DNA of 52,294 nucleotides from assembly GCA_039935735.1 (NCBI GenBank), contig JBDTJR010000258.1, forward strand, positions 1 to 52,294, in the 5' to 3' direction. A program made the position numbers and the translations under genes. Under the pieces are notes generated by a model. It had not been told where the DNA came from and did not search any database. It was given only the letters and a program-made list of their open reading frames with translations. The stretch is from Chthoniobacterales bacterium. GTDB lineage: Bacteria > Verrucomicrobiota > Verrucomicrobiia > Chthoniobacterales > JBDTJR01. Shown here piece by piece: positions 1-52,294 of the stretch. Positions within the stretch are counted from its first letter, which is position 1. Each line of letters opens with the position of its first letter.

Positions 1-1857
<1,857 letters not shown>

Positions 1858-1861
<4 letters not shown>

Positions 1862-2805
1862 TTTTTGCGTTTCAAATACCATTCAACAAATTTGGGAATA
1901 CCCTCGATGATTTTCGTCTGAGGATCATAACCGAGCAGTCGCTTTGCCTTGCTGATGTCTGCGAAGGTTGCAGGCATGTCGCCTTTTAATTCGGGAAGCT
2001 GCTCGATGAGCGCCTTTTTTCCAACGGTATGCTCAAGTGCCGCGATCAATTCATTCAGCGTCGTGGTCTGGCTTTCGCCGAGATTGAAGATATCGAAATT
2101 CGGGCCTTTATACTTAATCGCGCCTTCGACGCCCTGGACGATGTCGTCCACATACGTGTAGTCGCGCCGAGATTCACCGGCTCCGAATTTCGGAATCGGC
2201 TTCCCGTTGTAAATCGAATCGGTGAATTTGTAGATCGCAAGATCAGGGCGCTGACCGGGACCGTAGACGGTAAAAAATCGCAGGCATACCACGCGCATTC
2301 CGTGAAGGTAGGCGAAGTTTCCGCAAAGCTGTTCACCCGCAAGCTTTGTCGCGGCGTAAGGACTCAAGGTTTGTGGCAGGGCCAGATCTTCCGAAAAAGG
2401 AATCGTCGTCGCCAATCCATAAACCGACGAACTCGACGCGAAAAGGAAGTGTCCACAATCCGCATTTTTCGCCGCTTCCAGCAGATTAAACGTCCCGCCA
2501 ACATTCGTTTCGATATATTGCCGGGGATTTTGGATGGAAGGCCTCACTCCGGCGCGGGCGGCCAGGTGCACTACGAGATCGAAACGGCCTTCCTGAAAAA
2601 TCCGGTTTACGGCATCGGCATCGCAAATATTCGCCTCAATGACACGGGCCTTTCCTCCAAAGGATTCCACATTCTCCCGCTTGATCTGGGGGTCGTAGAA
2701 ATCGTTAAAATCGTCCAGCACCGTCACCTCCGTACCGTTTTGCAACAGTCTACGGGTAAGGTGAGAGCCAATAAAGCCGGCTCCGCCAGTGACAAGGATC
2801 TTCAT
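1858..2805 (-). CDS. NAD-dependent epimerase, UDP-glucuronate 4-epimerase-like (extended SDR)
   Basis: Motifs TGGAGFIGS, HLAARAGVRPS, ASSSSVYG, YAATK, RFFTVYGPGQRPDLA and RDYTYVDD. Confidence 0.92.
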
Positions 2806-2862
2806 CGAAAAAGCCTATTGGTCAGGGGAAAATCCCGGCAAGGAAATTCCCGCGCGTTTTCA

Positions 2863-3927
2863 TTAAATATCACTTTCTTTGTCGATATTTAATGATTCGG
2901 GCGATGAAAGCGCCGTATCGGTGTCGATTCCGCTAATATTCCGGTTCAAGGTTTTCGCCACCATCGCGGCTACGGGATTACGCGGGCGGTCAAAAACGAA
3001 GAGGCGTTTCCACTTTTCCTCGGGCTGCCAGATGATCAGGTCATCCTGTAAAAACCGCGATTCGTGCTCGACCTTGCAGGCGTCGATATCGAGCGCCAGT
3101 GCGATATCTCCAAAGAATTTTTTCGCCAGAAAATAAATAATCTGCGGTTCCTCGCGGATGCCCACCAGCCACCCATCGCGATTGACGGAGATGTTTTTGC
3201 CTCGGCCGGAGATAACTTTTACCGCCCACTCGACATTTACCTCTCCGGGGCGAATCTGGCGAAGGAGTGTCTCGTAATCATGCGGAAGCCGTGACGGCAA
3301 TTGATCGATCTCGGGATAATGCGCGGGCTGCTGGAGCTTTCGCCATGCGAGCCAGATTTTTACACGAATCGTCCGGTAAAGGATCGGTACCAGCCAGAGG
3401 ATCAGGAGAACGATTACGACGAAAACCGCCAGAGCGACGATAGGATTCCACCAGATCAACGCGAGACCTCCGATTACTGCGAGATCTTCGCCAACACTTA
3501 AGCCGATATTCGAAAACGGCTCCGGCGAGCCATTCGCAATCAGGCGCGTGCCAGCCTTTGCGCTATGCGTCGCAAGACTCATACCACCCCCGAGAAGCGC
3601 GGCGATGACATCGTAGGTCGGATTTGGATAACCGATTGCCGTCACAGCCAGCAACGCACCGCCCACGGGCCTGATCGCAGTGTGAACCGAATCCCACAGC
3701 GAATCAATCCATGGAATCTTGTCCGCAAAAAATTCAATGAAATATAAAACTCCCGCAATAATAATGACGATGGGATCGCCGAGGACTTCGAGCTGATGAT
3801 ATTGCGCGGTGAGCACGATCCAGTGAAAATGAATCGCCAACCCGCTGACAAAAACCGTCAGATAAAGATTAAGTCCCGCAAGGGTTGCGAGCCCCAGGCC
3901 CACGCTGAGAAGCCGAAGCGTTTCCAT
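2863..3927 (-). CDS. DUF4126-domain membrane protein with a soluble C-terminal extension
   Basis: GLNLY, EFFADKIPWIDSLWDSVHTAIRPVGGALL, HSAKAGTR and SPEPFSNIGLSVGED match the DUF4126 pattern. Start taken at METLRLL (3927). Confidence 0.85.
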   Translation of the reverse strand: METLRLLSVGLGLATLAGLNLYLTVFVSGLAIHFHWIVLTAQYHQLEVLGDPIVIIIAGVLYFIEFFADKIPWIDSLWDSVHTAIRPVGGALLAVTAIGYPNPTYDVIAALLGGGMSLATHSAKAGTRLIANGSPEPFSNIGLSVGEDLAVIGGLALIWWNPIVALAVFVVIVLLILWLVPILYRTIRVKIWLAWRKLQQPAHYPEIDQLPSRLPHDYETLLRQIRPGEVNVEWAVKVISGRGKNISVNRDGWLVGIREEPQIIYFLAKKFFGDIALALDIDACKVEHESRFLQDDLIIWQPEEKWKRLFVFDRPRNPVAAMVAKTLNRNISGIDTDTALSSPESLNIDKESDI

Positions 3928-3970
3928 GCGGGCTACTATCGCCAATCCAAACGAGGATTGTCACGCTGGA

Positions 3971-4807
3971 TCAATACGTAAGAGAGACCTGCCCGCCGAA
4001 ATAAATGAGCGAACTTGCCGTATTAACCAGATGGTTCCATTGATTCGTGCTCGCGACGTAGCCGGAAACCGTCATCCAGTTTGTGACTTTAATCGGAACG
4101 CGCACGCCGTATTCAAAGTTATTGATTCCGTTAAAATAATGGCCGTCCTGCTGGGCATTGTAGCGAAAGTTGAAGTTCAAAGCCACCCAGGGGTCGAGTT
4201 CGATGATGTCTTTGTAAACAGGGATGCTGAAGTCGACGCGATTTTGCAGATAGCTGGCGGCATTTGGGCTATAGCCATTATGCTGAAAATTCGGGCCGAT
4301 ATTAAAATAGTAGAAAGTATTCGGACGGATTTTGATCCATTTGAAATCGAAGGTATAGGAAACTCCTGCGTTTACTTCATTCGAGTAAAACGGGTAGGCC
4401 CCATCCGTCACCGGCACATAGTAAAAGATGTAACCTGCGCTCAATGCCCAGTTCCCAATCGTATGCGTGTAACTCGTGACGATGTCCAACTCCTGATAAG
4501 CCGATTGATGCAGCCCTACCGCATACCATGCTCCGATTGAGAGGGAGTCCTGTTTGGTAAAATTATAGGTTAGCGTGGGCTGCACCCAATAAAGCGGAGA
4601 GCCGGGAATGACATTGACCCCGCGGAAAATATACAGGCTGTCAAACCCGCTTGCGAGGGTAACACCCCATGGCTTTGCAGGTTGCGTAATGACTACTTCT
4701 TTTTGTGTATCAGTGGCGGCACTTTGTGCATGCAACCAATTTGCGCCAAATAATACCACTACACAGAAAAATACCCACAGATGCTTTCGCCGATTAAAAT
4801 ATTCCAT
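3971..4807 (-). CDS. Outer-membrane beta-barrel protein (TorF/TIGR02001-like putative porin)
   Basis: Signal peptide, an SLYIFRGVN...QP motif, amphipathic aromatic-rich strands and a C-terminal GGQVSLTY BAM-type signal. Confidence 0.7.
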   Translation of the reverse strand: MEYFNRRKHLWVFFCVVVLFGANWLHAQSAATDTQKEVVITQPAKPWGVTLASGFDSLYIFRGVNVIPGSPLYWVQPTLTYNFTKQDSLSIGAWYAVGLHQSAYQELDIVTSYTHTIGNWALSAGYIFYYVPVTDGAYPFYSNEVNAGVSYTFDFKWIKIRPNTFYYFNIGPNFQHNGYSPNAASYLQNRVDFSIPVYKDIIELDPWVALNFNFRYNAQQDGHYFNGINNFEYGVRVPIKVTNWMTVSGYVASTNQWNHLVNTASSLIYFGGQVSLTY

Positions 4808-4897
4808 GCATCAAGCATGGAGCGAGGACGTCAAGACAGCTAATTAAAGACCATGGCTAATCCGTTAAAATTATATTAACGCGGTGAACGCGTTTTA

Positions 4898-6376
4898 TTA
4901 CGAAGCACCCTTAAACCAGCCAAGCTTCTGAGGAAGAAGGCAGGTATTGATTTGCTTTACTTCGGTGTAAGCTTCGTAGCCATAGGTGCCAAGTTCCCGA
5001 CCGATACCACTCTGTTTATAGCCGCCCCATGGGGCTTCGTTAAAGGTGGGATGATAAGTGTTAATCCATGTAATACCCGCGCGCAGACGGCGGATGACGC
5101 GTTGCGCCTTTGAGCCGTCGCCGGTAAAGACACCGCCCGCAAGCCCGTAAGGCGTATCGTTTGCAATTTGCACCGCTTCTTCTTCGGTATCGAATAGTTG
5201 AACTGTCAATACAGGTCCAAAAATCTCTTCGCGGGCGATCCTTGCATTGCGATCTTCCGCGAGAAAGATCGTGGGCTGGACAAAATTTCCTTTCTCGCGC
5301 TCGTCGCTATAGGCCCCGCCACCACAGAGCAGTTTTGAACCGTCGCTCTTACCGCTCTCGATATATCCCAGCACTTTTTTCTGATGGGCACGGGAAATAA
5401 GCGGGCCCATTTCGGTATTCGGATCAAGCCCGTTACCTACCACAATTTTACTGGTCGCTTCCGCGAGCTTTGTCAGGAATTTATCAGCAATCTTTCGCTC
5501 CAGCACGAGCCGCGAACCCGCGCTGCATACCTCCCCCTGCCCGACAAAAATTGCGAACATCGCGTATTCCAGCGCGACATCGAGATCAGCATCCGCAAAT
5601 ACGATGCACGGGCTTTTGCCTCCGAGCTCAAGGGAAATCTTTTTAAGGTTTCCGGCAGCGGCGATCATTATTTTTCGCCCCGTAGTGGTGCCGCCGGTAA
5701 ACGCAATTTTATCCACCGCATCGCTTTCTGCGAGACGTGCGCCGGCAACCTGTCCCGAACCATATACAAGCTGCACCACGCCCTTCGGAAATCCTACTTC
5801 ATCGATTAACTCAAACAATTTCATCGCGCTCATCGGCGTTAATTCCGACGGCTTTAAAATACAGCAATTCCCCGCAGCAAGACCCGGTGCGAGTTTCCAC
5901 GCCGCCATCATCACCGGGTAATTCCACGGAATGATCTGCCCGCAAACACCGATGGGTTCGCGCACCGTTTGCGCAAGAATGTTCGGATCACCCACTTCGT
6001 AGGTTTGCCCGTGCGGCTTGGTTGCAAGTCCTGCGTAATAGCGAAAACATGCGGCAGAATCACCCATATCTCCACGCGCTTCCCGCAGGGGTTTTCCATT
6101 ATTAAGCGTATCCATTTTTGCGAGTTCTTCGGCGTTCGCATCAATGAGATCTGCCAGCTTATAAAGCTTTGTGGCACGTTCACCTGCAGGGGTGTGGGGC
6201 CATGGCCCGTTATCGAAAGCCTCCCTTGCCGCAGCGATCGCAACATCCACATCCTCCACTTCGGCTTCTGCGGCTTTTCCGAGAACAGAGTTATCTGCGG
6301 GGTTTAAAAATTCCCGCGTCTTTCCTGATTTCGATGCTACGAATTTGCCATCAATGTAATGAAGGAGAGAATTCAT
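4898..6376 (-). CDS. NAD(P)-dependent aldehyde dehydrogenase (betaine-aldehyde dehydrogenase/GbsA-like)
   Basis: Motifs IIPWNYP, KPSE, FTGG, LELGGKSP, catalytic Cys in GEVCSAG, EEIFGPV and PWGGYKQSGIGRE. Start taken at MNSLLHYIDG (6376). Confidence 0.93.
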   Translation of the reverse strand: MNSLLHYIDGKFVASKSGKTREFLNPADNSVLGKAAEAEVEDVDVAIAAAREAFDNGPWPHTPAGERATKLYKLADLIDANAEELAKMDTLNNGKPLREARGDMGDSAACFRYYAGLATKPHGQTYEVGDPNILAQTVREPIGVCGQIIPWNYPVMMAAWKLAPGLAAGNCCILKPSELTPMSAMKLFELIDEVGFPKGVVQLVYGSGQVAGARLAESDAVDKIAFTGGTTTGRKIMIAAAGNLKKISLELGGKSPCIVFADADLDVALEYAMFAIFVGQGEVCSAGSRLVLERKIADKFLTKLAEATSKIVVGNGLDPNTEMGPLISRAHQKKVLGYIESGKSDGSKLLCGGGAYSDEREKGNFVQPTIFLAEDRNARIAREEIFGPVLTVQLFDTEEEAVQIANDTPYGLAGGVFTGDGSKAQRVIRRLRAGITWINTYHPTFNEAPWGGYKQSGIGRELGTYGYEAYTEVKQINTCLLPQKLGWFKGAS

Positions 6377-6413
6377 ACTGGAAGTATAGCCCCTTTTGAG
6401 CAGGTTTTCGATA

Positions 6414-6546
6414 CCTAATTGGAGAATGGAGCGCAGCGACATAGCCTTCGAAGACAGCCCGAAGGGTGGAGCGTAGCGGAAGCAAACGTGCGTCGTCACG
6501 TCCCATGAATAATGAGTTTTGACGACGCAAAACCCTCCAATTAAGG
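6414..6546. repeat. Nested palindromic element (MITE/REP-like)
   Basis: Outer inverted repeat TAATTGGAG (6416-6424)/CTCCAATTA (6535-6543). Inner stems CCTTCG/CGAAGG and TGCGTCGTCA (6489-6498)/TGACGACGCA (6520-6529). Direct repeat TGGAGCG(C/T)AGCG at 6427 and 6467. Confidence 0.6.
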
Positions 6547-6561
6547 ATAAACAAAAGCGAC

Positions 6562-7293
6562 CTAGTTTATCGCAGCCCAGACGCGATGCACGTCGTCATG
6601 GTCTTCCAAAGCCTGGAGAAACTCACCGGCGGAGGCTTTTTGCTCATCCGTCAGGGTTGGAAACTGCTTTGCGATATAGCCGAACTCACTGGTCACGACA
6701 CTCCAGCCGTGCTCGGTCAGCCATTGCGAAACCGAATGCACAGCAGCACGCTCGGTAATGAAACGCGCGCCACAAACTCCCTCGGGGATGTCGTCGTTCT
6801 GACTATGGGAAAGCGTCTCGACTTCATTCGCGCCAGCCTCGATTGCCGCCTCTTCACGGTCGGTTTCCACCGTGGCATGATGCGCTTCCACCAGACCGAC
6901 GTGATCGAAAAGAAATTTATTACTACCTGGCGCACCCAGCTGCCCGGCCTTGAAAAGAACCCGAAGCTCGGGAGCCGTGCGGTTATTATTATCTGTAAAG
7001 ACTTCAACAATGACGGGAACTTTATGCGGCGCGTAGCCTTCGAAGACGACATGGTCCATGACCAGCTTGTCGTCGCCGATGCCTCCGCCTTTTTTTACCG
7101 CGCGCTCGATAACATCACGCGTCACACTTTGTCTGCGCGCTTTTTCGATGGCAGCAAACAACCGGGGATTCGCATCAGGATCAGCGCCACCATGCTTTGC
7201 GGCGACCATGATTTCCTTAACGAGCTTCGTGACAGCCTGACCTTTTTTAAGGTTGGCGACGTCCCGCTTTGCCTGTAGCCACTGCCGTCCCAT
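6562..7293 (-). CDS. yebC: YebC/PmpR family protein
   Basis: MGRQW...KLVKEIMVAAKHGGADPDANPRL...IERAVKKG...FEGYAP...TDNNNRTAPELR...LEDHDDVHRVW. Confidence 0.93.
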   Translation of the reverse strand: MGRQWLQAKRDVANLKKGQAVTKLVKEIMVAAKHGGADPDANPRLFAAIEKARRQSVTRDVIERAVKKGGGIGDDKLVMDHVVFEGYAPHKVPVIVEVFTDNNNRTAPELRVLFKAGQLGAPGSNKFLFDHVGLVEAHHATVETDREEAAIEAGANEVETLSHSQNDDIPEGVCGARFITERAAVHSVSQWLTEHGWSVVTSEFGYIAKQFPTLTDEQKASAGEFLQALEDHDDVHRVWAAIN

Positions 7294-7314
7294 TGTAGAA
7301 GTATTTGTGAGGTC

Positions 7315-7767
7315 TTAGAGAACCTTCAGCAACTCGACTTCAAAAATCAGAGTCTCGTCTGGTCCAATGACTCCACCGGCGCCTGCCGATCCGTATGCGA
7401 GATCCGATGGCACATAGAGAATGATCTTACCGCCTTCTTTGATGAGGGGAATGCCTTCGGTCCAGCCCTTGATGACGCGATCCAGAGGAAACGAAATACC
7501 GTTATTCGCATCGAATTGCTTACCACTAATCAAAGTGCCTTTGTAATTTACCTTAACGGTATCCGTGGCGGCCGGGCGCTTGCCGGTTCCTTCGGTGATG
7601 ATCTTGTATTCGAGACCGCTATGGGTGGTTTTGACCCCGGGTTCATTTGCTTTTTTCTGAAGGAATTGCTGACCTTCTTCGAGTGCTGATTGTGCCATAA
7701 GTATTGAAGATGAAAGTAGAATTGCGACGCCGACCGTATAAAATATCCGAAACGTTTTACGCTGCAT
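7315..7767 (-). CDS. FKBP-type peptidyl-prolyl cis-trans isomerase, secreted
   Basis: Signal peptide; GVKTTHSGLEYK, VKVNYKGTL, VIKGWTEG, PSDLAYG and LIFEVEL. Confidence 0.95.
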   Translation of the reverse strand: MQRKTFRIFYTVGVAILLSSSILMAQSALEEGQQFLQKKANEPGVKTTHSGLEYKIITEGTGKRPAATDTVKVNYKGTLISGKQFDANNGISFPLDRVIKGWTEGIPLIKEGGKIILYVPSDLAYGSAGAGGVIGPDETLIFEVELLKVL

Positions 7768-7831
7768 AAGGGCTCGATATTAGACAATCACCCGTAAATG
7801 GCAATATCCCGTTTTACATTCCGACGCGGAA

Positions 7832-8440
7832 TTATGGCTGATGGCGCTTGAAATCCTCCGGGGAATTCACGTTGTTAAATTGCCGGGCCTCACCGGCAGG
7901 GATGATGTATCGCTTGGCGCTTCCGTCATTGATGAGCCTCTCCGCGAAGTCTTTCACGGCATACGCCTTGCTGTGGATATGCGCGAGGGCCACTTCCTTG
8001 CTGGAAATGGGATAAATGGCACACAGCGGCTCAACACCGCTATCTGCGGAATGAGCCGGGATGACCCCACTCGTCGGGGTACAATGCGAGATAAGATGCG
8101 CGAGTAATGCCGTGTCTATTCCGGGAAGGTCGATGGCGATTACGCAAAGATGCGTCACATCCGCCATGGATTCCAACTCAAGCGCGGTGGCAATTCCCCC
8201 CAGTGGACCGATGCTGGGATATTTGTCTTCCAAAAGCAAATGCACGGGGTAATCCACCTGCGCGTGGCGGGCCACAGAAACAAAAATCGGGGAAAGTCCA
8301 ACGCTTTCCAGAAGCCCTAGCTGTTTATCCAGCAACGTCCTGCCACCGATCTCCAAAGTGTGCTTTGGCACTCCCATGCGCGACGATTCGCCTCCGGCGA
8401 GAATTATTCCAGCTATGACCACGGCGTCCTGCTCTTTCAT
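7832..8440 (-). CDS. mobA: Molybdenum cofactor guanylyltransferase
   Basis: Motifs ILAGGESSRMGVPK, GPLGGI, DLP, EPLCAIY and FNNVNSPED. Confidence 0.88.
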   Translation of the reverse strand: MKEQDAVVIAGIILAGGESSRMGVPKHTLEIGGRTLLDKQLGLLESVGLSPIFVSVARHAQVDYPVHLLLEDKYPSIGPLGGIATALELESMADVTHLCVIAIDLPGIDTALLAHLISHCTPTSGVIPAHSADSGVEPLCAIYPISSKEVALAHIHSKAYAVKDFAERLINDGSAKRYIIPAGEARQFNNVNSPEDFKRHQP

Positions 8441-8445
8441 AGATG

Positions 8446-8913
8446 TTATATTTTACCCCCATCCACTTGCAATATGCCATCGGAAAGAATCCGGGCGCGA
8501 AGACCGCCATGGCCCTTCATCTTCTCTTCCGCACCGAGGCCAAATGCGCCATCCATCCAGTAACAGGGGCGGCATTCCTCAGTGCCGATGAACTCGACGC
8601 CCTGGATGGTAAAATGACTGCCAACCAGAGCATTGAGATCAACCCCTCGGGTAATGACATTGCGGCGGAAAACTTCGGTTCCCTTATCGTGAATTTCTAA
8701 TTCCTTACACAGCATCTCATAAGTCTCCACCGCGAAAAAGGTGATCTGCCCCTTGTAGTTTTCCTTATGATCAAAAAAACGGTCATCGCAAATCCCCTTC
8801 CCGGCGACGCATTCCAGTCGGTCTCTAGCCAGCATCGGTTGCGTACCGGCCTCTTTTCCATGATGGCCGAAAAAATTATGCGCACTCGAAATATAGAGAT
8901 GTTCGATTTTCAT
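8446..8913 (-). CDS. MOSC-domain protein (Moco sulfurase C-terminal-like)
   Basis: GKGICDDRF, GQITF, FRRNVITRGVDLN, CRPCYWM and GGLRARILSDG; adjacent to mobA. Confidence 0.85.
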   Translation of the reverse strand: MKIEHLYISSAHNFFGHHGKEAGTQPMLARDRLECVAGKGICDDRFFDHKENYKGQITFFAVETYEMLCKELEIHDKGTEVFRRNVITRGVDLNALVGSHFTIQGVEFIGTEECRPCYWMDGAFGLGAEEKMKGHGGLRARILSDGILQVDGGKI

Positions 8914-9014
8914 AAATTTCCGATGCGGTCTACAGTAATATCATCTCGAATTTTGACATAAACGCAACAATTCGCAGTTGGAAAAGCGGAGGCGATCTGG
9001 CATAGGCTGATGTT

Positions 9015-9806
9015 ATGCCTATTACCGCCGTGTTATTTGATCTCGATGATACGCTTATCGTGGACGAAGCCGTTTCAAAGGAAGCCTTTGAAGAAGTCGC
9101 TCTCCAGGCGAGCAAACTGGGGGCAAATCAGGAGACTTTCATCACCGACGTAATGCGTATCGCTCGCGAAGACTGGACCGTGGGACCACAGGTGGATTAC
9201 TGCCGGAAGGTTGGCATCAGCTCCTTTGAGTGCCTGTGGGGGAATTTCGATGGAGATGCCGATCCCCTGCCATCGCTAAAAGCGTGGTCGGCGAAATTTC
9301 GCGTCAGTGTCTTCGACAAGGCATTGCGTCTTCAGCGGATCGAAAGTCTGGAAGGCGGAGGCGACCTTTCCAAAGTTTTTGTGGAAAGCCGGACGAAGTT
9401 TGCGCGCCTCATGTCGAATGCGAAAGAAGTCATTGCACTACTCTCCGCGAAATATTCTCTTGGGTTGCTTACGAACGGCGCACCGGCTTTCCAGCGTGAT
9501 AAGTTCAAGTCCTCAGGTCTGGTCGATTGCTTCAAGGCGGTCGCAGTCTCCGGCGATCATGGCATTGGCAAACCCAACCCCGATCTCTTTCACTGGCTGC
9601 TTGATCAATTGCAAGTGAAGCCGGAATCCACCGTCATGGTGGGAAACAGCCTTGAGCGTGATATCCTCGGAGCGAAGAATGCAAAGATCACGAGCGTATG
9701 GATCAAGGTCGCCGGTTCCGAAGAACATGCGGATGTGACCCCCGACTATACGATTCACGATCTTTCCGAATTGCCTACTCTGCTGGAAAAAATCTCAGCA
9801 AGTTGA
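9015..9806 (+). CDS. HAD-superfamily hydrolase (subfamily IA)
   Basis: Motif I FDLDDTL, LLTNG, GKPNP and MVGNSLERDILGA. Confidence 0.92.
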   Translation: MPITAVLFDLDDTLIVDEAVSKEAFEEVALQASKLGANQETFITDVMRIAREDWTVGPQVDYCRKVGISSFECLWGNFDGDADPLPSLKAWSAKFRVSVFDKALRLQRIESLEGGGDLSKVFVESRTKFARLMSNAKEVIALLSAKYSLGLLTNGAPAFQRDKFKSSGLVDCFKAVAVSGDHGIGKPNPDLFHWLLDQLQVKPESTVMVGNSLERDILGAKNAKITSVWIKVAGSEEHADVTPDYTIHDLSELPTLLEKISAS

Positions 9807-10574
9807 TCAAGCCGGAGAGACGAGTCGATCCTGAAGCTCCTTGAGGCTGACGGTAAGGGGGAGTTTGTTGCCATCGGCCATTTTGACGATGTGGCCACCC
9901 TTGCCCTCGGTCACGATCTCAAGCACATGGGTGAGATTCAGTATGGCAGAGCGGTTTGCGCGAAAAAATTTCTCAGGATCGAGTCTCGACTCCAGATGAC
10001 TCATGGTTTCGCGCAGGAGAAGACGCCGCCCATCACGCGTGCATATTTCCACATAGTTTCCACTGGCGAGACAGCAGACAATATCGATCACGGGAACGAT
10101 TGATATTTTGATGCCGTCTTTCACGGCAAGGCGCTGTGGATACTGCGCTGAGGCATTTTGTGGCACAGCATGCAACAAGGCTTCGAGTTTCGTCGTGACA
10201 CTCTCCTGCTGCCGGTCTTTCAAAATGCGACGGACGTGTTCGAGGCTTTCGTGAAGACGTTCCTGACGGAAGGGTTTCAAAAGATAATCCACCGCATGCA
10301 CTTCGAAAGCGCGCACGGCATGTTCATCAAAAGCCGTTACGAAAACAACCAGGGGGCGGCAATCCGGCGAGAGGTCTCTCAGCACATCAAAGCCATTCCG
10401 ACCGGGCATTTGAATATCCAGAAAGATCAGGTCGGGCGTATGCGCGACAATGGCGTCGAGTGCGACGTTTCCATTTTCGCATTCCCCGGCAATTTCAATA
10501 TCCAACTCTGCGCCTAAAAGTTTTCGCATGCGTTGCCGTGCGGGTGCTTCGTCATCGATAATCAAAACCTTCAT
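9807..10574 (-). CDS. LytTR-family two-component response regulator (AlgR/LytR-like)
   Basis: REC domain (IIDDEAPAR, FLDIQMP, FVTAFDEHAVRAFEVHAVDYLLKP) followed by a LytTR domain (ASGNYVEI, FFRANRSAILN). Confidence 0.95.
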   Translation of the reverse strand: MKVLIIDDEAPARQRMRKLLGAELDIEIAGECENGNVALDAIVAHTPDLIFLDIQMPGRNGFDVLRDLSPDCRPLVVFVTAFDEHAVRAFEVHAVDYLLKPFRQERLHESLEHVRRILKDRQQESVTTKLEALLHAVPQNASAQYPQRLAVKDGIKISIVPVIDIVCCLASGNYVEICTRDGRRLLLRETMSHLESRLDPEKFFRANRSAILNLTHVLEIVTEGKGGHIVKMADGNKLPLTVSLKELQDRLVSPA

Positions 10575-11764
10575 GAATTCTCTTTTTCAGGATGAATCGC
10601 GACGACCGGCATTTCGCAGCGTGCGGTGATGCCTCCCTGCGGATTAGGCAGGAGATCAAATGCCGTGGCGTGGCCGGGAAAAGATGCCGCGAGACGCGCC
10701 CGTATATTGGCTACCCCCACGCCATGACCCTTTTGTGCATCAAGCGTCCAGCCCGCACCGCTGTCCTCCACTTCGAGAACCAGTTTGTCGCCGATACGCT
10801 CCGAGCGCAGACGAAGCGTTGAGCCTTCGGGATTCGGATCGATGGCGTGCTTGATGGCATTTTCCAAAGCAGGCTGAAGAATCAAGGGGGGGACGGGACA
10901 GGCCAGTGTCTCCATGGAAATGGCCTCTTCAATTTTCAATCGCGCGCCGTACCGCGTCTGTTGAATCGCAAGATAGTCTCGTGCCAATTCAAGTTCCTGG
11001 CGAAGTGGAATGAGTGACTTGTCTCTCGTCTCCAATGTCGCGCGCATAAGGCTGCTTAGATTAAGCAACACTTCCTCCGCTTTATCGGGATCGGAATGCA
11101 CGAGCGAGGTCAGGGTATTGAGCGTATTGAAAAGAAAATGCGGCTGAAGTTGTGCGCGCAAAGCCTGCAGCCGCGCATCGGATAACTGCGCTTCCAGTTC
11201 CAAGGCGATGCGTGCTTTTTCCGAGGATTCGCGCCGCAGCTTAAAACTTCCCACCAGCAAAATCGCTGCCACATAGAGAGGCAGCCCCACGGGAAGACTG
11301 CGAAGAAAATTCCCTATGGCAGGACCATTTCGCGGATCGTTACGTGGATCATTTTGGCGACCGGGGGGCGGAAAGGGAGGTTGACCTGGTCCTGGAGGCA
11401 GGCCCTCCGCATGTGCGCCGAAAGGCGGCGGCTGTCCCCCTCCCTCTTCGGGGGGCGGCAGGACTTGTCTCGAAAGCCAGCCAGCAAAGAAAACGAGCAC
11501 ACTACAGGCGATGATATGACCGAAAATAGAACGCGCAGACAGTTTTCCACCCAAAGGCAAGGCATAGCCCATGAGCAGCATGAGCGGACTGACGACAATC
11601 CACGGCAGCCAAAGAATGAACGCGCCATGAAATGCCTGCGACGCATTGATTCCCAGAACCATGGAAGTCTGGGCAACGAAGAGAAGAATCAGGCATCCCC
11701 AAAATACAACAAACCCGCCCATGACGATAACGATCGGAGATGAGGAGCGGTCACCGGAGGCCAT
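10571..11764 (-). CDS. LytS/YehU-type membrane sensor histidine kinase
   Basis: N-terminal TM helices, H-box LRAQLQPHFLFNTLN, LQPALENAIKHA, VEDSGAG and GHGVGVANIRARL. Start taken at MASGDR (11764). Overlaps the regulator start by 4 nt. Confidence 0.92.
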   Translation of the reverse strand: MASGDRSSSPIVIVMGGFVVFWGCLILLFVAQTSMVLGINASQAFHGAFILWLPWIVVSPLMLLMGYALPLGGKLSARSIFGHIIACSVLVFFAGWLSRQVLPPPEEGGGQPPPFGAHAEGLPPGPGQPPFPPPGRQNDPRNDPRNGPAIGNFLRSLPVGLPLYVAAILLVGSFKLRRESSEKARIALELEAQLSDARLQALRAQLQPHFLFNTLNTLTSLVHSDPDKAEEVLLNLSSLMRATLETRDKSLIPLRQELELARDYLAIQQTRYGARLKIEEAISMETLACPVPPLILQPALENAIKHAIDPNPEGSTLRLRSERIGDKLVLEVEDSGAGWTLDAQKGHGVGVANIRARLAASFPGHATAFDLLPNPQGGITARCEMPVVAIHPEKENS

Positions 11765-11822
11765 ACCGCAAAATATTATCCTGCACAGGCAGTCTGCACA
11801 AACAAAAGTTCCGGGTATCGAA

Positions 11823-11876
11823 TTCGCCCCACTTTGGGCGGTGTTTGTCCCCTGAGTGGGCACTTTCGTCCCCTGA
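11823..11876 (+). promoter_or_regulatory. Three direct repeats at a 21-bp period; putative LytTR operator
   Basis: TTCGCCCCACTT (11823), TTTGTCCCCTGA (11844) and TTCGTCCCCTGA (11865), lying between the LytS/LytTR pair and the divergent operon. Confidence 0.7.
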
Positions 11877-11913
11877 CGCTGGAGAGTTCGAAGCTTTGCG
11901 TGAATATAGACTC

Positions 11914-12588
11914 ATGAAAATGAAATACCCTCGGGCGCAATGGAGAATCTCAATCCTTGCCGCCGCTGTTTTTGCGGGAACCCTCCATTCCTCGAAAGCC
12001 GAGGACTGGGAAAAGTCCTCGGGACTATGGACGCAGTCCGTCGTGCTGGAACAAAAGGCCAACTACGAAGGCTCGCTTGCCATCATGGGGGAGTTTGCAC
12101 GCGAGGGGCATGATAACTACCTCGCGATGCTGCGCAGCGGATGGCTGAGCTACGAAGCCAAGCAGTATAAAAAATCTATTCAATATTATGATGCAGCGGC
12201 AAGAGCCATGCCCACCTCCGTAACGCCGCTTCTTGGTTTGGCAACTTCCTATCGCGCGGATGGAGATACCGCTTCCACCGAAAAAACCTATGAGCAGGTT
12301 CTCATGCGTGATCCGGGAAATTATACCGCAGCGCTGGCGCTCGGAAGCTATTGGTATCTCAAAAACGATTTCTACAAAGCAGCGCAATATTATGCGCTGG
12401 TGCAAAAGCAATATCCTGAAGATACCACAAGCCTAAGCGGTCTCGGGTGGTCGCTCATTTATCTCAATAAAAAACGGGATGCGCAGCCGCTTTTTCAACG
12501 ACTGCTGATTTTATCGCCGACTTATCTCCAGGCGAAACAAGGCTATGACATTTCAGGCGGAAAGCAGGCTGTGGCAACTCGCCCCTGA
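11914..12588 (+). CDS. Secreted tetratricopeptide-repeat protein
   Basis: Signal peptide (MKMKYPR...HSSKA) followed by TPR-like helix pairs (LRSGWLSY..., LLGLATSY..., ALALGSYWY..., LSGLGWSL...). Start taken at 11914. Confidence 0.85.
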   Translation: MKMKYPRAQWRISILAAAVFAGTLHSSKAEDWEKSSGLWTQSVVLEQKANYEGSLAIMGEFAREGHDNYLAMLRSGWLSYEAKQYKKSIQYYDAAARAMPTSVTPLLGLATSYRADGDTASTEKTYEQVLMRDPGNYTAALALGSYWYLKNDFYKAAQYYALVQKQYPEDTTSLSGLGWSLIYLNKKRDAQPLFQRLLILSPTYLQAKQGYDISGGKQAVATRP

Positions 12589-12599
12589 ACTTTAATTTT

Positions 12600-12854
12600 A
12601 TGAACCGTCAACTCATCTCCAACTTTGCGGTCAGTCCGAACGGACTCGGATTTCGGTCCGACACTGGGGAAGTATATCGACTAAATCCCAGCGCGTGCGA
12701 AATCCTTCGACTAATCAGCGACGGGAAAGACGATGTTTATATTTCCCAATACCTCTCGGAGAAATATGCGCAACTCCTGCCGCGCATGCGGAATGATCTC
12801 TCTTCATTTTTTGAACATCTGGAAAACCTTCGACTCATCACCCCTCATGAATGA
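12600..12854 (+). CDS. PqqD-family / RiPP recognition element (RRE) protein
   Basis: 84 aa with TGEVYRLNPSACEILRLISDG...ISQYLSEKY...DLSSFFEHLENLRLI, the typical three-strand, three-helix PqqD pattern. Confidence 0.85.
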   Translation: MNRQLISNFAVSPNGLGFRSDTGEVYRLNPSACEILRLISDGKDDVYISQYLSEKYAQLLPRMRNDLSSFFEHLENLRLITPHE

Positions 12855-13917
12855 TAAAACGTTTCCTTTGCTTGCCGTCACGGGTCTTGGTCGTGGCGAA
12901 AATCCCCAACCCGGCTTTGCCGTGGCGGCAAGTTTGCTGCGAAACTGGCCCATGGCGCACATTGCTGGCCTGGCATACGATGCGCTTGAGAGCGGAATTT
13001 ATGCCACCGACTGTTTTGATGCCGTCTTTACGATTCCCTATCCCTCCGTGGGAACTCAGATAATGCTGGAGCGTATCGACGAGATTCGAAGCAAGTTTCC
13101 TTTTACCGTGCTTATTCCGACATTGGACGCAGAGTTGGAACTTTTCATAAGCCTGCGCAAGGAACTGAATGATCGCGGGATTCAAGTGATGCTACCGGAC
13201 AGCGATGCGCTAAAGGCACGAAGAAAATCCAACCTCCCCACTCTCGCCGCAGCCGCAAAAGTCAAAGTCCCTTGCACCTATATCGCAAACAGCGCTTATG
13301 AGGCCGCCGAATATTGTGCAATAATCGGATCAGCCGTCATGGTCAAAGGGCCTTTTTATGAAGCACGCCGCGCGGAATCTCCCTTCATAGCAAGTGTACA
13401 CGCAAGCCGGATTCTAGCCGAGTGGGGCGGGCCGATCATTGTACAGGAAATCATCACGGGAACAGAATTTGATCTACTTGGCCTGGGCGACGGCACGGGC
13501 CGCATGCTGGGCTCGTGCTCGATTCGCAAGATGGTCGTCTCCTCCCAGGGTAAAGGATACGCGGGAATTACCGTGCATGACAAAAATCTCCTGAGTGTGT
13601 GCGAATCACTTCTCAAGGAATTGAAATGGAAGGGCCCTCTGGAATTTGAATTCATACGAGACAAGGACGGAGAATTCTACCTGATTGAAATTAATCCCCG
13701 ATTTCCTGCGTGGGTGGATTTCCCCGCTCAGCTCGGATGCAACCTCGCGCAGGCTGCCGTGGAAAATCTTCTCGGATGGGAATCGAAAATGCTATGCGAC
13801 ATTCCTGCCGGAAAGATCTTTCTGCGTCACAGCGTGGACATGATTTGTGATGTCGAAGAATTCGCGGCTCTTACTGCGGAAGGCTCCATTGTTCGCACCT
13901 ACACCGATCTCGTATGA
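12847..13917 (+). CDS. ATP-grasp carboxylate-amine ligase
   Basis: Motifs LIPTLDAEL, VMVKG, IIVQEIITGTEF, WKGPLEFEF and YLIEINPRF. Start taken at MNDKTF (12847), overlapping the PqqD stop. Confidence 0.9.
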   Translation: MNDKTFPLLAVTGLGRGENPQPGFAVAASLLRNWPMAHIAGLAYDALESGIYATDCFDAVFTIPYPSVGTQIMLERIDEIRSKFPFTVLIPTLDAELELFISLRKELNDRGIQVMLPDSDALKARRKSNLPTLAAAAKVKVPCTYIANSAYEAAEYCAIIGSAVMVKGPFYEARRAESPFIASVHASRILAEWGGPIIVQEIITGTEFDLLGLGDGTGRMLGSCSIRKMVVSSQGKGYAGITVHDKNLLSVCESLLKELKWKGPLEFEFIRDKDGEFYLIEINPRFPAWVDFPAQLGCNLAQAAVENLLGWESKMLCDIPAGKIFLRHSVDMICDVEEFAALTAEGSIVRTYTDLV

Positions 13918-15365
13918 AAACTCCCACTGCTTACGAACCACCTCGTATCGAGCTACTCGAAACGGGCCACATGAACCGAACGGCTTATGGCACACAGCCC
14001 ACCTGCTGCAAGGCAATAGACGGAATCGAGATTGAGGAACTCCTCAAAGCGCATGGTTCGCCGCTCTTTGTATTTTCAGAACGCACGCTTCGACAAACTT
14101 TTCAGCGCGCAAAAGCGGCGTTTGCGAGACACTACCCAAATTTTCAATTCGCATGGTCTTATAAGACGAACTATCTCAAAGCAATCTGTGCGGTTTTTCA
14201 CAGCGAAGGCGCTTTTGCGGAAGTCGTCTCGGAATTCGAATACGAAAAGGCGCGTGGGATGGGCATTCTCGGAAAGGAAATTATTTTCAACGGACCGCAT
14301 AAGCCGAGGAATGTTCTTCGTCGCGCATTGCTGGAAGGTGCACGCATCCAGATTGATCACTTCGAGGAATTAATTGCGGTGGAGGAAATCGTCGCGGAGG
14401 AAGCGCTGGATAATGCATGCGTTTCCCTGCGCCTTTACCTTGATGCGGGCATACGGCCCATTTGGTCGAAGTTTGGTTTTAATCTTGAAGATGGCGAGGC
14501 ATGGCGTGCCGCCCAGCGTCTGCACCACGGCGGCGTGGTGCGTCTCACCGGACTACATACTCACCTGGGAACTTTTATACTCGACCCAAATGCCTACCGC
14601 ATCGCCGCGGGCAAGCTGACGCAGTTTGCCGCGCGCATGCACAAGGATCTGGGTTTTGAAATTAACACTTTGAATATGGGCGGAGGCTTTGCATCACGCA
14701 ATACGCTGCATGGTCAATATCTCCCAGCGGAACAGATCACGCCGGATTTCGAGGCGTATGCGGCAGCGATCAGCGAAGGAATTTTTAACAATCTGCCGGT
14801 GGACATGAAACCTCCGAAGCTGCTTCTTGAATCCGGAAGATCTCTTGTTGACGAAGCGGGTTACTTGCTCACCACGGTCATCGCCAATAAACGCAATCGT
14901 CTTTTTTCCGAAGCCGCCGCTCTGGCCACCGCAGCAAAAGGCCCCGTGAGCCAACGGACTGCGTCGTGTGTTCCAGGATCACCAGCGATCATTGTCGATG
15001 CAGGGGTTCATCTTCTTTATACGGCAAACTGGTATCGGCATAAAATTCAACCCGTGCGGGCATCGTCGGGACAACCTGTTCCCACGACCGTTTACGGATG
15101 CCTGTGTATGAATATCGACGTCATTCAGGAAGCAACTCCCCTCCCCGGACTTAGCCCCGGCGATACCCTCGTTATTCATCCGGTGGGCGCCTACAACATC
15201 ACGCAGTCGATGCAGTTTATAGGTTACCGCCCTGCCGTCGTCATGGTCATGGAAAATGGAGATGTGGAGGTCATTCGATCTCGCGAAACTCTCGCTTACG
15301 TGGAGGCTCTCGAGTATTTGCCTGAATTTATCCGAAACAAAAAAATGGAGAACATTACCGTATGA
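13914..15365 (+). CDS. PLP-dependent fold-type III decarboxylase-family enzyme (diaminopimelate decarboxylase-like, substrate uncertain)
   Basis: HGSPLFVF, SYKTN (PLP lysine), IIFNGPHK, SKFG, GLHTHLGT, LNMGGGF, ESGRSLV, GCLCMNID and VGAY. ATGA overlap with the ATP-grasp gene. Confidence 0.88.
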   Translation: MKTPTAYEPPRIELLETGHMNRTAYGTQPTCCKAIDGIEIEELLKAHGSPLFVFSERTLRQTFQRAKAAFARHYPNFQFAWSYKTNYLKAICAVFHSEGAFAEVVSEFEYEKARGMGILGKEIIFNGPHKPRNVLRRALLEGARIQIDHFEELIAVEEIVAEEALDNACVSLRLYLDAGIRPIWSKFGFNLEDGEAWRAAQRLHHGGVVRLTGLHTHLGTFILDPNAYRIAAGKLTQFAARMHKDLGFEINTLNMGGGFASRNTLHGQYLPAEQITPDFEAYAAAISEGIFNNLPVDMKPPKLLLESGRSLVDEAGYLLTTVIANKRNRLFSEAAALATAAKGPVSQRTASCVPGSPAIIVDAGVHLLYTANWYRHKIQPVRASSGQPVPTTVYGCLCMNIDVIQEATPLPGLSPGDTLVIHPVGAYNITQSMQFIGYRPAVVMVMENGDVEVIRSRETLAYVEALEYLPEFIRNKKMENITV

Positions 15366-17560
15366 GTTCTTCATTTCATTCCTTGAGAAAAACTTTCCTA
15401 CTGTCGGAACTCAGTTACGCAAATGTGCTTTTTACCGGCGAGGCGAAGATGGGAGCGTTGCTACTTCTTACAACATTTCTCAATCCCTGGCAGGGCGCTA
15501 CCGGACTCGCAGGAATTCTACTCACTCTCTGGATTGCGAACAAAACAGGATTCGACTGTTTTTCAGTTTCCAGCGGACAGCTTCTTTTCAATTCTCTTTT
15601 ATCCTCACTCGCCCTCGCCTATTGGCTGCCGTTTGGTTCTGTCTCTTTGATGATTTATGTCGCACTTCTTTGTTTTATTTGTGCGGCAACGCTGGGTGTT
15701 ACGTTAGTTCTTAATCATTGCACGATTACCCTCACCGGCATACCAGCGCTGAGTCTTCCATTTTGCGCCACGTCGACGGCTTTGCATTGGATCATTGTAC
15801 AAACGGGGCTTACTTTTCATCTCCCCGGATCGCATAGCAGTCTTTTCACGCTGGAACTTCCTGCACACGTGACGCTCTGGCTGGAATCTTTAGGATCAAT
15901 TTTCTTTCTTCCCCATATCGATGCAGGAATCTTTATCGCCGTTATCGTTCTCCTTACCACACGGCTTAACTTTCTTTATGCCATAGTCGGTTTTGCCGTC
16001 TCGATGGGAGTGATGCGCGGTACAGGATACTCTGTGAACGAATCTGCGTGGCTGCATTTGAACTGCATCCTTTGCGCGATGGCTCTGGGAGGCACTTTTT
16101 TTGTTCCGTCGCGTTACTCACTTTTGGTCGCGGTTGTCGGCTCCGCTTTTTGTGCTCTTATCGGAATAGCATCTATTCACTTCCTTCAACTGCTTGATAT
16201 TCCCGTCCTGACATTGCCATTTAACATAACCGTTATAGGTATTGTCGCCGCATTGCGTTGGAGAATAAGCCGGACGCATCCCACTTCGGTATCGATTCCC
16301 GGTTCCACACCGGAAGCCACCTTCCGAATCGCACAACTTACGGAGGCACGCTTCCCAGACTCCGATTTGCCAACACTCGCACCGCCTTTCGATGGTGAGT
16401 GGATTGTCACACAGGGCTTTGAAGGAAAACTGACTCACCGGGGGGCGTGGCAGCATGCGCTGGATTTCGAAGTTGCGGACTCGACTCATAAACCAGCACG
16501 ACCAAAGAGTTCGGAGCTTAAGGATTTCCCATCGTTTGAAGCTCCCATCGTAGCTCCTTCTGATGGGAAAATCATAAGCATCATTGACGATGTCGCGGAT
16601 AATCCCATTGGGGAAAACAACCTTTCTGATAATTGGGGGAATTCCATACTAATGGAACTCTCTCCTGGTCTCTACGTGCAGCTTTCTCATTTTCGCCGCC
16701 AGGGCATTCGAGTACGGGAAGGAGATCGCGTAAGACGAGGTCAGCTTCTCGGTTATCTCGGCAATTCCGGACGGTCTCCCCTCCCTCACCTGCACTTGCA
16801 AATGCAAACCATTCCCGAAATCGGAGCTCCTACAATTCCCTTTCGCTTTCATGGCTATCGCACACCTGCGGAATCATCCAGGTGGTTCTATCACTTCCGG
16901 GGATTGCCGTTGGAAAACCAACCACTCGCGGGGTGTCGGAAAACACGTTGGATGGAAGATTGTTTTAACTATCCTGATGAGCGTGACCATCAATACCGGG
17001 TATTCACCGCCGCAGGAGAAGATGAAGAAACGCTTCATTTTTTAACAAACCCCGATGGCAGCCCTCATTTATATTCTTCAAAATATTCCTCACATCTTCA
17101 TTTGAAAATTTATAATCACCATCTGATTCCATGGGATTACAAGGGCCCTCGAAATGGCATCCTCTTCCTGTTGTGGCAAGCCGGCAGAATACCGCTTTTC
17201 CCAATCGGTGGACTGACATGGAATGAAACGGTAAGTACAAACCCTGGTTCAGGCTTTCAAAAGGCGTGGGGTGATCTTCTTGCGCCTTTCACACAATCCA
17301 AGCTCCCTGAGTTGAGCGGCGAAATACTGGATTATGATAACGCCACAAAGCAATTTACCATTCGCTGCCATTTCCATAGTCGCTCTTCAAAAGAATCTCT
17401 TCAAATTCTCGAGCTTTGCTTCGATAACCAACTCCTGCTGGTCTCCGGACGCATCGAGACGAGTAAAAGCTGGATGCGTTTCATAACCTCAAAATCGCCT
17501 GATCTTCCTTACGGAATATTCCCCATTTCGGAGAGGGAGGAATCTCGCTGTTTAGTCTAA
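15362..17560 (+). CDS. Urea-transporter-family membrane domain fused to an M23 metallopeptidase domain and an unknown C-terminal domain
   Basis: Hydrophobic N-terminal ~300 aa with the duplicated UT signature IPALSLPF/IPVLTLPF. Then THRGAWQHALDF, APSDGKI, WGNSI, GDRVRRGQLLGYLGNSGRSPLPHLHLQ (M23 HxH motif). Confidence 0.85.
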   Translation: MSSSFHSLRKTFLLSELSYANVLFTGEAKMGALLLLTTFLNPWQGATGLAGILLTLWIANKTGFDCFSVSSGQLLFNSLLSSLALAYWLPFGSVSLMIYVALLCFICAATLGVTLVLNHCTITLTGIPALSLPFCATSTALHWIIVQTGLTFHLPGSHSSLFTLELPAHVTLWLESLGSIFFLPHIDAGIFIAVIVLLTTRLNFLYAIVGFAVSMGVMRGTGYSVNESAWLHLNCILCAMALGGTFFVPSRYSLLVAVVGSAFCALIGIASIHFLQLLDIPVLTLPFNITVIGIVAALRWRISRTHPTSVSIPGSTPEATFRIAQLTEARFPDSDLPTLAPPFDGEWIVTQGFEGKLTHRGAWQHALDFEVADSTHKPARPKSSELKDFPSFEAPIVAPSDGKIISIIDDVADNPIGENNLSDNWGNSILMELSPGLYVQLSHFRRQGIRVREGDRVRRGQLLGYLGNSGRSPLPHLHLQMQTIPEIGAPTIPFRFHGYRTPAESSRWFYHFRGLPLENQPLAGCRKTRWMEDCFNYPDERDHQYRVFTAAGEDEETLHFLTNPDGSPHLYSSKYSSHLHLKIYNHHLIPWDYKGPRNGILFLLWQAGRIPLFPIGGLTWNETVSTNPGSGFQKAWGDLLAPFTQSKLPELSGEILDYDNATKQFTIRCHFHSRSSKESLQILELCFDNQLLLVSGRIETSKSWMRFITSKSPDLPYGIFPISEREESRCLV

Positions 17561-17567
17561 TGAATGC

Positions 17568-19724
17568 CTACGCACCCTGTCTGTTCTCGAGACGCTCCAG
17601 CGCTTTTTCGAGAGCAAGCGAAAGCGACCACTGTCGGATTGGCTTGGTAAGAAAATCATCCATGCCCGCTTCTTCGGCTCTACGTCTGTCTTCCGGAAGA
17701 ACGGCTGCCGTAAGTGCAATGACCTCGACTCTTGGAGAGTGTCTTCCGGCTTGTTCAAGACGACGAATTTCGCGTGTAGCCTCGAACCCATCCATTACGG
17801 GCATCTGGCAATCCATAAGGATGACATCGAAACTTTCCGAATTTTGAACCATGAGAGCGGCGATCCCGTTTTTTGCACTCACGATGTGTTCGCAACCCAT
17901 GCGCTTGAGTAGAAGTGTGATCAGTTTCGAATTCGATTCGTTATCATCGACTACGAGAATCCGTAGATTGGAAACATTTTTTGAAACCTTCGGAATTTGA
18001 AACTTTTCCTCTGCTGCCAAATTTTCATTAATGATTGAATGGTGCCTGGGCTCCGACGACTTCGAAAACGGTACCTCGAAATGGAAGATCGAGCCTTTAT
18101 CCATTTCGCTTTCCACCCAAATACGTCCACCCATGGCTTCGATAAGCGACTTACTAATCGCAAGCCCCAGTCCCGTTCCGCCAAACTGGCGTGAGGTTGA
18201 AGAATCCACCTGTGCAAATCGCTCGAATATTTGCACATATTTATCCTCAGGAATGCCGATTCCCGTGTCCTCTATTTTAAAATGCAGTAAATGCTGTGCG
18301 GCTTCCTCCCGCTTTGTGTCTTCCACTTCGCTGGAAGTAAGCTGGATTTCCACAACCCCAAGTGTAGTAAATTTTATGGCATTCGATGTGAGGTTAATTA
18401 AAACCTGCTTTAATCGATTCGCGTCTCCCATCAGAAAGGCAGGAACGGCAGAATCGATCGATACCTTGAAATTCAGATTTTTCTCCCGCGCTTTTTGCGA
18501 AAAAAGTTCCTCCACCTGTCGCACACAAAGCGTTGGTGAAAATACGTTGTTCTCAAGATCAATGCGTCCCGCTTCAATTTTTGAATAGTCGAGGATATCA
18601 TTGATGAGATTGAGCAGTACCTCTCCGCCCGTGAGGATGGGTTTAATAAGTTCGCGGGATTTTTCCGTAGGGCCGGTATCCCACAGAAGACTGGCAAAGC
18701 CGAGAATACTGTTTAGAGGAGAGCGAATCTCGTGGCTCATGGCCGCGAGGAACATACTCTTTGCATCTTCAGATAATTTTGCCCTACTGGTTGCAGCCAG
18801 GAGTTCAATCTTATCCCTCCGGATGGACTCCATTAATGTCGCCACCAGAATCGACGGAATGATTATCAATATTATTCCCGCATACCTTGCCGGATCAAAT
18901 CCGGGATGAAAAGCAAATGTCTGCAGCACAATGCCGGTCGTCGTTACAATATCGATTGAGAGTAAAGTAATCAGATTGAGAAAAAAACTTACACTGAGCG
19001 GCAACATCAGTGCGGCGATAACCAGCACGAGATTCAAAAGCAATACCGGAGGAAAGGAATGCTGTCGGGCAACTCCGGTAATCAACACAAAGAACACCAC
19101 GAAAATCACTACCAGAATCAAGAGATCTTTATTCCACAAAGCCCGTAGTCGCTCCCGCGTAATTGCCAGACAGAAAGGAAGCGCCGCAAACATTCCCAGC
19201 ACATGTGCAAGATACCACTGGAATGTATAACCCGGGAAATCTGTTATTCTAAAAATCCATACTCCTAAAGCACCAATCAGAAAACCCACCAAAGGAGCGA
19301 CAAGCATTGAAGGAGCAACACCCAAAATCAAACCTTTGATTCCGTGAGGAAAATTATGCGGCACATTAAAGCGGGAAATCAGCGCAATCCCCACCACGAT
19401 TTCAGCAAAATTTTGAGCAGTTAGAATTATAGAGGCCGTCAATGCGTATCCATATATCAAATATGCCGCAAGTATCAGGAGTCCTGTTATTGCCAATGCG
19501 CTGGCGCGTCTACGTTTCGGAAAACGCGTAATTGCGGCTGCCGCAATGCCTCCAGGGAGCCACACGGTCGCTACAATATTCGACTGACTCGCAAGATAGA
19601 TGCACAGCAGAGACAGGCAAAAATATAAAAAGCCGCAAATACAAAAAAAGAGCGCTCTCGATAGACGAAGAAATCGAATGTTCTCCGGCGGCTTCATAAG
19701 ATACCTTTCCGCAGACCGGAACAT
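17568..19724 (-). CDS. Hybrid sensor histidine kinase (MASE1-like TM region, HisKA, HATPase, REC)
   Basis: Multiple TM helices with VWLPGG; FLAAMSHEIRSPLN; NLTSNAIKFT; DTGIGI; GGTGLGLAIS; VVDDN...LMDCQMPVMDG...GMDDFLTKP. Confidence 0.95.
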   Translation of the reverse strand: MFRSAERYLMKPPENIRFLRLSRALFFCICGFLYFCLSLLCIYLASQSNIVATVWLPGGIAAAAITRFPKRRRASALAITGLLILAAYLIYGYALTASIILTAQNFAEIVVGIALISRFNVPHNFPHGIKGLILGVAPSMLVAPLVGFLIGALGVWIFRITDFPGYTFQWYLAHVLGMFAALPFCLAITRERLRALWNKDLLILVVIFVVFFVLITGVARQHSFPPVLLLNLVLVIAALMLPLSVSFFLNLITLLSIDIVTTTGIVLQTFAFHPGFDPARYAGIILIIIPSILVATLMESIRRDKIELLAATSRAKLSEDAKSMFLAAMSHEIRSPLNSILGFASLLWDTGPTEKSRELIKPILTGGEVLLNLINDILDYSKIEAGRIDLENNVFSPTLCVRQVEELFSQKAREKNLNFKVSIDSAVPAFLMGDANRLKQVLINLTSNAIKFTTLGVVEIQLTSSEVEDTKREEAAQHLLHFKIEDTGIGIPEDKYVQIFERFAQVDSSTSRQFGGTGLGLAISKSLIEAMGGRIWVESEMDKGSIFHFEVPFSKSSEPRHHSIINENLAAEEKFQIPKVSKNVSNLRILVVDDNESNSKLITLLLKRMGCEHIVSAKNGIAALMVQNSESFDVILMDCQMPVMDGFEATREIRRLEQAGRHSPRVEVIALTAAVLPEDRRRAEEAGMDDFLTKPIRQWSLSLALEKALERLENRQGA

Positions 19725-19795
19725 ATCGCAAGTTTAAAGATTGCGCCCACTGATGGAAGGTCGATTTCTTTCGCCGTCACAGGAAATTATGAGTA

Positions 19796-20215
19796 TTATG
19801 CTCCTACAATACTCACTACGATACATCGTTGGTGTGAGGCCCGCCGATGCTCGAAAACGAAAATCCCCTGCCACGCGCCAAGTTGCATCCGACTCTCTGC
19901 AATGGGAATCGTTTCGCTGGAACGCGTCAGTACAGATCTAATATGGGATGTCGTATCATCCAGCCCTTCGGCAGTGTGGACAAAATAAGGAGTCTCTTCA
20001 GGAACAAGCTCCTCAAAATATCGCGCCAGATCCACGCGTGCCGACGGGTCGGCATTTTCATAGATGATAAGGCTTGCGCTCGTGTGTTGAATAAAAATCG
20101 TAGCGATCCCCTCGCCTACCTTGCTGCGGCGGACAATTTCGGCAACCTCATCCGTAATTTCATAAGTCCCCTTGCCTTGCGTCTTCACGACAATGCTCTC
20201 CGTGTAGGTTTTCAT
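19796..20215 (-). CDS. yjbQ: YjbQ/UPF0047 family protein (secondary thiamine-phosphate synthase)
   Basis: Motifs HTSASLIIYENADP, HTAEG.DD..SHIRS and LGAWQGIFVFEHR. Confidence 0.92.
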   Translation of the reverse strand: MKTYTESIVVKTQGKGTYEITDEVAEIVRRSKVGEGIATIFIQHTSASLIIYENADPSARVDLARYFEELVPEETPYFVHTAEGLDDTTSHIRSVLTRSSETIPIAESRMQLGAWQGIFVFEHRRASHQRCIVVSIVGA

Positions 20216-20227
20216 ACTGTAAAATAC

Positions 20228-21331
20228 CTATCTTGAAAAAGGGCCGTCTCCAGTCTTTACCAACGCCTTCGGCCAAACCGGCACTGGATCAGAAATCGCC
20301 GCAGCCAGCCACGCCACCTGTTCCTCATATTGCATGTGCGCCTCGACAAAGCGCTTCCACGCCAGTTCCCGATCCGCAACTATCGGCAAACCCGCCGCTG
20401 CGAGTTGCGTGCACGCCGTGTCATATTCTTCCCGCTTGATATACACCAGGTCTGGACTCCGCGACGGACTGACTGGCGTCCCTCTCATCGCCTGATGCGT
20501 ATTCTGAATCACCGCCACCCCGCTCTCAAAGCAAAAGTCGCTCGCCCCGGTTGGTCTATCCACTGCGGAACTTATCAGCGCCAGCGCATCAAGGAACGCT
20601 CCGAACGCGCACGCCCACGACTGATTCGGCGATAGCGGACGGATCACACACAGGATTGGCAGAAAAGTCCGTGCCACCGACAAATTATGAAAAAATGCAC
20701 CCCAGTCTTCCCACAGCTCATGCAACTCCTCTACCCGCTTGTTTCGACAATGCCATTCCAGCAGCGCCACGCCTGACGGCGATCCATCTGTATGTGCATA
20801 AATCCACGCCACTCGTGCCCCACGTGAGCGAATCAAATCCATGAACCCCGGAAGAAATGTAAAAAGATAGACAATCAGAAACAACCCGATCGCACCCTCC
20901 ATGATCGCCAGCACCTGCCCTGCGAAATTCTGCGGTGTCGAGAAGCCCAGCGTGCTCAGTGCCGAGCCGCTCGAAATGAGAGCCGCCGTGAAATTCACAT
21001 TCGCATGGAATGCCACATTCAGCAGCGCAAATCCAATCGTCACCAGCAAAAACCACACCGTGATCACCCCGATCAGCGCACAAGGCCAGTACCATGTCAT
21101 AATTTCGTTGCGCCGTGACGCACCGCCGAAGAGAAAAACCCGCCACCGGAAGAGATGCAGTGTGATCCGCCCCACCCAAAAAGCCAGCGGGTCTTGATAC
21201 TGTTGATTCAGCACTCCTACGCGAATGAGCGACTTGAAAATATAAAAAACCAGTCCCACCCCGACTACCCCCAACGCCACCCGCCCTATAGGGGATGAAC
21301 CCAGCTCAATAGCGGCAAAAAAGAGGCCCAT
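20228..21331 (-). CDS. Membrane protein with a K+-channel-like pore segment and a soluble C-terminal domain
   Basis: TM helix, then FTAALISSGSALSTLGFS (pore-helix/TxGF-like), then TM helix (LAIMEGAIGLFLI...); C-terminal soluble region with SPNQSW. Confidence 0.6.
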   Translation of the reverse strand: MGLFFAAIELGSSPIGRVALGVVGVGLVFYIFKSLIRVGVLNQQYQDPLAFWVGRITLHLFRWRVFLFGGASRRNEIMTWYWPCALIGVITVWFLLVTIGFALLNVAFHANVNFTAALISSGSALSTLGFSTPQNFAGQVLAIMEGAIGLFLIVYLFTFLPGFMDLIRSRGARVAWIYAHTDGSPSGVALLEWHCRNKRVEELHELWEDWGAFFHNLSVARTFLPILCVIRPLSPNQSWACAFGAFLDALALISSAVDRPTGASDFCFESGVAVIQNTHQAMRGTPVSPSRSPDLVYIKREEYDTACTQLAAAGLPIVADRELAWKRFVEAHMQYEEQVAWLAAAISDPVPVWPKALVKTGDGPFSR

Positions 21332-21396
21332 GACTCAAAAGAATAAAAGCAATTCCCTCCGACTTTACAATGCGTATATGAACACCCCAACCGAGA

Positions 21397-23643
21397 TCAG
21401 GTATACCCCTTGATAAGGCGAAGGAACCAATCGGTGCCCAGAAGAAGGCAGAGAAGAATAAGAAGAGTGAAATTATTCCACAGGTCAAAATTGGAAACCT
21501 GCTCCACGGATACCTTTCCTATATTTTCAGGTGTCGGCCAGGTTTTTGCATTACCGCGGTCTATCTTATTTCCACCGGTAGCACTGGCGATGCGGGCCAG
21601 ATTTGGCTCATTAATCCGAGTGTTGCTCGTTTCCGCGCTGGATTTCTCGACATCCACTGCAATGGTTTGCTCCGCGACACGTTTACCCTCGGTGAGAACT
21701 TCAGCCGATATTTTATACTGTCCCTCTTTTGGAGCCTCAAACTGAGCCTGATAAAATCCCGTCTCCGTAGGGTGTGGGGCGAAATCCAAAAGGATTTGCT
21801 TACCATCGGGAAGCGTCACTTTGCCCTGAATTTTTGGTTTTACCATATTGTGATCTGTCTGCACCTCGGCACGAAGGACCACATTATCATCAGTCTGATA
21901 TTTGCTATGTTCGGGAGTAAGCCACAGATTGACATCTCCCGTGCTGGTATTATTCGCAGCAATGGAACGCAATGCCTGTTGCCAAAAGAGAGCATACGGA
22001 GATGCTCCGGTTTCATCGGGAGAAATAACCGTTTGCCATTTCCAGAGAGTATCCGTGCCGATATACAACACGCGTCCACGGCCGACGGGCTGCTCCGCAA
22101 TGACAATCAACCTCCCGTATGCATTCGCTTGCGTGCTGGATTCCAAAAGAATGGAAGCGGCAGGCCGTTTGCGAACGGGTGCATAAATCTGATCCAATGG
22201 GGGGAGCTTCCTCCATGTATTTTGTCCGCCTCCAGAAAAGAATGTCGAGGAGAACCCATCCTGGCTTACCTGCACTTCTACCGGGCCATCAATGGGCTTT
22301 CCTGTCTCGGTGGTAACCTCCACCGGAAGCAGCGAGGCCATATCTGGAATATCCGCCCAACTGGAAATATTCGGCCCTGCAATCACAATAAGCGATTTCC
22401 CTTCTTCGACAACAAGGCGATAAATCGCGGAAATCATCTTTTTTGGCCACCGCTTCGGATTGATATCTCCCAAAACAAAAGTGTCGAAATGTTCCAACTC
22501 CTGATGAGATTGCGGAAAACCACGGAGCTTAAATTTGCTGTCAGGCTCTTCAAACTGGGAGTAGGCACCTCCACTGCGGGAAAGAAATCCCGTAAAGGTA
22601 AAACTCGGGTCGTCTTCAAATACTCTGCGGAGAAATTTAAAATCCCAGCGCCAGGTGTCTTCCAGAAAAAGCACTTCATTTTTATCACTGGTTACCTGCA
22701 AGGTGAACTTTTCATGATTATTGCTAATGACGGCGTGCGGCGGCACTCCCGTAATTTCAAATTCATAAACTTTAAGACCGACCTCAGAAGGCCGAAAGGC
22801 AATAGCCACCTGTTTCTCGTGCTGGTCGGCGGAGAAGGTAATGGTCTGCGTTTGGATCACCTTCCCATCCTCCTTGATATTGAGGGTGAAGGGCTTGTTA
22901 TCAAGCCCCTCCTGTCCCACGGTGACAAGAAATCGAGCTTGTGATTCCAGGTGAATTTTCCGGGCACCCTGAATGTTCACTATGGAAACCGAGGCCGCAC
23001 TTTTCGTCAGTGAAGAAGTGGGCGCCAGTGTGTCGACAGGCACCCCAATGCTCTGAGCGACCTCGACGATATCGCGATTGCCCAAATCATTTCCATCACT
23101 CACCAATAAAACCCGTGCAGGAGCAATACCGCCATCGGGCCCTGTCGAGCTTACCTGACGGTAATAATCCCACGCTGTGGATAAGCTGTCGGCATAATGC
23201 GTCGTCGGTCCGTCTGCTTTGAGATTCTTTAAATCGGATACCTGGATAGGCCGCGCATTTTGATCGAAGCGAAACCAGTAAATGTGAGGATTTCTGGCGA
23301 GTTGCTTTGCCAGTCCACTGCTCTCCAGCCACTTAATGGTCTCCTGAAGCCGGGGATCGCGGCCTTCGGCTTCCGGCGCTTTCATGCTCAAGGAAGTATC
23401 CATGAGCACAAGCATGGCTGGCCCTTGCGTCACCGTATGCTTGCAGGACACTACAGGCTGGAAGAGGCATATTACAAACAGCAGGATAATGGCAATGCGG
23501 ACCGCGCCCAGAATTCCAATCCATTTTGGCGGCACATTTTTTTGTTTTAATACGATGGAGCCATACCCGAGCAGGATAATAAGGCCGACCGTAACTGCGG
23601 CTATTAACCAGACCGGTAAAATTGGAATCCAATGAATAGACAT
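21397..23643 (-). CDS. Membrane-anchored VWA protein with Ig-like and class I glutamine-amidotransferase-like domains (MoxR cluster)
   Basis: N-terminal TM helices, MIDAS-like MDTSLSM...LVSDG, RWDFKFLRR, GRGRVLYIGTDTLWKW and C-terminal TM DWFLR. Start taken at MSIHWIP (23643). Confidence 0.8.
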   Translation of the reverse strand: MSIHWIPILPVWLIAAVTVGLIILLGYGSIVLKQKNVPPKWIGILGAVRIAIILLFVICLFQPVVSCKHTVTQGPAMLVLMDTSLSMKAPEAEGRDPRLQETIKWLESSGLAKQLARNPHIYWFRFDQNARPIQVSDLKNLKADGPTTHYADSLSTAWDYYRQVSSTGPDGGIAPARVLLVSDGNDLGNRDIVEVAQSIGVPVDTLAPTSSLTKSAASVSIVNIQGARKIHLESQARFLVTVGQEGLDNKPFTLNIKEDGKVIQTQTITFSADQHEKQVAIAFRPSEVGLKVYEFEITGVPPHAVISNNHEKFTLQVTSDKNEVLFLEDTWRWDFKFLRRVFEDDPSFTFTGFLSRSGGAYSQFEEPDSKFKLRGFPQSHQELEHFDTFVLGDINPKRWPKKMISAIYRLVVEEGKSLIVIAGPNISSWADIPDMASLLPVEVTTETGKPIDGPVEVQVSQDGFSSTFFSGGGQNTWRKLPPLDQIYAPVRKRPAASILLESSTQANAYGRLIVIAEQPVGRGRVLYIGTDTLWKWQTVISPDETGASPYALFWQQALRSIAANNTSTGDVNLWLTPEHSKYQTDDNVVLRAEVQTDHNMVKPKIQGKVTLPDGKQILLDFAPHPTETGFYQAQFEAPKEGQYKISAEVLTEGKRVAEQTIAVDVEKSSAETSNTRINEPNLARIASATGGNKIDRGNAKTWPTPENIGKVSVEQVSNFDLWNNFTLLILLCLLLGTDWFLRLIKGYT

Positions 23644-23654
23644 GATGCGAAGAA

Positions 23655-25862
23655 TCAGGGTGCAGACGGGCCGGAACTCGGAGCCATAATCCCATGCTGG
23701 GAAACCGTCGATTTTGCAATTTTGGGATTTACCCTTGGGCAAAGCCAGTGAACGAAAAACATTTCCGCAAGCATCATTAAGCAGGCAAGACCAACAAACC
23801 ACGGCCAAAGCTGTACTCGACCAGTCGATACGGATGGATTTTTAGCATTGGGGTCAGGGCGGATAAACTCGAAGCTGGCTCCGTTCCACCACGACTTTAA
23901 AGTATCCGAAGAAATCGGTGTCAGGTTACTGTCTCCAAGCCCTGGCTGAACAACAAATGGAATGGACTTGTCGGGGCTTCCGCCGACTTCCTGCACTACA
24001 TACACGCCGATTTCGTTGACGGCATCCAGACGCATAATGGTTTGGGAATTAATGTTGTGAAGCGTGGGTGTAATGGTTTTACCGCTCGGTGTAGTAACAG
24101 TAACCTTCGTGTCCTTTCCCGAAACGGTAAGCGGGAATGCAATGACATCCCCCACCTGAAATATCCGGCGAACAATACCGCCAGCCAAACGGGTAATGAT
24201 ACGATCCAGCAAAGGAACGTAACTGTTGCGACGGGGAAGATCACTCCAGTCATCATTTGCCGTGGTATTAAAAAAGATGACCTTGCCGAGACCGTAGGTG
24301 CGCTCAAGAAGCAGGGGATCGAGATCATTAATCCATGCAAGAATTTCGGCGGCACTTCCATCAGGAATATTTCCCAAATGGTAATAACTCCGGAATTTTG
24401 TCTCGCTCAAATCATTGAAGGTCGGATCAAAAAGCGGCGCGAGCATGGGATGATTCCATTGAATTCTGGTAATACTGGCGAGTTGGGCTCCCGCCTGCTC
24501 GGCATTTACAAGATTGGTAAGCGGCGCTGGCGATAAGCCGTCAACAGGATGCGCGGGATTAAAGAGTTTGTTATTATAAAATGGCGGTTGAACCGAGGGG
24601 CCTAGGAAAACCACAAGTCCCGCTCCGGCACGCACGCGATTTTCAAGCGCCGCAAGTGTGGTATCGGATAACTGGGGAACATTCACCATGAAAATGACAT
24701 CTGCATCGGCGAGATCCTGCGTACTGACAAGCGCAGGTGTTTTTTGTGAAATTTTCAGATTGCCATTTCCCGCATAAGCCAGCGCTTCCAATGCCATGCG
24801 TAAATGCAAGCCGGGGCGCAGCGATGCGACCTGTGTGGACTCCGGCTCGATCATCAAAACTTTCGTGGTGCCACGCGTGTCGAGGTTCAGCCATGCCCGA
24901 TCATCACTCGGAAGGGAATCCTTCGGGTCGAGTTCGATCTGGGCGACTTTGCCTTTCAGATCATAAGTGACAGGGATTTCAATATCCACCTGCACAAGTT
25001 GACCGGGAACAAGACTCACTTTTTGATTTTGATTCGGAAGCCCCGGAAGATGGGTGATGATAACATTTCGTTTTTGACCTTCGTCACCCACACACCCAAC
25101 CTGCACCCGAATGACGCGTTTTGCCGGATTGAAACTCTCTATGAGGTGCACATTCGAAATCCATGCATTCTGCGGAGAAGTAACGCCCACATCGACGAGG
25201 TGAACATGCACCGGAGTTTTCAGCCCCGAGAGAAAGGAAAATATCTCACCCTGAGACCAGCTTTGCTGGTGATTATCCGTAATGAAATAAAGCTCAGCAC
25301 TCGTATTCGCACGGGCTTGCGACAGCACAGGACGAATGATTTGCAGGGCAGAGCTCAAGTCCGTATCCGTTAAAGTCACTTGTGCGGCATCAAGCCTGGG
25401 AAGATAGAGATCGGCATTCTGGATGGGGCTACCCAGTGCGGTGGAGGTATTACCCGTGAGAATTACCGCCGTATCATCCCCTGCCACTCCCTGCCCCAGA
25501 AGACTCTCGGCAACTTTTTTTCCCTGATCAAAAGGTGACGGGCGATCCGGCGTCTGGTAGCTCATGCTCCGGCTGACATCCAAAATGATGAACCGCTCCG
25601 TAAATCCTTTCTGCCCGGTAAGCGACAGAATGGGCTTGGCGAGTGCCAGCACCAAAAAAAGAATGAAAAGCGCACGAAGAATGAAGAGCAGGATCTGATG
25701 CCACTGAAGCCGCCGGGCAAGACGCTGCTGCGTCACGCGAAGCCATCGCAAACTACTGAAAGGCGTTTGCCTTACCTTACGCGGCTTGAAAATGTGAATA
25801 CCTATCGGAATCGCCAATAGAGCGGCGCCAAGCAAGGCCAGAGGTGCGAGAAAAGCAAACAT
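23655..25862 (-). CDS. BatA-domain / VWA membrane protein
   Basis: BatA-like N-terminus (IPIGIHIF...PFSSL...LLFILR...LALAKP), LDVSRSM, FITDN, DDWSDLP and C-terminal TM LWPW...AE. Confidence 0.85.
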   Translation of the reverse strand: MFAFLAPLALLGAALLAIPIGIHIFKPRKVRQTPFSSLRWLRVTQQRLARRLQWHQILLFILRALFILFLVLALAKPILSLTGQKGFTERFIILDVSRSMSYQTPDRPSPFDQGKKVAESLLGQGVAGDDTAVILTGNTSTALGSPIQNADLYLPRLDAAQVTLTDTDLSSALQIIRPVLSQARANTSAELYFITDNHQQSWSQGEIFSFLSGLKTPVHVHLVDVGVTSPQNAWISNVHLIESFNPAKRVIRVQVGCVGDEGQKRNVIITHLPGLPNQNQKVSLVPGQLVQVDIEIPVTYDLKGKVAQIELDPKDSLPSDDRAWLNLDTRGTTKVLMIEPESTQVASLRPGLHLRMALEALAYAGNGNLKISQKTPALVSTQDLADADVIFMVNVPQLSDTTLAALENRVRAGAGLVVFLGPSVQPPFYNNKLFNPAHPVDGLSPAPLTNLVNAEQAGAQLASITRIQWNHPMLAPLFDPTFNDLSETKFRSYYHLGNIPDGSAAEILAWINDLDPLLLERTYGLGKVIFFNTTANDDWSDLPRRNSYVPLLDRIITRLAGGIVRRIFQVGDVIAFPLTVSGKDTKVTVTTPSGKTITPTLHNINSQTIMRLDAVNEIGVYVVQEVGGSPDKSIPFVVQPGLGDSNLTPISSDTLKSWWNGASFEFIRPDPNAKNPSVSTGRVQLWPWFVGLACLMMLAEMFFVHWLCPRVNPKIAKSTVSQHGIMAPSSGPSAP

Positions 25863-25903
25863 CAGTTTATAGCGAAAATAAATTCAGCGAAGACGTGTTC
25901 ATA

Positions 25904-26917
25904 TTATCCTCTGATCTTTGCACGCCGGTTCAAGTAAGCAAAAAGCGCTTTATCATAGGGTTCATGGGTATTGACGCGTTCGTAATCAATTCCCATCTCC
26001 ACAAGTCCCTTACGATAGTATGCGTGAGTATCCTCAAGGCTTTTAAGGTACAAAGCACGGGCGGAGGCGGGATCGATCTCCATCTCCTCGCCAGTTTCCA
26101 TATCGCGAAAAACAGTGGCACCGTCGAACGGAAATTCAATTTCCGCCGCATCCTGAATGTGAAATACGATCACATCGTGTCCATGACTCTTAATCAACCG
26201 TAGCGCCTTCAGCGTGTCTTCAGGATCATCGATAAGATCGCTGACAACGACGACAAGACCTTTCCGCTTCAGATTACGCACGATCGCACGCAGACTTGAT
26301 GAAACATTAGTTTCACCCGAGGGTGGGTTACGAATCATTACCTGCATCATCTGTCGCAAGTGCGATGTGCGGCAGCGTGGTGGAATGAGAAACCCGGGTT
26401 TGGCCCCAAAGAGCGCGAGGCCAGCGGCGTCCTGCTGCTTCATCATGAGATAAGCAAGACAGGTGACAAGAAAGCAGGAGTAATCCCACTTTGTCATCGC
26501 GCCGGTGCCAAATGCCATGGAGGCCGAGCGATCCAGCACGAGATAGCAGCGAAGATTCGTCTCCTCCTCGTAGCGCTTGATGTAGTAGCGATCCGTGCGC
26601 GCATAGACCTGCCAGTCCATGTATTTCAAATCATCACCCGGAACGTATTCACGATGATCGGCGAACTCCACGGAGAAACCGTGAAACGGACTTTTGTGCA
26701 AGCCGCTGATAAATCCTTCAACAACCAAACGCGCAATCAGGGGCGTAAGGCCGAACTGTGTAAGCACCGCGGGGTCGAGGTAACGTTGATTGCCCCCACC
26801 CTGCATAACGCCCCCAAGTACCCTGGGATTGGCGCGCTCCATGACGTTCTTGCGGAAACGATCCGCAAAGTCACGGGCGCGAGCCGTTAGTTTTTCCTTC
26901 CAGGATTTCAGAGGCAT
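25904..26917 (-). CDS. DUF58 family VWA-like protein
   Basis: GLHKSPFHGFSVEFADHREYVPGDDLKYMDW, KRYEEETN, LDRSASM and VVSDL. Confidence 0.93.
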   Translation of the reverse strand: MPLKSWKEKLTARARDFADRFRKNVMERANPRVLGGVMQGGGNQRYLDPAVLTQFGLTPLIARLVVEGFISGLHKSPFHGFSVEFADHREYVPGDDLKYMDWQVYARTDRYYIKRYEEETNLRCYLVLDRSASMAFGTGAMTKWDYSCFLVTCLAYLMMKQQDAAGLALFGAKPGFLIPPRCRTSHLRQMMQVMIRNPPSGETNVSSSLRAIVRNLKRKGLVVVVSDLIDDPEDTLKALRLIKSHGHDVIVFHIQDAAEIEFPFDGATVFRDMETGEEMEIDPASARALYLKSLEDTHAYYRKGLVEMGIDYERVNTHEPYDKALFAYLNRRAKIRG

Positions 26918-26943
26918 TGTGCGATTACTTGAGATTGACCAAA

Positions 26944-27945
26944 TTACGAACCCGAACGCTCAGGCACTTCCTTGATCAGGCGCTGTACGATCGTATCCGT
27001 GGTGATGCCTTCGGCTTCTGCCGTAAAGCTCGCCGCGATACGGTGACGAAGCACGGCCAGCGCGACATAACGAATGTCATCACAGGATACATTGACACGA
27101 CCCGAAAGCGCGGCGTGACATTTTGCGCATAGAATAAGGGCCTGACTTGCACGCGGACCTGCACCCCAGCCGATTTGCTCTTTCACAAATGCCGGCACGC
27201 CAGATTCATTCGGCCGAGTCGAACGCACAAGGTCGACGGCATAACCCGTGACATGGCGCGAAACCGGAATACTGCGAACAATGTTCTGGAAGAACAATAC
27301 GGTGGGCGCATCGCATACGGCCTGGACATCGGAGACTTCATTCGAGGTCGTCCTTAATACAATGTCCTCTTCTTCCTGAGCCGTGGGATAATTAATAAAG
27401 GTATTCATGAGGAAACGATCTTTCTGCGCTTCTGGCAGAGGATAGGTTCCTTCCTGGTCGATCGGGTTCTGCGTCGCGAGAACGAAAAAAGGAGGCTCTA
27501 GCGTGTAGGTCTGTCCGCCCGAAGTGACCTCCTTTTCCTGCATCGCCTGGAGCAATGCAGCCTGTGTCTTCGGCGGAGTACGGTTGATTTCGTCCGCGAG
27601 AACAATGTTTGTAAAGACAGGACCCGGAACAAATCGAGTGACGCGCTTGCCGGTTTCATGGTCTTCCTCGATGACATTCGTGCCGACGATGTCCGAAGGC
27701 ATGAGATCGGGCGTAAACTGAATACGCTTGAAATTAAGGGAGAGCACTTTCCCCAGCGTATTAATCATGAGTGTCTTGGCAAGGCCCGGCACACCCTCGA
27801 GAAGATTGTGTCCGCCGGCAAAAACAGTAATGAGAAGCTGCTCGAGCACCTCATGTTGGCCGACAACGGTTTTCCCCAGCTCAGCAAGCATCTTATTGCG
27901 GTAGGCGTGAAGTGTTTGGATATTTTGTTGGATTTGGTCGCTCAT
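26944..27945 (-). CDS. moxR: MoxR-family AAA+ ATPase
   Basis: Walker A LLEGVPGLAKT, RIQFTPDLMPSD, Walker B LADEINR, ATQNPIDQEGTYPLPEAQKDRF and GAGPRA. Confidence 0.96.
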   Translation of the reverse strand: MSDQIQQNIQTLHAYRNKMLAELGKTVVGQHEVLEQLLITVFAGGHNLLEGVPGLAKTLMINTLGKVLSLNFKRIQFTPDLMPSDIVGTNVIEEDHETGKRVTRFVPGPVFTNIVLADEINRTPPKTQAALLQAMQEKEVTSGGQTYTLEPPFFVLATQNPIDQEGTYPLPEAQKDRFLMNTFINYPTAQEEEDIVLRTTSNEVSDVQAVCDAPTVLFFQNIVRSIPVSRHVTGYAVDLVRSTRPNESGVPAFVKEQIGWGAGPRASQALILCAKCHAALSGRVNVSCDDIRYVALAVLRHRIAASFTAEAEGITTDTIVQRLIKEVPERSGS

Positions 27946-28076
27946 GTTAGTCGTGGATTTTTAATCGATATTAAAAAATATAATTAGATATTGTGTAGGA
28001 TAGGATAGGGCAGGACAAGCAAAGGAAAGCGGTTTAAAATACGCCGTAATCTGGATTGTTTAGGAAAGGCAGGTTC

Positions 28077-29615
28077 TTAATGACTAAGTGCATAGGTAAT
28101 GATATCGATCGCAACTTTTAAGGAATCCGAAGACGAAATTCCTTTGGCATAGGCATTGGATTCACGGTTAAGACCGCTGTTAAAATCATAAGGCGTGTAA
28201 AGCACCGCCAGGCGGTCATTAATGAATAATCCATAAAATTCGGGCGTGCTAAGGTCTGGATTATCCTTAAGCGCGGCAGGTGTGTAGCTGATACGCTCCA
28301 AAGGATTCCAGCCCCCCGTAAAAAGAGGGTGCGAGGGAGGAATTTTGACGAGTTCGCTTTTAGGAAACATTTCCTGAAGCTCATGACGAAAGGCGGTATC
28401 GAATGGCGAGAGTCCACCGGCTGCGCTGGCAACCAGCATACCGCCGCGCTGGAGATAACGGATCAGTCCTTCGCGTTCCTGAGGAGTGAGTTCAAAATTA
28501 TAGTGCCCCGTCATGAAGATCAGCGGGTAATTTCCAAGTGTGGGATCGTCGAGTGAAACGACATGAGGCGCAAAATCCACATCGATGTGCGTATTATCAT
28601 TCAGCCCCAGAAGAAGGCTATTTTGTATGCCAGGATTAACATCCCAACTGCCATTGTAACGGACGAGTCCAAAACGGAAAACATCCCCGGCCTTCGTATG
28701 ACTGTCGTATTTCGGAAATTGCTGGGAAAGAAATTTTCCGTAAGCGGTATTTCCCAGCACATAGGAGATCATATTGACACCGAGCCGGATGGCAGCTTCA
28801 CCCATGATATGTTTCCCTGCGGGATTATAGGAAGTTTCACTCCATGCCGTACCGAGACCATAGGGAACAAGAATAGCCGCCGCGCGAGTTCCGATATCGA
28901 GTGTATAAATATCCGGTGGTTTACTTATTTTTATTCCATTCACCATGGTGGACACATCCTTGATACGGTCGAAAGAATTAAGAAGAGGATGATCCGGCGG
29001 GATCTTCATGAATCTTTTCTTTGGAAAGACCTTCCGCATCTCACGCATCACAGCGATGGAAAAGGCATCCTGTCCACGCGCAGCATTAAAAATGATTGTT
29101 CCTCCCGCGGTAAGATAACGGTGGAGATTTTCTACTTCTGCATCCGTCAATACAAAATCATAATCCCCCGTCATGTAGAGAATGGGAATATCCACCGGAT
29201 CGAAATCCGGACTCGCCAAAGGCTTCGTGTCGTACTGGTAGTTATTCCCGCCCGGCAAACGTTTGTTCGTAAAGGCTACAAGGTTGGAGGCATCGTTAGG
29301 AAAGCTCTTCCATTGATCAAATAATGTGACTTTTCCGGCGCTATCCACATATTTCAGCTTTTCGCCATATTCCACCTTATACATCACCGTCAACGAAGGC
29401 GGCGCGGGAGGGCTGCGTTCCTGGGATTTTCGCATTCCCGGGCCATTGGTCATCGTGATGTCGATTGTCTCACTGCTCGAAACCGTCTTGGGCGGAGATT
29501 TAGCGGCGGGAGGAGGCGCAGATTCCGCAGGTGGAAAATTTACAGCACGTTGCGCATCTGCCTTAAAAGGCAGCATACCAAACGTAAAAATTACAAAAAA
29601 TACAAAGACTCTCAC
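28077..29615 (-). CDS. Secreted protein with two tandem DUF4159-like domains
   Basis: Signal peptide, then two copies of P(I/L)(L/I)(Y/F)MTG...L..YL..GG...F..E....FP......IPP.HPL. GTG start overlaps the upstream stop. Confidence 0.8.
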   Translation of the reverse strand: MRVFVFFVIFTFGMLPFKADAQRAVNFPPAESAPPPAAKSPPKTVSSSETIDITMTNGPGMRKSQERSPPAPPSLTVMYKVEYGEKLKYVDSAGKVTLFDQWKSFPNDASNLVAFTNKRLPGGNNYQYDTKPLASPDFDPVDIPILYMTGDYDFVLTDAEVENLHRYLTAGGTIIFNAARGQDAFSIAVMREMRKVFPKKRFMKIPPDHPLLNSFDRIKDVSTMVNGIKISKPPDIYTLDIGTRAAAILVPYGLGTAWSETSYNPAGKHIMGEAAIRLGVNMISYVLGNTAYGKFLSQQFPKYDSHTKAGDVFRFGLVRYNGSWDVNPGIQNSLLLGLNDNTHIDVDFAPHVVSLDDPTLGNYPLIFMTGHYNFELTPQEREGLIRYLQRGGMLVASAAGGLSPFDTAFRHELQEMFPKSELVKIPPSHPLFTGGWNPLERISYTPAALKDNPDLSTPEFYGLFINDRLAVLYTPYDFNSGLNRESNAYAKGISSSDSLKVAIDIITYALSH

Positions 29616-31150
29616 GGAATAGTAATTTCCACGGTAGGTTTAGGATTACTCACATCAGCGCAATACCAGGTATCGACAGGGCGAATGGTCTGTGTCTTAA
29701 GAAGCTTTGGCGCAGCATTGGCTGCCGCTGCTGGCGCAAGCACACTCAGGGTATAGTCCGGCGCGGCCACGGGCTTTCCGTCGCGACCAATTCCCCAGGA
29801 ATTGACTAAAAGACAAACAAAGCTTCCGGGTAGAGGCGTCATGTCTCCGCGGACGGGTGCAGGAGAGTTGCGGACATTAGGATCGGCAGCACCTTCCGGT
29901 AATTTCCCGAGTTTCGTAGTCTTGATATCAACTTGCGCAGCCGAAGGAATCGTTCCCTTCAGTTTCACGATCACATAATCCATCGACTGCACCCATGGCA
30001 TCTCCGGCTCAGGACGAGGGCTTCCCGTGACCTTAACCTGACTTTGCTTGATATTACAGTTCAGTAGCGTCATGGAGGAGGCCAATAATTCCATGCCTAC
30101 ACTTTTTGCATCCGGATTATCCACATTCACACTCGTCATTTGCGTGATACTGCCATTAGCGTAAACAGCGGTTTTGCATTTCGCTATAGTGCCCTCCTCA
30201 ATAGAGCCGGTCATGCTGCTAAGCTGAATGCCATAGGTGCATTCGGAAACGGTATTGTTTTTCATCGTTCCATTGGGCCCTCTCCATATAATGCCTACGT
30301 TGCACTTTTCCACGCTGTTTCTCGTAGCAGTGCACTCTCCATACGCATTTATTCCTGTTTCGTAGGGACCTACGATTTTATTTTCACGAATATCCGCGAG
30401 CGGACAGTTCTGCACCAGCAATGCACAGGTCGGTGGACTGGTAGGGTGGCCTGTGAACGTGTTCTTAAGCACCGTGGGCGTATCACAACCCGATAAAGAA
30501 ATGACCGCCGTCTCCCTAAAGGAGTTTTGAAGGATATTCAGGCGTTCATTGGGCTTTGATCCGGTATTGTCAATACTCTCGGCCAATATCATAACATTAT
30601 TAAACTGCGCATTATGCAGGTCGATCATGGCCTGACCGGATGCTTGAATCGTCGATGTCGTGTAAGGAGGATTAATCACAACGGAATTAAACACGGCGTT
30701 ATAGCGGTTATCCGGAAGATCGGCGTGTCCCGCAACCGCAAGCGAACTGCCTTTTAAAAGACGGATAAATCGATTTTGGAGATCGGAAGAGGACATCTTC
30801 AATTCCATGTAATCCTTCTCATCTCCCGAAGCGTCCATTTTGATGGTGCCGTACGTTTCGATAACGCCCGCAACATTGAGAACGCGCTTGCCGCCGGCTT
30901 TAAAAATGAGCGCTCCATTGGGATCGATATAAAGAGAATCACAGGTCGCCTTATCACTGTCATCCCGATCAAAAACCACCGTGTCCCGTGTTGATATAAC
31001 GGCGGTATCCGTGGCAGTGGGAACCTTTTTTCCATTCCACGTGTTTGAATCGCTCCACGGACCGCCCCCCAGCCCATTGGAATGGATTTCCCCCGCAATC
31101 AGCGCGGAATTAAAAATCAATACCGGTATTAAAAGTTGATAAAATTTCAT
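29612..31150 (-). CDS. Secreted protein with a G8-like N-terminal domain and right-handed parallel beta-helix repeats
   Basis: Signal peptide; SNGLGGGPWSDSNTWNGKKVPTATDTAVI (G8-like); beta-helix-like repeats (IRENKI..., TRNSVEKCNVGI..., KNNTVSECTYGI). Confidence 0.65.
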   Translation of the reverse strand: MKFYQLLIPVLIFNSALIAGEIHSNGLGGGPWSDSNTWNGKKVPTATDTAVISTRDTVVFDRDDSDKATCDSLYIDPNGALIFKAGGKRVLNVAGVIETYGTIKMDASGDEKDYMELKMSSSDLQNRFIRLLKGSSLAVAGHADLPDNRYNAVFNSVVINPPYTTSTIQASGQAMIDLHNAQFNNVMILAESIDNTGSKPNERLNILQNSFRETAVISLSGCDTPTVLKNTFTGHPTSPPTCALLVQNCPLADIRENKIVGPYETGINAYGECTATRNSVEKCNVGIIWRGPNGTMKNNTVSECTYGIQLSSMTGSIEEGTIAKCKTAVYANGSITQMTSVNVDNPDAKSVGMELLASSMTLLNCNIKQSQVKVTGSPRPEPEMPWVQSMDYVIVKLKGTIPSAAQVDIKTTKLGKLPEGAADPNVRNSPAPVRGDMTPLPGSFVCLLVNSWGIGRDGKPVAAPDYTLSVLAPAAAANAAPKLLKTQTIRPVDTWYCADVSNPKPTVEITIP

Positions 31151-33888
31151 TGAGCCTCTCCGCCTTGAATAAAGCTGCGTCTGGAATCATTTTCACGATC
31201 GCTGACCGGTAATATTTTTAAACCATCGAACATTAAAGTCCCCTGTACCGTCGGAAAAGTCAGACTTAAAATACCATCCTGCGTTACTGGAGCTTTTATC
31301 AACGTGCCCGTTTTACGCCATTGCCCAAAAGTGCGATCGAGTGGCAACGTGACAGAGCCGTTGTCTGTATTATTTTCTCCGCGTTCTCCGAGAAGCGATA
31401 TTCTGACGGATGGAGTCGAGCTTCCCATCCAGTCGCGATACCAGAACTCCACCCAGTAATTTCCATTTACCGTCATGTTCTTGAGACGTTTAAAGTAACT
31501 GTATTCCCCAACTTTCGGATAGGGCTGCAAAAGCCCAACGCTGGGACCGACCATGCCCATCATCGGAACGAAATGGAAATTTTCGGTATGGCCAAGATTT
31601 TGATTTTCGCTGGCTTCAAATCCCGTTTCGAAACCTTTTGTACTCATGTCCGCTGCTTCCGCAGCATTATTTCTTCCATCGGTCGCCGCGCTTTTCTCCT
31701 CAACTCCCTTGCGGCGCGCAATACGCGCATCGATGCCTTTGCGGTAAGCCGCGAGTTTTTGTTTCTCGTAATACTCCGGATAGGATTTCTGAAGCGCATC
31801 AAGCCACTGGAGACTCTGCTCGTAATCCCCTTTTCGATAATAACAATCCGCAAGACCAAAAAAAGCGCGGTCGCGATAGCTCGCCCACTGCGTGAGCTTT
31901 ATCAAGACTTCGTAATTTCGAATAGCTTCCTCATAGCGTCCGGCCTGCCGGTCCGCCTCAGCACGTAAAAAGCGATACAGGCCATCAAGCTTTTGCTGGG
32001 GAAATTCGATCTCTATACGCTCCAGCATTTCGCGGCCCTGGCGCACATCGCCACTGGTGAGTTTTTGTTCCGCCACACGCAACAGGGTGCCTTGCTGTAT
32101 GGCATTCATGTTGCCGGTGGATTGAAATTTCGCCCCACCGAGATCCTGTGCCATGCGATAATGTTCCTCAGCCTGTGTCATGTCGCCCGTCTCTGCAAAA
32201 AGATCCCCCCAGTGAATCGCGGCCTCCCGGATTGCAGGAGTGCCAACTCCGCGGTGATCATTGATAAGTTTTTCGTATAGACGGCTCGCCTGCTCGAAAT
32301 CCTTCATGTTCACACGATAGATATCCGCTGCGGTAAGCATGACCTCGACCTGAAGACTTGGCAGCTTGCTGAACTCATTGAGCGCAGGGTCCATTAGCTT
32401 GATCGCCTCAGGCCCCTTGCCCTGCTCTGCGAGAGCTTTCATCAGCGTCGTGTAAAAAATAGCACGTCGCTGCGGATCTTTTCCGGGCTGGGCGATGAGA
32501 TAGCGGGCCAGTTTTTCCAAAAGCGGCCAACGGTCCGACTGCTCGCTGATTAAAAGAAAATCGAAGATCTCATTGATCTTTTGCTGATCCAGAGTGGTCC
32601 AATCCGTCTGCGAAAGAAGTTTTGTAGCGATGGCCAGCGAGAAGGGGCTTGTCATCACGGGAGCGGTATAGACGTAAATCGTGCGGGAATAAGGGAATGA
32701 GAAGGCGGGAGACTTGAGCGATGCTTTATATTCTCCCGGTGTGAAGTAAATGTGCTCCACCGACTTGCCCGTGCCCTTGGTTCCATCTCCAAAATCCCAA
32801 AGAAGCTGCGCGGGATCTTTTATTTCCCCCTGAGCCTCGAACTTCGCAAGATAAAGTGTCACACCGCTTGAGCTAAGAGTATCGTCAACTCCGAATGCAA
32901 ACGTCGGTATGGGAACCCGGCCCGCATTTTCCAGCCCCACCACCTGTGCCGATAACGCACGGACGTACGCTTCCTGTGGAACAAATGCCCATTGGTTCGG
33001 CCTTTTCATTTCAGGAGTGACCCATGAAAGCCCGGCATAGCCCTGCGCATCAGGACTATTCCCCATGATATGATGCACTTCAAAGGTATGCACTCCGGCT
33101 GTAAGCTCGATCGGCTTAAAAGGATCGTATTCCATTTTTCCGACCATGTGACGCCGCGTTCCCGTGGCTTCAAAAACCTTGTAGCCATCTATGAAAAGAA
33201 ATCCCGCGTCATCCGAGTTGAGGAAAAACTTATAAACTCCCGCCGTGGGGATATTGAGATAGCCACGATACGAGACCGCAAAATTTCTCGGATTATCCGG
33301 CCTGGCGGGGTTGTTTTTATGAACCACGAGAGAGACCACCGCATTCCCAGTGACGGTCGTGCTGAGCTTCAATCCTTTGACGATCGACTCCCAGCTATCG
33401 AGCACGTCGCCATCCCACCGGCGATATTCCGCGACGACCCCTTCTTTGGCGATCGGAGCTGCTGCGGCAGGGGCTCCATTTGGACACATAGCATACGCCC
33501 AGTAGTAAAGATCATCGCCGCTGCGTTGGAACTGCACAATGGTGTCGCCACCCGGCTGGCTTGAAAGAACCGCCGTCGGCAATGTCTGGCCGGCCTGGGA
33601 TTGCACAACGACATCGGAACCATCCGGACGAAGCCAGCCATTCGTAGGCAGTGACGCAAGCACAGACTTCGCATCCGGAAGATCCTTCATGCTGCCGACA
33701 ACCCGCAAAAGATAGCGCACTTGATAACCGGGAATCCAATTCGGAGCGTGAACGGAGGTAACTGTTTCCTCTTTCACCACATCATCCGCAAAACCATGCG
33801 GAAGCAATAAACAGCAGATGGCCGCCCCCACTATGTTGCGCAGGGTTTTAAAAATAATTCGATTACTGAAGGATCGCACAAAAGTCAT
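31147..33888 (-). CDS. Large secreted multidomain protein (DUF2341-like, PA14-like, PKD, TPR and CBM-like regions)
   Basis: Signal peptide; LRPDGSDVVV; PA14-like YRGYLNIPTAGVYKFFLNSDDAGFLFIDG; PKD WDFGDG...HIYFTPGEY; TPR helices; C-terminal WVEFWYR...QWRK. Start taken at MTFVRS (33888). Confidence 0.7.
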   Translation of the reverse strand: MTFVRSFSNRIIFKTLRNIVGAAICCLLLPHGFADDVVKEETVTSVHAPNWIPGYQVRYLLRVVGSMKDLPDAKSVLASLPTNGWLRPDGSDVVVQSQAGQTLPTAVLSSQPGGDTIVQFQRSGDDLYYWAYAMCPNGAPAAAAPIAKEGVVAEYRRWDGDVLDSWESIVKGLKLSTTVTGNAVVSLVVHKNNPARPDNPRNFAVSYRGYLNIPTAGVYKFFLNSDDAGFLFIDGYKVFEATGTRRHMVGKMEYDPFKPIELTAGVHTFEVHHIMGNSPDAQGYAGLSWVTPEMKRPNQWAFVPQEAYVRALSAQVVGLENAGRVPIPTFAFGVDDTLSSSGVTLYLAKFEAQGEIKDPAQLLWDFGDGTKGTGKSVEHIYFTPGEYKASLKSPAFSFPYSRTIYVYTAPVMTSPFSLAIATKLLSQTDWTTLDQQKINEIFDFLLISEQSDRWPLLEKLARYLIAQPGKDPQRRAIFYTTLMKALAEQGKGPEAIKLMDPALNEFSKLPSLQVEVMLTAADIYRVNMKDFEQASRLYEKLINDHRGVGTPAIREAAIHWGDLFAETGDMTQAEEHYRMAQDLGGAKFQSTGNMNAIQQGTLLRVAEQKLTSGDVRQGREMLERIEIEFPQQKLDGLYRFLRAEADRQAGRYEEAIRNYEVLIKLTQWASYRDRAFFGLADCYYRKGDYEQSLQWLDALQKSYPEYYEKQKLAAYRKGIDARIARRKGVEEKSAATDGRNNAAEAADMSTKGFETGFEASENQNLGHTENFHFVPMMGMVGPSVGLLQPYPKVGEYSYFKRLKNMTVNGNYWVEFWYRDWMGSSTPSVRISLLGERGENNTDNGSVTLPLDRTFGQWRKTGTLIKAPVTQDGILSLTFPTVQGTLMFDGLKILPVSDRENDSRRSFIQGGEAQ

Positions 33889-33895
33889 AAAAACA

Positions 33896-34537
33896 TTACT
33901 GGGGTTCATACGTGACGCGAAGCTCCCAGTCATAAGGGGGCATACTCACTGGAGCACTCATGAGGATATAGGCATCGGGATCTTCCACCGTTACGAGCCA
34001 ACCGTAATTCGGTGCCGCACCGGTATACCAAAGCTCGACATCTTCCGTTACATTGACCGTTATCGGACCATTCTGCTGTACGGTGATAATCGCGCTGGGT
34101 TTGGTGGCGCGATCGGATGAATTTCCCCTCGCCCCCGGCACGGCCCACGTGAGTGCCTTCGGTCTTAACATACGATACTGGTAGTTTACACCCGGGCCCC
34201 ACTCCGCCGTGATACGCCAGAAAAAGAGCCGCGTTCCTGCCGAGGCCTGGCCAATGGCCATAGTCCACTCCGCATTCGTGATATGCTGGCCCTTGGGAAT
34301 TTTATCCAGCGCATACCGGATCAAAAAGCTGTGCTCGCTGGTGGGGTGAAGGGGATTGACTCTAAAAATACCCTTTCCGTCATCATGCGAGGCCCAGCTG
34401 TGCCGAGGCCCTTCCGCCACGATCGCCGCCATCATATCGCAATCGACAAATTTCAACGCCATGGTACGACCGAAAGCGTGCGGCGCAAAAAGCAAAAGAG
34501 AAGCCAGCGCACTAAATGCGATCCACTTGTTTTTCAT
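33896..34537 (-). CDS. Secreted DNRLRE-like domain protein
   Basis: Signal peptide; FLIRYALDKIPKGQHITNA, W..PGA and NVTEDVELW...PNYGWLV resemble DNRLRE (CBM96-like) domains. Confidence 0.65.
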   Translation of the reverse strand: MKNKWIAFSALASLLLFAPHAFGRTMALKFVDCDMMAAIVAEGPRHSWASHDDGKGIFRVNPLHPTSEHSFLIRYALDKIPKGQHITNAEWTMAIGQASAGTRLFFWRITAEWGPGVNYQYRMLRPKALTWAVPGARGNSSDRATKPSAIITVQQNGPITVNVTEDVELWYTGAAPNYGWLVTVEDPDAYILMSAPVSMPPYDWELRVTYEPQ

Positions 34538-35697
34538 TTCAACGCCTCCACAGGGACATACAAGCGATCCAGTTTTTCTGAGTAAGCCATTGCTTTTACC
34601 GTTGGGTTAGTCAGCGCGGTTTGTTCCATTTCAGGGGTAAGGCGGCCATTCGCATCAAGCTTCAGCGCATATACGGTATTTACGGCCCCCACCGCGACCT
34701 TACCCTGCTTACTCATTACGACAGGGAGACTCGTCAAGACAGTAGGCAATGATGCCAGCTGAGGAAGGAGTGTCAGAAACCCGTCCACGTGCTCCATGGA
34801 AAAAAGATAACCGGTGTTAATACCCACCATATAAACATAAGGATACCTGGGATTACTGGTCACGCCACACAGCGCGATATTATGCAGATAGTAATTACTG
34901 GCATTCACACGGCGGTTTTCAAACTCCCACACCGTTGGACCTCCATGCACTCCGAATACCACGGCATCTTTGCTCGCAGCGGCAAAACCGATGCCGGCAT
35001 TAACGACAAGAGGAGCGACCATTTTCGGAGTCAAAACCGTCTGACCCGGAATCTTCGCGGGCATCCCCTGCACATCAAGGCGATAAAATCCCGCCGCAGC
35101 GGTGGCATTAGGATTAGGAATACTCTTGTCCTGAAGATTTGGCAGGAATATCCGCTGATTGATCGCATCAACAAGAATCGCGCCATTAAGTTTTTTGTAA
35201 GCGAACTGTGGGCCGCGGGCTGCGCTCTGGACTAACTGAAGCGCTCCGTCCGCCCTCACACTAAAGATGAGCAAGTGATCAAACTCATTATAAACAGGAT
35301 TTTTTGCAGGATCTCCCGTATCCGCGGGCCCGTCAATATCCTGCCACACATACAGGAGCGGAAGTTGCGGATGAAACGCCATGCTGAGCGGATAGCGGTT
35401 AATCGCCTGAAGCGCTGGCGAAGTGGGAAGCGCGACCTCAGCGGTGGGAACACCCGAGGGAGTTCCGCTGGCATCCAGGGTAAAGATGGAAAGATTCGTC
35501 CCTTTGACGGTCTTATGCCCGACTACAAGAAGAGGCTGTGTCTCGCTCACCGCCGCACACAGCGCACCGGGAGACACCACCTGAACAAGGTTAGCCACCT
35601 GAACGGCCGACATTGGTACAGTAAACTCTCTCGGCGCTGCAACACAAGGCAAGGCGCCGATTCCCAGACAAAGGAACAGAAGCAAATGGCGACTCAT
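34534..35697 (-). CDS. Secreted hypothetical protein, probable beta-propeller
   Basis: Signal peptide; lactonase-propeller-like segments LSIFTLDASG, PLSMAFHPQLPLLYV and LLIFSVRADGAL. Translationally coupled at both ends. Confidence 0.6.
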   Translation of the reverse strand: MSRHLLLFLCLGIGALPCVAAPREFTVPMSAVQVANLVQVVSPGALCAAVSETQPLLVVGHKTVKGTNLSIFTLDASGTPSGVPTAEVALPTSPALQAINRYPLSMAFHPQLPLLYVWQDIDGPADTGDPAKNPVYNEFDHLLIFSVRADGALQLVQSAARGPQFAYKKLNGAILVDAINQRIFLPNLQDKSIPNPNATAAAGFYRLDVQGMPAKIPGQTVLTPKMVAPLVVNAGIGFAAASKDAVVFGVHGGPTVWEFENRRVNASNYYLHNIALCGVTSNPRYPYVYMVGINTGYLFSMEHVDGFLTLLPQLASLPTVLTSLPVVMSKQGKVAVGAVNTVYALKLDANGRLTPEMEQTALTNPTVKAMAYSEKLDRLYVPVEALK

Positions 35698-38600
35698 TGT
35701 GTAGTGAGCGTCTCGTAATAACGACTGACTGCTTTTTGATACCCCGGATTTGTATGCGAGGGAGGTTCATCCATCACACGGCCCTGGACGGCCTGATTGC
35801 GAGGAACACTGGGTTGGTTATTGGAAACTGCACGACCGAAGACCATTGCCTCAGTGCGCAGCTGATTAAGAATCTGCTCCTGCTCTTTAAAAAAATCCGC
35901 ATCGGGACTCTCCTTCATCTTTTCCAAATTCGCCACGAGTTGTTTACTTAATTCATCCAGCCGTTCGGTGGGAAGATAAAGGTCTTTGAATTCTTTTTTC
36001 AAGGCATTCACGCGTTCGATTATCTGGTCCTGGCTGCCTTTTAAATCACGCAACATTGCGGCAACCTTGGGATCAAGCTGCCCGGCACGGTCAATCTGTT
36101 TCACCTTTTTCTGAGCGGCACCCATATTCTTGGTATCCACTTTTTCATCAAACTGTCCGCGGTTGCTGTCGCTGAACTGCGTGTTATCCGAGTTCACCTT
36201 CTTACCGCCACGACCTTCAGATACCCCTTTTTGCTCATCATTGGTATGCTGCTCTTTCATCGCCTTGCCACCCTGTTCATTAATATTTTCATCCCCTTCC
36301 AGTGTCTCGTCGCGTCCGCGCATATCGGGTGCGGTGTCACCCACTGCCAGACCGTTGGCCCGGGAGCCCTGGCGACCAATACCGGAAGCACCCCCGGAGT
36401 TTTCCCCGGGAGGTTTTTGATTTCCCGTTTTTTGGGAAGCTCCCGTAGAATTAATTTTACCGCCGGATTTTCCAATGGCACCGACGTCCTGGTCGACTTC
36501 ATTCGAAGTGGCATTCAAGGTCTGGTATTTTTCGCTAACTTTTTCCGCTTCATCCAGCAAATCACCCACCACATCTTCAAGTTTGTCCGGCAGACTGGAT
36601 ATGTTTACGGCATTCTTCTTGACGTCTTGAAGGACCATATTTTCTTTCTCAGCCATCGCTTCGGTCATCAGTTTGTACTGATCCGCCTTGGGACCTTCCC
36701 CACCACCGTGATCGCCGCTAAGGTAGTTTTTCAAAGCGTCGGCATAGGAGGGATCTTCTTTATCCTCGCCGCCTTTGGCGTGCTCCAGCTTTCCTTTATT
36801 TGCAGACCCCAGTGTTTTGATTAAGGACTGAACATTTTTATCATCTAATGCCATAGCGGGGCCGATATCAGTTTGATCGCCAGGCTTCATGGCCTGCGCA
36901 TCCTTGGCGTTACTTTTTTTCTCCTCCTGGGCTTTTGTGACTGCGCGTTGCGCCGCATCAAGCGTGGATTTTTTAAGGAGATCATAAATATTATTTAATC
37001 CCTCTGCGGCCTTTGCCTGCCTGGGTGCCGCGTCCGTCCAATGGCCTGCAGTAATATCCGCAATCGCCTGCTGCATCTGGGTCTTCAACCCGCTGCTGTC
37101 AAAATTGCCGGATGCCTCGGTGTATGCTTTTCCCAGCGTCCCTTCCTTCGCAGTTATCCGCGCTCCGATGTCCTTGACTGCCACTTGCACGAGTCCGCTG
37201 AGTTGAAGAAGCTTTGTCTGGCGCTGTGCGGTGGTGCGTTGAAGAGCCTCTGCGGATTTTGCCTCTGGTGGTTTGTCTTTATAACCCGCAGCTTCGGCGC
37301 CGAGCGAAGTCTCCCGATTCGCAAGCATCTTTATAAACGGCATCATGTTTGCCAACTCCCAGTCCTGACGGATTTTTGTATATTGCTCGCTGATCTCATT
37401 CAGGCTGCGGATGCACCGCTCCATCGTGATCCGTGCATCCAAAAGCGCGGCATGTTTATCCTGCGGCGTATCACGCGCAGGCACTGCATCAAGAATACGC
37501 TCGGTGCGAGGGACCTCTGTATCCGCAAGCAGTCCCAAAGGGAGGCGAAGACTGGATGCCTGATCGACGAGATCCCGCGCGGTGCGTCCCATGCTTTTAT
37601 GGAAATCTTCCTGCATCCGTGTTTGTTCACGCATCGCCGTTGATAAACCGTCGAGGTTTTTTTTATCATCCCACCGCAGGCCCGAAGCGGGATCGAGTTT
37701 TTGAATCCATTCATTGGCTTTGGTTACGGCCTGGTTTTCTGTGACTATAAGCTGCCTGATATCCGCTTCGGATTTTAAAATATGCTCGTAAAGCACCTGT
37801 AAAGCCACTCCTTCACCGCCGATAAGAAGGGTATATGTTTCACCGGAGGTCCAATGGTCGCCCTTTAGAGGGTCATTGTCCCTGCCTCGCGCACTGATCT
37901 CGATCTGGTCTCCTTCGGCGACATTCAGAGTCGCTATGGGAAGGGTATAGTCCATCTGGAATGTCCGAGCCGCATTGGCAACGGGCCATACCTTCACCTC
38001 CTGCCAGTTATCTTCATCCGTCTGAGGTTTATTGGATGCAGCAGGTGAAGCGACCGGAGGCGCTGCCGCTGGAGAAGCTGAGGGAGGAGCCGCCGCAGCG
38101 GGTGCCGCTGCCGTATCGGGAATTCCCGATGAAGTCTTGTGGAAAAAGATGCCCACTTGAGATAACCCGTAATCGTCCTCACCGGATACTTTTAATGCCA
38201 ATGCCGCGGCGATCTGAACTTCATTCTGCCGATCCAGTCCCATAAGGGTAATGGTCGGGGCCTGATCGGCCAATGTCCGAAGGCCATACGTGGCGGTCTT
38301 TCGCGCGGCATTACTTCCGCTCTGCGTCTCGATCTGATAGCCCAGCACATCCTGGAATAAAATTTCGCCTGTAAATTCTGCCGGTCCGGTCTTTTTCAAC
38401 TCGATGCGGCGGATAGCCGAAGTGCTCGAAGAGGCGGTAGTGGTTGGCTTGGCATCCGCCGCCTTCCCGCCTGCATCCGCACTCGTTTTAGGAACTTCCG
38501 GCGCAGGCGACGCAATCTGGTTCAAAAGCAACGTGGCGCGATCCGCAGGCTGATCGAGCACAAAAGTCAGCGTCGCATGCGTTCCATAAAGCGCTTCGAT

Positions 38601-39593
38601 ATCACCGCCAGCGCTCTCTAGATTCTGATCGGGTAGCTTGGTGTAATCCGGGAAATGATTATGAATGCGCACCAGATTGATCAGAGGCGGCGTTGGAATA
38701 TCAATCTGATAAGGCGTGCTCGAGAAATCCCCGCCATCCACAATATAGCTCAACGACCGCTGAAGATTCTTAAAGGTATAGGGTACCGAAGTTGCCTTGG
38801 CGGGCACGGCGATCGTTTCCGAGGAACGTGTTTCTCCCACAATGCGCCGTATGGTGATCTCGGAAGGAATCTCGCCTTTAATCCCGATCTGGATTTTTAC
38901 ATCTCCACCCGGCACAGACTGCACATTCCCGGGCGTAACCGTAAGAACCGTGCGATAAATCGGCGCCACGGTGGAAAAAGGATTCATGATCCGAATGGCA
39001 CTGCTGGTGAAAATCTGCCGCTTCAAGGTCCAAAAACCCAATCCGATAATGATAATGAAACTGGCAATCATCATCCGGATAAATGCGGGACGAAACTTCC
39101 CAGCCTGCTGGATCTCGATGCTTTTCAGGCGCTGGTAGTTTTCCTGAATTAGCGCCTGATTAAGCGCCGAGTTTGTCGCATTTCCCTCCCTCGCGATTTG
39201 AATCGCGTTAATAAGACGGTTTTGGACGCCCCCTGGCGTGCCTTTTTCCATGGCCAGAGCCACCTGATCCTCCGTGAATCGGGCCTGCCACCATTGGCGC
39301 ATAAGATACGCGCCAAATCCGGCCACCGCTCCCAAAAATATGATACACGCCGTAATGCGACCCCATGTAGGCAGGTGGACGACATTATCCAGTAAAACGA
39401 CGAGGAGGAAATAGCCTAGAGGGATCGCAATCGCCAAACCAAGGGCTTCGAATATAATGAGGCGCTTCCACCGGCGCGTATTGCGGCTAATCAATTTACG
39501 CAGCTGCACTACCAAATCATTGGTGGGCGGTGAAGCGGCAACTTTAACCCCTGCGTCTTTGGCACGGGGGGACGTTACGATGGATTTAGCCAT
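35694..39593 (-). CDS. Large membrane-anchored coiled-coil protein (DUF4175-like), 1299 aa
   Basis: Three N-terminal TM helices with VQNRLINAIQ, Ig-like domains (VTPGN, PDYTKLP, DQAPTI, DDYGL), long helical region and C-terminal PGYQKAVSRYYETL. Confidence 0.75.
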   Translation of the reverse strand: MAKSIVTSPRAKDAGVKVAASPPTNDLVVQLRKLISRNTRRWKRLIIFEALGLAIAIPLGYFLLVVLLDNVVHLPTWGRITACIIFLGAVAGFGAYLMRQWWQARFTEDQVALAMEKGTPGGVQNRLINAIQIAREGNATNSALNQALIQENYQRLKSIEIQQAGKFRPAFIRMMIASFIIIIGLGFWTLKRQIFTSSAIRIMNPFSTVAPIYRTVLTVTPGNVQSVPGGDVKIQIGIKGEIPSEITIRRIVGETRSSETIAVPAKATSVPYTFKNLQRSLSYIVDGGDFSSTPYQIDIPTPPLINLVRIHNHFPDYTKLPDQNLESAGGDIEALYGTHATLTFVLDQPADRATLLLNQIASPAPEVPKTSADAGGKAADAKPTTTASSSTSAIRRIELKKTGPAEFTGEILFQDVLGYQIETQSGSNAARKTATYGLRTLADQAPTITLMGLDRQNEVQIAAALALKVSGEDDYGLSQVGIFFHKTSSGIPDTAAAPAAAAPPSASPAAAPPVASPAASNKPQTDEDNWQEVKVWPVANAARTFQMDYTLPIATLNVAEGDQIEISARGRDNDPLKGDHWTSGETYTLLIGGEGVALQVLYEHILKSEADIRQLIVTENQAVTKANEWIQKLDPASGLRWDDKKNLDGLSTAMREQTRMQEDFHKSMGRTARDLVDQASSLRLPLGLLADTEVPRTERILDAVPARDTPQDKHAALLDARITMERCIRSLNEISEQYTKIRQDWELANMMPFIKMLANRETSLGAEAAGYKDKPPEAKSAEALQRTTAQRQTKLLQLSGLVQVAVKDIGARITAKEGTLGKAYTEASGNFDSSGLKTQMQQAIADITAGHWTDAAPRQAKAAEGLNNIYDLLKKSTLDAAQRAVTKAQEEKKSNAKDAQAMKPGDQTDIGPAMALDDKNVQSLIKTLGSANKGKLEHAKGGEDKEDPSYADALKNYLSGDHGGGEGPKADQYKLMTEAMAEKENMVLQDVKKNAVNISSLPDKLEDVVGDLLDEAEKVSEKYQTLNATSNEVDQDVGAIGKSGGKINSTGASQKTGNQKPPGENSGGASGIGRQGSRANGLAVGDTAPDMRGRDETLEGDENINEQGGKAMKEQHTNDEQKGVSEGRGGKKVNSDNTQFSDSNRGQFDEKVDTKNMGAAQKKVKQIDRAGQLDPKVAAMLRDLKGSQDQIIERVNALKKEFKDLYLPTERLDELSKQLVANLEKMKESPDADFFKEQEQILNQLRTEAMVFGRAVSNNQPSVPRNQAVQGRVMDEPPSHTNPGYQKAVSRYYETLTTQ

Positions 39594-39762
39594 TGCTGAA
39601 TCCTTAGGTAATCCATTGAAGCCCGAATTACAAGGGTGTTTACGAACCTACAATTTTACAATTTAAGGATATCTGAATTTTTTAGATAAACTATTTAATA
39701 TTAAATACTTACAATATATAAATAATCTCTGAATTTTAAAGGTTTTCGTATTTATATACAAG
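39594..39762 (-). promoter_or_regulatory. Very AT-rich promoter region of the MoxR/VWA cluster with a 16-bp perfect palindrome
   Basis: TATTTAATATTAAATA at 39692-39707, within an intergenic stretch far more AT-rich than the flanking genes. Confidence 0.45.
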
Positions 39763-40920
39763 TTATCGGTACCATGCCTTGACCAGATTCAAGGCTTTTC
39801 CGCCCGGCAGGACTCCCGTTTCCATTTGGTTCATGACGTAGGAAAAGCCTATAGAGTTTTCGGGGTCAGCAAATGCGAGCGATCCCCCTGCTCCAGGATG
39901 TCCGAATGCGGACAACGACGGGCCAAAATGTTGCCGCTGTTTTTGTCCCGCAGCATCAAGCGGATCTTTCATGAAGCCTGCTGAAAATGCCGTTTCCATG
40001 CACAATACTTTGTCCGTTCCCTGCACAATAATGTGCTGCATCTCGGCAAGCGTGCGCTCCTTGAAATAATTTTTGCCATTCCATTTCCCTCCATTTGCCA
40101 GCATCGCGTAAAACTTCGCCAGGGAAGATGCGGAGGATATCCCACCCATGGAGGGAATCGATGCGCCACGTGTAGCAGGACTATTCATCGCCGTGATACT
40201 TGAAAACCCCGCCGGTGAAACAAAAGCAGCGAATGTCAAAGACTGGGGATCGGCCATGGCTTCCAGAAAAGGATTCCGCCCGTCATCACATCCCGTAACG
40301 CGTGGCGCCAGAATACGCGCAACGCGATCATGGTATTCCGCAGGCAATCCGATCCATGTATCCAGTTCCAGGGGATCGCCAAATTCCTTTCGCCAATATT
40401 CACCCAGCGACATTCCTGACAAACGGCGCACGATTTCATCGACAATAAATCCATACGTCCTCGGCCCGTAACCATGTCCGTGGCCCGGTTCCCAGCGAGG
40501 CTGTTGCTGCTCAATTGCGTGGATGACATTTTCGTGCTCCAGGATGCTAAGGGTTCGTGAATCCAGCGCACTTAAACCGGATTGATGTGATAGAACCTGA
40601 CGAAAAGTAATCTCCTCTTTTCCATTATAGCCAAACGTAGGCCAGATTTCCGCGACCGGGGTATCGAGTATTTGACCGGAGTTTTCAAGCGCATGAAGAA
40701 CCGTGGCGCTTGCGAGGCCCTTTGTGGCGGACCATATTAATACCAGCGTATCGCGTTGCCATGGTTGGTTCGTCGCACGATCCGTTACTCCACCAGCCAA
40801 TGAAAGAATCTCTGTCTCTCCCTGCCAGATGGAAACCCCGGCCCCTACTTCACCACGACTTGTAAAATTTTCTTCGAACGCCTTTGTGACACGGCCGACG
40901 GCATCTTTTCCAAAATTCAT
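39763..40920 (-). CDS. Serine hydrolase, beta-lactamase class C-like esterase family
   Basis: SxxK motif (WSATKG), LSHQSGL, WEPG..HGY and FGHPGAGGS. Confidence 0.9.
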   Translation of the reverse strand: MNFGKDAVGRVTKAFEENFTSRGEVGAGVSIWQGETEILSLAGGVTDRATNQPWQRDTLVLIWSATKGLASATVLHALENSGQILDTPVAEIWPTFGYNGKEEITFRQVLSHQSGLSALDSRTLSILEHENVIHAIEQQQPRWEPGHGHGYGPRTYGFIVDEIVRRLSGMSLGEYWRKEFGDPLELDTWIGLPAEYHDRVARILAPRVTGCDDGRNPFLEAMADPQSLTFAAFVSPAGFSSITAMNSPATRGASIPSMGGISSASSLAKFYAMLANGGKWNGKNYFKERTLAEMQHIIVQGTDKVLCMETAFSAGFMKDPLDAAGQKQRQHFGPSLSAFGHPGAGGSLAFADPENSIGFSYVMNQMETGVLPGGKALNLVKAWYR

Positions 40921-41387
40921 TTCAACAACTCGCGGATAGGCGCCAGATCGGGATCATGCTGAGCGATGTCGCGAAACTCGGAATTCATCTGGATGCTTTT
41001 GCGAACATACTTCCCGGCATCTTCCTTGTTTCCCAGACTAGCCTCGTAGCATCCCAGGTTATAAAAAAAAGTGGCTTCGCCTTTGAGAGACTCTGGCCCC
41101 GCTAAAAGCATTTCCTTCGCTTGCTGCGTCTCTCCTAATTCATGCAGGCAGAATGCGCCATGGATGTAACCGATCGAAAGCGCGGGATTTACCTCCCGCA
41201 ATGTTTCACTGACCTTCAAGCCCTCGCTCCAGTCATGCGAGCGCATAAGGATGAGAAGGCGCAGTTGCAGCGCATATTCATTTCTTTGCTCTTCGGAGGA
41301 AAGCCCGTCCAGTTCCTTTAGTCCTTCATTAAGAAGACCAAGTTCCATATATCCCTGGGCGGCATTCATTCTGCGCTCAAAACTCAT
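40917..41387 (-). CDS. Small TPR-like protein
   Basis: AAQGYMELGL...IHGAFCLHELG...YNLGCYEASLG...AQHDPDL helical repeats; ATGA overlap with the hydrolase gene. Confidence 0.8.
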   Translation of the reverse strand: MSFERRMNAAQGYMELGLLNEGLKELDGLSSEEQRNEYALQLRLLILMRSHDWSEGLKVSETLREVNPALSIGYIHGAFCLHELGETQQAKEMLLAGPESLKGEATFFYNLGCYEASLGNKEDAGKYVRKSIQMNSEFRDIAQHDPDLAPIRELLK

Positions 41388-41439
41388 TGGCGTGAATGTA
41401 ACCTTTCCTCCAGAAATGCAAACAAAAGGCTTTCGGGAT

Positions 41440-44127
41440 TTATAACTGGGCAGTTACCGCCGCCAGCGCTTCATCCAACTTCGCAGGATCTTTGCCGCCT
41501 CCGCGCGCATTATCGGGACGCCCCCCGCCCTTGCCGCCCACGATTGGCGCGATCTGTTGAATAATCTGCCCGGCTTTTACTTTTCCGGTGTAATCCGCTG
41601 TCACCGCAGCGACTAGAGCTACCGCGCCCTCCGTTGCTCCGCCCAGCACGATCACCCCCTTGAATTGGGATTTCAAAGAATCTGCTATGGCCTGAAGGGT
41701 ATCTCCATCGGCATCGCCTATATTCGCGATGATCGCAGGAACCCCGTTGATCTCCTTTGCCTTTGCGACAAGGTCCTTTGCCTTGCCAGCGGCCTCCTTC
41801 AGATGAAATCCCTTAAGTTGTTTTTCCAGTTCCTTCTGGTGACTGAGCAAACTCTCGATGCGTTTCTCCATCTCCGCGACGGGTGCATTAATCTGTCCTG
41901 CAATTTTTTTAATAAGTTCAGCTTCGGAATTTGCCCGGCCATAAGCTTCCAGTCCGGCAACGGCTTCGATACGTCGAATCCCGGCTGCGATGGCCGCCTC
42001 ACTTACAATGCGGAAAATACCGATCTCTCCGGTAGCTCGCGTATGCGTGCCACCGCAAAGTTCCATACTGTAGCCGTCGAGCGCATGAGACACGCCGCCA
42101 ATTTGCACCACGCGGACCTTGTCTCCGTATTTGTCGCCGAAAAATTGCATGATGTCCTGCCGAGACTTTACTTCCGAATGCGGAACCTCAATCCAGGAAA
42201 CTGGAGCATTTTCAATAATGCGCTCATTGACCAGACGCTCAATGTCCGCAACCTGACTCGCAGTAAGCGCGGCGTGATTAAAGTCGAAGGTCAGTTTATC
42301 CGGCCCGACAAAGGAACCTTTCTGCGATGCCTCCTTGCTCACCACCTCATGAAGCGCCCAGTGAAGCAGATGCGTGACGGTGTGATGCCGCTCGATAGCT
42401 ACACGTCGCACACGGTCAACCTCCAGCGTGATGTGATTTCCCACAGCGGGCCCATCCTGTTCATCCAGAAAATGCAGCCATGTGTCGCCCGATTTCTGAG
42501 TATTGACGATGCGCCACATTTTCCCAGAGCCACTGATTTCACCGGCATCGCCCACCTGACCACCCATCTCGGCATAACACACAGAGTTATTCAGAATAAC
42601 GGCGGTCTTGCCTTTCAGGGAAACGACCTCCAATACGTCCGCACCGGAGTGGTTATGATCGTAGCCAATAAAGTGGGTAGGATCTTTCGTGCCGATTTGC
42701 GAAAGCTCGATGACTTCCTTTTTCTGCGCTGCCCGGGCACGAGTCTTTTGCTGCTCCATGAGTGCCGTGAAGCCTGCAACATCCACTGTGAGTCCACGCT
42801 CGCGCGCCATTAGCTCCGTGAGATCCAAAGGAAACCCCTGCTCATCATAAAGACGGAAGGCGAAAGCACCGGAGAGCGATTTGTTTGCAGCGCCGAGGGC
42901 TGTAACTTCATTTTCAAAAAGTGTGATTCCCTTGTCGAGTGTGCGGTTAAAAGCCTGCTCTTCCATACGGATGACATCGCGCACATGATCGCGCCTCTGG
43001 CGGATTTCAGGAAAGACTTCTCCCATCGTTTCCGAAAGCACGTCCACCAACTCGTAAAAGAAGGGTTTGTGCAATCCGAGTGCACGTCCGTAACGAACAG
43101 CACGACGAAGAATGCGGCGAAGAACATAATTGCGATCCGTATTTCCCGGTTGAATGCCATCGGCAATCGCAAAACCCAGGGTACGGATGTGATCCGCGAT
43201 GACACGGAATGCGACATCGATTTTTTCCTGCTCGGTATCGCCAATGCTTCCGGGCTTCGGCAGCGTGGAATGATATTTCTTTCCGCTCAGGTGTTCGAGC
43301 TTGTCGAAGATGGGGCGAAAAATATCCGTCTCGTAATTTGAAATGGTACGATCAAACGTCGTGAAATTATTCGTGCACTGAATAATCGAACTCACGCGCT
43401 CAAAGCCCATTCCGGTATCCACATGCCGCGCGGGCAATGGCGAGAAGGTGCCGTCCGCATTTGCGTTGAACTGAATAAACACGAGATTCCAGATTTCGAT
43501 GCACTCCGGCACGCCTTTGTTTACAAGACTGCCATTTGTATCTCCCGCCGGAGTAAGGTCGACATGGAGCTCACTGCACGGGCCGCAAGGGCCGGTATCA
43601 CCCATCATCCAGAAATTGTCTTTTTTATTTCCGTTAACGATATGCTTTTTGGGATCTAGACCGACCGATTCGAAAAGTTTCACCCATTGATCGTAAGCCT
43701 CCTGGTCAAATTCAGAGGGATCACTGGCCTCAGGTTTGTATACCGTGGCATAGAGACGATCCGCCGGAAACTTCCACACCTTCGTGATAAGCTCCCATGC
43801 CCACTCGATCGCTTCATTCTTAAAATAATCCCCGAAAGACCAGTTACCCAGCATTTCAAAAAATGTGTGGTGATAGGTATCGAGACCCACATCCTCGAGA
43901 TCATTGTGTTTCCCACCCGCACGGATGCATTTTTGCGTATCGACGGCGCGGCCCGGCGTATAGGGACAATTCCGCTGACCGAGAAAGATGGGAACGAATT
44001 GATTCATCCCCGCATTGGTAAAAAGCAGATTCGGCGAATCCGGCAACAGGCTCGAGGAGGCAACGGCCTCGTGTTTCCTGGCGCGAAAAAAATCAATAAA
44101 GGACTTCCGTATTTCTGATGATGTCAT
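41440..44127 (-). CDS. alaS: Alanine--tRNA ligase
   Basis: LLFTNAGMNQF, HHTFFEMLGNWSFGDYFK, NFWMMGDTGPCGPCSE, EIWNLVF, DTGMGFER, editing motifs HHTVTHLLH/ELCGGTH and GGKGGG. Start taken at MTSSEIR (44127). Confidence 0.98.
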   Translation of the reverse strand: MTSSEIRKSFIDFFRARKHEAVASSSLLPDSPNLLFTNAGMNQFVPIFLGQRNCPYTPGRAVDTQKCIRAGGKHNDLEDVGLDTYHHTFFEMLGNWSFGDYFKNEAIEWAWELITKVWKFPADRLYATVYKPEASDPSEFDQEAYDQWVKLFESVGLDPKKHIVNGNKKDNFWMMGDTGPCGPCSELHVDLTPAGDTNGSLVNKGVPECIEIWNLVFIQFNANADGTFSPLPARHVDTGMGFERVSSIIQCTNNFTTFDRTISNYETDIFRPIFDKLEHLSGKKYHSTLPKPGSIGDTEQEKIDVAFRVIADHIRTLGFAIADGIQPGNTDRNYVLRRILRRAVRYGRALGLHKPFFYELVDVLSETMGEVFPEIRQRRDHVRDVIRMEEQAFNRTLDKGITLFENEVTALGAANKSLSGAFAFRLYDEQGFPLDLTELMARERGLTVDVAGFTALMEQQKTRARAAQKKEVIELSQIGTKDPTHFIGYDHNHSGADVLEVVSLKGKTAVILNNSVCYAEMGGQVGDAGEISGSGKMWRIVNTQKSGDTWLHFLDEQDGPAVGNHITLEVDRVRRVAIERHHTVTHLLHWALHEVVSKEASQKGSFVGPDKLTFDFNHAALTASQVADIERLVNERIIENAPVSWIEVPHSEVKSRQDIMQFFGDKYGDKVRVVQIGGVSHALDGYSMELCGGTHTRATGEIGIFRIVSEAAIAAGIRRIEAVAGLEAYGRANSEAELIKKIAGQINAPVAEMEKRIESLLSHQKELEKQLKGFHLKEAAGKAKDLVAKAKEINGVPAIIANIGDADGDTLQAIADSLKSQFKGVIVLGGATEGAVALVAAVTADYTGKVKAGQIIQQIAPIVGGKGGGRPDNARGGGKDPAKLDEALAAVTAQL

Positions 44128-44134
44128 GGTAGTA

Positions 44135-45574
44135 TTAAGGTTGTGTTGACGGCAGCTCACTCACGGAAGCCGCCGGCCCTGCAAACTCCGTGCGCCATAT
44201 TTCCGGCCCGCCTTCAATAAATGTCTCAACTCCCGCCGATACGACAAGCACTTCGGGGCTATTGTCCTTCTGTGCGTATATTTTGTCTCCGACCTGTTTA
44301 CCAAATACAATTTTGGAAATATCATGCGGCCCCGCCTGTTCCTCAGGGGTATTCTCTGAAAGCCATGCCTGGAATTGCAATGTAAGCGTGGGTTGATCGA
44401 TCCCAAACTTCGCAATATCTTCAGGGTCAGCGGTAATAAATCGTTCTGCTTCCACTTTCCCTAGAAATTTCAGTAATCCTTCCACCGCACCCTCCGGCAA
44501 GAGCTGATCTTTCCCGTCAACGATGGTAACCCATCCTCCATTCCTGCGGCGGAGTTCGGTGATTCCCTTCGCGGTTTGCATGACAATCCGATCAAGGACA
44601 TCAGGATTCATTCGGAGCAAAACTTTGTCACGAAATGCTTCGGGTGTCACACTGAGCATCTTCACAACTGCATCCGGTAGTTCGTAGGTCGAACTTCTTG
44701 ATGACAACTCCGCCAGAACACCCCCTTTGCCATCGGAAGCCGACGGGCCCAGCCGAAGCGTTATTTCTTTCCCGTCGGAATTTTCCGGTTGAATGATTAA
44801 TTGCGCGGAAACATCGGGAAGGGAATCCGCATTCTGCCCCGACACACCGGAGGAAACCAGCTTCACGATCTGCATCCCGAGAATACGATCCAGAAATTGA
44901 TTTACTTTGGCAGAGTCGGCATTCGCATGAAGAGGCTTCATGATCTCCCACTGGTTTGCTTTGCGCTCCAGCCGCATTTCCCCCTCAGGACGCTTGATTA
45001 CAAAAGCAGAGACCTGATCGCTATGAAGATTCGTGAGATGCTTGTCGCGAAAATCATCCAGATTGCGAAATGCAACTTCCTGCAGCGCATCTCCGACAAT
45101 ATAAATATCCTCGGAATCCCCACGGCGCATATAGACCCGCTTGTCTCCCGTGGCATCTTTCCCAAAAAGTAACTCTACCTTTTGATCACCCCCGAGCTCA
45201 ATCGTCTGCTTGGAATTGGAGAGCCCGAAATCGTGCGCCTTGAGCCCTGACTCACGCGCATTGCCCACCGTCATCACATCCAGAATTTTCAGATCCTGGG
45301 CGGCGCGAAGAATTTTTTCCACCGCTTCACTGGAAGCGTTATCCTTTTCCGGCTTCACGATTTTCCATCCGCTATCGCGCTTTCGCAATTCGATGGGTTG
45401 CGTCCCACCACCGCCAATCTTAATGAAATTGACTTGACTGGGATCCATTTCAAGGACATACCCCCCCGCAATCTGTCTCTTGTGCGCGTTTTTAAGCTGC
45501 GGCTCGATAAAGAGAAGAAACATTGCAAGTGTGGCAGCCAACAGCAGCAATGCGAGGGTTACATAGCGGTTCAC
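44135..45574 (-). CDS. DUF4340-domain protein (repeated domains)
   Basis: N-terminal TM anchor, then repeats of W.I.KP...A...V...L...FGL/FGI. GTG start at 45574 overlaps the upstream TGA. Confidence 0.8.
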   Translation of the reverse strand: MNRYVTLALLLLAATLAMFLLFIEPQLKNAHKRQIAGGYVLEMDPSQVNFIKIGGGGTQPIELRKRDSGWKIVKPEKDNASSEAVEKILRAAQDLKILDVMTVGNARESGLKAHDFGLSNSKQTIELGGDQKVELLFGKDATGDKRVYMRRGDSEDIYIVGDALQEVAFRNLDDFRDKHLTNLHSDQVSAFVIKRPEGEMRLERKANQWEIMKPLHANADSAKVNQFLDRILGMQIVKLVSSGVSGQNADSLPDVSAQLIIQPENSDGKEITLRLGPSASDGKGGVLAELSSRSSTYELPDAVVKMLSVTPEAFRDKVLLRMNPDVLDRIVMQTAKGITELRRRNGGWVTIVDGKDQLLPEGAVEGLLKFLGKVEAERFITADPEDIAKFGIDQPTLTLQFQAWLSENTPEEQAGPHDISKIVFGKQVGDKIYAQKDNSPEVLVVSAGVETFIEGGPEIWRTEFAGPAASVSELPSTQP

Positions 45575-47073
45575 CGCCGTCTCCTCCACCACGCAATAAT
45601 CCCCATGAGCGCCGCAATCCCCGGAATAACAATCATGGTATAGAGCGCAATGACGCCCGTCTGCGAATCATTCAGAACGAGAAGAAACTGCTGCGTGTTT
45701 TTTGGCGCAATTCCTGAGAGCTTCCCGCGTTCAAGCATCCAATTCATCGAATTCAAAAAGAAATCGACATTCTGTTCATTCAATCCCGTATCGAGCACGC
45801 AGTCTTTATTTCCAACAACGACCAGCTTAGCGGAACGGAGCGCCACATCCTCGTCGTTCGCCCCGCCCCGTTCGGCGGATGCAGCGATTGTCACCGGGGC
45901 CTTCACGTCCACGCCCTCGTCGAATTTCACGCCTTTCTTTTCATCCGTAACGTAGTCCATCTCCCCCCAGTATTCGTCGCTTGCCATAATAAGCGGGCGG
46001 AGCGTGAGCTTGGCTGCCGCAGCCTTGGGCCACAGCAGATCCAACGATTGTGTTGACCCCTGGAACAGCACATTGGCGCCCTCCAGACGTTTCGTGGGAA
46101 CGGCCCCCGCAATAAAGTGCGCCTTAACTTCCCGCATAATACCGATAATCGCGGCGGAAATCCTTTGCACCGTCAATACCCGGTCATTCACAACCTTGAT
46201 TCCGTGTAACTCAAGAAATGCTTCCAGCTTCGGAGTCTTTGCTTCGGGATCGAGGTAAACAAGAAGCGAACCATTCTGCTGCCAGAATTGCTCAAGCTGC
46301 TTCAACTCCGCATCGGAAAGATCATAGCGCGCTCCGACGATGACAATCGCCCCCGCATCTCCCGGAAACACGGGTACATCCTGAAGATTCAAGGGAAGCG
46401 CCTTCATGCTCTGCCTTGTGATATAGTCGCGTAGCAGACTCAAAAAAGGCCCACTGGCAAACTCCGGCTCCCCATTCCCCTGTAAAAAATAAATCTTCCG
46501 GTCATCGGGCTTAAGCACCGAAATCAATGCGGTGGTAAATTCCTGCTCCCCGGTAAAGGCAATCACACGCGGTGGTTCTCCCATCGATACTGGAGTGCTG
46601 TCCCACTGCGCCATTTGGCTAACGGGAATGAACCGCGTATGGCCGTCATAGTCCAAAATGACGACATTCTCGCTCGCGCCAAACTTGTACTGCGCCTGCA
46701 CTTCGCGCGCACGCGTCAGATTTCTAATGGGATCAACGGACTCAATGGTCATGCTCTTGCGTGCGGCAAACTGCACCTCATTGAGGAAATTTTGCACATC
46801 TGCCCGCAATATGACATCCGGCGATGCCGAAGTCGGTGAGAAATAAACGATCACCTTCAGCGGTTTTTTGAGTTGCCTCAGCACTTTCCGCGATTGGTCG
46901 GACAGGACAAATTTTTGCGACCGCGAAAAATCCTTCCGCACGTAGTAATCAAATCCGACGATATTGATCCCCATCACGATGATCGCCATCGCGAGAATTT
47001 GCAGCGCGACGCTGACCTGGACTCCCGATCGCAGATTGGTTGTTTTTTCCTCTTTCTCGTCTGTGGAAGACAT
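45571..47073 (-). CDS. GldG-like ABC transporter auxiliary protein
   Basis: TM, then DFSRSQKFVLSDQS..VL..L, KIYFLQGNGE, N..FFLNSMNWM and C-terminal TM ending WWRRRR. Confidence 0.85.
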   Translation of the reverse strand: MSSTDEKEEKTTNLRSGVQVSVALQILAMAIIVMGINIVGFDYYVRKDFSRSQKFVLSDQSRKVLRQLKKPLKVIVYFSPTSASPDVILRADVQNFLNEVQFAARKSMTIESVDPIRNLTRAREVQAQYKFGASENVVILDYDGHTRFIPVSQMAQWDSTPVSMGEPPRVIAFTGEQEFTTALISVLKPDDRKIYFLQGNGEPEFASGPFLSLLRDYITRQSMKALPLNLQDVPVFPGDAGAIVIVGARYDLSDAELKQLEQFWQQNGSLLVYLDPEAKTPKLEAFLELHGIKVVNDRVLTVQRISAAIIGIMREVKAHFIAGAVPTKRLEGANVLFQGSTQSLDLLWPKAAAAKLTLRPLIMASDEYWGEMDYVTDEKKGVKFDEGVDVKAPVTIAASAERGGANDEDVALRSAKLVVVGNKDCVLDTGLNEQNVDFFLNSMNWMLERGKLSGIAPKNTQQFLLVLNDSQTGVIALYTMIVIPGIAALMGIIAWWRRRR

Positions 47074-47074
47074 A

Positions 47075-47830
47075 TCAGGAAGACCAGCGCCGCCGCTGTA
47101 ATGCGTGGAAGGTTAAGAAAAGCATGAAGCCCGTCATGCTGAAATAGAAAACCACTGGCCTGGAATCAAATATCCCCTGGGAATATTCGGCCATGTGATG
47201 AATCGGCGACAGATAGGCCGTGAGATCCTGAAGGAACGGACTGACATTCAGAATAAAGAACGTGAGCCAGCCCATGAAAAATATCATCGCGATCGCCACA
47301 AAGGAAACGATGGCCGAGACGATCTGATTTTTTGTCAGGGACGAGGTAAAGCATCCGATGGAAATATAAAACATCCCCATCATCAAAAGCATGGAGTAAG
47401 CACCCAGGTAAGCGCCTGCCGCGGAAGCCGCCTCGCGATGCGTTTGCCACTCAAAGATCGCAAAATAAAGCAGGCTGGGCGCCCAGAGAATGGCGTAAAA
47501 CGCGAGTGCGCTCGTAAACTTAGCAAATACAACCTGCGCATCATGTACGGGAACGGTCATCAGTGGCTCGATGGTGCCCATCTTATATTCCTCCGAAAAC
47601 AAGCGCATCGTAATGAGCGGAAACACGAGGATGAACGTGAACCAGAAAAAGCCCGTATTGAAAAACGCCTGCACCATAGTGACTTCCGTCGCCACGCGAT
47701 TAATCAGCGTGACGCCGACGTAAAAATTAAAGCCCGTGATCAGCAGGAAAAAGAACAAGACAATATACGCGAGCGGAGAATGGAAATAAAATGCCATCTC
47801 GCGAGAAAAAAGTGTTAAAAATCGGCGCAT
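47075..47830 (-). CDS. ABC-2 type permease (GldF-like)
   Basis: REMAFYFHSPLAY, PLITMRLFSEEYKMGTIEPLMTVPV, SSLTKNQIVSA; about six TM helices. Confidence 0.9.
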   Translation of the reverse strand: MRRFLTLFSREMAFYFHSPLAYIVLFFFLLITGFNFYVGVTLINRVATEVTMVQAFFNTGFFWFTFILVFPLITMRLFSEEYKMGTIEPLMTVPVHDAQVVFAKFTSALAFYAILWAPSLLYFAIFEWQTHREAASAAGAYLGAYSMLLMMGMFYISIGCFTSSLTKNQIVSAIVSFVAIAMIFFMGWLTFFILNVSPFLQDLTAYLSPIHHMAEYSQGIFDSRPVVFYFSMTGFMLFLTFHALQRRRWSS

Positions 47831-47836
47831 TTTTTA

Positions 47837-48781
47837 TTACTCCTCTGCGTGTGTGATCTCCGCAAAAACGTCCTCCAGAGTGGCCCGCGAGCGCGATAAC
47901 TCCCGCACTCTCCAGTCTTCCTTCTTCGCTACACGAAATATCTGTTCTCTCGGGTCGGTGCCCAAAGTCGTGCTGAGAGCAAAGGATGTCCACTCTCCAT
48001 TAGTCTCAAAAGTCACTTCCTCCACTCCCTCAAGGGCGGTAAGCGCCTTTTGCGCATCGGCCGCATTTTTTACCGAGGCCTCCAGCTTGATTGCGGCACT
48101 CTTACCCAGACGCGCCCTGAGATTTTTTGGTGTATCGGAGGCTTCGATTTTACCTTTATTGATAATAATCACCCGGTTACAGGTCATTTCCACTTCGGAA
48201 AGAATATGGGTGGAAAGAAGAATGGTATGGTGACGGCCCAGATTTTTGATCAATTCCCGGACTTGGCGGATCTGGTTGGGATCAAGGCCAATGGTCGGTT
48301 CGTCCAAAATAAGAAGATCAGGCTCGTGAAGTAGCGCATCAGCCAGGCCCACCCGCTGCCGGAACCCCTTCGACAAGGCGCCGATCAACTTGCGATCCAC
48401 CTCTTGAAGCCCGCAAAGCTCCTTTACATCCTCTGTCCGTTCCTTGACCCTCCGGGCTCGGACGCCTTTAAGGGCGGCCCGATATTCCAGGTATTCGCTG
48501 ACCCGCATATCCGGGTAAAGGGGCACATTTTCCGGCATATAGCCGATTCGCTCCCTGGCTTTGAAAGATTCCTTATAGACATCGAACCCCGCAACTCTGG
48601 CTATTCCCGAGGTAGCCGGGAAAAAACACGACAAAATCTTCATCGTAGTGCTCTTTCCTGCCCCATTGGGCCCCAAAAAGCCCACAATCTCCCCTTTTTC
48701 CACCTCAAAGCTTATGCCTTGCAGGGCGGAAACTCCGGCATACTTTTTTGTCAGATTCTCAACTTGAATCATCGGTGGCAT
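47837..48781 (-). CDS. ABC transporter ATP-binding protein (GldA-like)
   Basis: GPNGAGKST, LSKGFRQRVGLA, LILDEPTIGLDP and STHIL. Confidence 0.95.
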   Translation of the reverse strand: MPPMIQVENLTKKYAGVSALQGISFEVEKGEIVGFLGPNGAGKSTTMKILSCFFPATSGIARVAGFDVYKESFKARERIGYMPENVPLYPDMRVSEYLEYRAALKGVRARRVKERTEDVKELCGLQEVDRKLIGALSKGFRQRVGLADALLHEPDLLILDEPTIGLDPNQIRQVRELIKNLGRHHTILLSTHILSEVEMTCNRVIIINKGKIEASDTPKNLRARLGKSAAIKLEASVKNAADAQKALTALEGVEEVTFETNGEWTSFALSTTLGTDPREQIFRVAKKEDWRVRELSRSRATLEDVFAEITHAEE

Positions 48782-48979
48782 AGGAACCTTTCTTGGTAGC
48801 TCAGTAACCTCTCACTGACAAGTTAGACCTTTCCCTTGCGAAATTGGAAATCTTTGCCAAGATATATGGTCTCGTGCCTTTACGCAGGCGATGAATGAGA
48901 AAAGAGCCGGATTTTGCGCGGCAGATCTCACATCACCTGCGTTATTATATAATGGATATAGTGTATTAAATATTAAGAG

Positions 48980-51745
48980 ATGAAGAGTTCTTTTACGAGC
49001 CGCTGGAATCAAGCTCTGTTGGATGAAAATTATGATCGCTGGAGTAAAAACCCCAAATCGGTAGATGCCGATTGGGCCGCGTTTTTTGAAGGCTTTGAAC
49101 TCGGTTTTGCCAAAAGCAAAAAAAATGGAGTCGCCGAGACCACTGCCACCTCATCCTCCGTATCTGCCACGGACGCCGCTTTTCAAACGCATGTCGATGC
49201 GCTGATAAATGCCTACCGCTCGCTTGGCCATACAATGGCCCAGGTTGATCCTTTATGCGAGGAAGCCACATCGAATCCCTTGCTCAGCCTTGAGGCACTT
49301 GGCTTCTCCGAGTCCGATCTGGATCGCGAGGTCTCCTCCATTAATTACAAAGGCGGACAAGCCCTTAAGCTCCGCGACCTGATTGCTCAACTGCAACAGG
49401 TGTACTGCCAAACCATCGGCGTGGAGTACATGCATATTCAGAACCCTGTCATACGTGAATGGGTTCGGGATCGTATCGAAACTCGGGATACGGCAGCACG
49501 ACAGGAAGCATCGCTGCATCGCGATCTTCTTTCGTGGATTTATCGCTCGGAAACTTTCGAAAGCTTTATTCATACAAAATACGTGGGCAGCAAACGCTTC
49601 TCACTCGAAGGCGGGGAATCTTTGATTCTCGCGCTGGCGACTGTTCTCGATAATTGCGAAACGCACGGTATCAAGGAAATCGTGATGGGCATGGCTCACC
49701 GTGGTCGCTTGAACGTCCTCGCGAACTTCCTCAATAAACCGCTCAGTGTTATTTTTAATGAATTTTCCGACGACTACACACCCGAGCACACCGGCGGCAG
49801 TGGCGACGTAAAGTATCACCTCGGCTATCAGACCACGCACAAAACCCCGAGTGGGCACACCGTGGAAGTTTGTCTCACGGCAAATCCAAGCCACCTCGAA
49901 GCGGTTAACCCCGTGGTGGAAGGCAAGGCCCGTGCGCGTCAGCGTGTTCTCAAAGATACGGCCGAACGCAAAAAAGTGCTCCCACTTCTCATTCATGGCG
50001 ATGCGGCATTCGCAGGCCAGGGTGTTGTTGCCGAAGTTTTAAATATGTCGCAGCTTCCCGGCTATCGCACGGGCGGCACGCTGCATATCATTATTAATAA
50101 CCAGATCGGCTTTACGACATTGCCCGCCGATGCGCGGTCGACACTGTATTGCACAGATATCGCAAAAATCGTGGATGCGCCGATCTTTCACGTGAATGGC
50201 GATGATCCGATCGCGGTCATTACCGTCTCGAAAATGGCGATCGATTTCCGCCAGCAATTTGGCTGCGACGTCGTGATTGATATCGTCTGCTACCGACGCC
50301 AGGGCCACAACGAAGGCGAGGAGCCTGCATTCACGCAGCCGAATCTTTACGCGAAGATCAAGTCGCACCCGCTTATCAGCGAGAAATTCAAAAAAGAAGT
50401 TCTCGCACTGGGCACAGTCACGGAAACCGAGGTGGAGGACATTCGTAAGAAGGTTCTTTCGCAAATGGATGCCGCGCTCGCGGAGGTCAAAGAAAAGGCC
50501 AAGGAAAAATCCGCAAATGGCAAAGCCGCATTTGCCGGATCGACGGCCATTTTCCAAAAACCATACGCCCACGACATTGTTGATACGAAGATTACTAAAG
50601 GAGTTCTGGAGAAAATCGTCCGCACATTGACTACTGTGCCGGAAGGATTCCGCGTGCTTCCTAAGGTAAAACGCATCTTTATTGATCGCCGTCTCAAAAC
50701 CTGGGAGGCAGGTGGCCCTTATGATTGGGCTTACGCGGAATCACTCGCGTTTGGTTCGTTGCTTTTGGAAAATACTCCTGTTCGCCTTTCCGGACAGGAT
50801 AGCCGCCGCGGCACTTTCAGCCAGCGCATGAGCGTGTTTTACGACGAGAAAACCAGAGAGCGCTATATTCCTCTCTCGCATCTGGACGACAAGCAACCGA
50901 ATTTCTGCGTTTACAACAGCCTGCTTTCGGAAGCGGCGGTGCTTGGCTTCGACTACGGCTACTCGATGGATTACCCCTCGATGCTCTGCCTCTGGGAAGC
51001 GCAATTCGGCGATTTCTCAAACGGTGCGCAGGTCATCATCGATCAATTCATCGCCTCCGCGGAATCGAAGTGGCAGCGTCCGAGTTCGATTGTGATGCTG
51101 CTTCCTCACGGTTATGAGGGACAGGGGCCGGAACACTCCAGCGCCCGTCTTGAGCGATTCCTTCAACTCTGCGCGGAAGACAATATGCAGGTCTGTAATC
51201 TTACAACGCCCGCACAGTATTTCCATGCGCTACGACGCCAGATTCACCGCAACACGCGCAAGCCGCTCATCATCATGACGCCGAAAAGCCTCCTGCGTTC
51301 CGAGCAGGCGGTATCCACGACGGAAGATTTTACAAACTCGCACTTCAAGGAGATCCTCGAAGGCCCTGCTCCTAAAAATGCGGACAAGGTGAACCGGATC
51401 ATTCTCTGCTCCGGCAAGGTTTATTACGATTTACTGACCTACCGTACGGAAAATAAACTGGATGACTCGACTGCCCTTCTTCGGGTGGAGCAGATCTATC
51501 CGCTCCATGAGGAAGAACTCATGCGTCTGGTGAAGCAGTATAAAAATGCGAAGAGCTTCGTGTGGTGCCAGGAAGAGCCTCAAAACATGGGCGCCTGGAC
51601 ATTTATCGAACCTTACCTGCGCCGACTTTTAGGCCAGGATGTCGCTTACTCCGGTCGCGAAGCCAGCGCAAGCCCCGCAGTCGGTGCGCAATCTATTCAC
51701 AAAAAACAACAGGCCGAACTCGTCAGCAACGCGTTCAAGGTATAA
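48980..51745 (+). CDS. sucA: 2-oxoglutarate dehydrogenase E1 component
   Basis: KRFSLEGGE, GMAHRGRLNVL, GDVKYHLG, NPSHLE, HGDAAFAGQG, RLSGQDSRRGTFSQR, WEAQFGDF and LPHGYEGQGPEHSSAR. Confidence 0.98.
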   Translation: MKSSFTSRWNQALLDENYDRWSKNPKSVDADWAAFFEGFELGFAKSKKNGVAETTATSSSVSATDAAFQTHVDALINAYRSLGHTMAQVDPLCEEATSNPLLSLEALGFSESDLDREVSSINYKGGQALKLRDLIAQLQQVYCQTIGVEYMHIQNPVIREWVRDRIETRDTAARQEASLHRDLLSWIYRSETFESFIHTKYVGSKRFSLEGGESLILALATVLDNCETHGIKEIVMGMAHRGRLNVLANFLNKPLSVIFNEFSDDYTPEHTGGSGDVKYHLGYQTTHKTPSGHTVEVCLTANPSHLEAVNPVVEGKARARQRVLKDTAERKKVLPLLIHGDAAFAGQGVVAEVLNMSQLPGYRTGGTLHIIINNQIGFTTLPADARSTLYCTDIAKIVDAPIFHVNGDDPIAVITVSKMAIDFRQQFGCDVVIDIVCYRRQGHNEGEEPAFTQPNLYAKIKSHPLISEKFKKEVLALGTVTETEVEDIRKKVLSQMDAALAEVKEKAKEKSANGKAAFAGSTAIFQKPYAHDIVDTKITKGVLEKIVRTLTTVPEGFRVLPKVKRIFIDRRLKTWEAGGPYDWAYAESLAFGSLLLENTPVRLSGQDSRRGTFSQRMSVFYDEKTRERYIPLSHLDDKQPNFCVYNSLLSEAAVLGFDYGYSMDYPSMLCLWEAQFGDFSNGAQVIIDQFIASAESKWQRPSSIVMLLPHGYEGQGPEHSSARLERFLQLCAEDNMQVCNLTTPAQYFHALRRQIHRNTRKPLIIMTPKSLLRSEQAVSTTEDFTNSHFKEILEGPAPKNADKVNRIILCSGKVYYDLLTYRTENKLDDSTALLRVEQIYPLHEEELMRLVKQYKNAKSFVWCQEEPQNMGAWTFIEPYLRRLLGQDVAYSGREASASPAVGAQSIHKKQQAELVSNAFKV

Positions 51746-51768
51746 AACGTCTCAACTTTATTGATCCC

Positions 51769-52294
51769 ATGAGTATCGAAGTCAAAGTCCCTTCTGTCGG
51801 CGAATCCATCACTTCCGGCGTCCTTTCCATCTGGCATAAAAAAGATGGCGAAAGCGTTTCTCCCGGCGATGTGCTCTATACTTTGGAAACGGATAAAGTT
51901 TCCACCGAAGTTCAGGCGAATGACGCGGGCGTGTTAAAAGTTGCCGTCCAGGAAGGCGATGAAGTCAAAGTTGGCCAGATAATTGCAACTCTCGAAGAGG
52001 GCAAAGGTGCGGCTCCCGAGGCCAAACCCAAAAAGGAAGCAGAGAAAGCCGCTTCCGCGAAAGAAGAGAAGTCGGAAGCCGCGCTTAAAAAAGCAGAACC
52101 TGCTCCCGAAGCGCCAAAAGCGGTTGCTCTTGCTCCCGCCGCTGCGCCTCGGCCAGAAGGACGCACGACGCGGAAAAAACTTAGCCCTCTACGCCGTAAG
52201 ATCGCCACGCAACTGGTGAGCGCACAGCAAACGGCAGCGATTCTCACGACTTTCAACGAGTGCGACATGAGCACTGTGATGCAGTTCCGTAAGC
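51769..52294 (+). CDS. sucB: 2-oxoglutarate dehydrogenase E2 (dihydrolipoamide succinyltransferase), N-terminal part; truncated by the window edge
   Basis: Not in the ORF track. Manual translation gives MSIEVKVPSVGESITSG...LETDKV (lipoyl lysine)...Ala/Lys/Pro linker...LSPLRRKIATQLVSAQQTAAILTTFNECDM. Directly follows sucA. Confidence 0.96.
   Translation, partial: MSIEVKVPSVGESITSGVLSIWHKKDGESVSPGDVLYTLETDKVSTEVQANDAGVLKVAVQEGDEVKVGQIIATLEEGKGAAPEAKPKKEAEKAASAKEEKSEAALKKAEPAPEAPKAVALAPAAAPRPEGRTTRKKLSPLRRKIATQLVSAQQTAAILTTFNECDMSTVMQFRK

Follow-up and report, generated by a model that had tools for sequence, protein, structure and literature searches.

In butirosin biosynthesis, BtrI, BtrJ and BtrK work in series, and the amide 'protecting group' is later removed by a hydrolase. 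Lasso peptide systems split the labour among a leader binder, a peptidase and an ATP-dependent amide former (B1, B2 and C), and PQQ and mycofactocin are small molecules cut from a peptide, with a PqqD-family chaperone working with a peptidase. To our knowledge, the RRE proteins characterized to date bind gene-encoded leader peptides. In bacteriocin-export ABC transporters, the pore itself carries a fused cytoplasmic peptidase domain, which couples cleavage and release. The decarboxylases FigC, SbnH, AcsE, MccE and BtrK are described, in passages of PMC7857480, as acting on amino acids that have already been joined to a larger group. The joining of a urea-transporter (UT) domain and an M23 peptidase in one protein is listed as an architecture in a 2026 paper, in a passage that gives neither function nor gene context (PMC12998343).

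We analysed a DNA stretch of 52,294 nt (the window; all operon coordinates count from its first letter) carrying a five-gene module that recurs in hundreds of bacterial species of several phyla, outside any described pathway. An ORF and domain check of the window placed the five genes on the + strand between positions 11914 and 17560 (Table 1). An earlier note on this DNA had reported co-oriented genes separated by an 11-nt gap, an 8-nt overlap and two ATGA overlaps, and all of these were found again on re-reading the sequence: the gap (12589–12599) lies between the TPR and chaperone genes, the 8-nt overlap (ATGAATGA, 12847–12854) between the chaperone and ATP-grasp genes, and the ATGA overlaps at 13914 (ATP-grasp/decarboxylase) and 15362 (decarboxylase/fusion). 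The junctions as read indicate that the genes are translationally coupled. Pfam profile searches bore out every domain call of the note, including the assignment of the 84-aa protein to the PqqD/RRE family. Its statements that the set matches no pathway, and that pqqABCE, a radical SAM enzyme and a lasso cyclase are missing, also stood: no match emerged among known pathways, curated NCBIfam models, PADLOC models or the papers found, no description of the five-gene set was found in curated families, defence models or the literature, and the window contains no radical SAM enzyme, PqqA/B/C/E, precursor or lasso cyclase.

Table 1 Predicted features of the operon and of the adjacent regulatory pair
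Feature	Position	Strand	Supporting match
TPR protein, 224 aa	11914..12588	+	TPR_16 55.9 bits, further TPR models
PqqD-family/RRE-type peptide chaperone, 84 aa	12600..12854	+	PF05402
ATP-grasp, predicted amide ligase, 356 aa	12847..13917	+	ATPgrasp_Ter 30.6 bits, ATP-grasp_3 25.6 bits
Fold-III PLP decarboxylase, 483 aa	13914..15365	+	Orn_Arg_deC_N 103.9 bits
Urea-transporter (UT)/M23 fusion, 732 aa	15362..17560	+	UT 128.7 bits, Peptidase_M23 41.8 bits
UT-fold channel domain, fusion residues 1–310	15362..16291	+	PF03253
M23 metallopeptidase domain, fusion residues ~336–490	16367..16831	+	PF01551
C-terminal beta-rich domain, fusion residues 492–714	16835..17503	+	AlphaFold, Foldseek, VIA-align
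LytS-type histidine kinase	10571..11863	-	His_kinase PF06580 95.1 bits and HATPase_c
LytTR response regulator, kinase partner	9807..10574	-	Response_reg 86.2 bits and LytTR 55.6 bits

A relative of the UT/M23 fusion is encoded in at least 594 species-representative genomes (594 of the 599 pattern matches listed), and an exhaustive search returned 630 representatives with a fusion-family match at E ≤ 1e-30. For the locus-level comparison 80 loci were kept, and the gene order, whose conservation across phyla the earlier note had put forward as a check, held: PqqD-like, ATP-grasp, decarboxylase and fusion genes follow one another wherever the contig is long enough. Among these loci, the decarboxylase gene lies immediately upstream of the fusion in 67/67 with room (65/67 in the scripted count, the other two being ORF-boundary artefacts in which the gene is present) and the ATP-grasp gene lies upstream in 57/58 with room. 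The PqqD-like gene sits directly upstream of the ATP-grasp gene in 64 of the 80; in all 16 others the contig stops before its expected position. The commonest order is PqqD-GRASP-DEC-UT/M23-barrel-TPR (35 loci), the remaining orders being truncations or TPR-gene shuffles. Ordered loci carry the titles Verrucomicrobiota, Planctomycetota, Myxococcota, Bacteroidota, Cloacimonadota, Fibrobacterota and Ignavibacteria, and the family is patchy in the window's own phylum (2/200 other genomes). Alignment columns average 60% identity in the ATP-grasp protein, 40% in the chaperone and 32% in the fusion C-terminal domain, and the enzymes of the module appear to be under strong constraint.

The nearest solved relative of the decarboxylase is the N-citrylornithine decarboxylase FigC (7kh2; E = 1.7e-51), compared with 4.3e-31 for the best diaminopimelate decarboxylase and 4.6e-22 for BtrK. 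Its loop C398-M399-N400-I401-D402 aligns with C-M-Q-H-D of FigC, and the Cys-Met loop is 98–100% conserved across 74 family sequences. These matches make it a predicted alanine-racemase-fold enzyme of the FigC/FslC-like type; against the NCBIfam FslC model it reaches 193 bits (cut-off, 500), and the copy in the window carries 24 extra residues (331–354), an insert present in ~5% of the family. According to passages of PMC7857480, FigC has this Met at the place where ODC, ADC and DAPDC have an Asp for binding the free side-chain amine. Because FigC is the closest solved relative, Met follows the catalytic Cys and those passages describe conjugated substrates, the module enzyme is predicted to act on conjugates.

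The ATP-grasp protein is matched by PRK12767 models (E down to 2.7e-16, yet far under their cut-offs), and its profile finds the carbamoyl-phosphate synthetase large chain (1.1e-15) and 2pn1 (4.6e-15) in the PDB. It is thus classed as being of the PRK12767 or 'carbamoyl-phosphate-synthase-like' kind, a predicted amide ligase that appears nearest to amino-acid-ligase types. An alignment of 43 sequences has 43 invariant positions, including K127, K167, E281, N283 and R285. The score of the graspetide maturase model TIGR04187 (15.7 bits; cut-off, 350) speaks against a role of that kind. Atlas neighbours of the protein carry PylC-like_N, which we record as a lead only.

The chaperone matches PF05402 at E = 1.1e-8 (35.7 bits; cut-off, 23.4), and its family profile finds the lasso proteins TbiB1 (E = 5.1e-13) and TfuB1 (1.7e-8), with just 0.026 for PqqD 3g2b. 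The family thus most closely resembles lasso-peptide B1 leader-binding proteins, a putative leader-binding RRE type. G15 and G23 are the sole invariant positions of its alignment, the C-terminus is variable, and no serine, cysteine or C-terminal residue able to carry a substrate is conserved. A precursor peptide was sought as conserved small ORFs (12–80 aa, blastp-short at E < 1e-3) up to 2.5 kb from the module across the 80 loci, and none was found; the sole small-ORF clusters lay antisense to the chaperone gene or shadowed it out of frame. Gaps in the window operon are ≤11 nt and therefore leave no room for such a gene.

The channel domain of the fusion covers profile positions 7–289 of 292 of PF03253 (E = 3.2e-37), is modelled by AlphaFold at pLDDT 91.6, matches solved urea transporters in Foldseek at target-normalized TM (TMt) 0.75–0.85 and retains both LP..(S/T)LPF signature stretches. 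The NCBIfam urea-transporter equivalog gives the fusion protein 49.4 bits (cut-off, 274.6). A urea-transporter pore is narrow, and a solute would have to be very small and probably uncharged to pass; the domain may serve only as a membrane scaffold. The M23 domain resembles Csd, DipM, EnpA and ShyA (Foldseek), and its predicted catalytic set is intact, with H359, D368, H443, H476 and H478 invariant in 63 sequences and an atypical first motif (HRGxWxxALD instead of HxxxD). To the two-domain description of the earlier note we tentatively add a third domain, which has no Pfam match and is modelled at pLDDT 90.3. Its best Foldseek matches are LolA (E = 1e-4, TM just 0.3–0.4), and VIA-align gave Z of 9.7 (4fvs), 9.1 (DUF1849) and 7.5–7.6 (LolA), where models without a clear match usually peak at 7–8. 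The domain is weakly conserved (relatives are 11–36% identical to the window copy), and we tentatively and weakly assign it as a LolA-like open barrel.

K+R counts in the fusion are 1.2 at the N-terminus, 1.8 in loop 63–75 and 3.1 in the post-membrane stretch, against 0.48 in the central loop and 0.03 in loop 222–228, and there is no hydrophobic span past residue 310. Three of the best 150 representatives are natural fusions of the whole channel protein with two TPR-family copies, joined by a hydrophobic 19-mer (Kyte-Doolittle hydropathy, 2.0–2.25) that is richer in K/R on its upstream side. Charge bias and these three fusions through a membrane helix predict a cytoplasmic location for the M23 and third domains, which makes direct action on the peptidoglycan sacculus unlikely; the UT and M23 domains of the earlier note's channel-peptidase themselves stand. 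At the sequence level, the fusions also tie the channel to the TPR protein, which is predicted to be periplasmic from its signal-peptide-like N-terminus (MKMKYPRAQWRISILAAAVFAGTLHSSKA). TPR-family ORFs occur in 68/80 loci and tblastn matches in 70/80, and the window protein belongs to this accompanying family. Most loci, among them those of the Bacteroidota type, carry an added outer-membrane barrel gene. None is present in the window, in the other five Verrucomicrobiota/Planctomycetota loci whose DNA runs on past the fusion (L001, L003, L004, L019 and L084), or in L085, and a search of the 86%-complete source genome with one query found none. The LytS/LytTR pair is divergent from the operon, as the earlier note had it, but does not belong to the core: a LytS-like gene accompanies the module at 9/80 loci and a LytTR gene at 11/80 by clustering (14 by tblastn); elsewhere, regulators of the AraC or NtrC type stand beside it. 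The kinase is probably the local regulator.

We tentatively favour the possibility that the genes form a self-contained, horizontally spread accessory module, in which a small amine- or amide-bearing product is made by 'ligate, then decarboxylate' and handed to an envelope-spanning conduit. In the pathway as we infer it, including its substrates, reaction order, direction of flux and the role of M23, the ATP-grasp enzyme would join a carboxylate to an amino-acid side-chain amine in the cytoplasm, leaving the alpha-amino-acid end free, and the FigC-like PLP enzyme would strip the alpha-carboxyl to give a conjugate of the N-acyl diamine type. The PqqD/RRE-type protein may hold a peptide-like partner or serve as a docking piece for the enzymes. 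M23, on the cytoplasmic face of a UT-type trimeric channel and beside a possible ligand-binding barrel, would cut the amide bond and free the product at the channel mouth, from which the periplasmic TPR protein would carry it onward, in Bacteroidota-type loci together with a TPR plus beta-barrel outer-membrane protein. Points that count against this scheme are the narrow pore and low equivalog score of the channel protein, an RRE-type protein with no conserved small ORF near it in the 80 loci, the atypical first M23 motif, the weakness of the LolA-like assignment, and the missing barrel in the window and in the loci named above. The earlier note's ligation/decarboxylation machine coupled to a channel-peptidase is still the best reading: domains and order agree with it, and a classical RiPP reading is weakened because no precursor-peptide gene is conserved nearby.

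A new, lasso-like RiPP class could use the same proteins, with the RRE presenting a leader, M23 as leader peptidase, the ATP-grasp enzyme forming an isopeptide or appending an amino acid, the decarboxylase tailoring the product, and the precursor encoded elsewhere or too variable. It would account for the match of the chaperone profile to lasso B1 and for the parallel of RRE, peptidase and ATP-dependent amide former with B1/B2/C, and MccE, a relative in the decarboxylase clade, tailors a ribosomal peptide product (passages of PMC7857480). We consider such a class unlikely, given the lack of a conserved small ORF (12–80 aa, up to 2.5 kb away) at the 80 loci, the tight junctions of the window operon, the poor graspetide score, the lack of an ABC exporter beside a urea-transporter pore that a peptide cannot traverse, and the very strong conservation of the enzymes across phyla, which points to a single fixed substrate and not to variable cores. 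A distinctly doubtful candidate is that the module modifies, in the cytoplasm, a precursor of peptidoglycan or some other lipid-linked intermediate of the envelope. Here the ATP-grasp enzyme would extend the stem peptide by an amino acid, and the decarboxylase would cut the amino-acid end of this addition (or of diaminopimelate) back to an amine. Recognition of the stem peptide would fall to M23 and that of the lipid tail to the barrel-like domain, with the TPR and barrel proteins sensing the altered wall from outside. M23 proteins, diaminopimelate-decarboxylase relatives and ATP-grasp ligases each have peptidoglycan-related members (Pfam/NCBIfam; Csd, ShyA, DipM), LolA-like folds bind lipid tails (titles of structural matches), and periplasmic and outer-membrane partners are conserved. 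Precedents exist in ATP-grasp enzymes that add D-aspartate to nucleotide precursors and in the cadaverine-linked peptidoglycan of Negativicutes. Against this, no mur, mra or lipid II gene family occurs among the 80 loci, the channel domain is left without a role, RRE binding of D-amino-acid stem peptides is not known, and the patchiness within the phylum suits an accessory trait better than wall-building.

The retained UT fold with both signature stretches, and an ATP-grasp profile nearest to carbamoyl-phosphate synthetase and biotin-carboxylase-type domains, would also fit uptake and trapping, in which the outer-membrane barrel and the channel admit a small urea-like solute that ATP-dependent ligation captures in the cytoplasm. 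We regard this as improbable: genes for urease, allophanate hydrolase, a biotin carrier or other catabolic functions are absent from the window and do not recur in the 80 loci, uptake offers no evident role for a conjugate-type decarboxylase, an RRE or a peptidase, and the fusion falls far under the urea-transporter equivalog cut-off. That the five genes are unrelated neighbours forming no functional unit draws its sole support from the absence of direct transcription evidence and is hardly credible, being contradicted by the overlapping start and stop codons, the order kept across seven titled groups and the natural channel-TPR fusions.

Set against described systems, the favoured ligate-then-decarboxylate module divides leader binding, peptidase and amide formation as lasso B1/B2/C do, but its peptidase is M23, its ligase is ATP-grasp and no precursor gene was found near the 80 loci; a transglutaminase-type B2 protease was not found in the 86%-complete source genome, and the window has no Asn-synthetase-type cyclase. 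The likeness to PQQ and mycofactocin lies in a PqqD-family chaperone and a peptidase leading to a small product, although the module profile matches PqqD itself only poorly. The channel shares its fold and both pore signatures with the urea transporters dvUT, Yut and UT-A/UT-B, from which it differs in its fusion to M23 and a further domain, its low equivalog score and its lack of urea-metabolism neighbours. Peptidase-containing ABC transporters serve as a working analogy only, the proposed likeness being a cytoplasmic peptidase fused to a pore: the module has a passive narrow channel with M23 instead of an ATP-driven pump with C39, and its cargo, unlike theirs, cannot be a peptide. Butirosin BtrI/BtrJ/BtrK, like the module, join a small protein of ~85 aa with an ATP-grasp ligase and with a decarboxylase of fold III, BtrK, which is a detectable relative of the module enzyme; the small protein has a PqqD fold in the module, without a conserved substrate-carrying residue, and an acyl carrier fold in butirosin. 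FigA/FigC (FslA/FslC) of rhizoferrin, SbnE/SbnH and AcsD/AcsE share the proposed side-chain ligation to a carboxylate followed by fold-III PLP alpha-decarboxylation, and the module decarboxylase has the Cys-Met loop of FigC. Unlike these systems, which use an IucA/IucC-type NIS synthetase, the module uses ATP-grasp, is without an MFS exporter and a TonB-dependent receptor, and adds an RRE chaperone, a channel-peptidase fusion and a TPR protein.

The five co-oriented genes that the earlier note had singled out were recovered by ORF calling and Pfam, which assigned TPR, PqqD-family (84 aa; here the chaperone), ATP-grasp, fold-III PLP decarboxylase and, in one 732-aa fusion protein, UT followed by Peptidase_M23 domains. 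The junctions read from the sequence are also those claimed—an 11-nt gap, an 8-nt overlap (ATGAATGA) and two ATGA overlaps—and upstream there is a divergent pair, a LytS-type kinase and a LytTR regulator. The ATP-grasp gene starts at 12847 and the longer ORF start at 12733 is not used; homologues of ~350 aa align from the methionine at 12847. The remaining genes of the window are ordinary chromosomal ones (including alanyl-tRNA synthetase, 2-oxoglutarate dehydrogenase E1 and a BatA/MoxR operon), and GC content marks no genomic island in the window (assembly, 2.92 Mb in 261 contigs, 86% complete). Scans for promoter-like (3 versus 5.8 expected) and terminator-like sites (10 versus 7.1 expected) were uninformative. 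Relatives of the MASE1 hybrid kinase that follows the operon are found near the module in several other loci.

Coordinates of the operon and of neighbouring features in the window
Feature	Coordinates	Strand	Remarks
Five-gene operon (TPR, chaperone, ATP-grasp, decarboxylase, fusion)	11914-17560	+	ORF calls and Pfam
MASE1 hybrid histidine kinase (HisKA, HATPase_c, receiver)	17568-19724	-	converges on the operon, 8 nt downstream
367-aa ORF	20228-21331	-	no Pfam family at E<=1e-5
803-aa ORF	21397-23808	-	no Pfam family at E<=1e-5
BatA/VWA, DUF58 and MoxR-type AAA operon, then DUF4159 protein ('aerotolerance' type set)	23655-29615	-	Pfam
1299-aa ORF	35694-39593	-	no Pfam family at E<=1e-5

The finding is real, and more widespread and elaborate than could be seen from the one sequence. 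For the fusion protein a word index holds more than 290 homologues of ~730 aa, an exhaustive search gave 630 representatives at E<=1e-30, and relatives are encoded at no fewer than 594 loci (one genome per species scanned), with record titles naming Verrucomicrobiota, Planctomycetota, Myxococcota, many Bacteroidota, Ignavibacteria, Cloacimonadota, Fibrobacterota and a few Proteobacteria. At least 594 species genomes, from the FCB and PVC groups, Myxococcota and others, retain the module intact; the nearest related locus among the matches listed is in an Opitutales metagenome-assembled genome, which makes the source organism probably a verrucomicrobium. From these at least 594 loci, 80 were kept for neighbourhood analysis, and the gene order holds in them across several phyla wherever the contig is long enough. 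All-against-all ORF clustering of the 80 loci and the window (counted where it clustered) gave six recurrent families: the fusion (76 loci), decarboxylase (74), TPR protein (69), ATP-grasp (65), a TPR-headed outer-membrane barrel (55) and the chaperone (54). The decarboxylase lies directly upstream of the fusion at all 67 loci with room on the contig (the scripted count was 65, L043 and L067 being ORF-boundary artefacts), and ATP-grasp lies upstream at 57 of 58 loci with room, the exception being L028, in which an insertion pushes it off the contig. A chaperone gene is present at 64 of the 80 loci, and at all 16 others the contig ends before the expected place. The commonest order (35 loci) is chaperone, ATP-grasp, decarboxylase, fusion, barrel, TPR; three Verrucomicrobiota or Planctomycetota loci share with the window a leading TPR gene and no barrel, and in G166, a complete verrucomicrobial genome, the genes run chaperone, ATP-grasp, decarboxylase, fusion, TPR.

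Of 200 other genomes sampled from the window's phylum, only 2 carry the ATP-grasp family, which marks the module as accessory and probably horizontally mobile. Its regulators vary among loci (LytTR at 11, LytS at 9, AraC-type at 13 and NtrC-type at 4). At least one carrier is a cultured strain, a Pedobacter isolate (L080), which makes questions about the module directly testable; in Bacteroides thetaiotaomicron, a control genome, PqqD was found and UT fell below the cut-off, giving no evidence of the module there. Several loci carry additional genes. A gene of the IF-2B family, to which sugar-phosphate isomerases such as MtnA belong, sits between the decarboxylase and fusion genes in three Bacteroidota loci (L014, 8037-8945; L062, 7991-8908; L074, 7339-8295). 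In L023, L029, L030, L035 and L071, a gene within or beside the module, upstream of ATP-grasp, encodes a secreted protein with the C-terminal sorting domain of type IX secretion; L077 has a sixth copy ~6 kb downstream on the opposite strand. A membrane acyltransferase_3 gene is near the module in six loci. L040, titled Bifidobacteriaceae, has a Bacteroidota-like module in which the TPR gene separates the decarboxylase and fusion genes and the barrel follows; its title may be a binning error.

The decarboxylase matched both Pfam domains of fold-III PLP decarboxylases, and its closest solved relative is the N-citrylornithine decarboxylase of the rhizoferrin pathway, FigC/FslC (E 1.7e-51; best diaminopimelate decarboxylase, 4.3e-31). 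Residues K84, H215, G256-258, E306, C398 and Y427, with roles taken from the FigC alignment and PMC7857480, are 94-100% conserved and supply the catalytic Lys, His, Gly loop and Cys expected of FigC/SbnH-type conjugate decarboxylases. The loop G-x-L-C-M-N-I-D aligns with C-M-Q-H-D of FigC, and C-M-N-I-D is 98-100% conserved among 74 sequences (M399, 100%); C398-M399 falls on the FigC Cys-Met pair, the acidic residue beside the catalytic Cys being lost. According to PMC7857480, the Met of FigC replaces the Asp that binds the free side-chain amine in ornithine, arginine and diaminopimelate decarboxylases, and the substrates of FigC, SbnH, AcsE, MccE and BtrK are amino acids to which a larger group is already attached. 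It is chiefly the FigC-like character of the enzyme, its Cys-Met loop and these conjugate-acting relatives that point to a sequence in which ligation would precede decarboxylation. The window enzyme also has a 24-residue insert (residues 331-354; 14904-14975) at the region of the FigC 'specificity helix', which is rare in the family (~5% of 74 aligned members).

The putative ligase is very strongly conserved, with 43 invariant positions. It is nearest the 'carbamoyl-phosphate-synthase-like' PRK12767 group and the domains of CPSase and biotin carboxylase, and scored 15.7 bits with the graspetide maturase model TIGR04187 (cut-off, 350). Public names of its homologues are generic only; a PylC-like_N match below cut-off in the Pedobacter orthologue and PylC-like_N domains in its Atlas neighbours are leads only. 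An ESM Atlas cluster of 344 members, mostly from Pseudomonadota, has a similar ATP-grasp in proteins twice as long (721 aa), which may be a fused form.

The fusion protein was modelled by AlphaFold with a pLDDT of 91.6 and a pTM of 0.89, and Foldseek matched the model to solved urea transporters (target-normalised TM 0.75-0.85) and to M23 domains. In the M23 part, the candidate zinc and catalytic residues H359, D368, H443, H476 and H478 are invariant in 63 sequences; the first motif reads HRGxWxxALD rather than HxxxD, with nine residues instead of four from the first His to the Asp. Residues 492-714 have no Pfam match, reach a pLDDT of 90.3 when modelled alone and, in that model, modestly resemble LolA-type open barrels (VIA-align Z of 9.7 for putative lipoproteins, 9.1 for DUF1849 and 7.5-7.6 for LolA; Foldseek E 1e-4 to LolA, with a TM of only 0.3-0.4). 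When M23 plus C-terminal-domain proteins were sought as stand-alone forms, the two best matches were probably fragments because they come from ~1.2-kb contigs; in the others a related M23 subtype follows another kind of membrane anchor. Four proteins of ~343-355 aa (P0246, P0247, P0249 and P0252, one of them named as from an Acidobacteria genome) combine the same unusual M23 subtype (PPFxGEWxVxQGG ... ALD ... HLHLQ) with a different, multi-helix membrane anchor and no UT.

Urea transporters have an N-in, C-in arrangement. Across 63 fusion sequences, K+R are enriched at the N terminus (1.2), in loop 63-75 (1.8) and immediately behind the last membrane helix (3.1), and the central loop (0.48) and loop 222-228 (0.03) are poor in them; beyond residue 310 there is no hydrophobic span. 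From the charge bias and the family arrangement, the M23 and C-terminal domains are predicted to be cytoplasmic. Natural fusions lend this prediction independent support: 3 of the 150 best representatives (P0329, P0360 and P0387; 1073-1085 aa) are extended beyond the C-terminal domain by a hydrophobic stretch of 19 residues (Kyte-Doolittle hydropathy 2.0-2.25, K/R more frequent on its upstream side) that leads into a TPR region, present in two copies and homologous to the window TPR protein, LRxGWLxY motif included (E 6e-11). The free TPR protein has a signal peptide. Together, the fusions and the signal peptide therefore indicate that the TPR protein is a working partner of the channel protein, with a predicted position across the membrane from the M23 domain and its C-terminal neighbour. 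The barrel protein encoded at Bacteroidota-type loci combines a signal peptide and TPR-like repeats with a C-terminal region whose last residue is aromatic, and the Atlas places it beside YaiO-family outer-membrane barrels (a lead only). A single Pedobacter query found no barrel in the window's 86%-complete assembly, which does not show its absence.

The 84-aa chaperone passed the PF05402 cut-off (35.7 versus 23.4 bits) and scored 20.4 bits with the NCBIfam PqqD equivalog (cut-off, 46); its family profile matched TbiB1 at E 5.1e-13, TfuB1 at 1.7e-8 and PqqD at 0.026. It is the only PqqD-family gene found in the window's genome (86% complete). A covalent carrier of the BtrI/J/K or LysW type, with a LysW-like C-terminal Glu or an ACP-like Ser, was rejected for want of a conserved attachment residue: G15 and G23 alone are invariant in 43 sequences and the C termini are variable (about half, read by eye, end in Asp or Glu), which argues against such a role. 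N-terminal extensions of ~85-100 aa on P0350, P0316 and P0320 were considered as fused chaperones and gave no PqqD by Pfam; they are low-complexity by eye and probably over-called starts. A complex prediction for ATP-grasp with the chaperone (score 0.03, mark 0.32) is evidence neither for nor against an interaction.

We tentatively favour, as possible though far from assured, a ligate-then-decarboxylate pathway in which the chaperone, as a RiPP recognition element (RRE), would assist cytoplasmic ligation followed by decarboxylation, the product would be processed by the membrane-tethered M23 module, and it would be delivered to a conduit made up of the UT-type channel and the TPR protein, plus the barrel at loci that have one. 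The narrow UT pore is the weakest point of any export model. A RiPP pathway with its precursor encoded elsewhere is unlikely: the PqqD-like RRE and its lasso B1-like profile speak for it, but no modifying enzyme of a known RiPP class is present among window ORFs of >=110 aa and no precursor gene was found nearby. A blastp-short comparison (E<1e-3) of ORFs of 12-80 aa lying up to 2.5 kb from the module found none conserved across the 80 loci and the window, in which the intergenic gaps of the operon are <=11 nt; the precursor may be distant or highly variable. Modification of a peptidoglycan or lipid-linked precursor is less probable again, small-solute uptake through the UT fold is improbable, and to a chance arrangement of genes that recur together at so many loci we give practically no credence.

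A more specific form of the pathway, which we hold to be speculative and on balance doubtful, is that a reactive or toxic small amine or amide is built masked, decarboxylated and then vented. The product would be masked on a peptide-like handle held by the RRE and decarboxylated while masked, cytoplasmic M23 would unmask it at the inner mouth of the UT-type channel, and it would leave by a dedicated TPR/outer-membrane barrel route; with unmasking at the channel mouth, the cell would thus be spared any build-up of free product. If true, this would be a new class of RRE-dependent pathway without a gene-encoded precursor, in more than 600 bacterial lineages, and would give a first function to a cytoplasmic M23 domain and to a non-urea UT channel.

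To the extent searched, the module is undescribed. The claim of the earlier note that it matches no known pathway was borne out in Pfam, NCBIfam, PADLOC and the literature: no NCBIfam model reached cut-off for the module proteins, PADLOC anti-phage defence models gave 0 families for all five, and neither the literature nor curated models held a description of the five genes, the UT+M23 architecture being merely listed in the accessible part of PMC12998343. By Pfam, radical SAM, YcaO, lanthipeptide synthetase and lasso cyclase families are absent among window ORFs of >=110 aa, as are pqqA, pqqB, pqqC and pqqE among window ORFs. The IucA/IucC-type synthetase with exporter and receptor of NIS siderophore pathways is absent from the window and from the recurrent families of the 80 loci. 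Compared with lasso systems, the chaperone profile is far nearer the B1 leader-binding proteins than PqqD itself, and a search of the window's genome (86% complete) gave no B2 transglutaminase-type peptidase (PF13471, recovered from 2 of 14 known genomes by the control search). For genome mining of RiPPs, an RRE that comes with no precursor is a puzzle, and tools that treat every PqqD-like gene as a RiPP marker would misfile the module. Compared with urea transporters (UT/Yut), the fusion keeps the fold and both UT signature stretches but is far below equivalog level (TIGR03441, 49.4 bits versus a cut-off of 274.6), and the window has no urease or related genes; a UT fold in a biosynthetic operon suggests that the family carries non-urea solutes. 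In contrast to M23 peptidoglycan hydrolases, which lie outside the cytoplasmic membrane, the M23 domain of the fusion is predicted to be inside, which challenges the usual wall-hydrolase reading of such genes. The parts come from known, well-studied families and the chemical logic is known, with a fair chance that the pathway class is new.

Follow-up and report, generated by a model that had tools for sequence, protein, structure and literature searches.

In mining for peptide natural products, RREs are the main handle that works irrespective of class, and an RRE is assumed to mark a short precursor nearby. What does an RRE read in an operon in which no precursor gene fits? This question is raised by a 52,294-nucleotide stretch of DNA from a Chthoniobacterales bacterium (contig JBDTJR010000258.1; hereafter the window), in which the gene for an 84-residue PqqD-family protein is followed by those for an ATP-grasp ligase, a PLP decarboxylase and a UT/M23 membrane protein (Table 1). 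A sequence-only reading of this DNA had proposed that the ligand is built into the decarboxylase, as a lasso-leader-like motif at its N-terminus. The analysis described here points the same way: the leader recognised by a large RRE subfamily appears to be built into an enzyme.

The operon and the decarboxylase extension

The genes are packed tightly: an 11-nt gap between the TPR and PqqD-like genes is followed by overlaps of 8 nt (PqqD-like/ATP-grasp), 4 nt (ATP-grasp/decarboxylase, the decarboxylase ATG being shared with the ATP-grasp TGA in GTATGA) and 4 nt (decarboxylase/UT/M23), bearing out the earlier remark that the operon has no room for a separate precursor gene. The ligase has a single PDB match, 2pn1 at 4e-5, and NCBIfam models of the PRK12767 type score it far under their cut-off. 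In the decarboxylase, both Pfam domains are above cut-off (PF02784, 103.9 bits; PF00278, 44.1 bits), and the protein stays below the curated equivalogs for LysA (TIGR01048, 191.4 vs 297.9 bits) and FslC (NF041039, 193.4 vs 500 bits).

Table 1. Features of the cassette in the window
Feature	Position	Strand	Profile match or remark
TPR-repeat protein, signal-peptide-like start	11914..12588	+	Pfam TPR_16, 1.4e-14; ORF opens at 11740, start 11914 chosen by us
84-aa PqqD-family protein, discrete lasso-B1-like RRE	12600..12854	+	PF05402
RRE key residue Asn29	12684-12686	+	
RRE key residue Asp66	12795-12797	+	
RRE key residue Phe70	12807-12809	+	
ATP-grasp ligase, 356 aa	12847..13917	+	Pfam ATPgrasp_Ter, 4.1e-7; ATP-grasp_3, 1.9e-5
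Fold-type III PLP decarboxylase, 483 aa, LysA/FslC-like	13914..15365	+	Pfam Orn_Arg_deC_N, 1.2e-29; Orn_DAP_Arg_deC, 2.5e-11
Decarboxylase N-terminal extension, residues 1-34	13914..14015	+	Outside all solved homologues
Motif A, YEPPRI, Y7-I12	13932..13949	+	Leader-type [Y/W/F]xxPx[I/L/V/F]
Motif B, GHMNRTAYG, G18-G26	13965..13991	+	Family consensus GxMNKFG
732-aa fusion protein: UT-like membrane domain, M23 metallopeptidase domain, unassigned C-terminal part	15362..17560	+	Pfam UT, 3.2e-37; Peptidase_M23, 1.3e-10

Where does the decarboxylase begin? The ATG at 13914 is the earliest possible start of its ORF, and the translation of 13914-13991 is MKTPTAYEPPRIELLETGHMNRTAYG. A downstream start at Met20 (MNRTAYG) is ruled out because the sequence ahead of it is conserved at the amino-acid level between phyla. 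The extension noted in the earlier reading ahead of a LysA-like core is plain from the solved homologues (LysA, FslC, D-Orn/Lys decarboxylase), all alignments to which begin at residue 34 or 35 (IDGIEIEE...); the Pfam and NCBIfam models have their first matched residue at positions 32-62. The 35-residue N-termini of three loci match no NCBIfam family at E values up to 10, and the first 100 residues, compared with a file of PDB sequences without leader chains shorter than 20 residues, find nothing for residues 1-33.

Within this extension, Y7 and P10 are invariant and N21 and G26 at least 90% conserved in an alignment of 45 sequences. The pattern [Y/W/F]xxPx[I/L/V/F] lies within the first 28 residues of 116 of the 120 best database homologues (a regular-expression tally of 118 included two false matches on the GSPLF core); the four exceptions (P0020, P0022, P0044 and P0072) are N-terminally short records that start inside or past the extension. 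Among 161 non-redundant copies from the cluster, the aromatic position holds Tyr in 143, Trp in 15 and Phe in three, the Pro is present in all 161, and the last position holds Ile (134), Leu (16), Val (8) or Phe (3). Motif B keeps a fixed spacing from the Tyr, with Gly at +11 (145/161), Asn at +14 (140/161), Lys at +15 (147/161) and Phe at +16 (128/161); the stretch between motif B and IDG is variable in sequence and has no conserved residues. The N-terminal motif is real and far from chance, and the conservation in cluster homologues on which the earlier reading had staked its case is found.

How widespread is this arrangement? The order PqqD-like protein, ATP-grasp, decarboxylase, UT/M23, together with a TPR protein, is shared by lineages from many phyla, among them Bacteroidia, Myxococcota, Ignavibacteria, Aquificota, Planctomycetota and cyanobacteria, and the motif is a signature of the decarboxylase wherever the cassette occurs; in one Bacteroidota class, 87 of 401 sampled genomes have the RRE subfamily. 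Across 80 loci, taken from 593 genome copies, the ATP-grasp gene sits between those for the RRE and the decarboxylase, UT/M23 comes after the decarboxylase, and a TPR homologue is found in or beside the cassette in most cases, usually past UT/M23. The RRE is directly upstream in 75 of the 80; four of the remaining five loci end at a contig edge, and in the fifth the RRE, the ligase, UT/M23 and a motif-bearing decarboxylase lie on four separate contigs of one genome. As a negative control, a decarboxylase of 30% identity whose neighbour is a PylC-like ATP-grasp has no RRE next to it and lacks the extension and motif. A search for fused RRE forms among longer proteins, weak as evidence, gave none at E 1e-8. 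Long frames around the decarboxylase (822-884 aa and 1212 aa) had looked like fusions of the ligase with the decarboxylase or of the decarboxylase with UT/M23; none of the ORFs holds two families in frame, and the candidates L105 and L188 are separate genes, the long frame of L188 being out-of-frame GC-rich sequence.

The PqqD-like protein and its covariation with the motif

What kind of PqqD-like protein is this? It matches PF05402 over residues 21-80 (35.7 bits, cut-off 23.4), and a family profile built from 43 sequences finds TbiB1 (5v1u/5v1v) at 1.3e-13 and TfuB1 (6jx3) at 5e-13, followed more weakly by PbaB1 (1.7e-6), LppB (2.4e-4) and true PqqD (3g2b, 1.1e-3). By sequence, it is closest to the leader-binding B1 proteins of lasso peptides, not to the PqqD of PQQ synthesis; it falls short of the curated cut-off of the NCBIfam model NF033530 (lasso_PqqD_Strm; 25.1 vs 70 bits). 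The residues that hold a leader are described for LppB in passages of PMC13381572: D70 forms a hydrogen bond with the leader Tyr, N33 locks the Pro kink, and F74 touches Pro-13 and flanks the second pocket; binding is weakened by the D70A substitution and all but lost with N33A. LppB N33, D70 and F74 (paper numbering, to which 18 is added in the index of 9x8z chain B, as verified on 12 named residues) fall at profile positions 27, 64 and 68 and correspond to N29, D66 and F70 in the window. These columns are well kept in the 161 family RREs: Asp in 151, Asn in 149 and Phe in 153.

The other half of the pair is equally recognizable. The premise that YxxPxL is a leader motif for docking on B1/RRE proteins agrees with passages of PMC10368454 and PMC13381572, whose leader definition, [Y/W]xxPx[L/V/I/F/A], includes YEPPRI; the family motif fits this published form (PMC13381572) except in the three variants with Phe at the first position. 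The passages of PMC10368454 give lasso precursors fixed leader-end positions, with Thr at -2. A lasso leader ends ~17 residues past the Tyr in a short precursor; here the motif is the N-terminus of a 483-residue enzyme, not of a short precursor with a core peptide.

Do the two partners change together? Covariation is the decisive result for the motif aromatic and the RRE Asp, and its direction is the one chemically expected. In 161 decarboxylase-RRE pairs, Tyr is paired with Asp in 143 of 143 cases; where the motif has Phe, the Asp site is Tyr, Tyr or Phe, and where it has Trp, the site is Asp (8), Glu (4), Gly (2) or Ala (1), the eight retained Asp residues meaning that the Tyr/Asp rule is not one-to-one. 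On a tree of one protein, the ATP-grasp (FastTree, midpoint root, 160 tips), non-Tyr motifs arose four times, and all five changes in the Asp column (by parsimony) fall inside non-Tyr clades, which account for 13.8% of the tree length; these are few events, with at least three independent Asp losses, from a sample deliberately enlarged around clades in which non-Tyr variants had already been seen. The background over all RRE columns is 413 of 3328 changes (12.4%) inside these clades; the other 11 columns at least 80% conserved have 0-36% of their changes there, and the Phe column 0 of 7. A blind mutual-information scan of the N-terminus against the RRE columns (137 pairs) places Tyr/Asp 7th of 1752; the other top pairs, which phylogeny inflates, are given no weight here.

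Why would an enzyme carry a leader-type motif?

Because the RRE resembles B1 proteins, keeps the contact triad, accompanies a cassette-wide motif and covaries with it, the proposal that it binds a leader built into an enzyme gains support and probably holds. The explanation to which we give reasonable credence is that the PqqD-family protein is a lasso-B1-type RRE whose cognate leader is the first ~25 residues of the decarboxylase two genes downstream, and that it most likely serves as an adaptor to the ATP-grasp. Physical binding, a ternary assembly and the chemistry of the pathway are the steps that we infer. If the pair follows the solved complexes of lasso B1 proteins and leaders, Tyr7 would enter the first hydrophobic pocket and its hydroxyl would form a hydrogen bond with Asp66; Asn29 would hold the kink at Pro10, which would stack on Phe70; Ile12 would fill the second pocket; and the residues after it would add a β-strand to the RRE sheet, the unconserved stretch then tethering the decarboxylase body. 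Held in this way beside the ligase, the decarboxylase could receive the amide-linked amino-acid product of the ligase directly, and the assembly may be part of a small-molecule pathway connected with the UT/M23 and TPR proteins.

Several observations count against parts of this explanation, among them the low NF033530 score and the Trp variants that keep Asp. Motif B shows the same degree of conservation as motif A, and plain docking on an RRE leaves it unexplained. As to the adaptor, the contact of RRE and ATP-grasp is a prediction prompted by the overlap of their genes; no fused RRE form was found, and in one genome the genes are dispersed.

Could the RRE bind the N-terminus and offer it to another enzyme as a substrate? 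In that case, modification of the extension by the ATP-grasp, or a cut by the M23 domain near the conserved NKFG-Gly, would activate or regulate the decarboxylase or release part of it, much as a lasso B1 protein presents a leader to the B2 protease. All the binding evidence applies equally to this alternative, the cassette always has a peptidase domain, and motif B, which ends in a Gly at +17, stands at a fixed distance from the Tyr that recalls lasso leader-end positions. The basic residues RWRISR directly after the last hydrophobic segment of UT/M23 are a weak hint of a cytoplasmic M23 domain, the segment coming from a crude hydropathy scan from which topology is not derivable. The extension itself, however, makes a substrate role unlikely: it has no conserved nucleophile/acid pair for an ATP-grasp cross-link; in the window sequence, Lys is absent between Y7 and G26; Glu(+1) and Lys(+15) vary within the family; and the invariant positions (Tyr, Pro, Ile, Gly, Asn, Gly) resemble those that serve in recognition or in turns. 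Nor does the ATP-grasp resemble the graspetide maturases (TIGR04187, 15.3 vs 350 bits), and we know of no precedent for the stoichiometric modification of a 483-residue enzyme.

Alternatively, the extension may be an intrinsic structural element, such as a dimer arm or an active-site lid, whose likeness to a leader is coincidental, the RRE having some other ligand or only the ATP-grasp as its partner. N21 and G26 are nearly invariant and lie outside the leader-type motif, other fold-type III enzymes have 13-33 N-terminal residues before the aligned core, and strings of the form aromatic-x-x-Pro are conserved within the folded cores of the ATP-grasp, M23 and the decarboxylase as well. These internal strings do not vary with the Asp, however, and a structural role leaves unexplained why the Asp changes only where the Tyr has changed (5/5 against the 12.4% background) and why an aromatic replaces it in the Phe variants. 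Nor has another ligand come to light near the cassettes: the motif is present in 48 of 2612 small ORFs, scattered among them, against a rough chance estimate of ~60, and no conserved small motif-bearing ORF was found near 80 cassettes from many phyla. We consider a purely structural extension quite unlikely.

Last, RREs normally serve short precursors, and short genes are easily missed in a source genome that is 86% complete, but a true RiPP cluster with its precursor elsewhere, in which the decarboxylase would be a tailoring enzyme and its leader mimic would compete or regulate, is very improbable given the absence of a conserved candidate ORF around the 80 cassettes, the lack of room in the window operon and a cassette with no likeness to a RiPP-class-defining enzyme in Pfam and NCBIfam. 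By the same two collections, neither a B2 protease nor an Asn-synthetase-like cyclase is among the five cassette proteins. The source genome, at its present completeness, has a single PqqD-family match and no PF13471 lasso protease, and its PF00733 matches are only on contigs other than that of the cassette.

Excerpts from PMC12710340, PMC8939145 and PMC10352776 make no mention of the cassette, and a literature search, the scope of which ended short of supplementary files that might list such RREs, found no published description of it. What would an enzyme-borne leader mean? We see an even chance that an RRE of the lasso type has left peptide natural-product synthesis together with its leader motif and become a portable docking pair: the leader would be fused to a PLP enzyme and gripped by a free RRE, which would bring ligase and decarboxylase together in a widespread envelope-linked pathway. 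If so, RRE matches of this type in genome mining would not mark RiPP clusters, and a single docking code would underlie the Tyr/Asp, Trp/variable and Phe/aromatic pairs, each a natural variant with its own specificity. Should the binding prove true, this would be the first natural case found in which RRE-leader recognition serves to assemble enzymes or to process one; a whole class of "RiPP" predictions would be exposed as false, and enzyme scaffolding would gain a small natural tag-and-clamp pair with Tyr, Trp and Phe variants. The finding also points to an uncharacterised five-gene pathway (RRE, ligase, decarboxylase, UT/M23, TPR).

Comparison with known systems

Small proteins that work with an ATP-grasp enzyme are familiar from LysW and LysX, in which a small amino-group carrier protein escorts intermediates from the ligase to downstream enzymes; the likeness is by description only, as LysW is no RRE and has its substrate attached through a covalent bond at the C-terminus. 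In butirosin synthesis, the carrier protein BtrI, the ATP-grasp ligase BtrJ and the LysA-fold decarboxylase BtrK act on carrier-bound glutamate. Here, too, an ATP-grasp is paired with a fold-type III decarboxylase for a protein-borne or acylated amino acid, and BtrK (7ru7; name from PDB titles) is among the solved structures related to the decarboxylase in the window, at 3.2e-40; unlike the butirosin set, the cassette has no acyl carrier protein, its small protein being an RRE and the recognition peptide sitting on the decarboxylase.

The closest solved relative is FslC (7kh2; 3.9e-85, profile positions 24-456), the N-citrylornithine decarboxylase of rhizoferrin synthesis. It acts on an amino acid that an amide bond has linked beforehand to another acid, consistent with an order of ligase first and decarboxylase second. 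FslC leaves the first 23 profile positions, the motif region, uncovered, and the cassette lacks an NIS synthetase.

The PqqD-PqqA-PqqE system shares PF05402 and a small chaperone gene beside the enzyme it serves. The similarity is much weaker (1.1e-3 for 3g2b; TIGR03859, 20.4 vs 46 bits), and the cassette has neither a radical-SAM enzyme nor a PqqA-like peptide.

The best sequence matches are the lasso B1 RRE-leader complexes (TbiB1-TbiA, 5v1v/5v1u; TfuB1/FusB1, 6jx3) and LppB-LppA (9x8z). Like the window protein, these RREs are discrete PqqD-fold proteins of ~80-100 residues with Asn, Asp and Phe as contact residues and, in the published passages on them, a [Y/W]xxPx[L/V/I/F/A] ligand in which the choice between Tyr and Trp goes with the residue found at the Asp position. 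What differs is the company they keep: the partner of a lasso RRE is a precursor of 30-50 residues, and that of the cassette a 483-residue PLP enzyme; in place of a B2 protease and a cyclase, the cassette has an ATP-grasp and a decarboxylase, along with a Phe variant of the motif in which an aromatic stands in for the Asp.

A leader-type motif on an N-terminal extension

Read from its sequence, the decarboxylase carries a leader-type motif at its free N-terminus. Nucleotides 13914–13991 translate to MKTPTAYEPPRIELLETGHMNRTAYG, the beginning of a 483-aa open reading frame (ORF); its ATG is the earliest start codon past the in-frame upstream stop and overlaps the stop codon of the gene before it (GTATGA). 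The five forward genes of the cassette (listed in the table) are packed as tightly as the sequence-only reading had claimed. None of the five proteins reaches the curated cut-off of any NCBIfam model; thus, the curated NCBI library has no family for them.

Genes of the cassette and neighboring ORFs in the window
Product	Position	Strand	Assigned by	Junction with the following gene
TPR protein	ORF from 11740, probable start 11914, to 12588	+	Pfam	11-nt gap to the RRE gene
PqqD-family protein (RRE), 84 aa	12600–12854	+	Pfam	8-nt overlap with the ATP-grasp gene
ATP-grasp ligase	12847–13917	+	Pfam	4-nt overlap with the decarboxylase gene
PLP decarboxylase, 483 aa	13914–15365	+	Pfam	4-nt overlap with the UT/M23 gene
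Urea-transporter-like membrane domain fused to M23 peptidase (UT/M23), 732 aa	15362–17560	+	Pfam	
Membrane protein, LytS-type histidine kinase-like, 430 aa	within 9807–11863, divergent, upstream	-	By eye	
LytTR-type response regulator-like protein, 255 aa	within 9807–11863, divergent, upstream	-	By eye	
ORF resembling a hybrid sensor kinase	17568–19724, downstream	-	By eye	

In the window protein, alignment to the solved relatives LysA, FslC, and D-Orn/Lys decarboxylase starts only at residue 34/35 (IDGIEIEE...); by these alignments, the N-terminus is an add-on. A family profile finds FslC as the best solved relative (7kh2, 3.9e-85), with the alignment starting at profile position 24, and no solved relative in the PDB search covers positions 1–17. 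A protein search returned 4342 proteins at E ≤ 1e-30 among 8000 scored candidates. Among the best 120, which are 49–100% identical, [Y]xxPx[I/V/L/F/M] lies within the first 28 residues of 116 by eye and regular expression (the latter alone counts 118, including two false matches to a GSPLF core); the other four (P0020, P0022, P0044, and P0072) are N-terminally short records that start in or after the extension. The motif of the leader proposed earlier to be built into this N-terminus and bound by the RRE is conserved in these homologous enzymes. Aligning 45 of them shows Y7 and P10 to be invariant, with N21 and G26 conserved at 90% or more. A downstream start at Met20 (MNRTAYG) is ruled out because the residues upstream of it are conserved across phyla.

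The cassette and its distribution

The RRE and the motif-bearing decarboxylase strictly co-occur. Scanning one genome per species yielded 593 stretches that encode a relative; the best 80 were analyzed with models made from the window's own proteins and then iterated over the 80 loci. These loci belong to Verrucomicrobiota, Planctomycetota, Ignavibacteria, Aquificota, Gemmatimonadota, Bacteroidota, Myxococcota, cyanobacteria, and others. The RRE gene adjoins the ATP-grasp and decarboxylase genes in 75 of the 80. Four of the five loci that have no RRE match end at a contig end (L032, L076, L078, and L081); the fifth, L037, belongs to a 1.4-Mb Aquificota genome (G446) in which the RRE, ATP-grasp, UT/M23, and motif-bearing decarboxylase are all kept on four different contigs (L037, L174, L201, and L202). 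In the 80 loci, UT/M23 follows wherever the contig extends, although it is on the opposite strand in L028 and split into separate ORFs in L055, and the TPR protein is usually nearby.

The decarboxylase is present in 87 of 401 sampled genomes in the Bacteroidota class of G041, 22 of 401 in the phylum of G043, and 7 of 400 in the class of G044, but in only one of 351 (the window's own genome) in the window's phylum; this rarity suggests that the window's lineage acquired the cassette horizontally. Among 40 order-level relatives there are two distant matches (30–31% identity). One of these (L084 in genome G022, 8183–11915) encodes a 424-aa decarboxylase with a PylC-like ATP-grasp protein and an NAD-dependent epimerase, and no PqqD-family gene within the ORFs scanned. 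This decarboxylase lacks the N-terminal extension, and the three-gene set offers a natural comparison pathway.

Several loci carry variations on the theme. The gammaproteobacterial G044 has two cassette copies (L068/L203 and L171/L210) whose decarboxylases are 64% identical; both have a Trp-type motif and keep the RRE Asp. In L004–L007 (Akkermansia, Prosthecobacter, and Verrucomicrobiaceae), an extra ORF downstream of the cassette, at ~12500–15900 of each locus, matches both the UT and TPR models and could encode a second UT-like protein with TPR repeats attached. Between UT/M23 and TPR, 16 of the 80 loci have a conserved ~300-aa ORF with a signal-peptide-like start (e.g., L079, 11274–12224) and eight have a second such family; both, which may be outer-membrane proteins, are absent from the window. 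In 16 loci, a sensor-kinase-like ORF family occurs no more than 5 kb from the cassette. The window UT/M23 has a ~250-aa C-terminal part to which Pfam assigns nothing, and the basic residues RWRISR directly follow its last hydrophobic segment; the M23 domain may thus lie on the cytoplasmic side; this would be an unusual orientation for its family.

Does the RRE have another ligand? The window's genome (86% complete) has a single PqqD-family match; no PF13471 lasso protease was found in it, and its Asn-synthetase homologs are on other contigs only. The 80 cassettes have 2612 intergenic small ORFs (12–90 aa) no farther than 1.5 kb away; 48 of these ORFs contain [Y/W]xxPx[L/I/V/F/A/M], against a rough expectation of ~60 from amino-acid frequencies. 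Their positions are scattered, on both strands, and no mutual similarity is evident by eye. Ligase, M23, and decarboxylase also contain conserved aromatic-x-x-Pro strings within their folded cores; these do not vary along with the RRE Asp. A search among longer proteins, a weak test, found no fused RRE forms; long open frames resembling gene fusions did not stand up, with no ORF holding two families in one frame.

RRE contact residues and their covariation with the motif

In a search of all PDB sequences, a profile built from 43 members of the RRE family matches TbiB1 (5v1u/5v1v, 1.3e-13), TfuB1 (6jx3, 5e-13), PbaB1 (9x90, 1.7e-6), LppB (9x8z, 2.4e-4), and PqqD (3g2b, 1.1e-3). Because TbiB1 and TfuB1 far outdo PqqD, the 84-aa protein is, by profile, a lasso-B1-like RRE and not a PQQ-type PqqD. 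According to the study of the LppB and PbaB1 complexes (PMC13381572), the [Y/W]xxPx[L/V/I/F/A] motif sits in two hydrophobic pockets; LppB D70 forms a hydrogen bond with the leader Tyr, N33 holds the kink at Pro, and F74 touches Pro-13 and flanks the second pocket, its PbaB1 equivalent F83 separating the two. In the same study, D70A weakens binding, N33A nearly abolishes it, and Trp-reading paeninodin RREs have Gly and Gln at the N33 and D70 sites (PMC13381572). In our HMMER alignment, in which the 9x8z_B chain index equals the paper numbering plus 18 (verified on N33, V35, C39, I56, Y60, E61, V63, V67, D70, F74, M78, and L83), PbaB1 has Gly and Gln at the sites of N33 and D70, in agreement with the published assignment. 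LppB N33, D70, and F74 correspond to profile positions 27, 64, and 68 and to Asn29, Asp66, and Phe70 of the window protein, a B1-type RRE that, so aligned, retains the full Tyr-reading triad intact. The Asn29 column is Ser/Thr in 10 of 161 RREs (L004–L010, L012, L053, L065, and L082), all paired with Tyr-type motifs, most with Pro at +2 (YxPP).

At the residue level, the two proteins covary at the site that contacts Tyr in the solved complexes. Each decarboxylase N-terminus was paired with the RRE of the same locus wherever both were legible (80 genome loci; 87 matches in the class of G041, as 30 loci and extra stretches; and loci from the phylum of G043 and the class of G044); removing pairs with a partner lost at a contig end and merging exact duplicates left 161. 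All 143 Tyr motifs face Asp; the three Phe motifs face Tyr (two) or Phe (one); and the 15 Trp motifs face Asp (eight), Glu (four), Gly (two), or Ala (one). This makes chemical sense: the acceptor for the Tyr hydroxyl is never lost opposite Tyr, the site is free to vary opposite Trp, and it is aromatic opposite Phe, whose side chain can donate no hydrogen bond.

On a midpoint-rooted FastTree with 160 tips, which rests on one protein, the ATP-grasp ligase, non-Tyr motifs have four origins. All five parsimony changes in the Asp column fall inside non-Tyr clades, whose branches make up 6.87 of the 49.79 units of total tree length (13.8%); for all RRE columns on this tree, 413 of 3328 changes (12.4%) do so. 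Among the 12 columns at least 80% conserved, the Asp column is alone in having every change in these clades; the pocket Phe column has 0/7 and the Asn column 1/8. Random placement would give 5/5 with a chance of ~3e-5, or ~2e-3 if only three independent Asp losses are counted, for few events and for genomes oversampled on purpose around clades with the first-seen non-Tyr variants.

Possible roles of the proposed RRE–decarboxylase contact

We infer a B1-leader binding mode in which the RRE grips decarboxylase residues ~5–20. What would such a grip be for? RREs normally pass their ligand on to a partner enzyme, and the RRE and ATP-grasp genes overlap; by analogy, the RRE is therefore probably a bridge between the ligase and the decarboxylase. 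Alternatively, the decarboxylase N-terminus could be presented for cutting or modification: a second conserved block, consensus GxMNKFG at +11 to +17 from Tyr in the 161 pairs, is not accounted for by docking alone, but the extension has no conserved nucleophile-acid pair, and that of the window has no Lys between Tyr7 and Gly26. With the RRE as a bridge, ligation would come first and decarboxylation second. This order fits the nearest solved decarboxylases, which act on amide-linked or carrier-bound amino acids: FslC (7kh2) is an N-citrylornithine decarboxylase, with amide-linked ornithine as its substrate, and BtrK (7ru7, 3.2e-40) uses carrier-bound glutamate.

Full-text literature searches yielded no description of the cassette or of an RRE that recognizes the terminus of an enzyme, and neither is mentioned in passages of RRE, graspetide, and RiPP-mining papers. 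We judge the chances about even that a docking code has been reused outside RiPP synthesis. The recognition chemistry is of the B1-leader type already known; what carries the leader, and in which context, is new.
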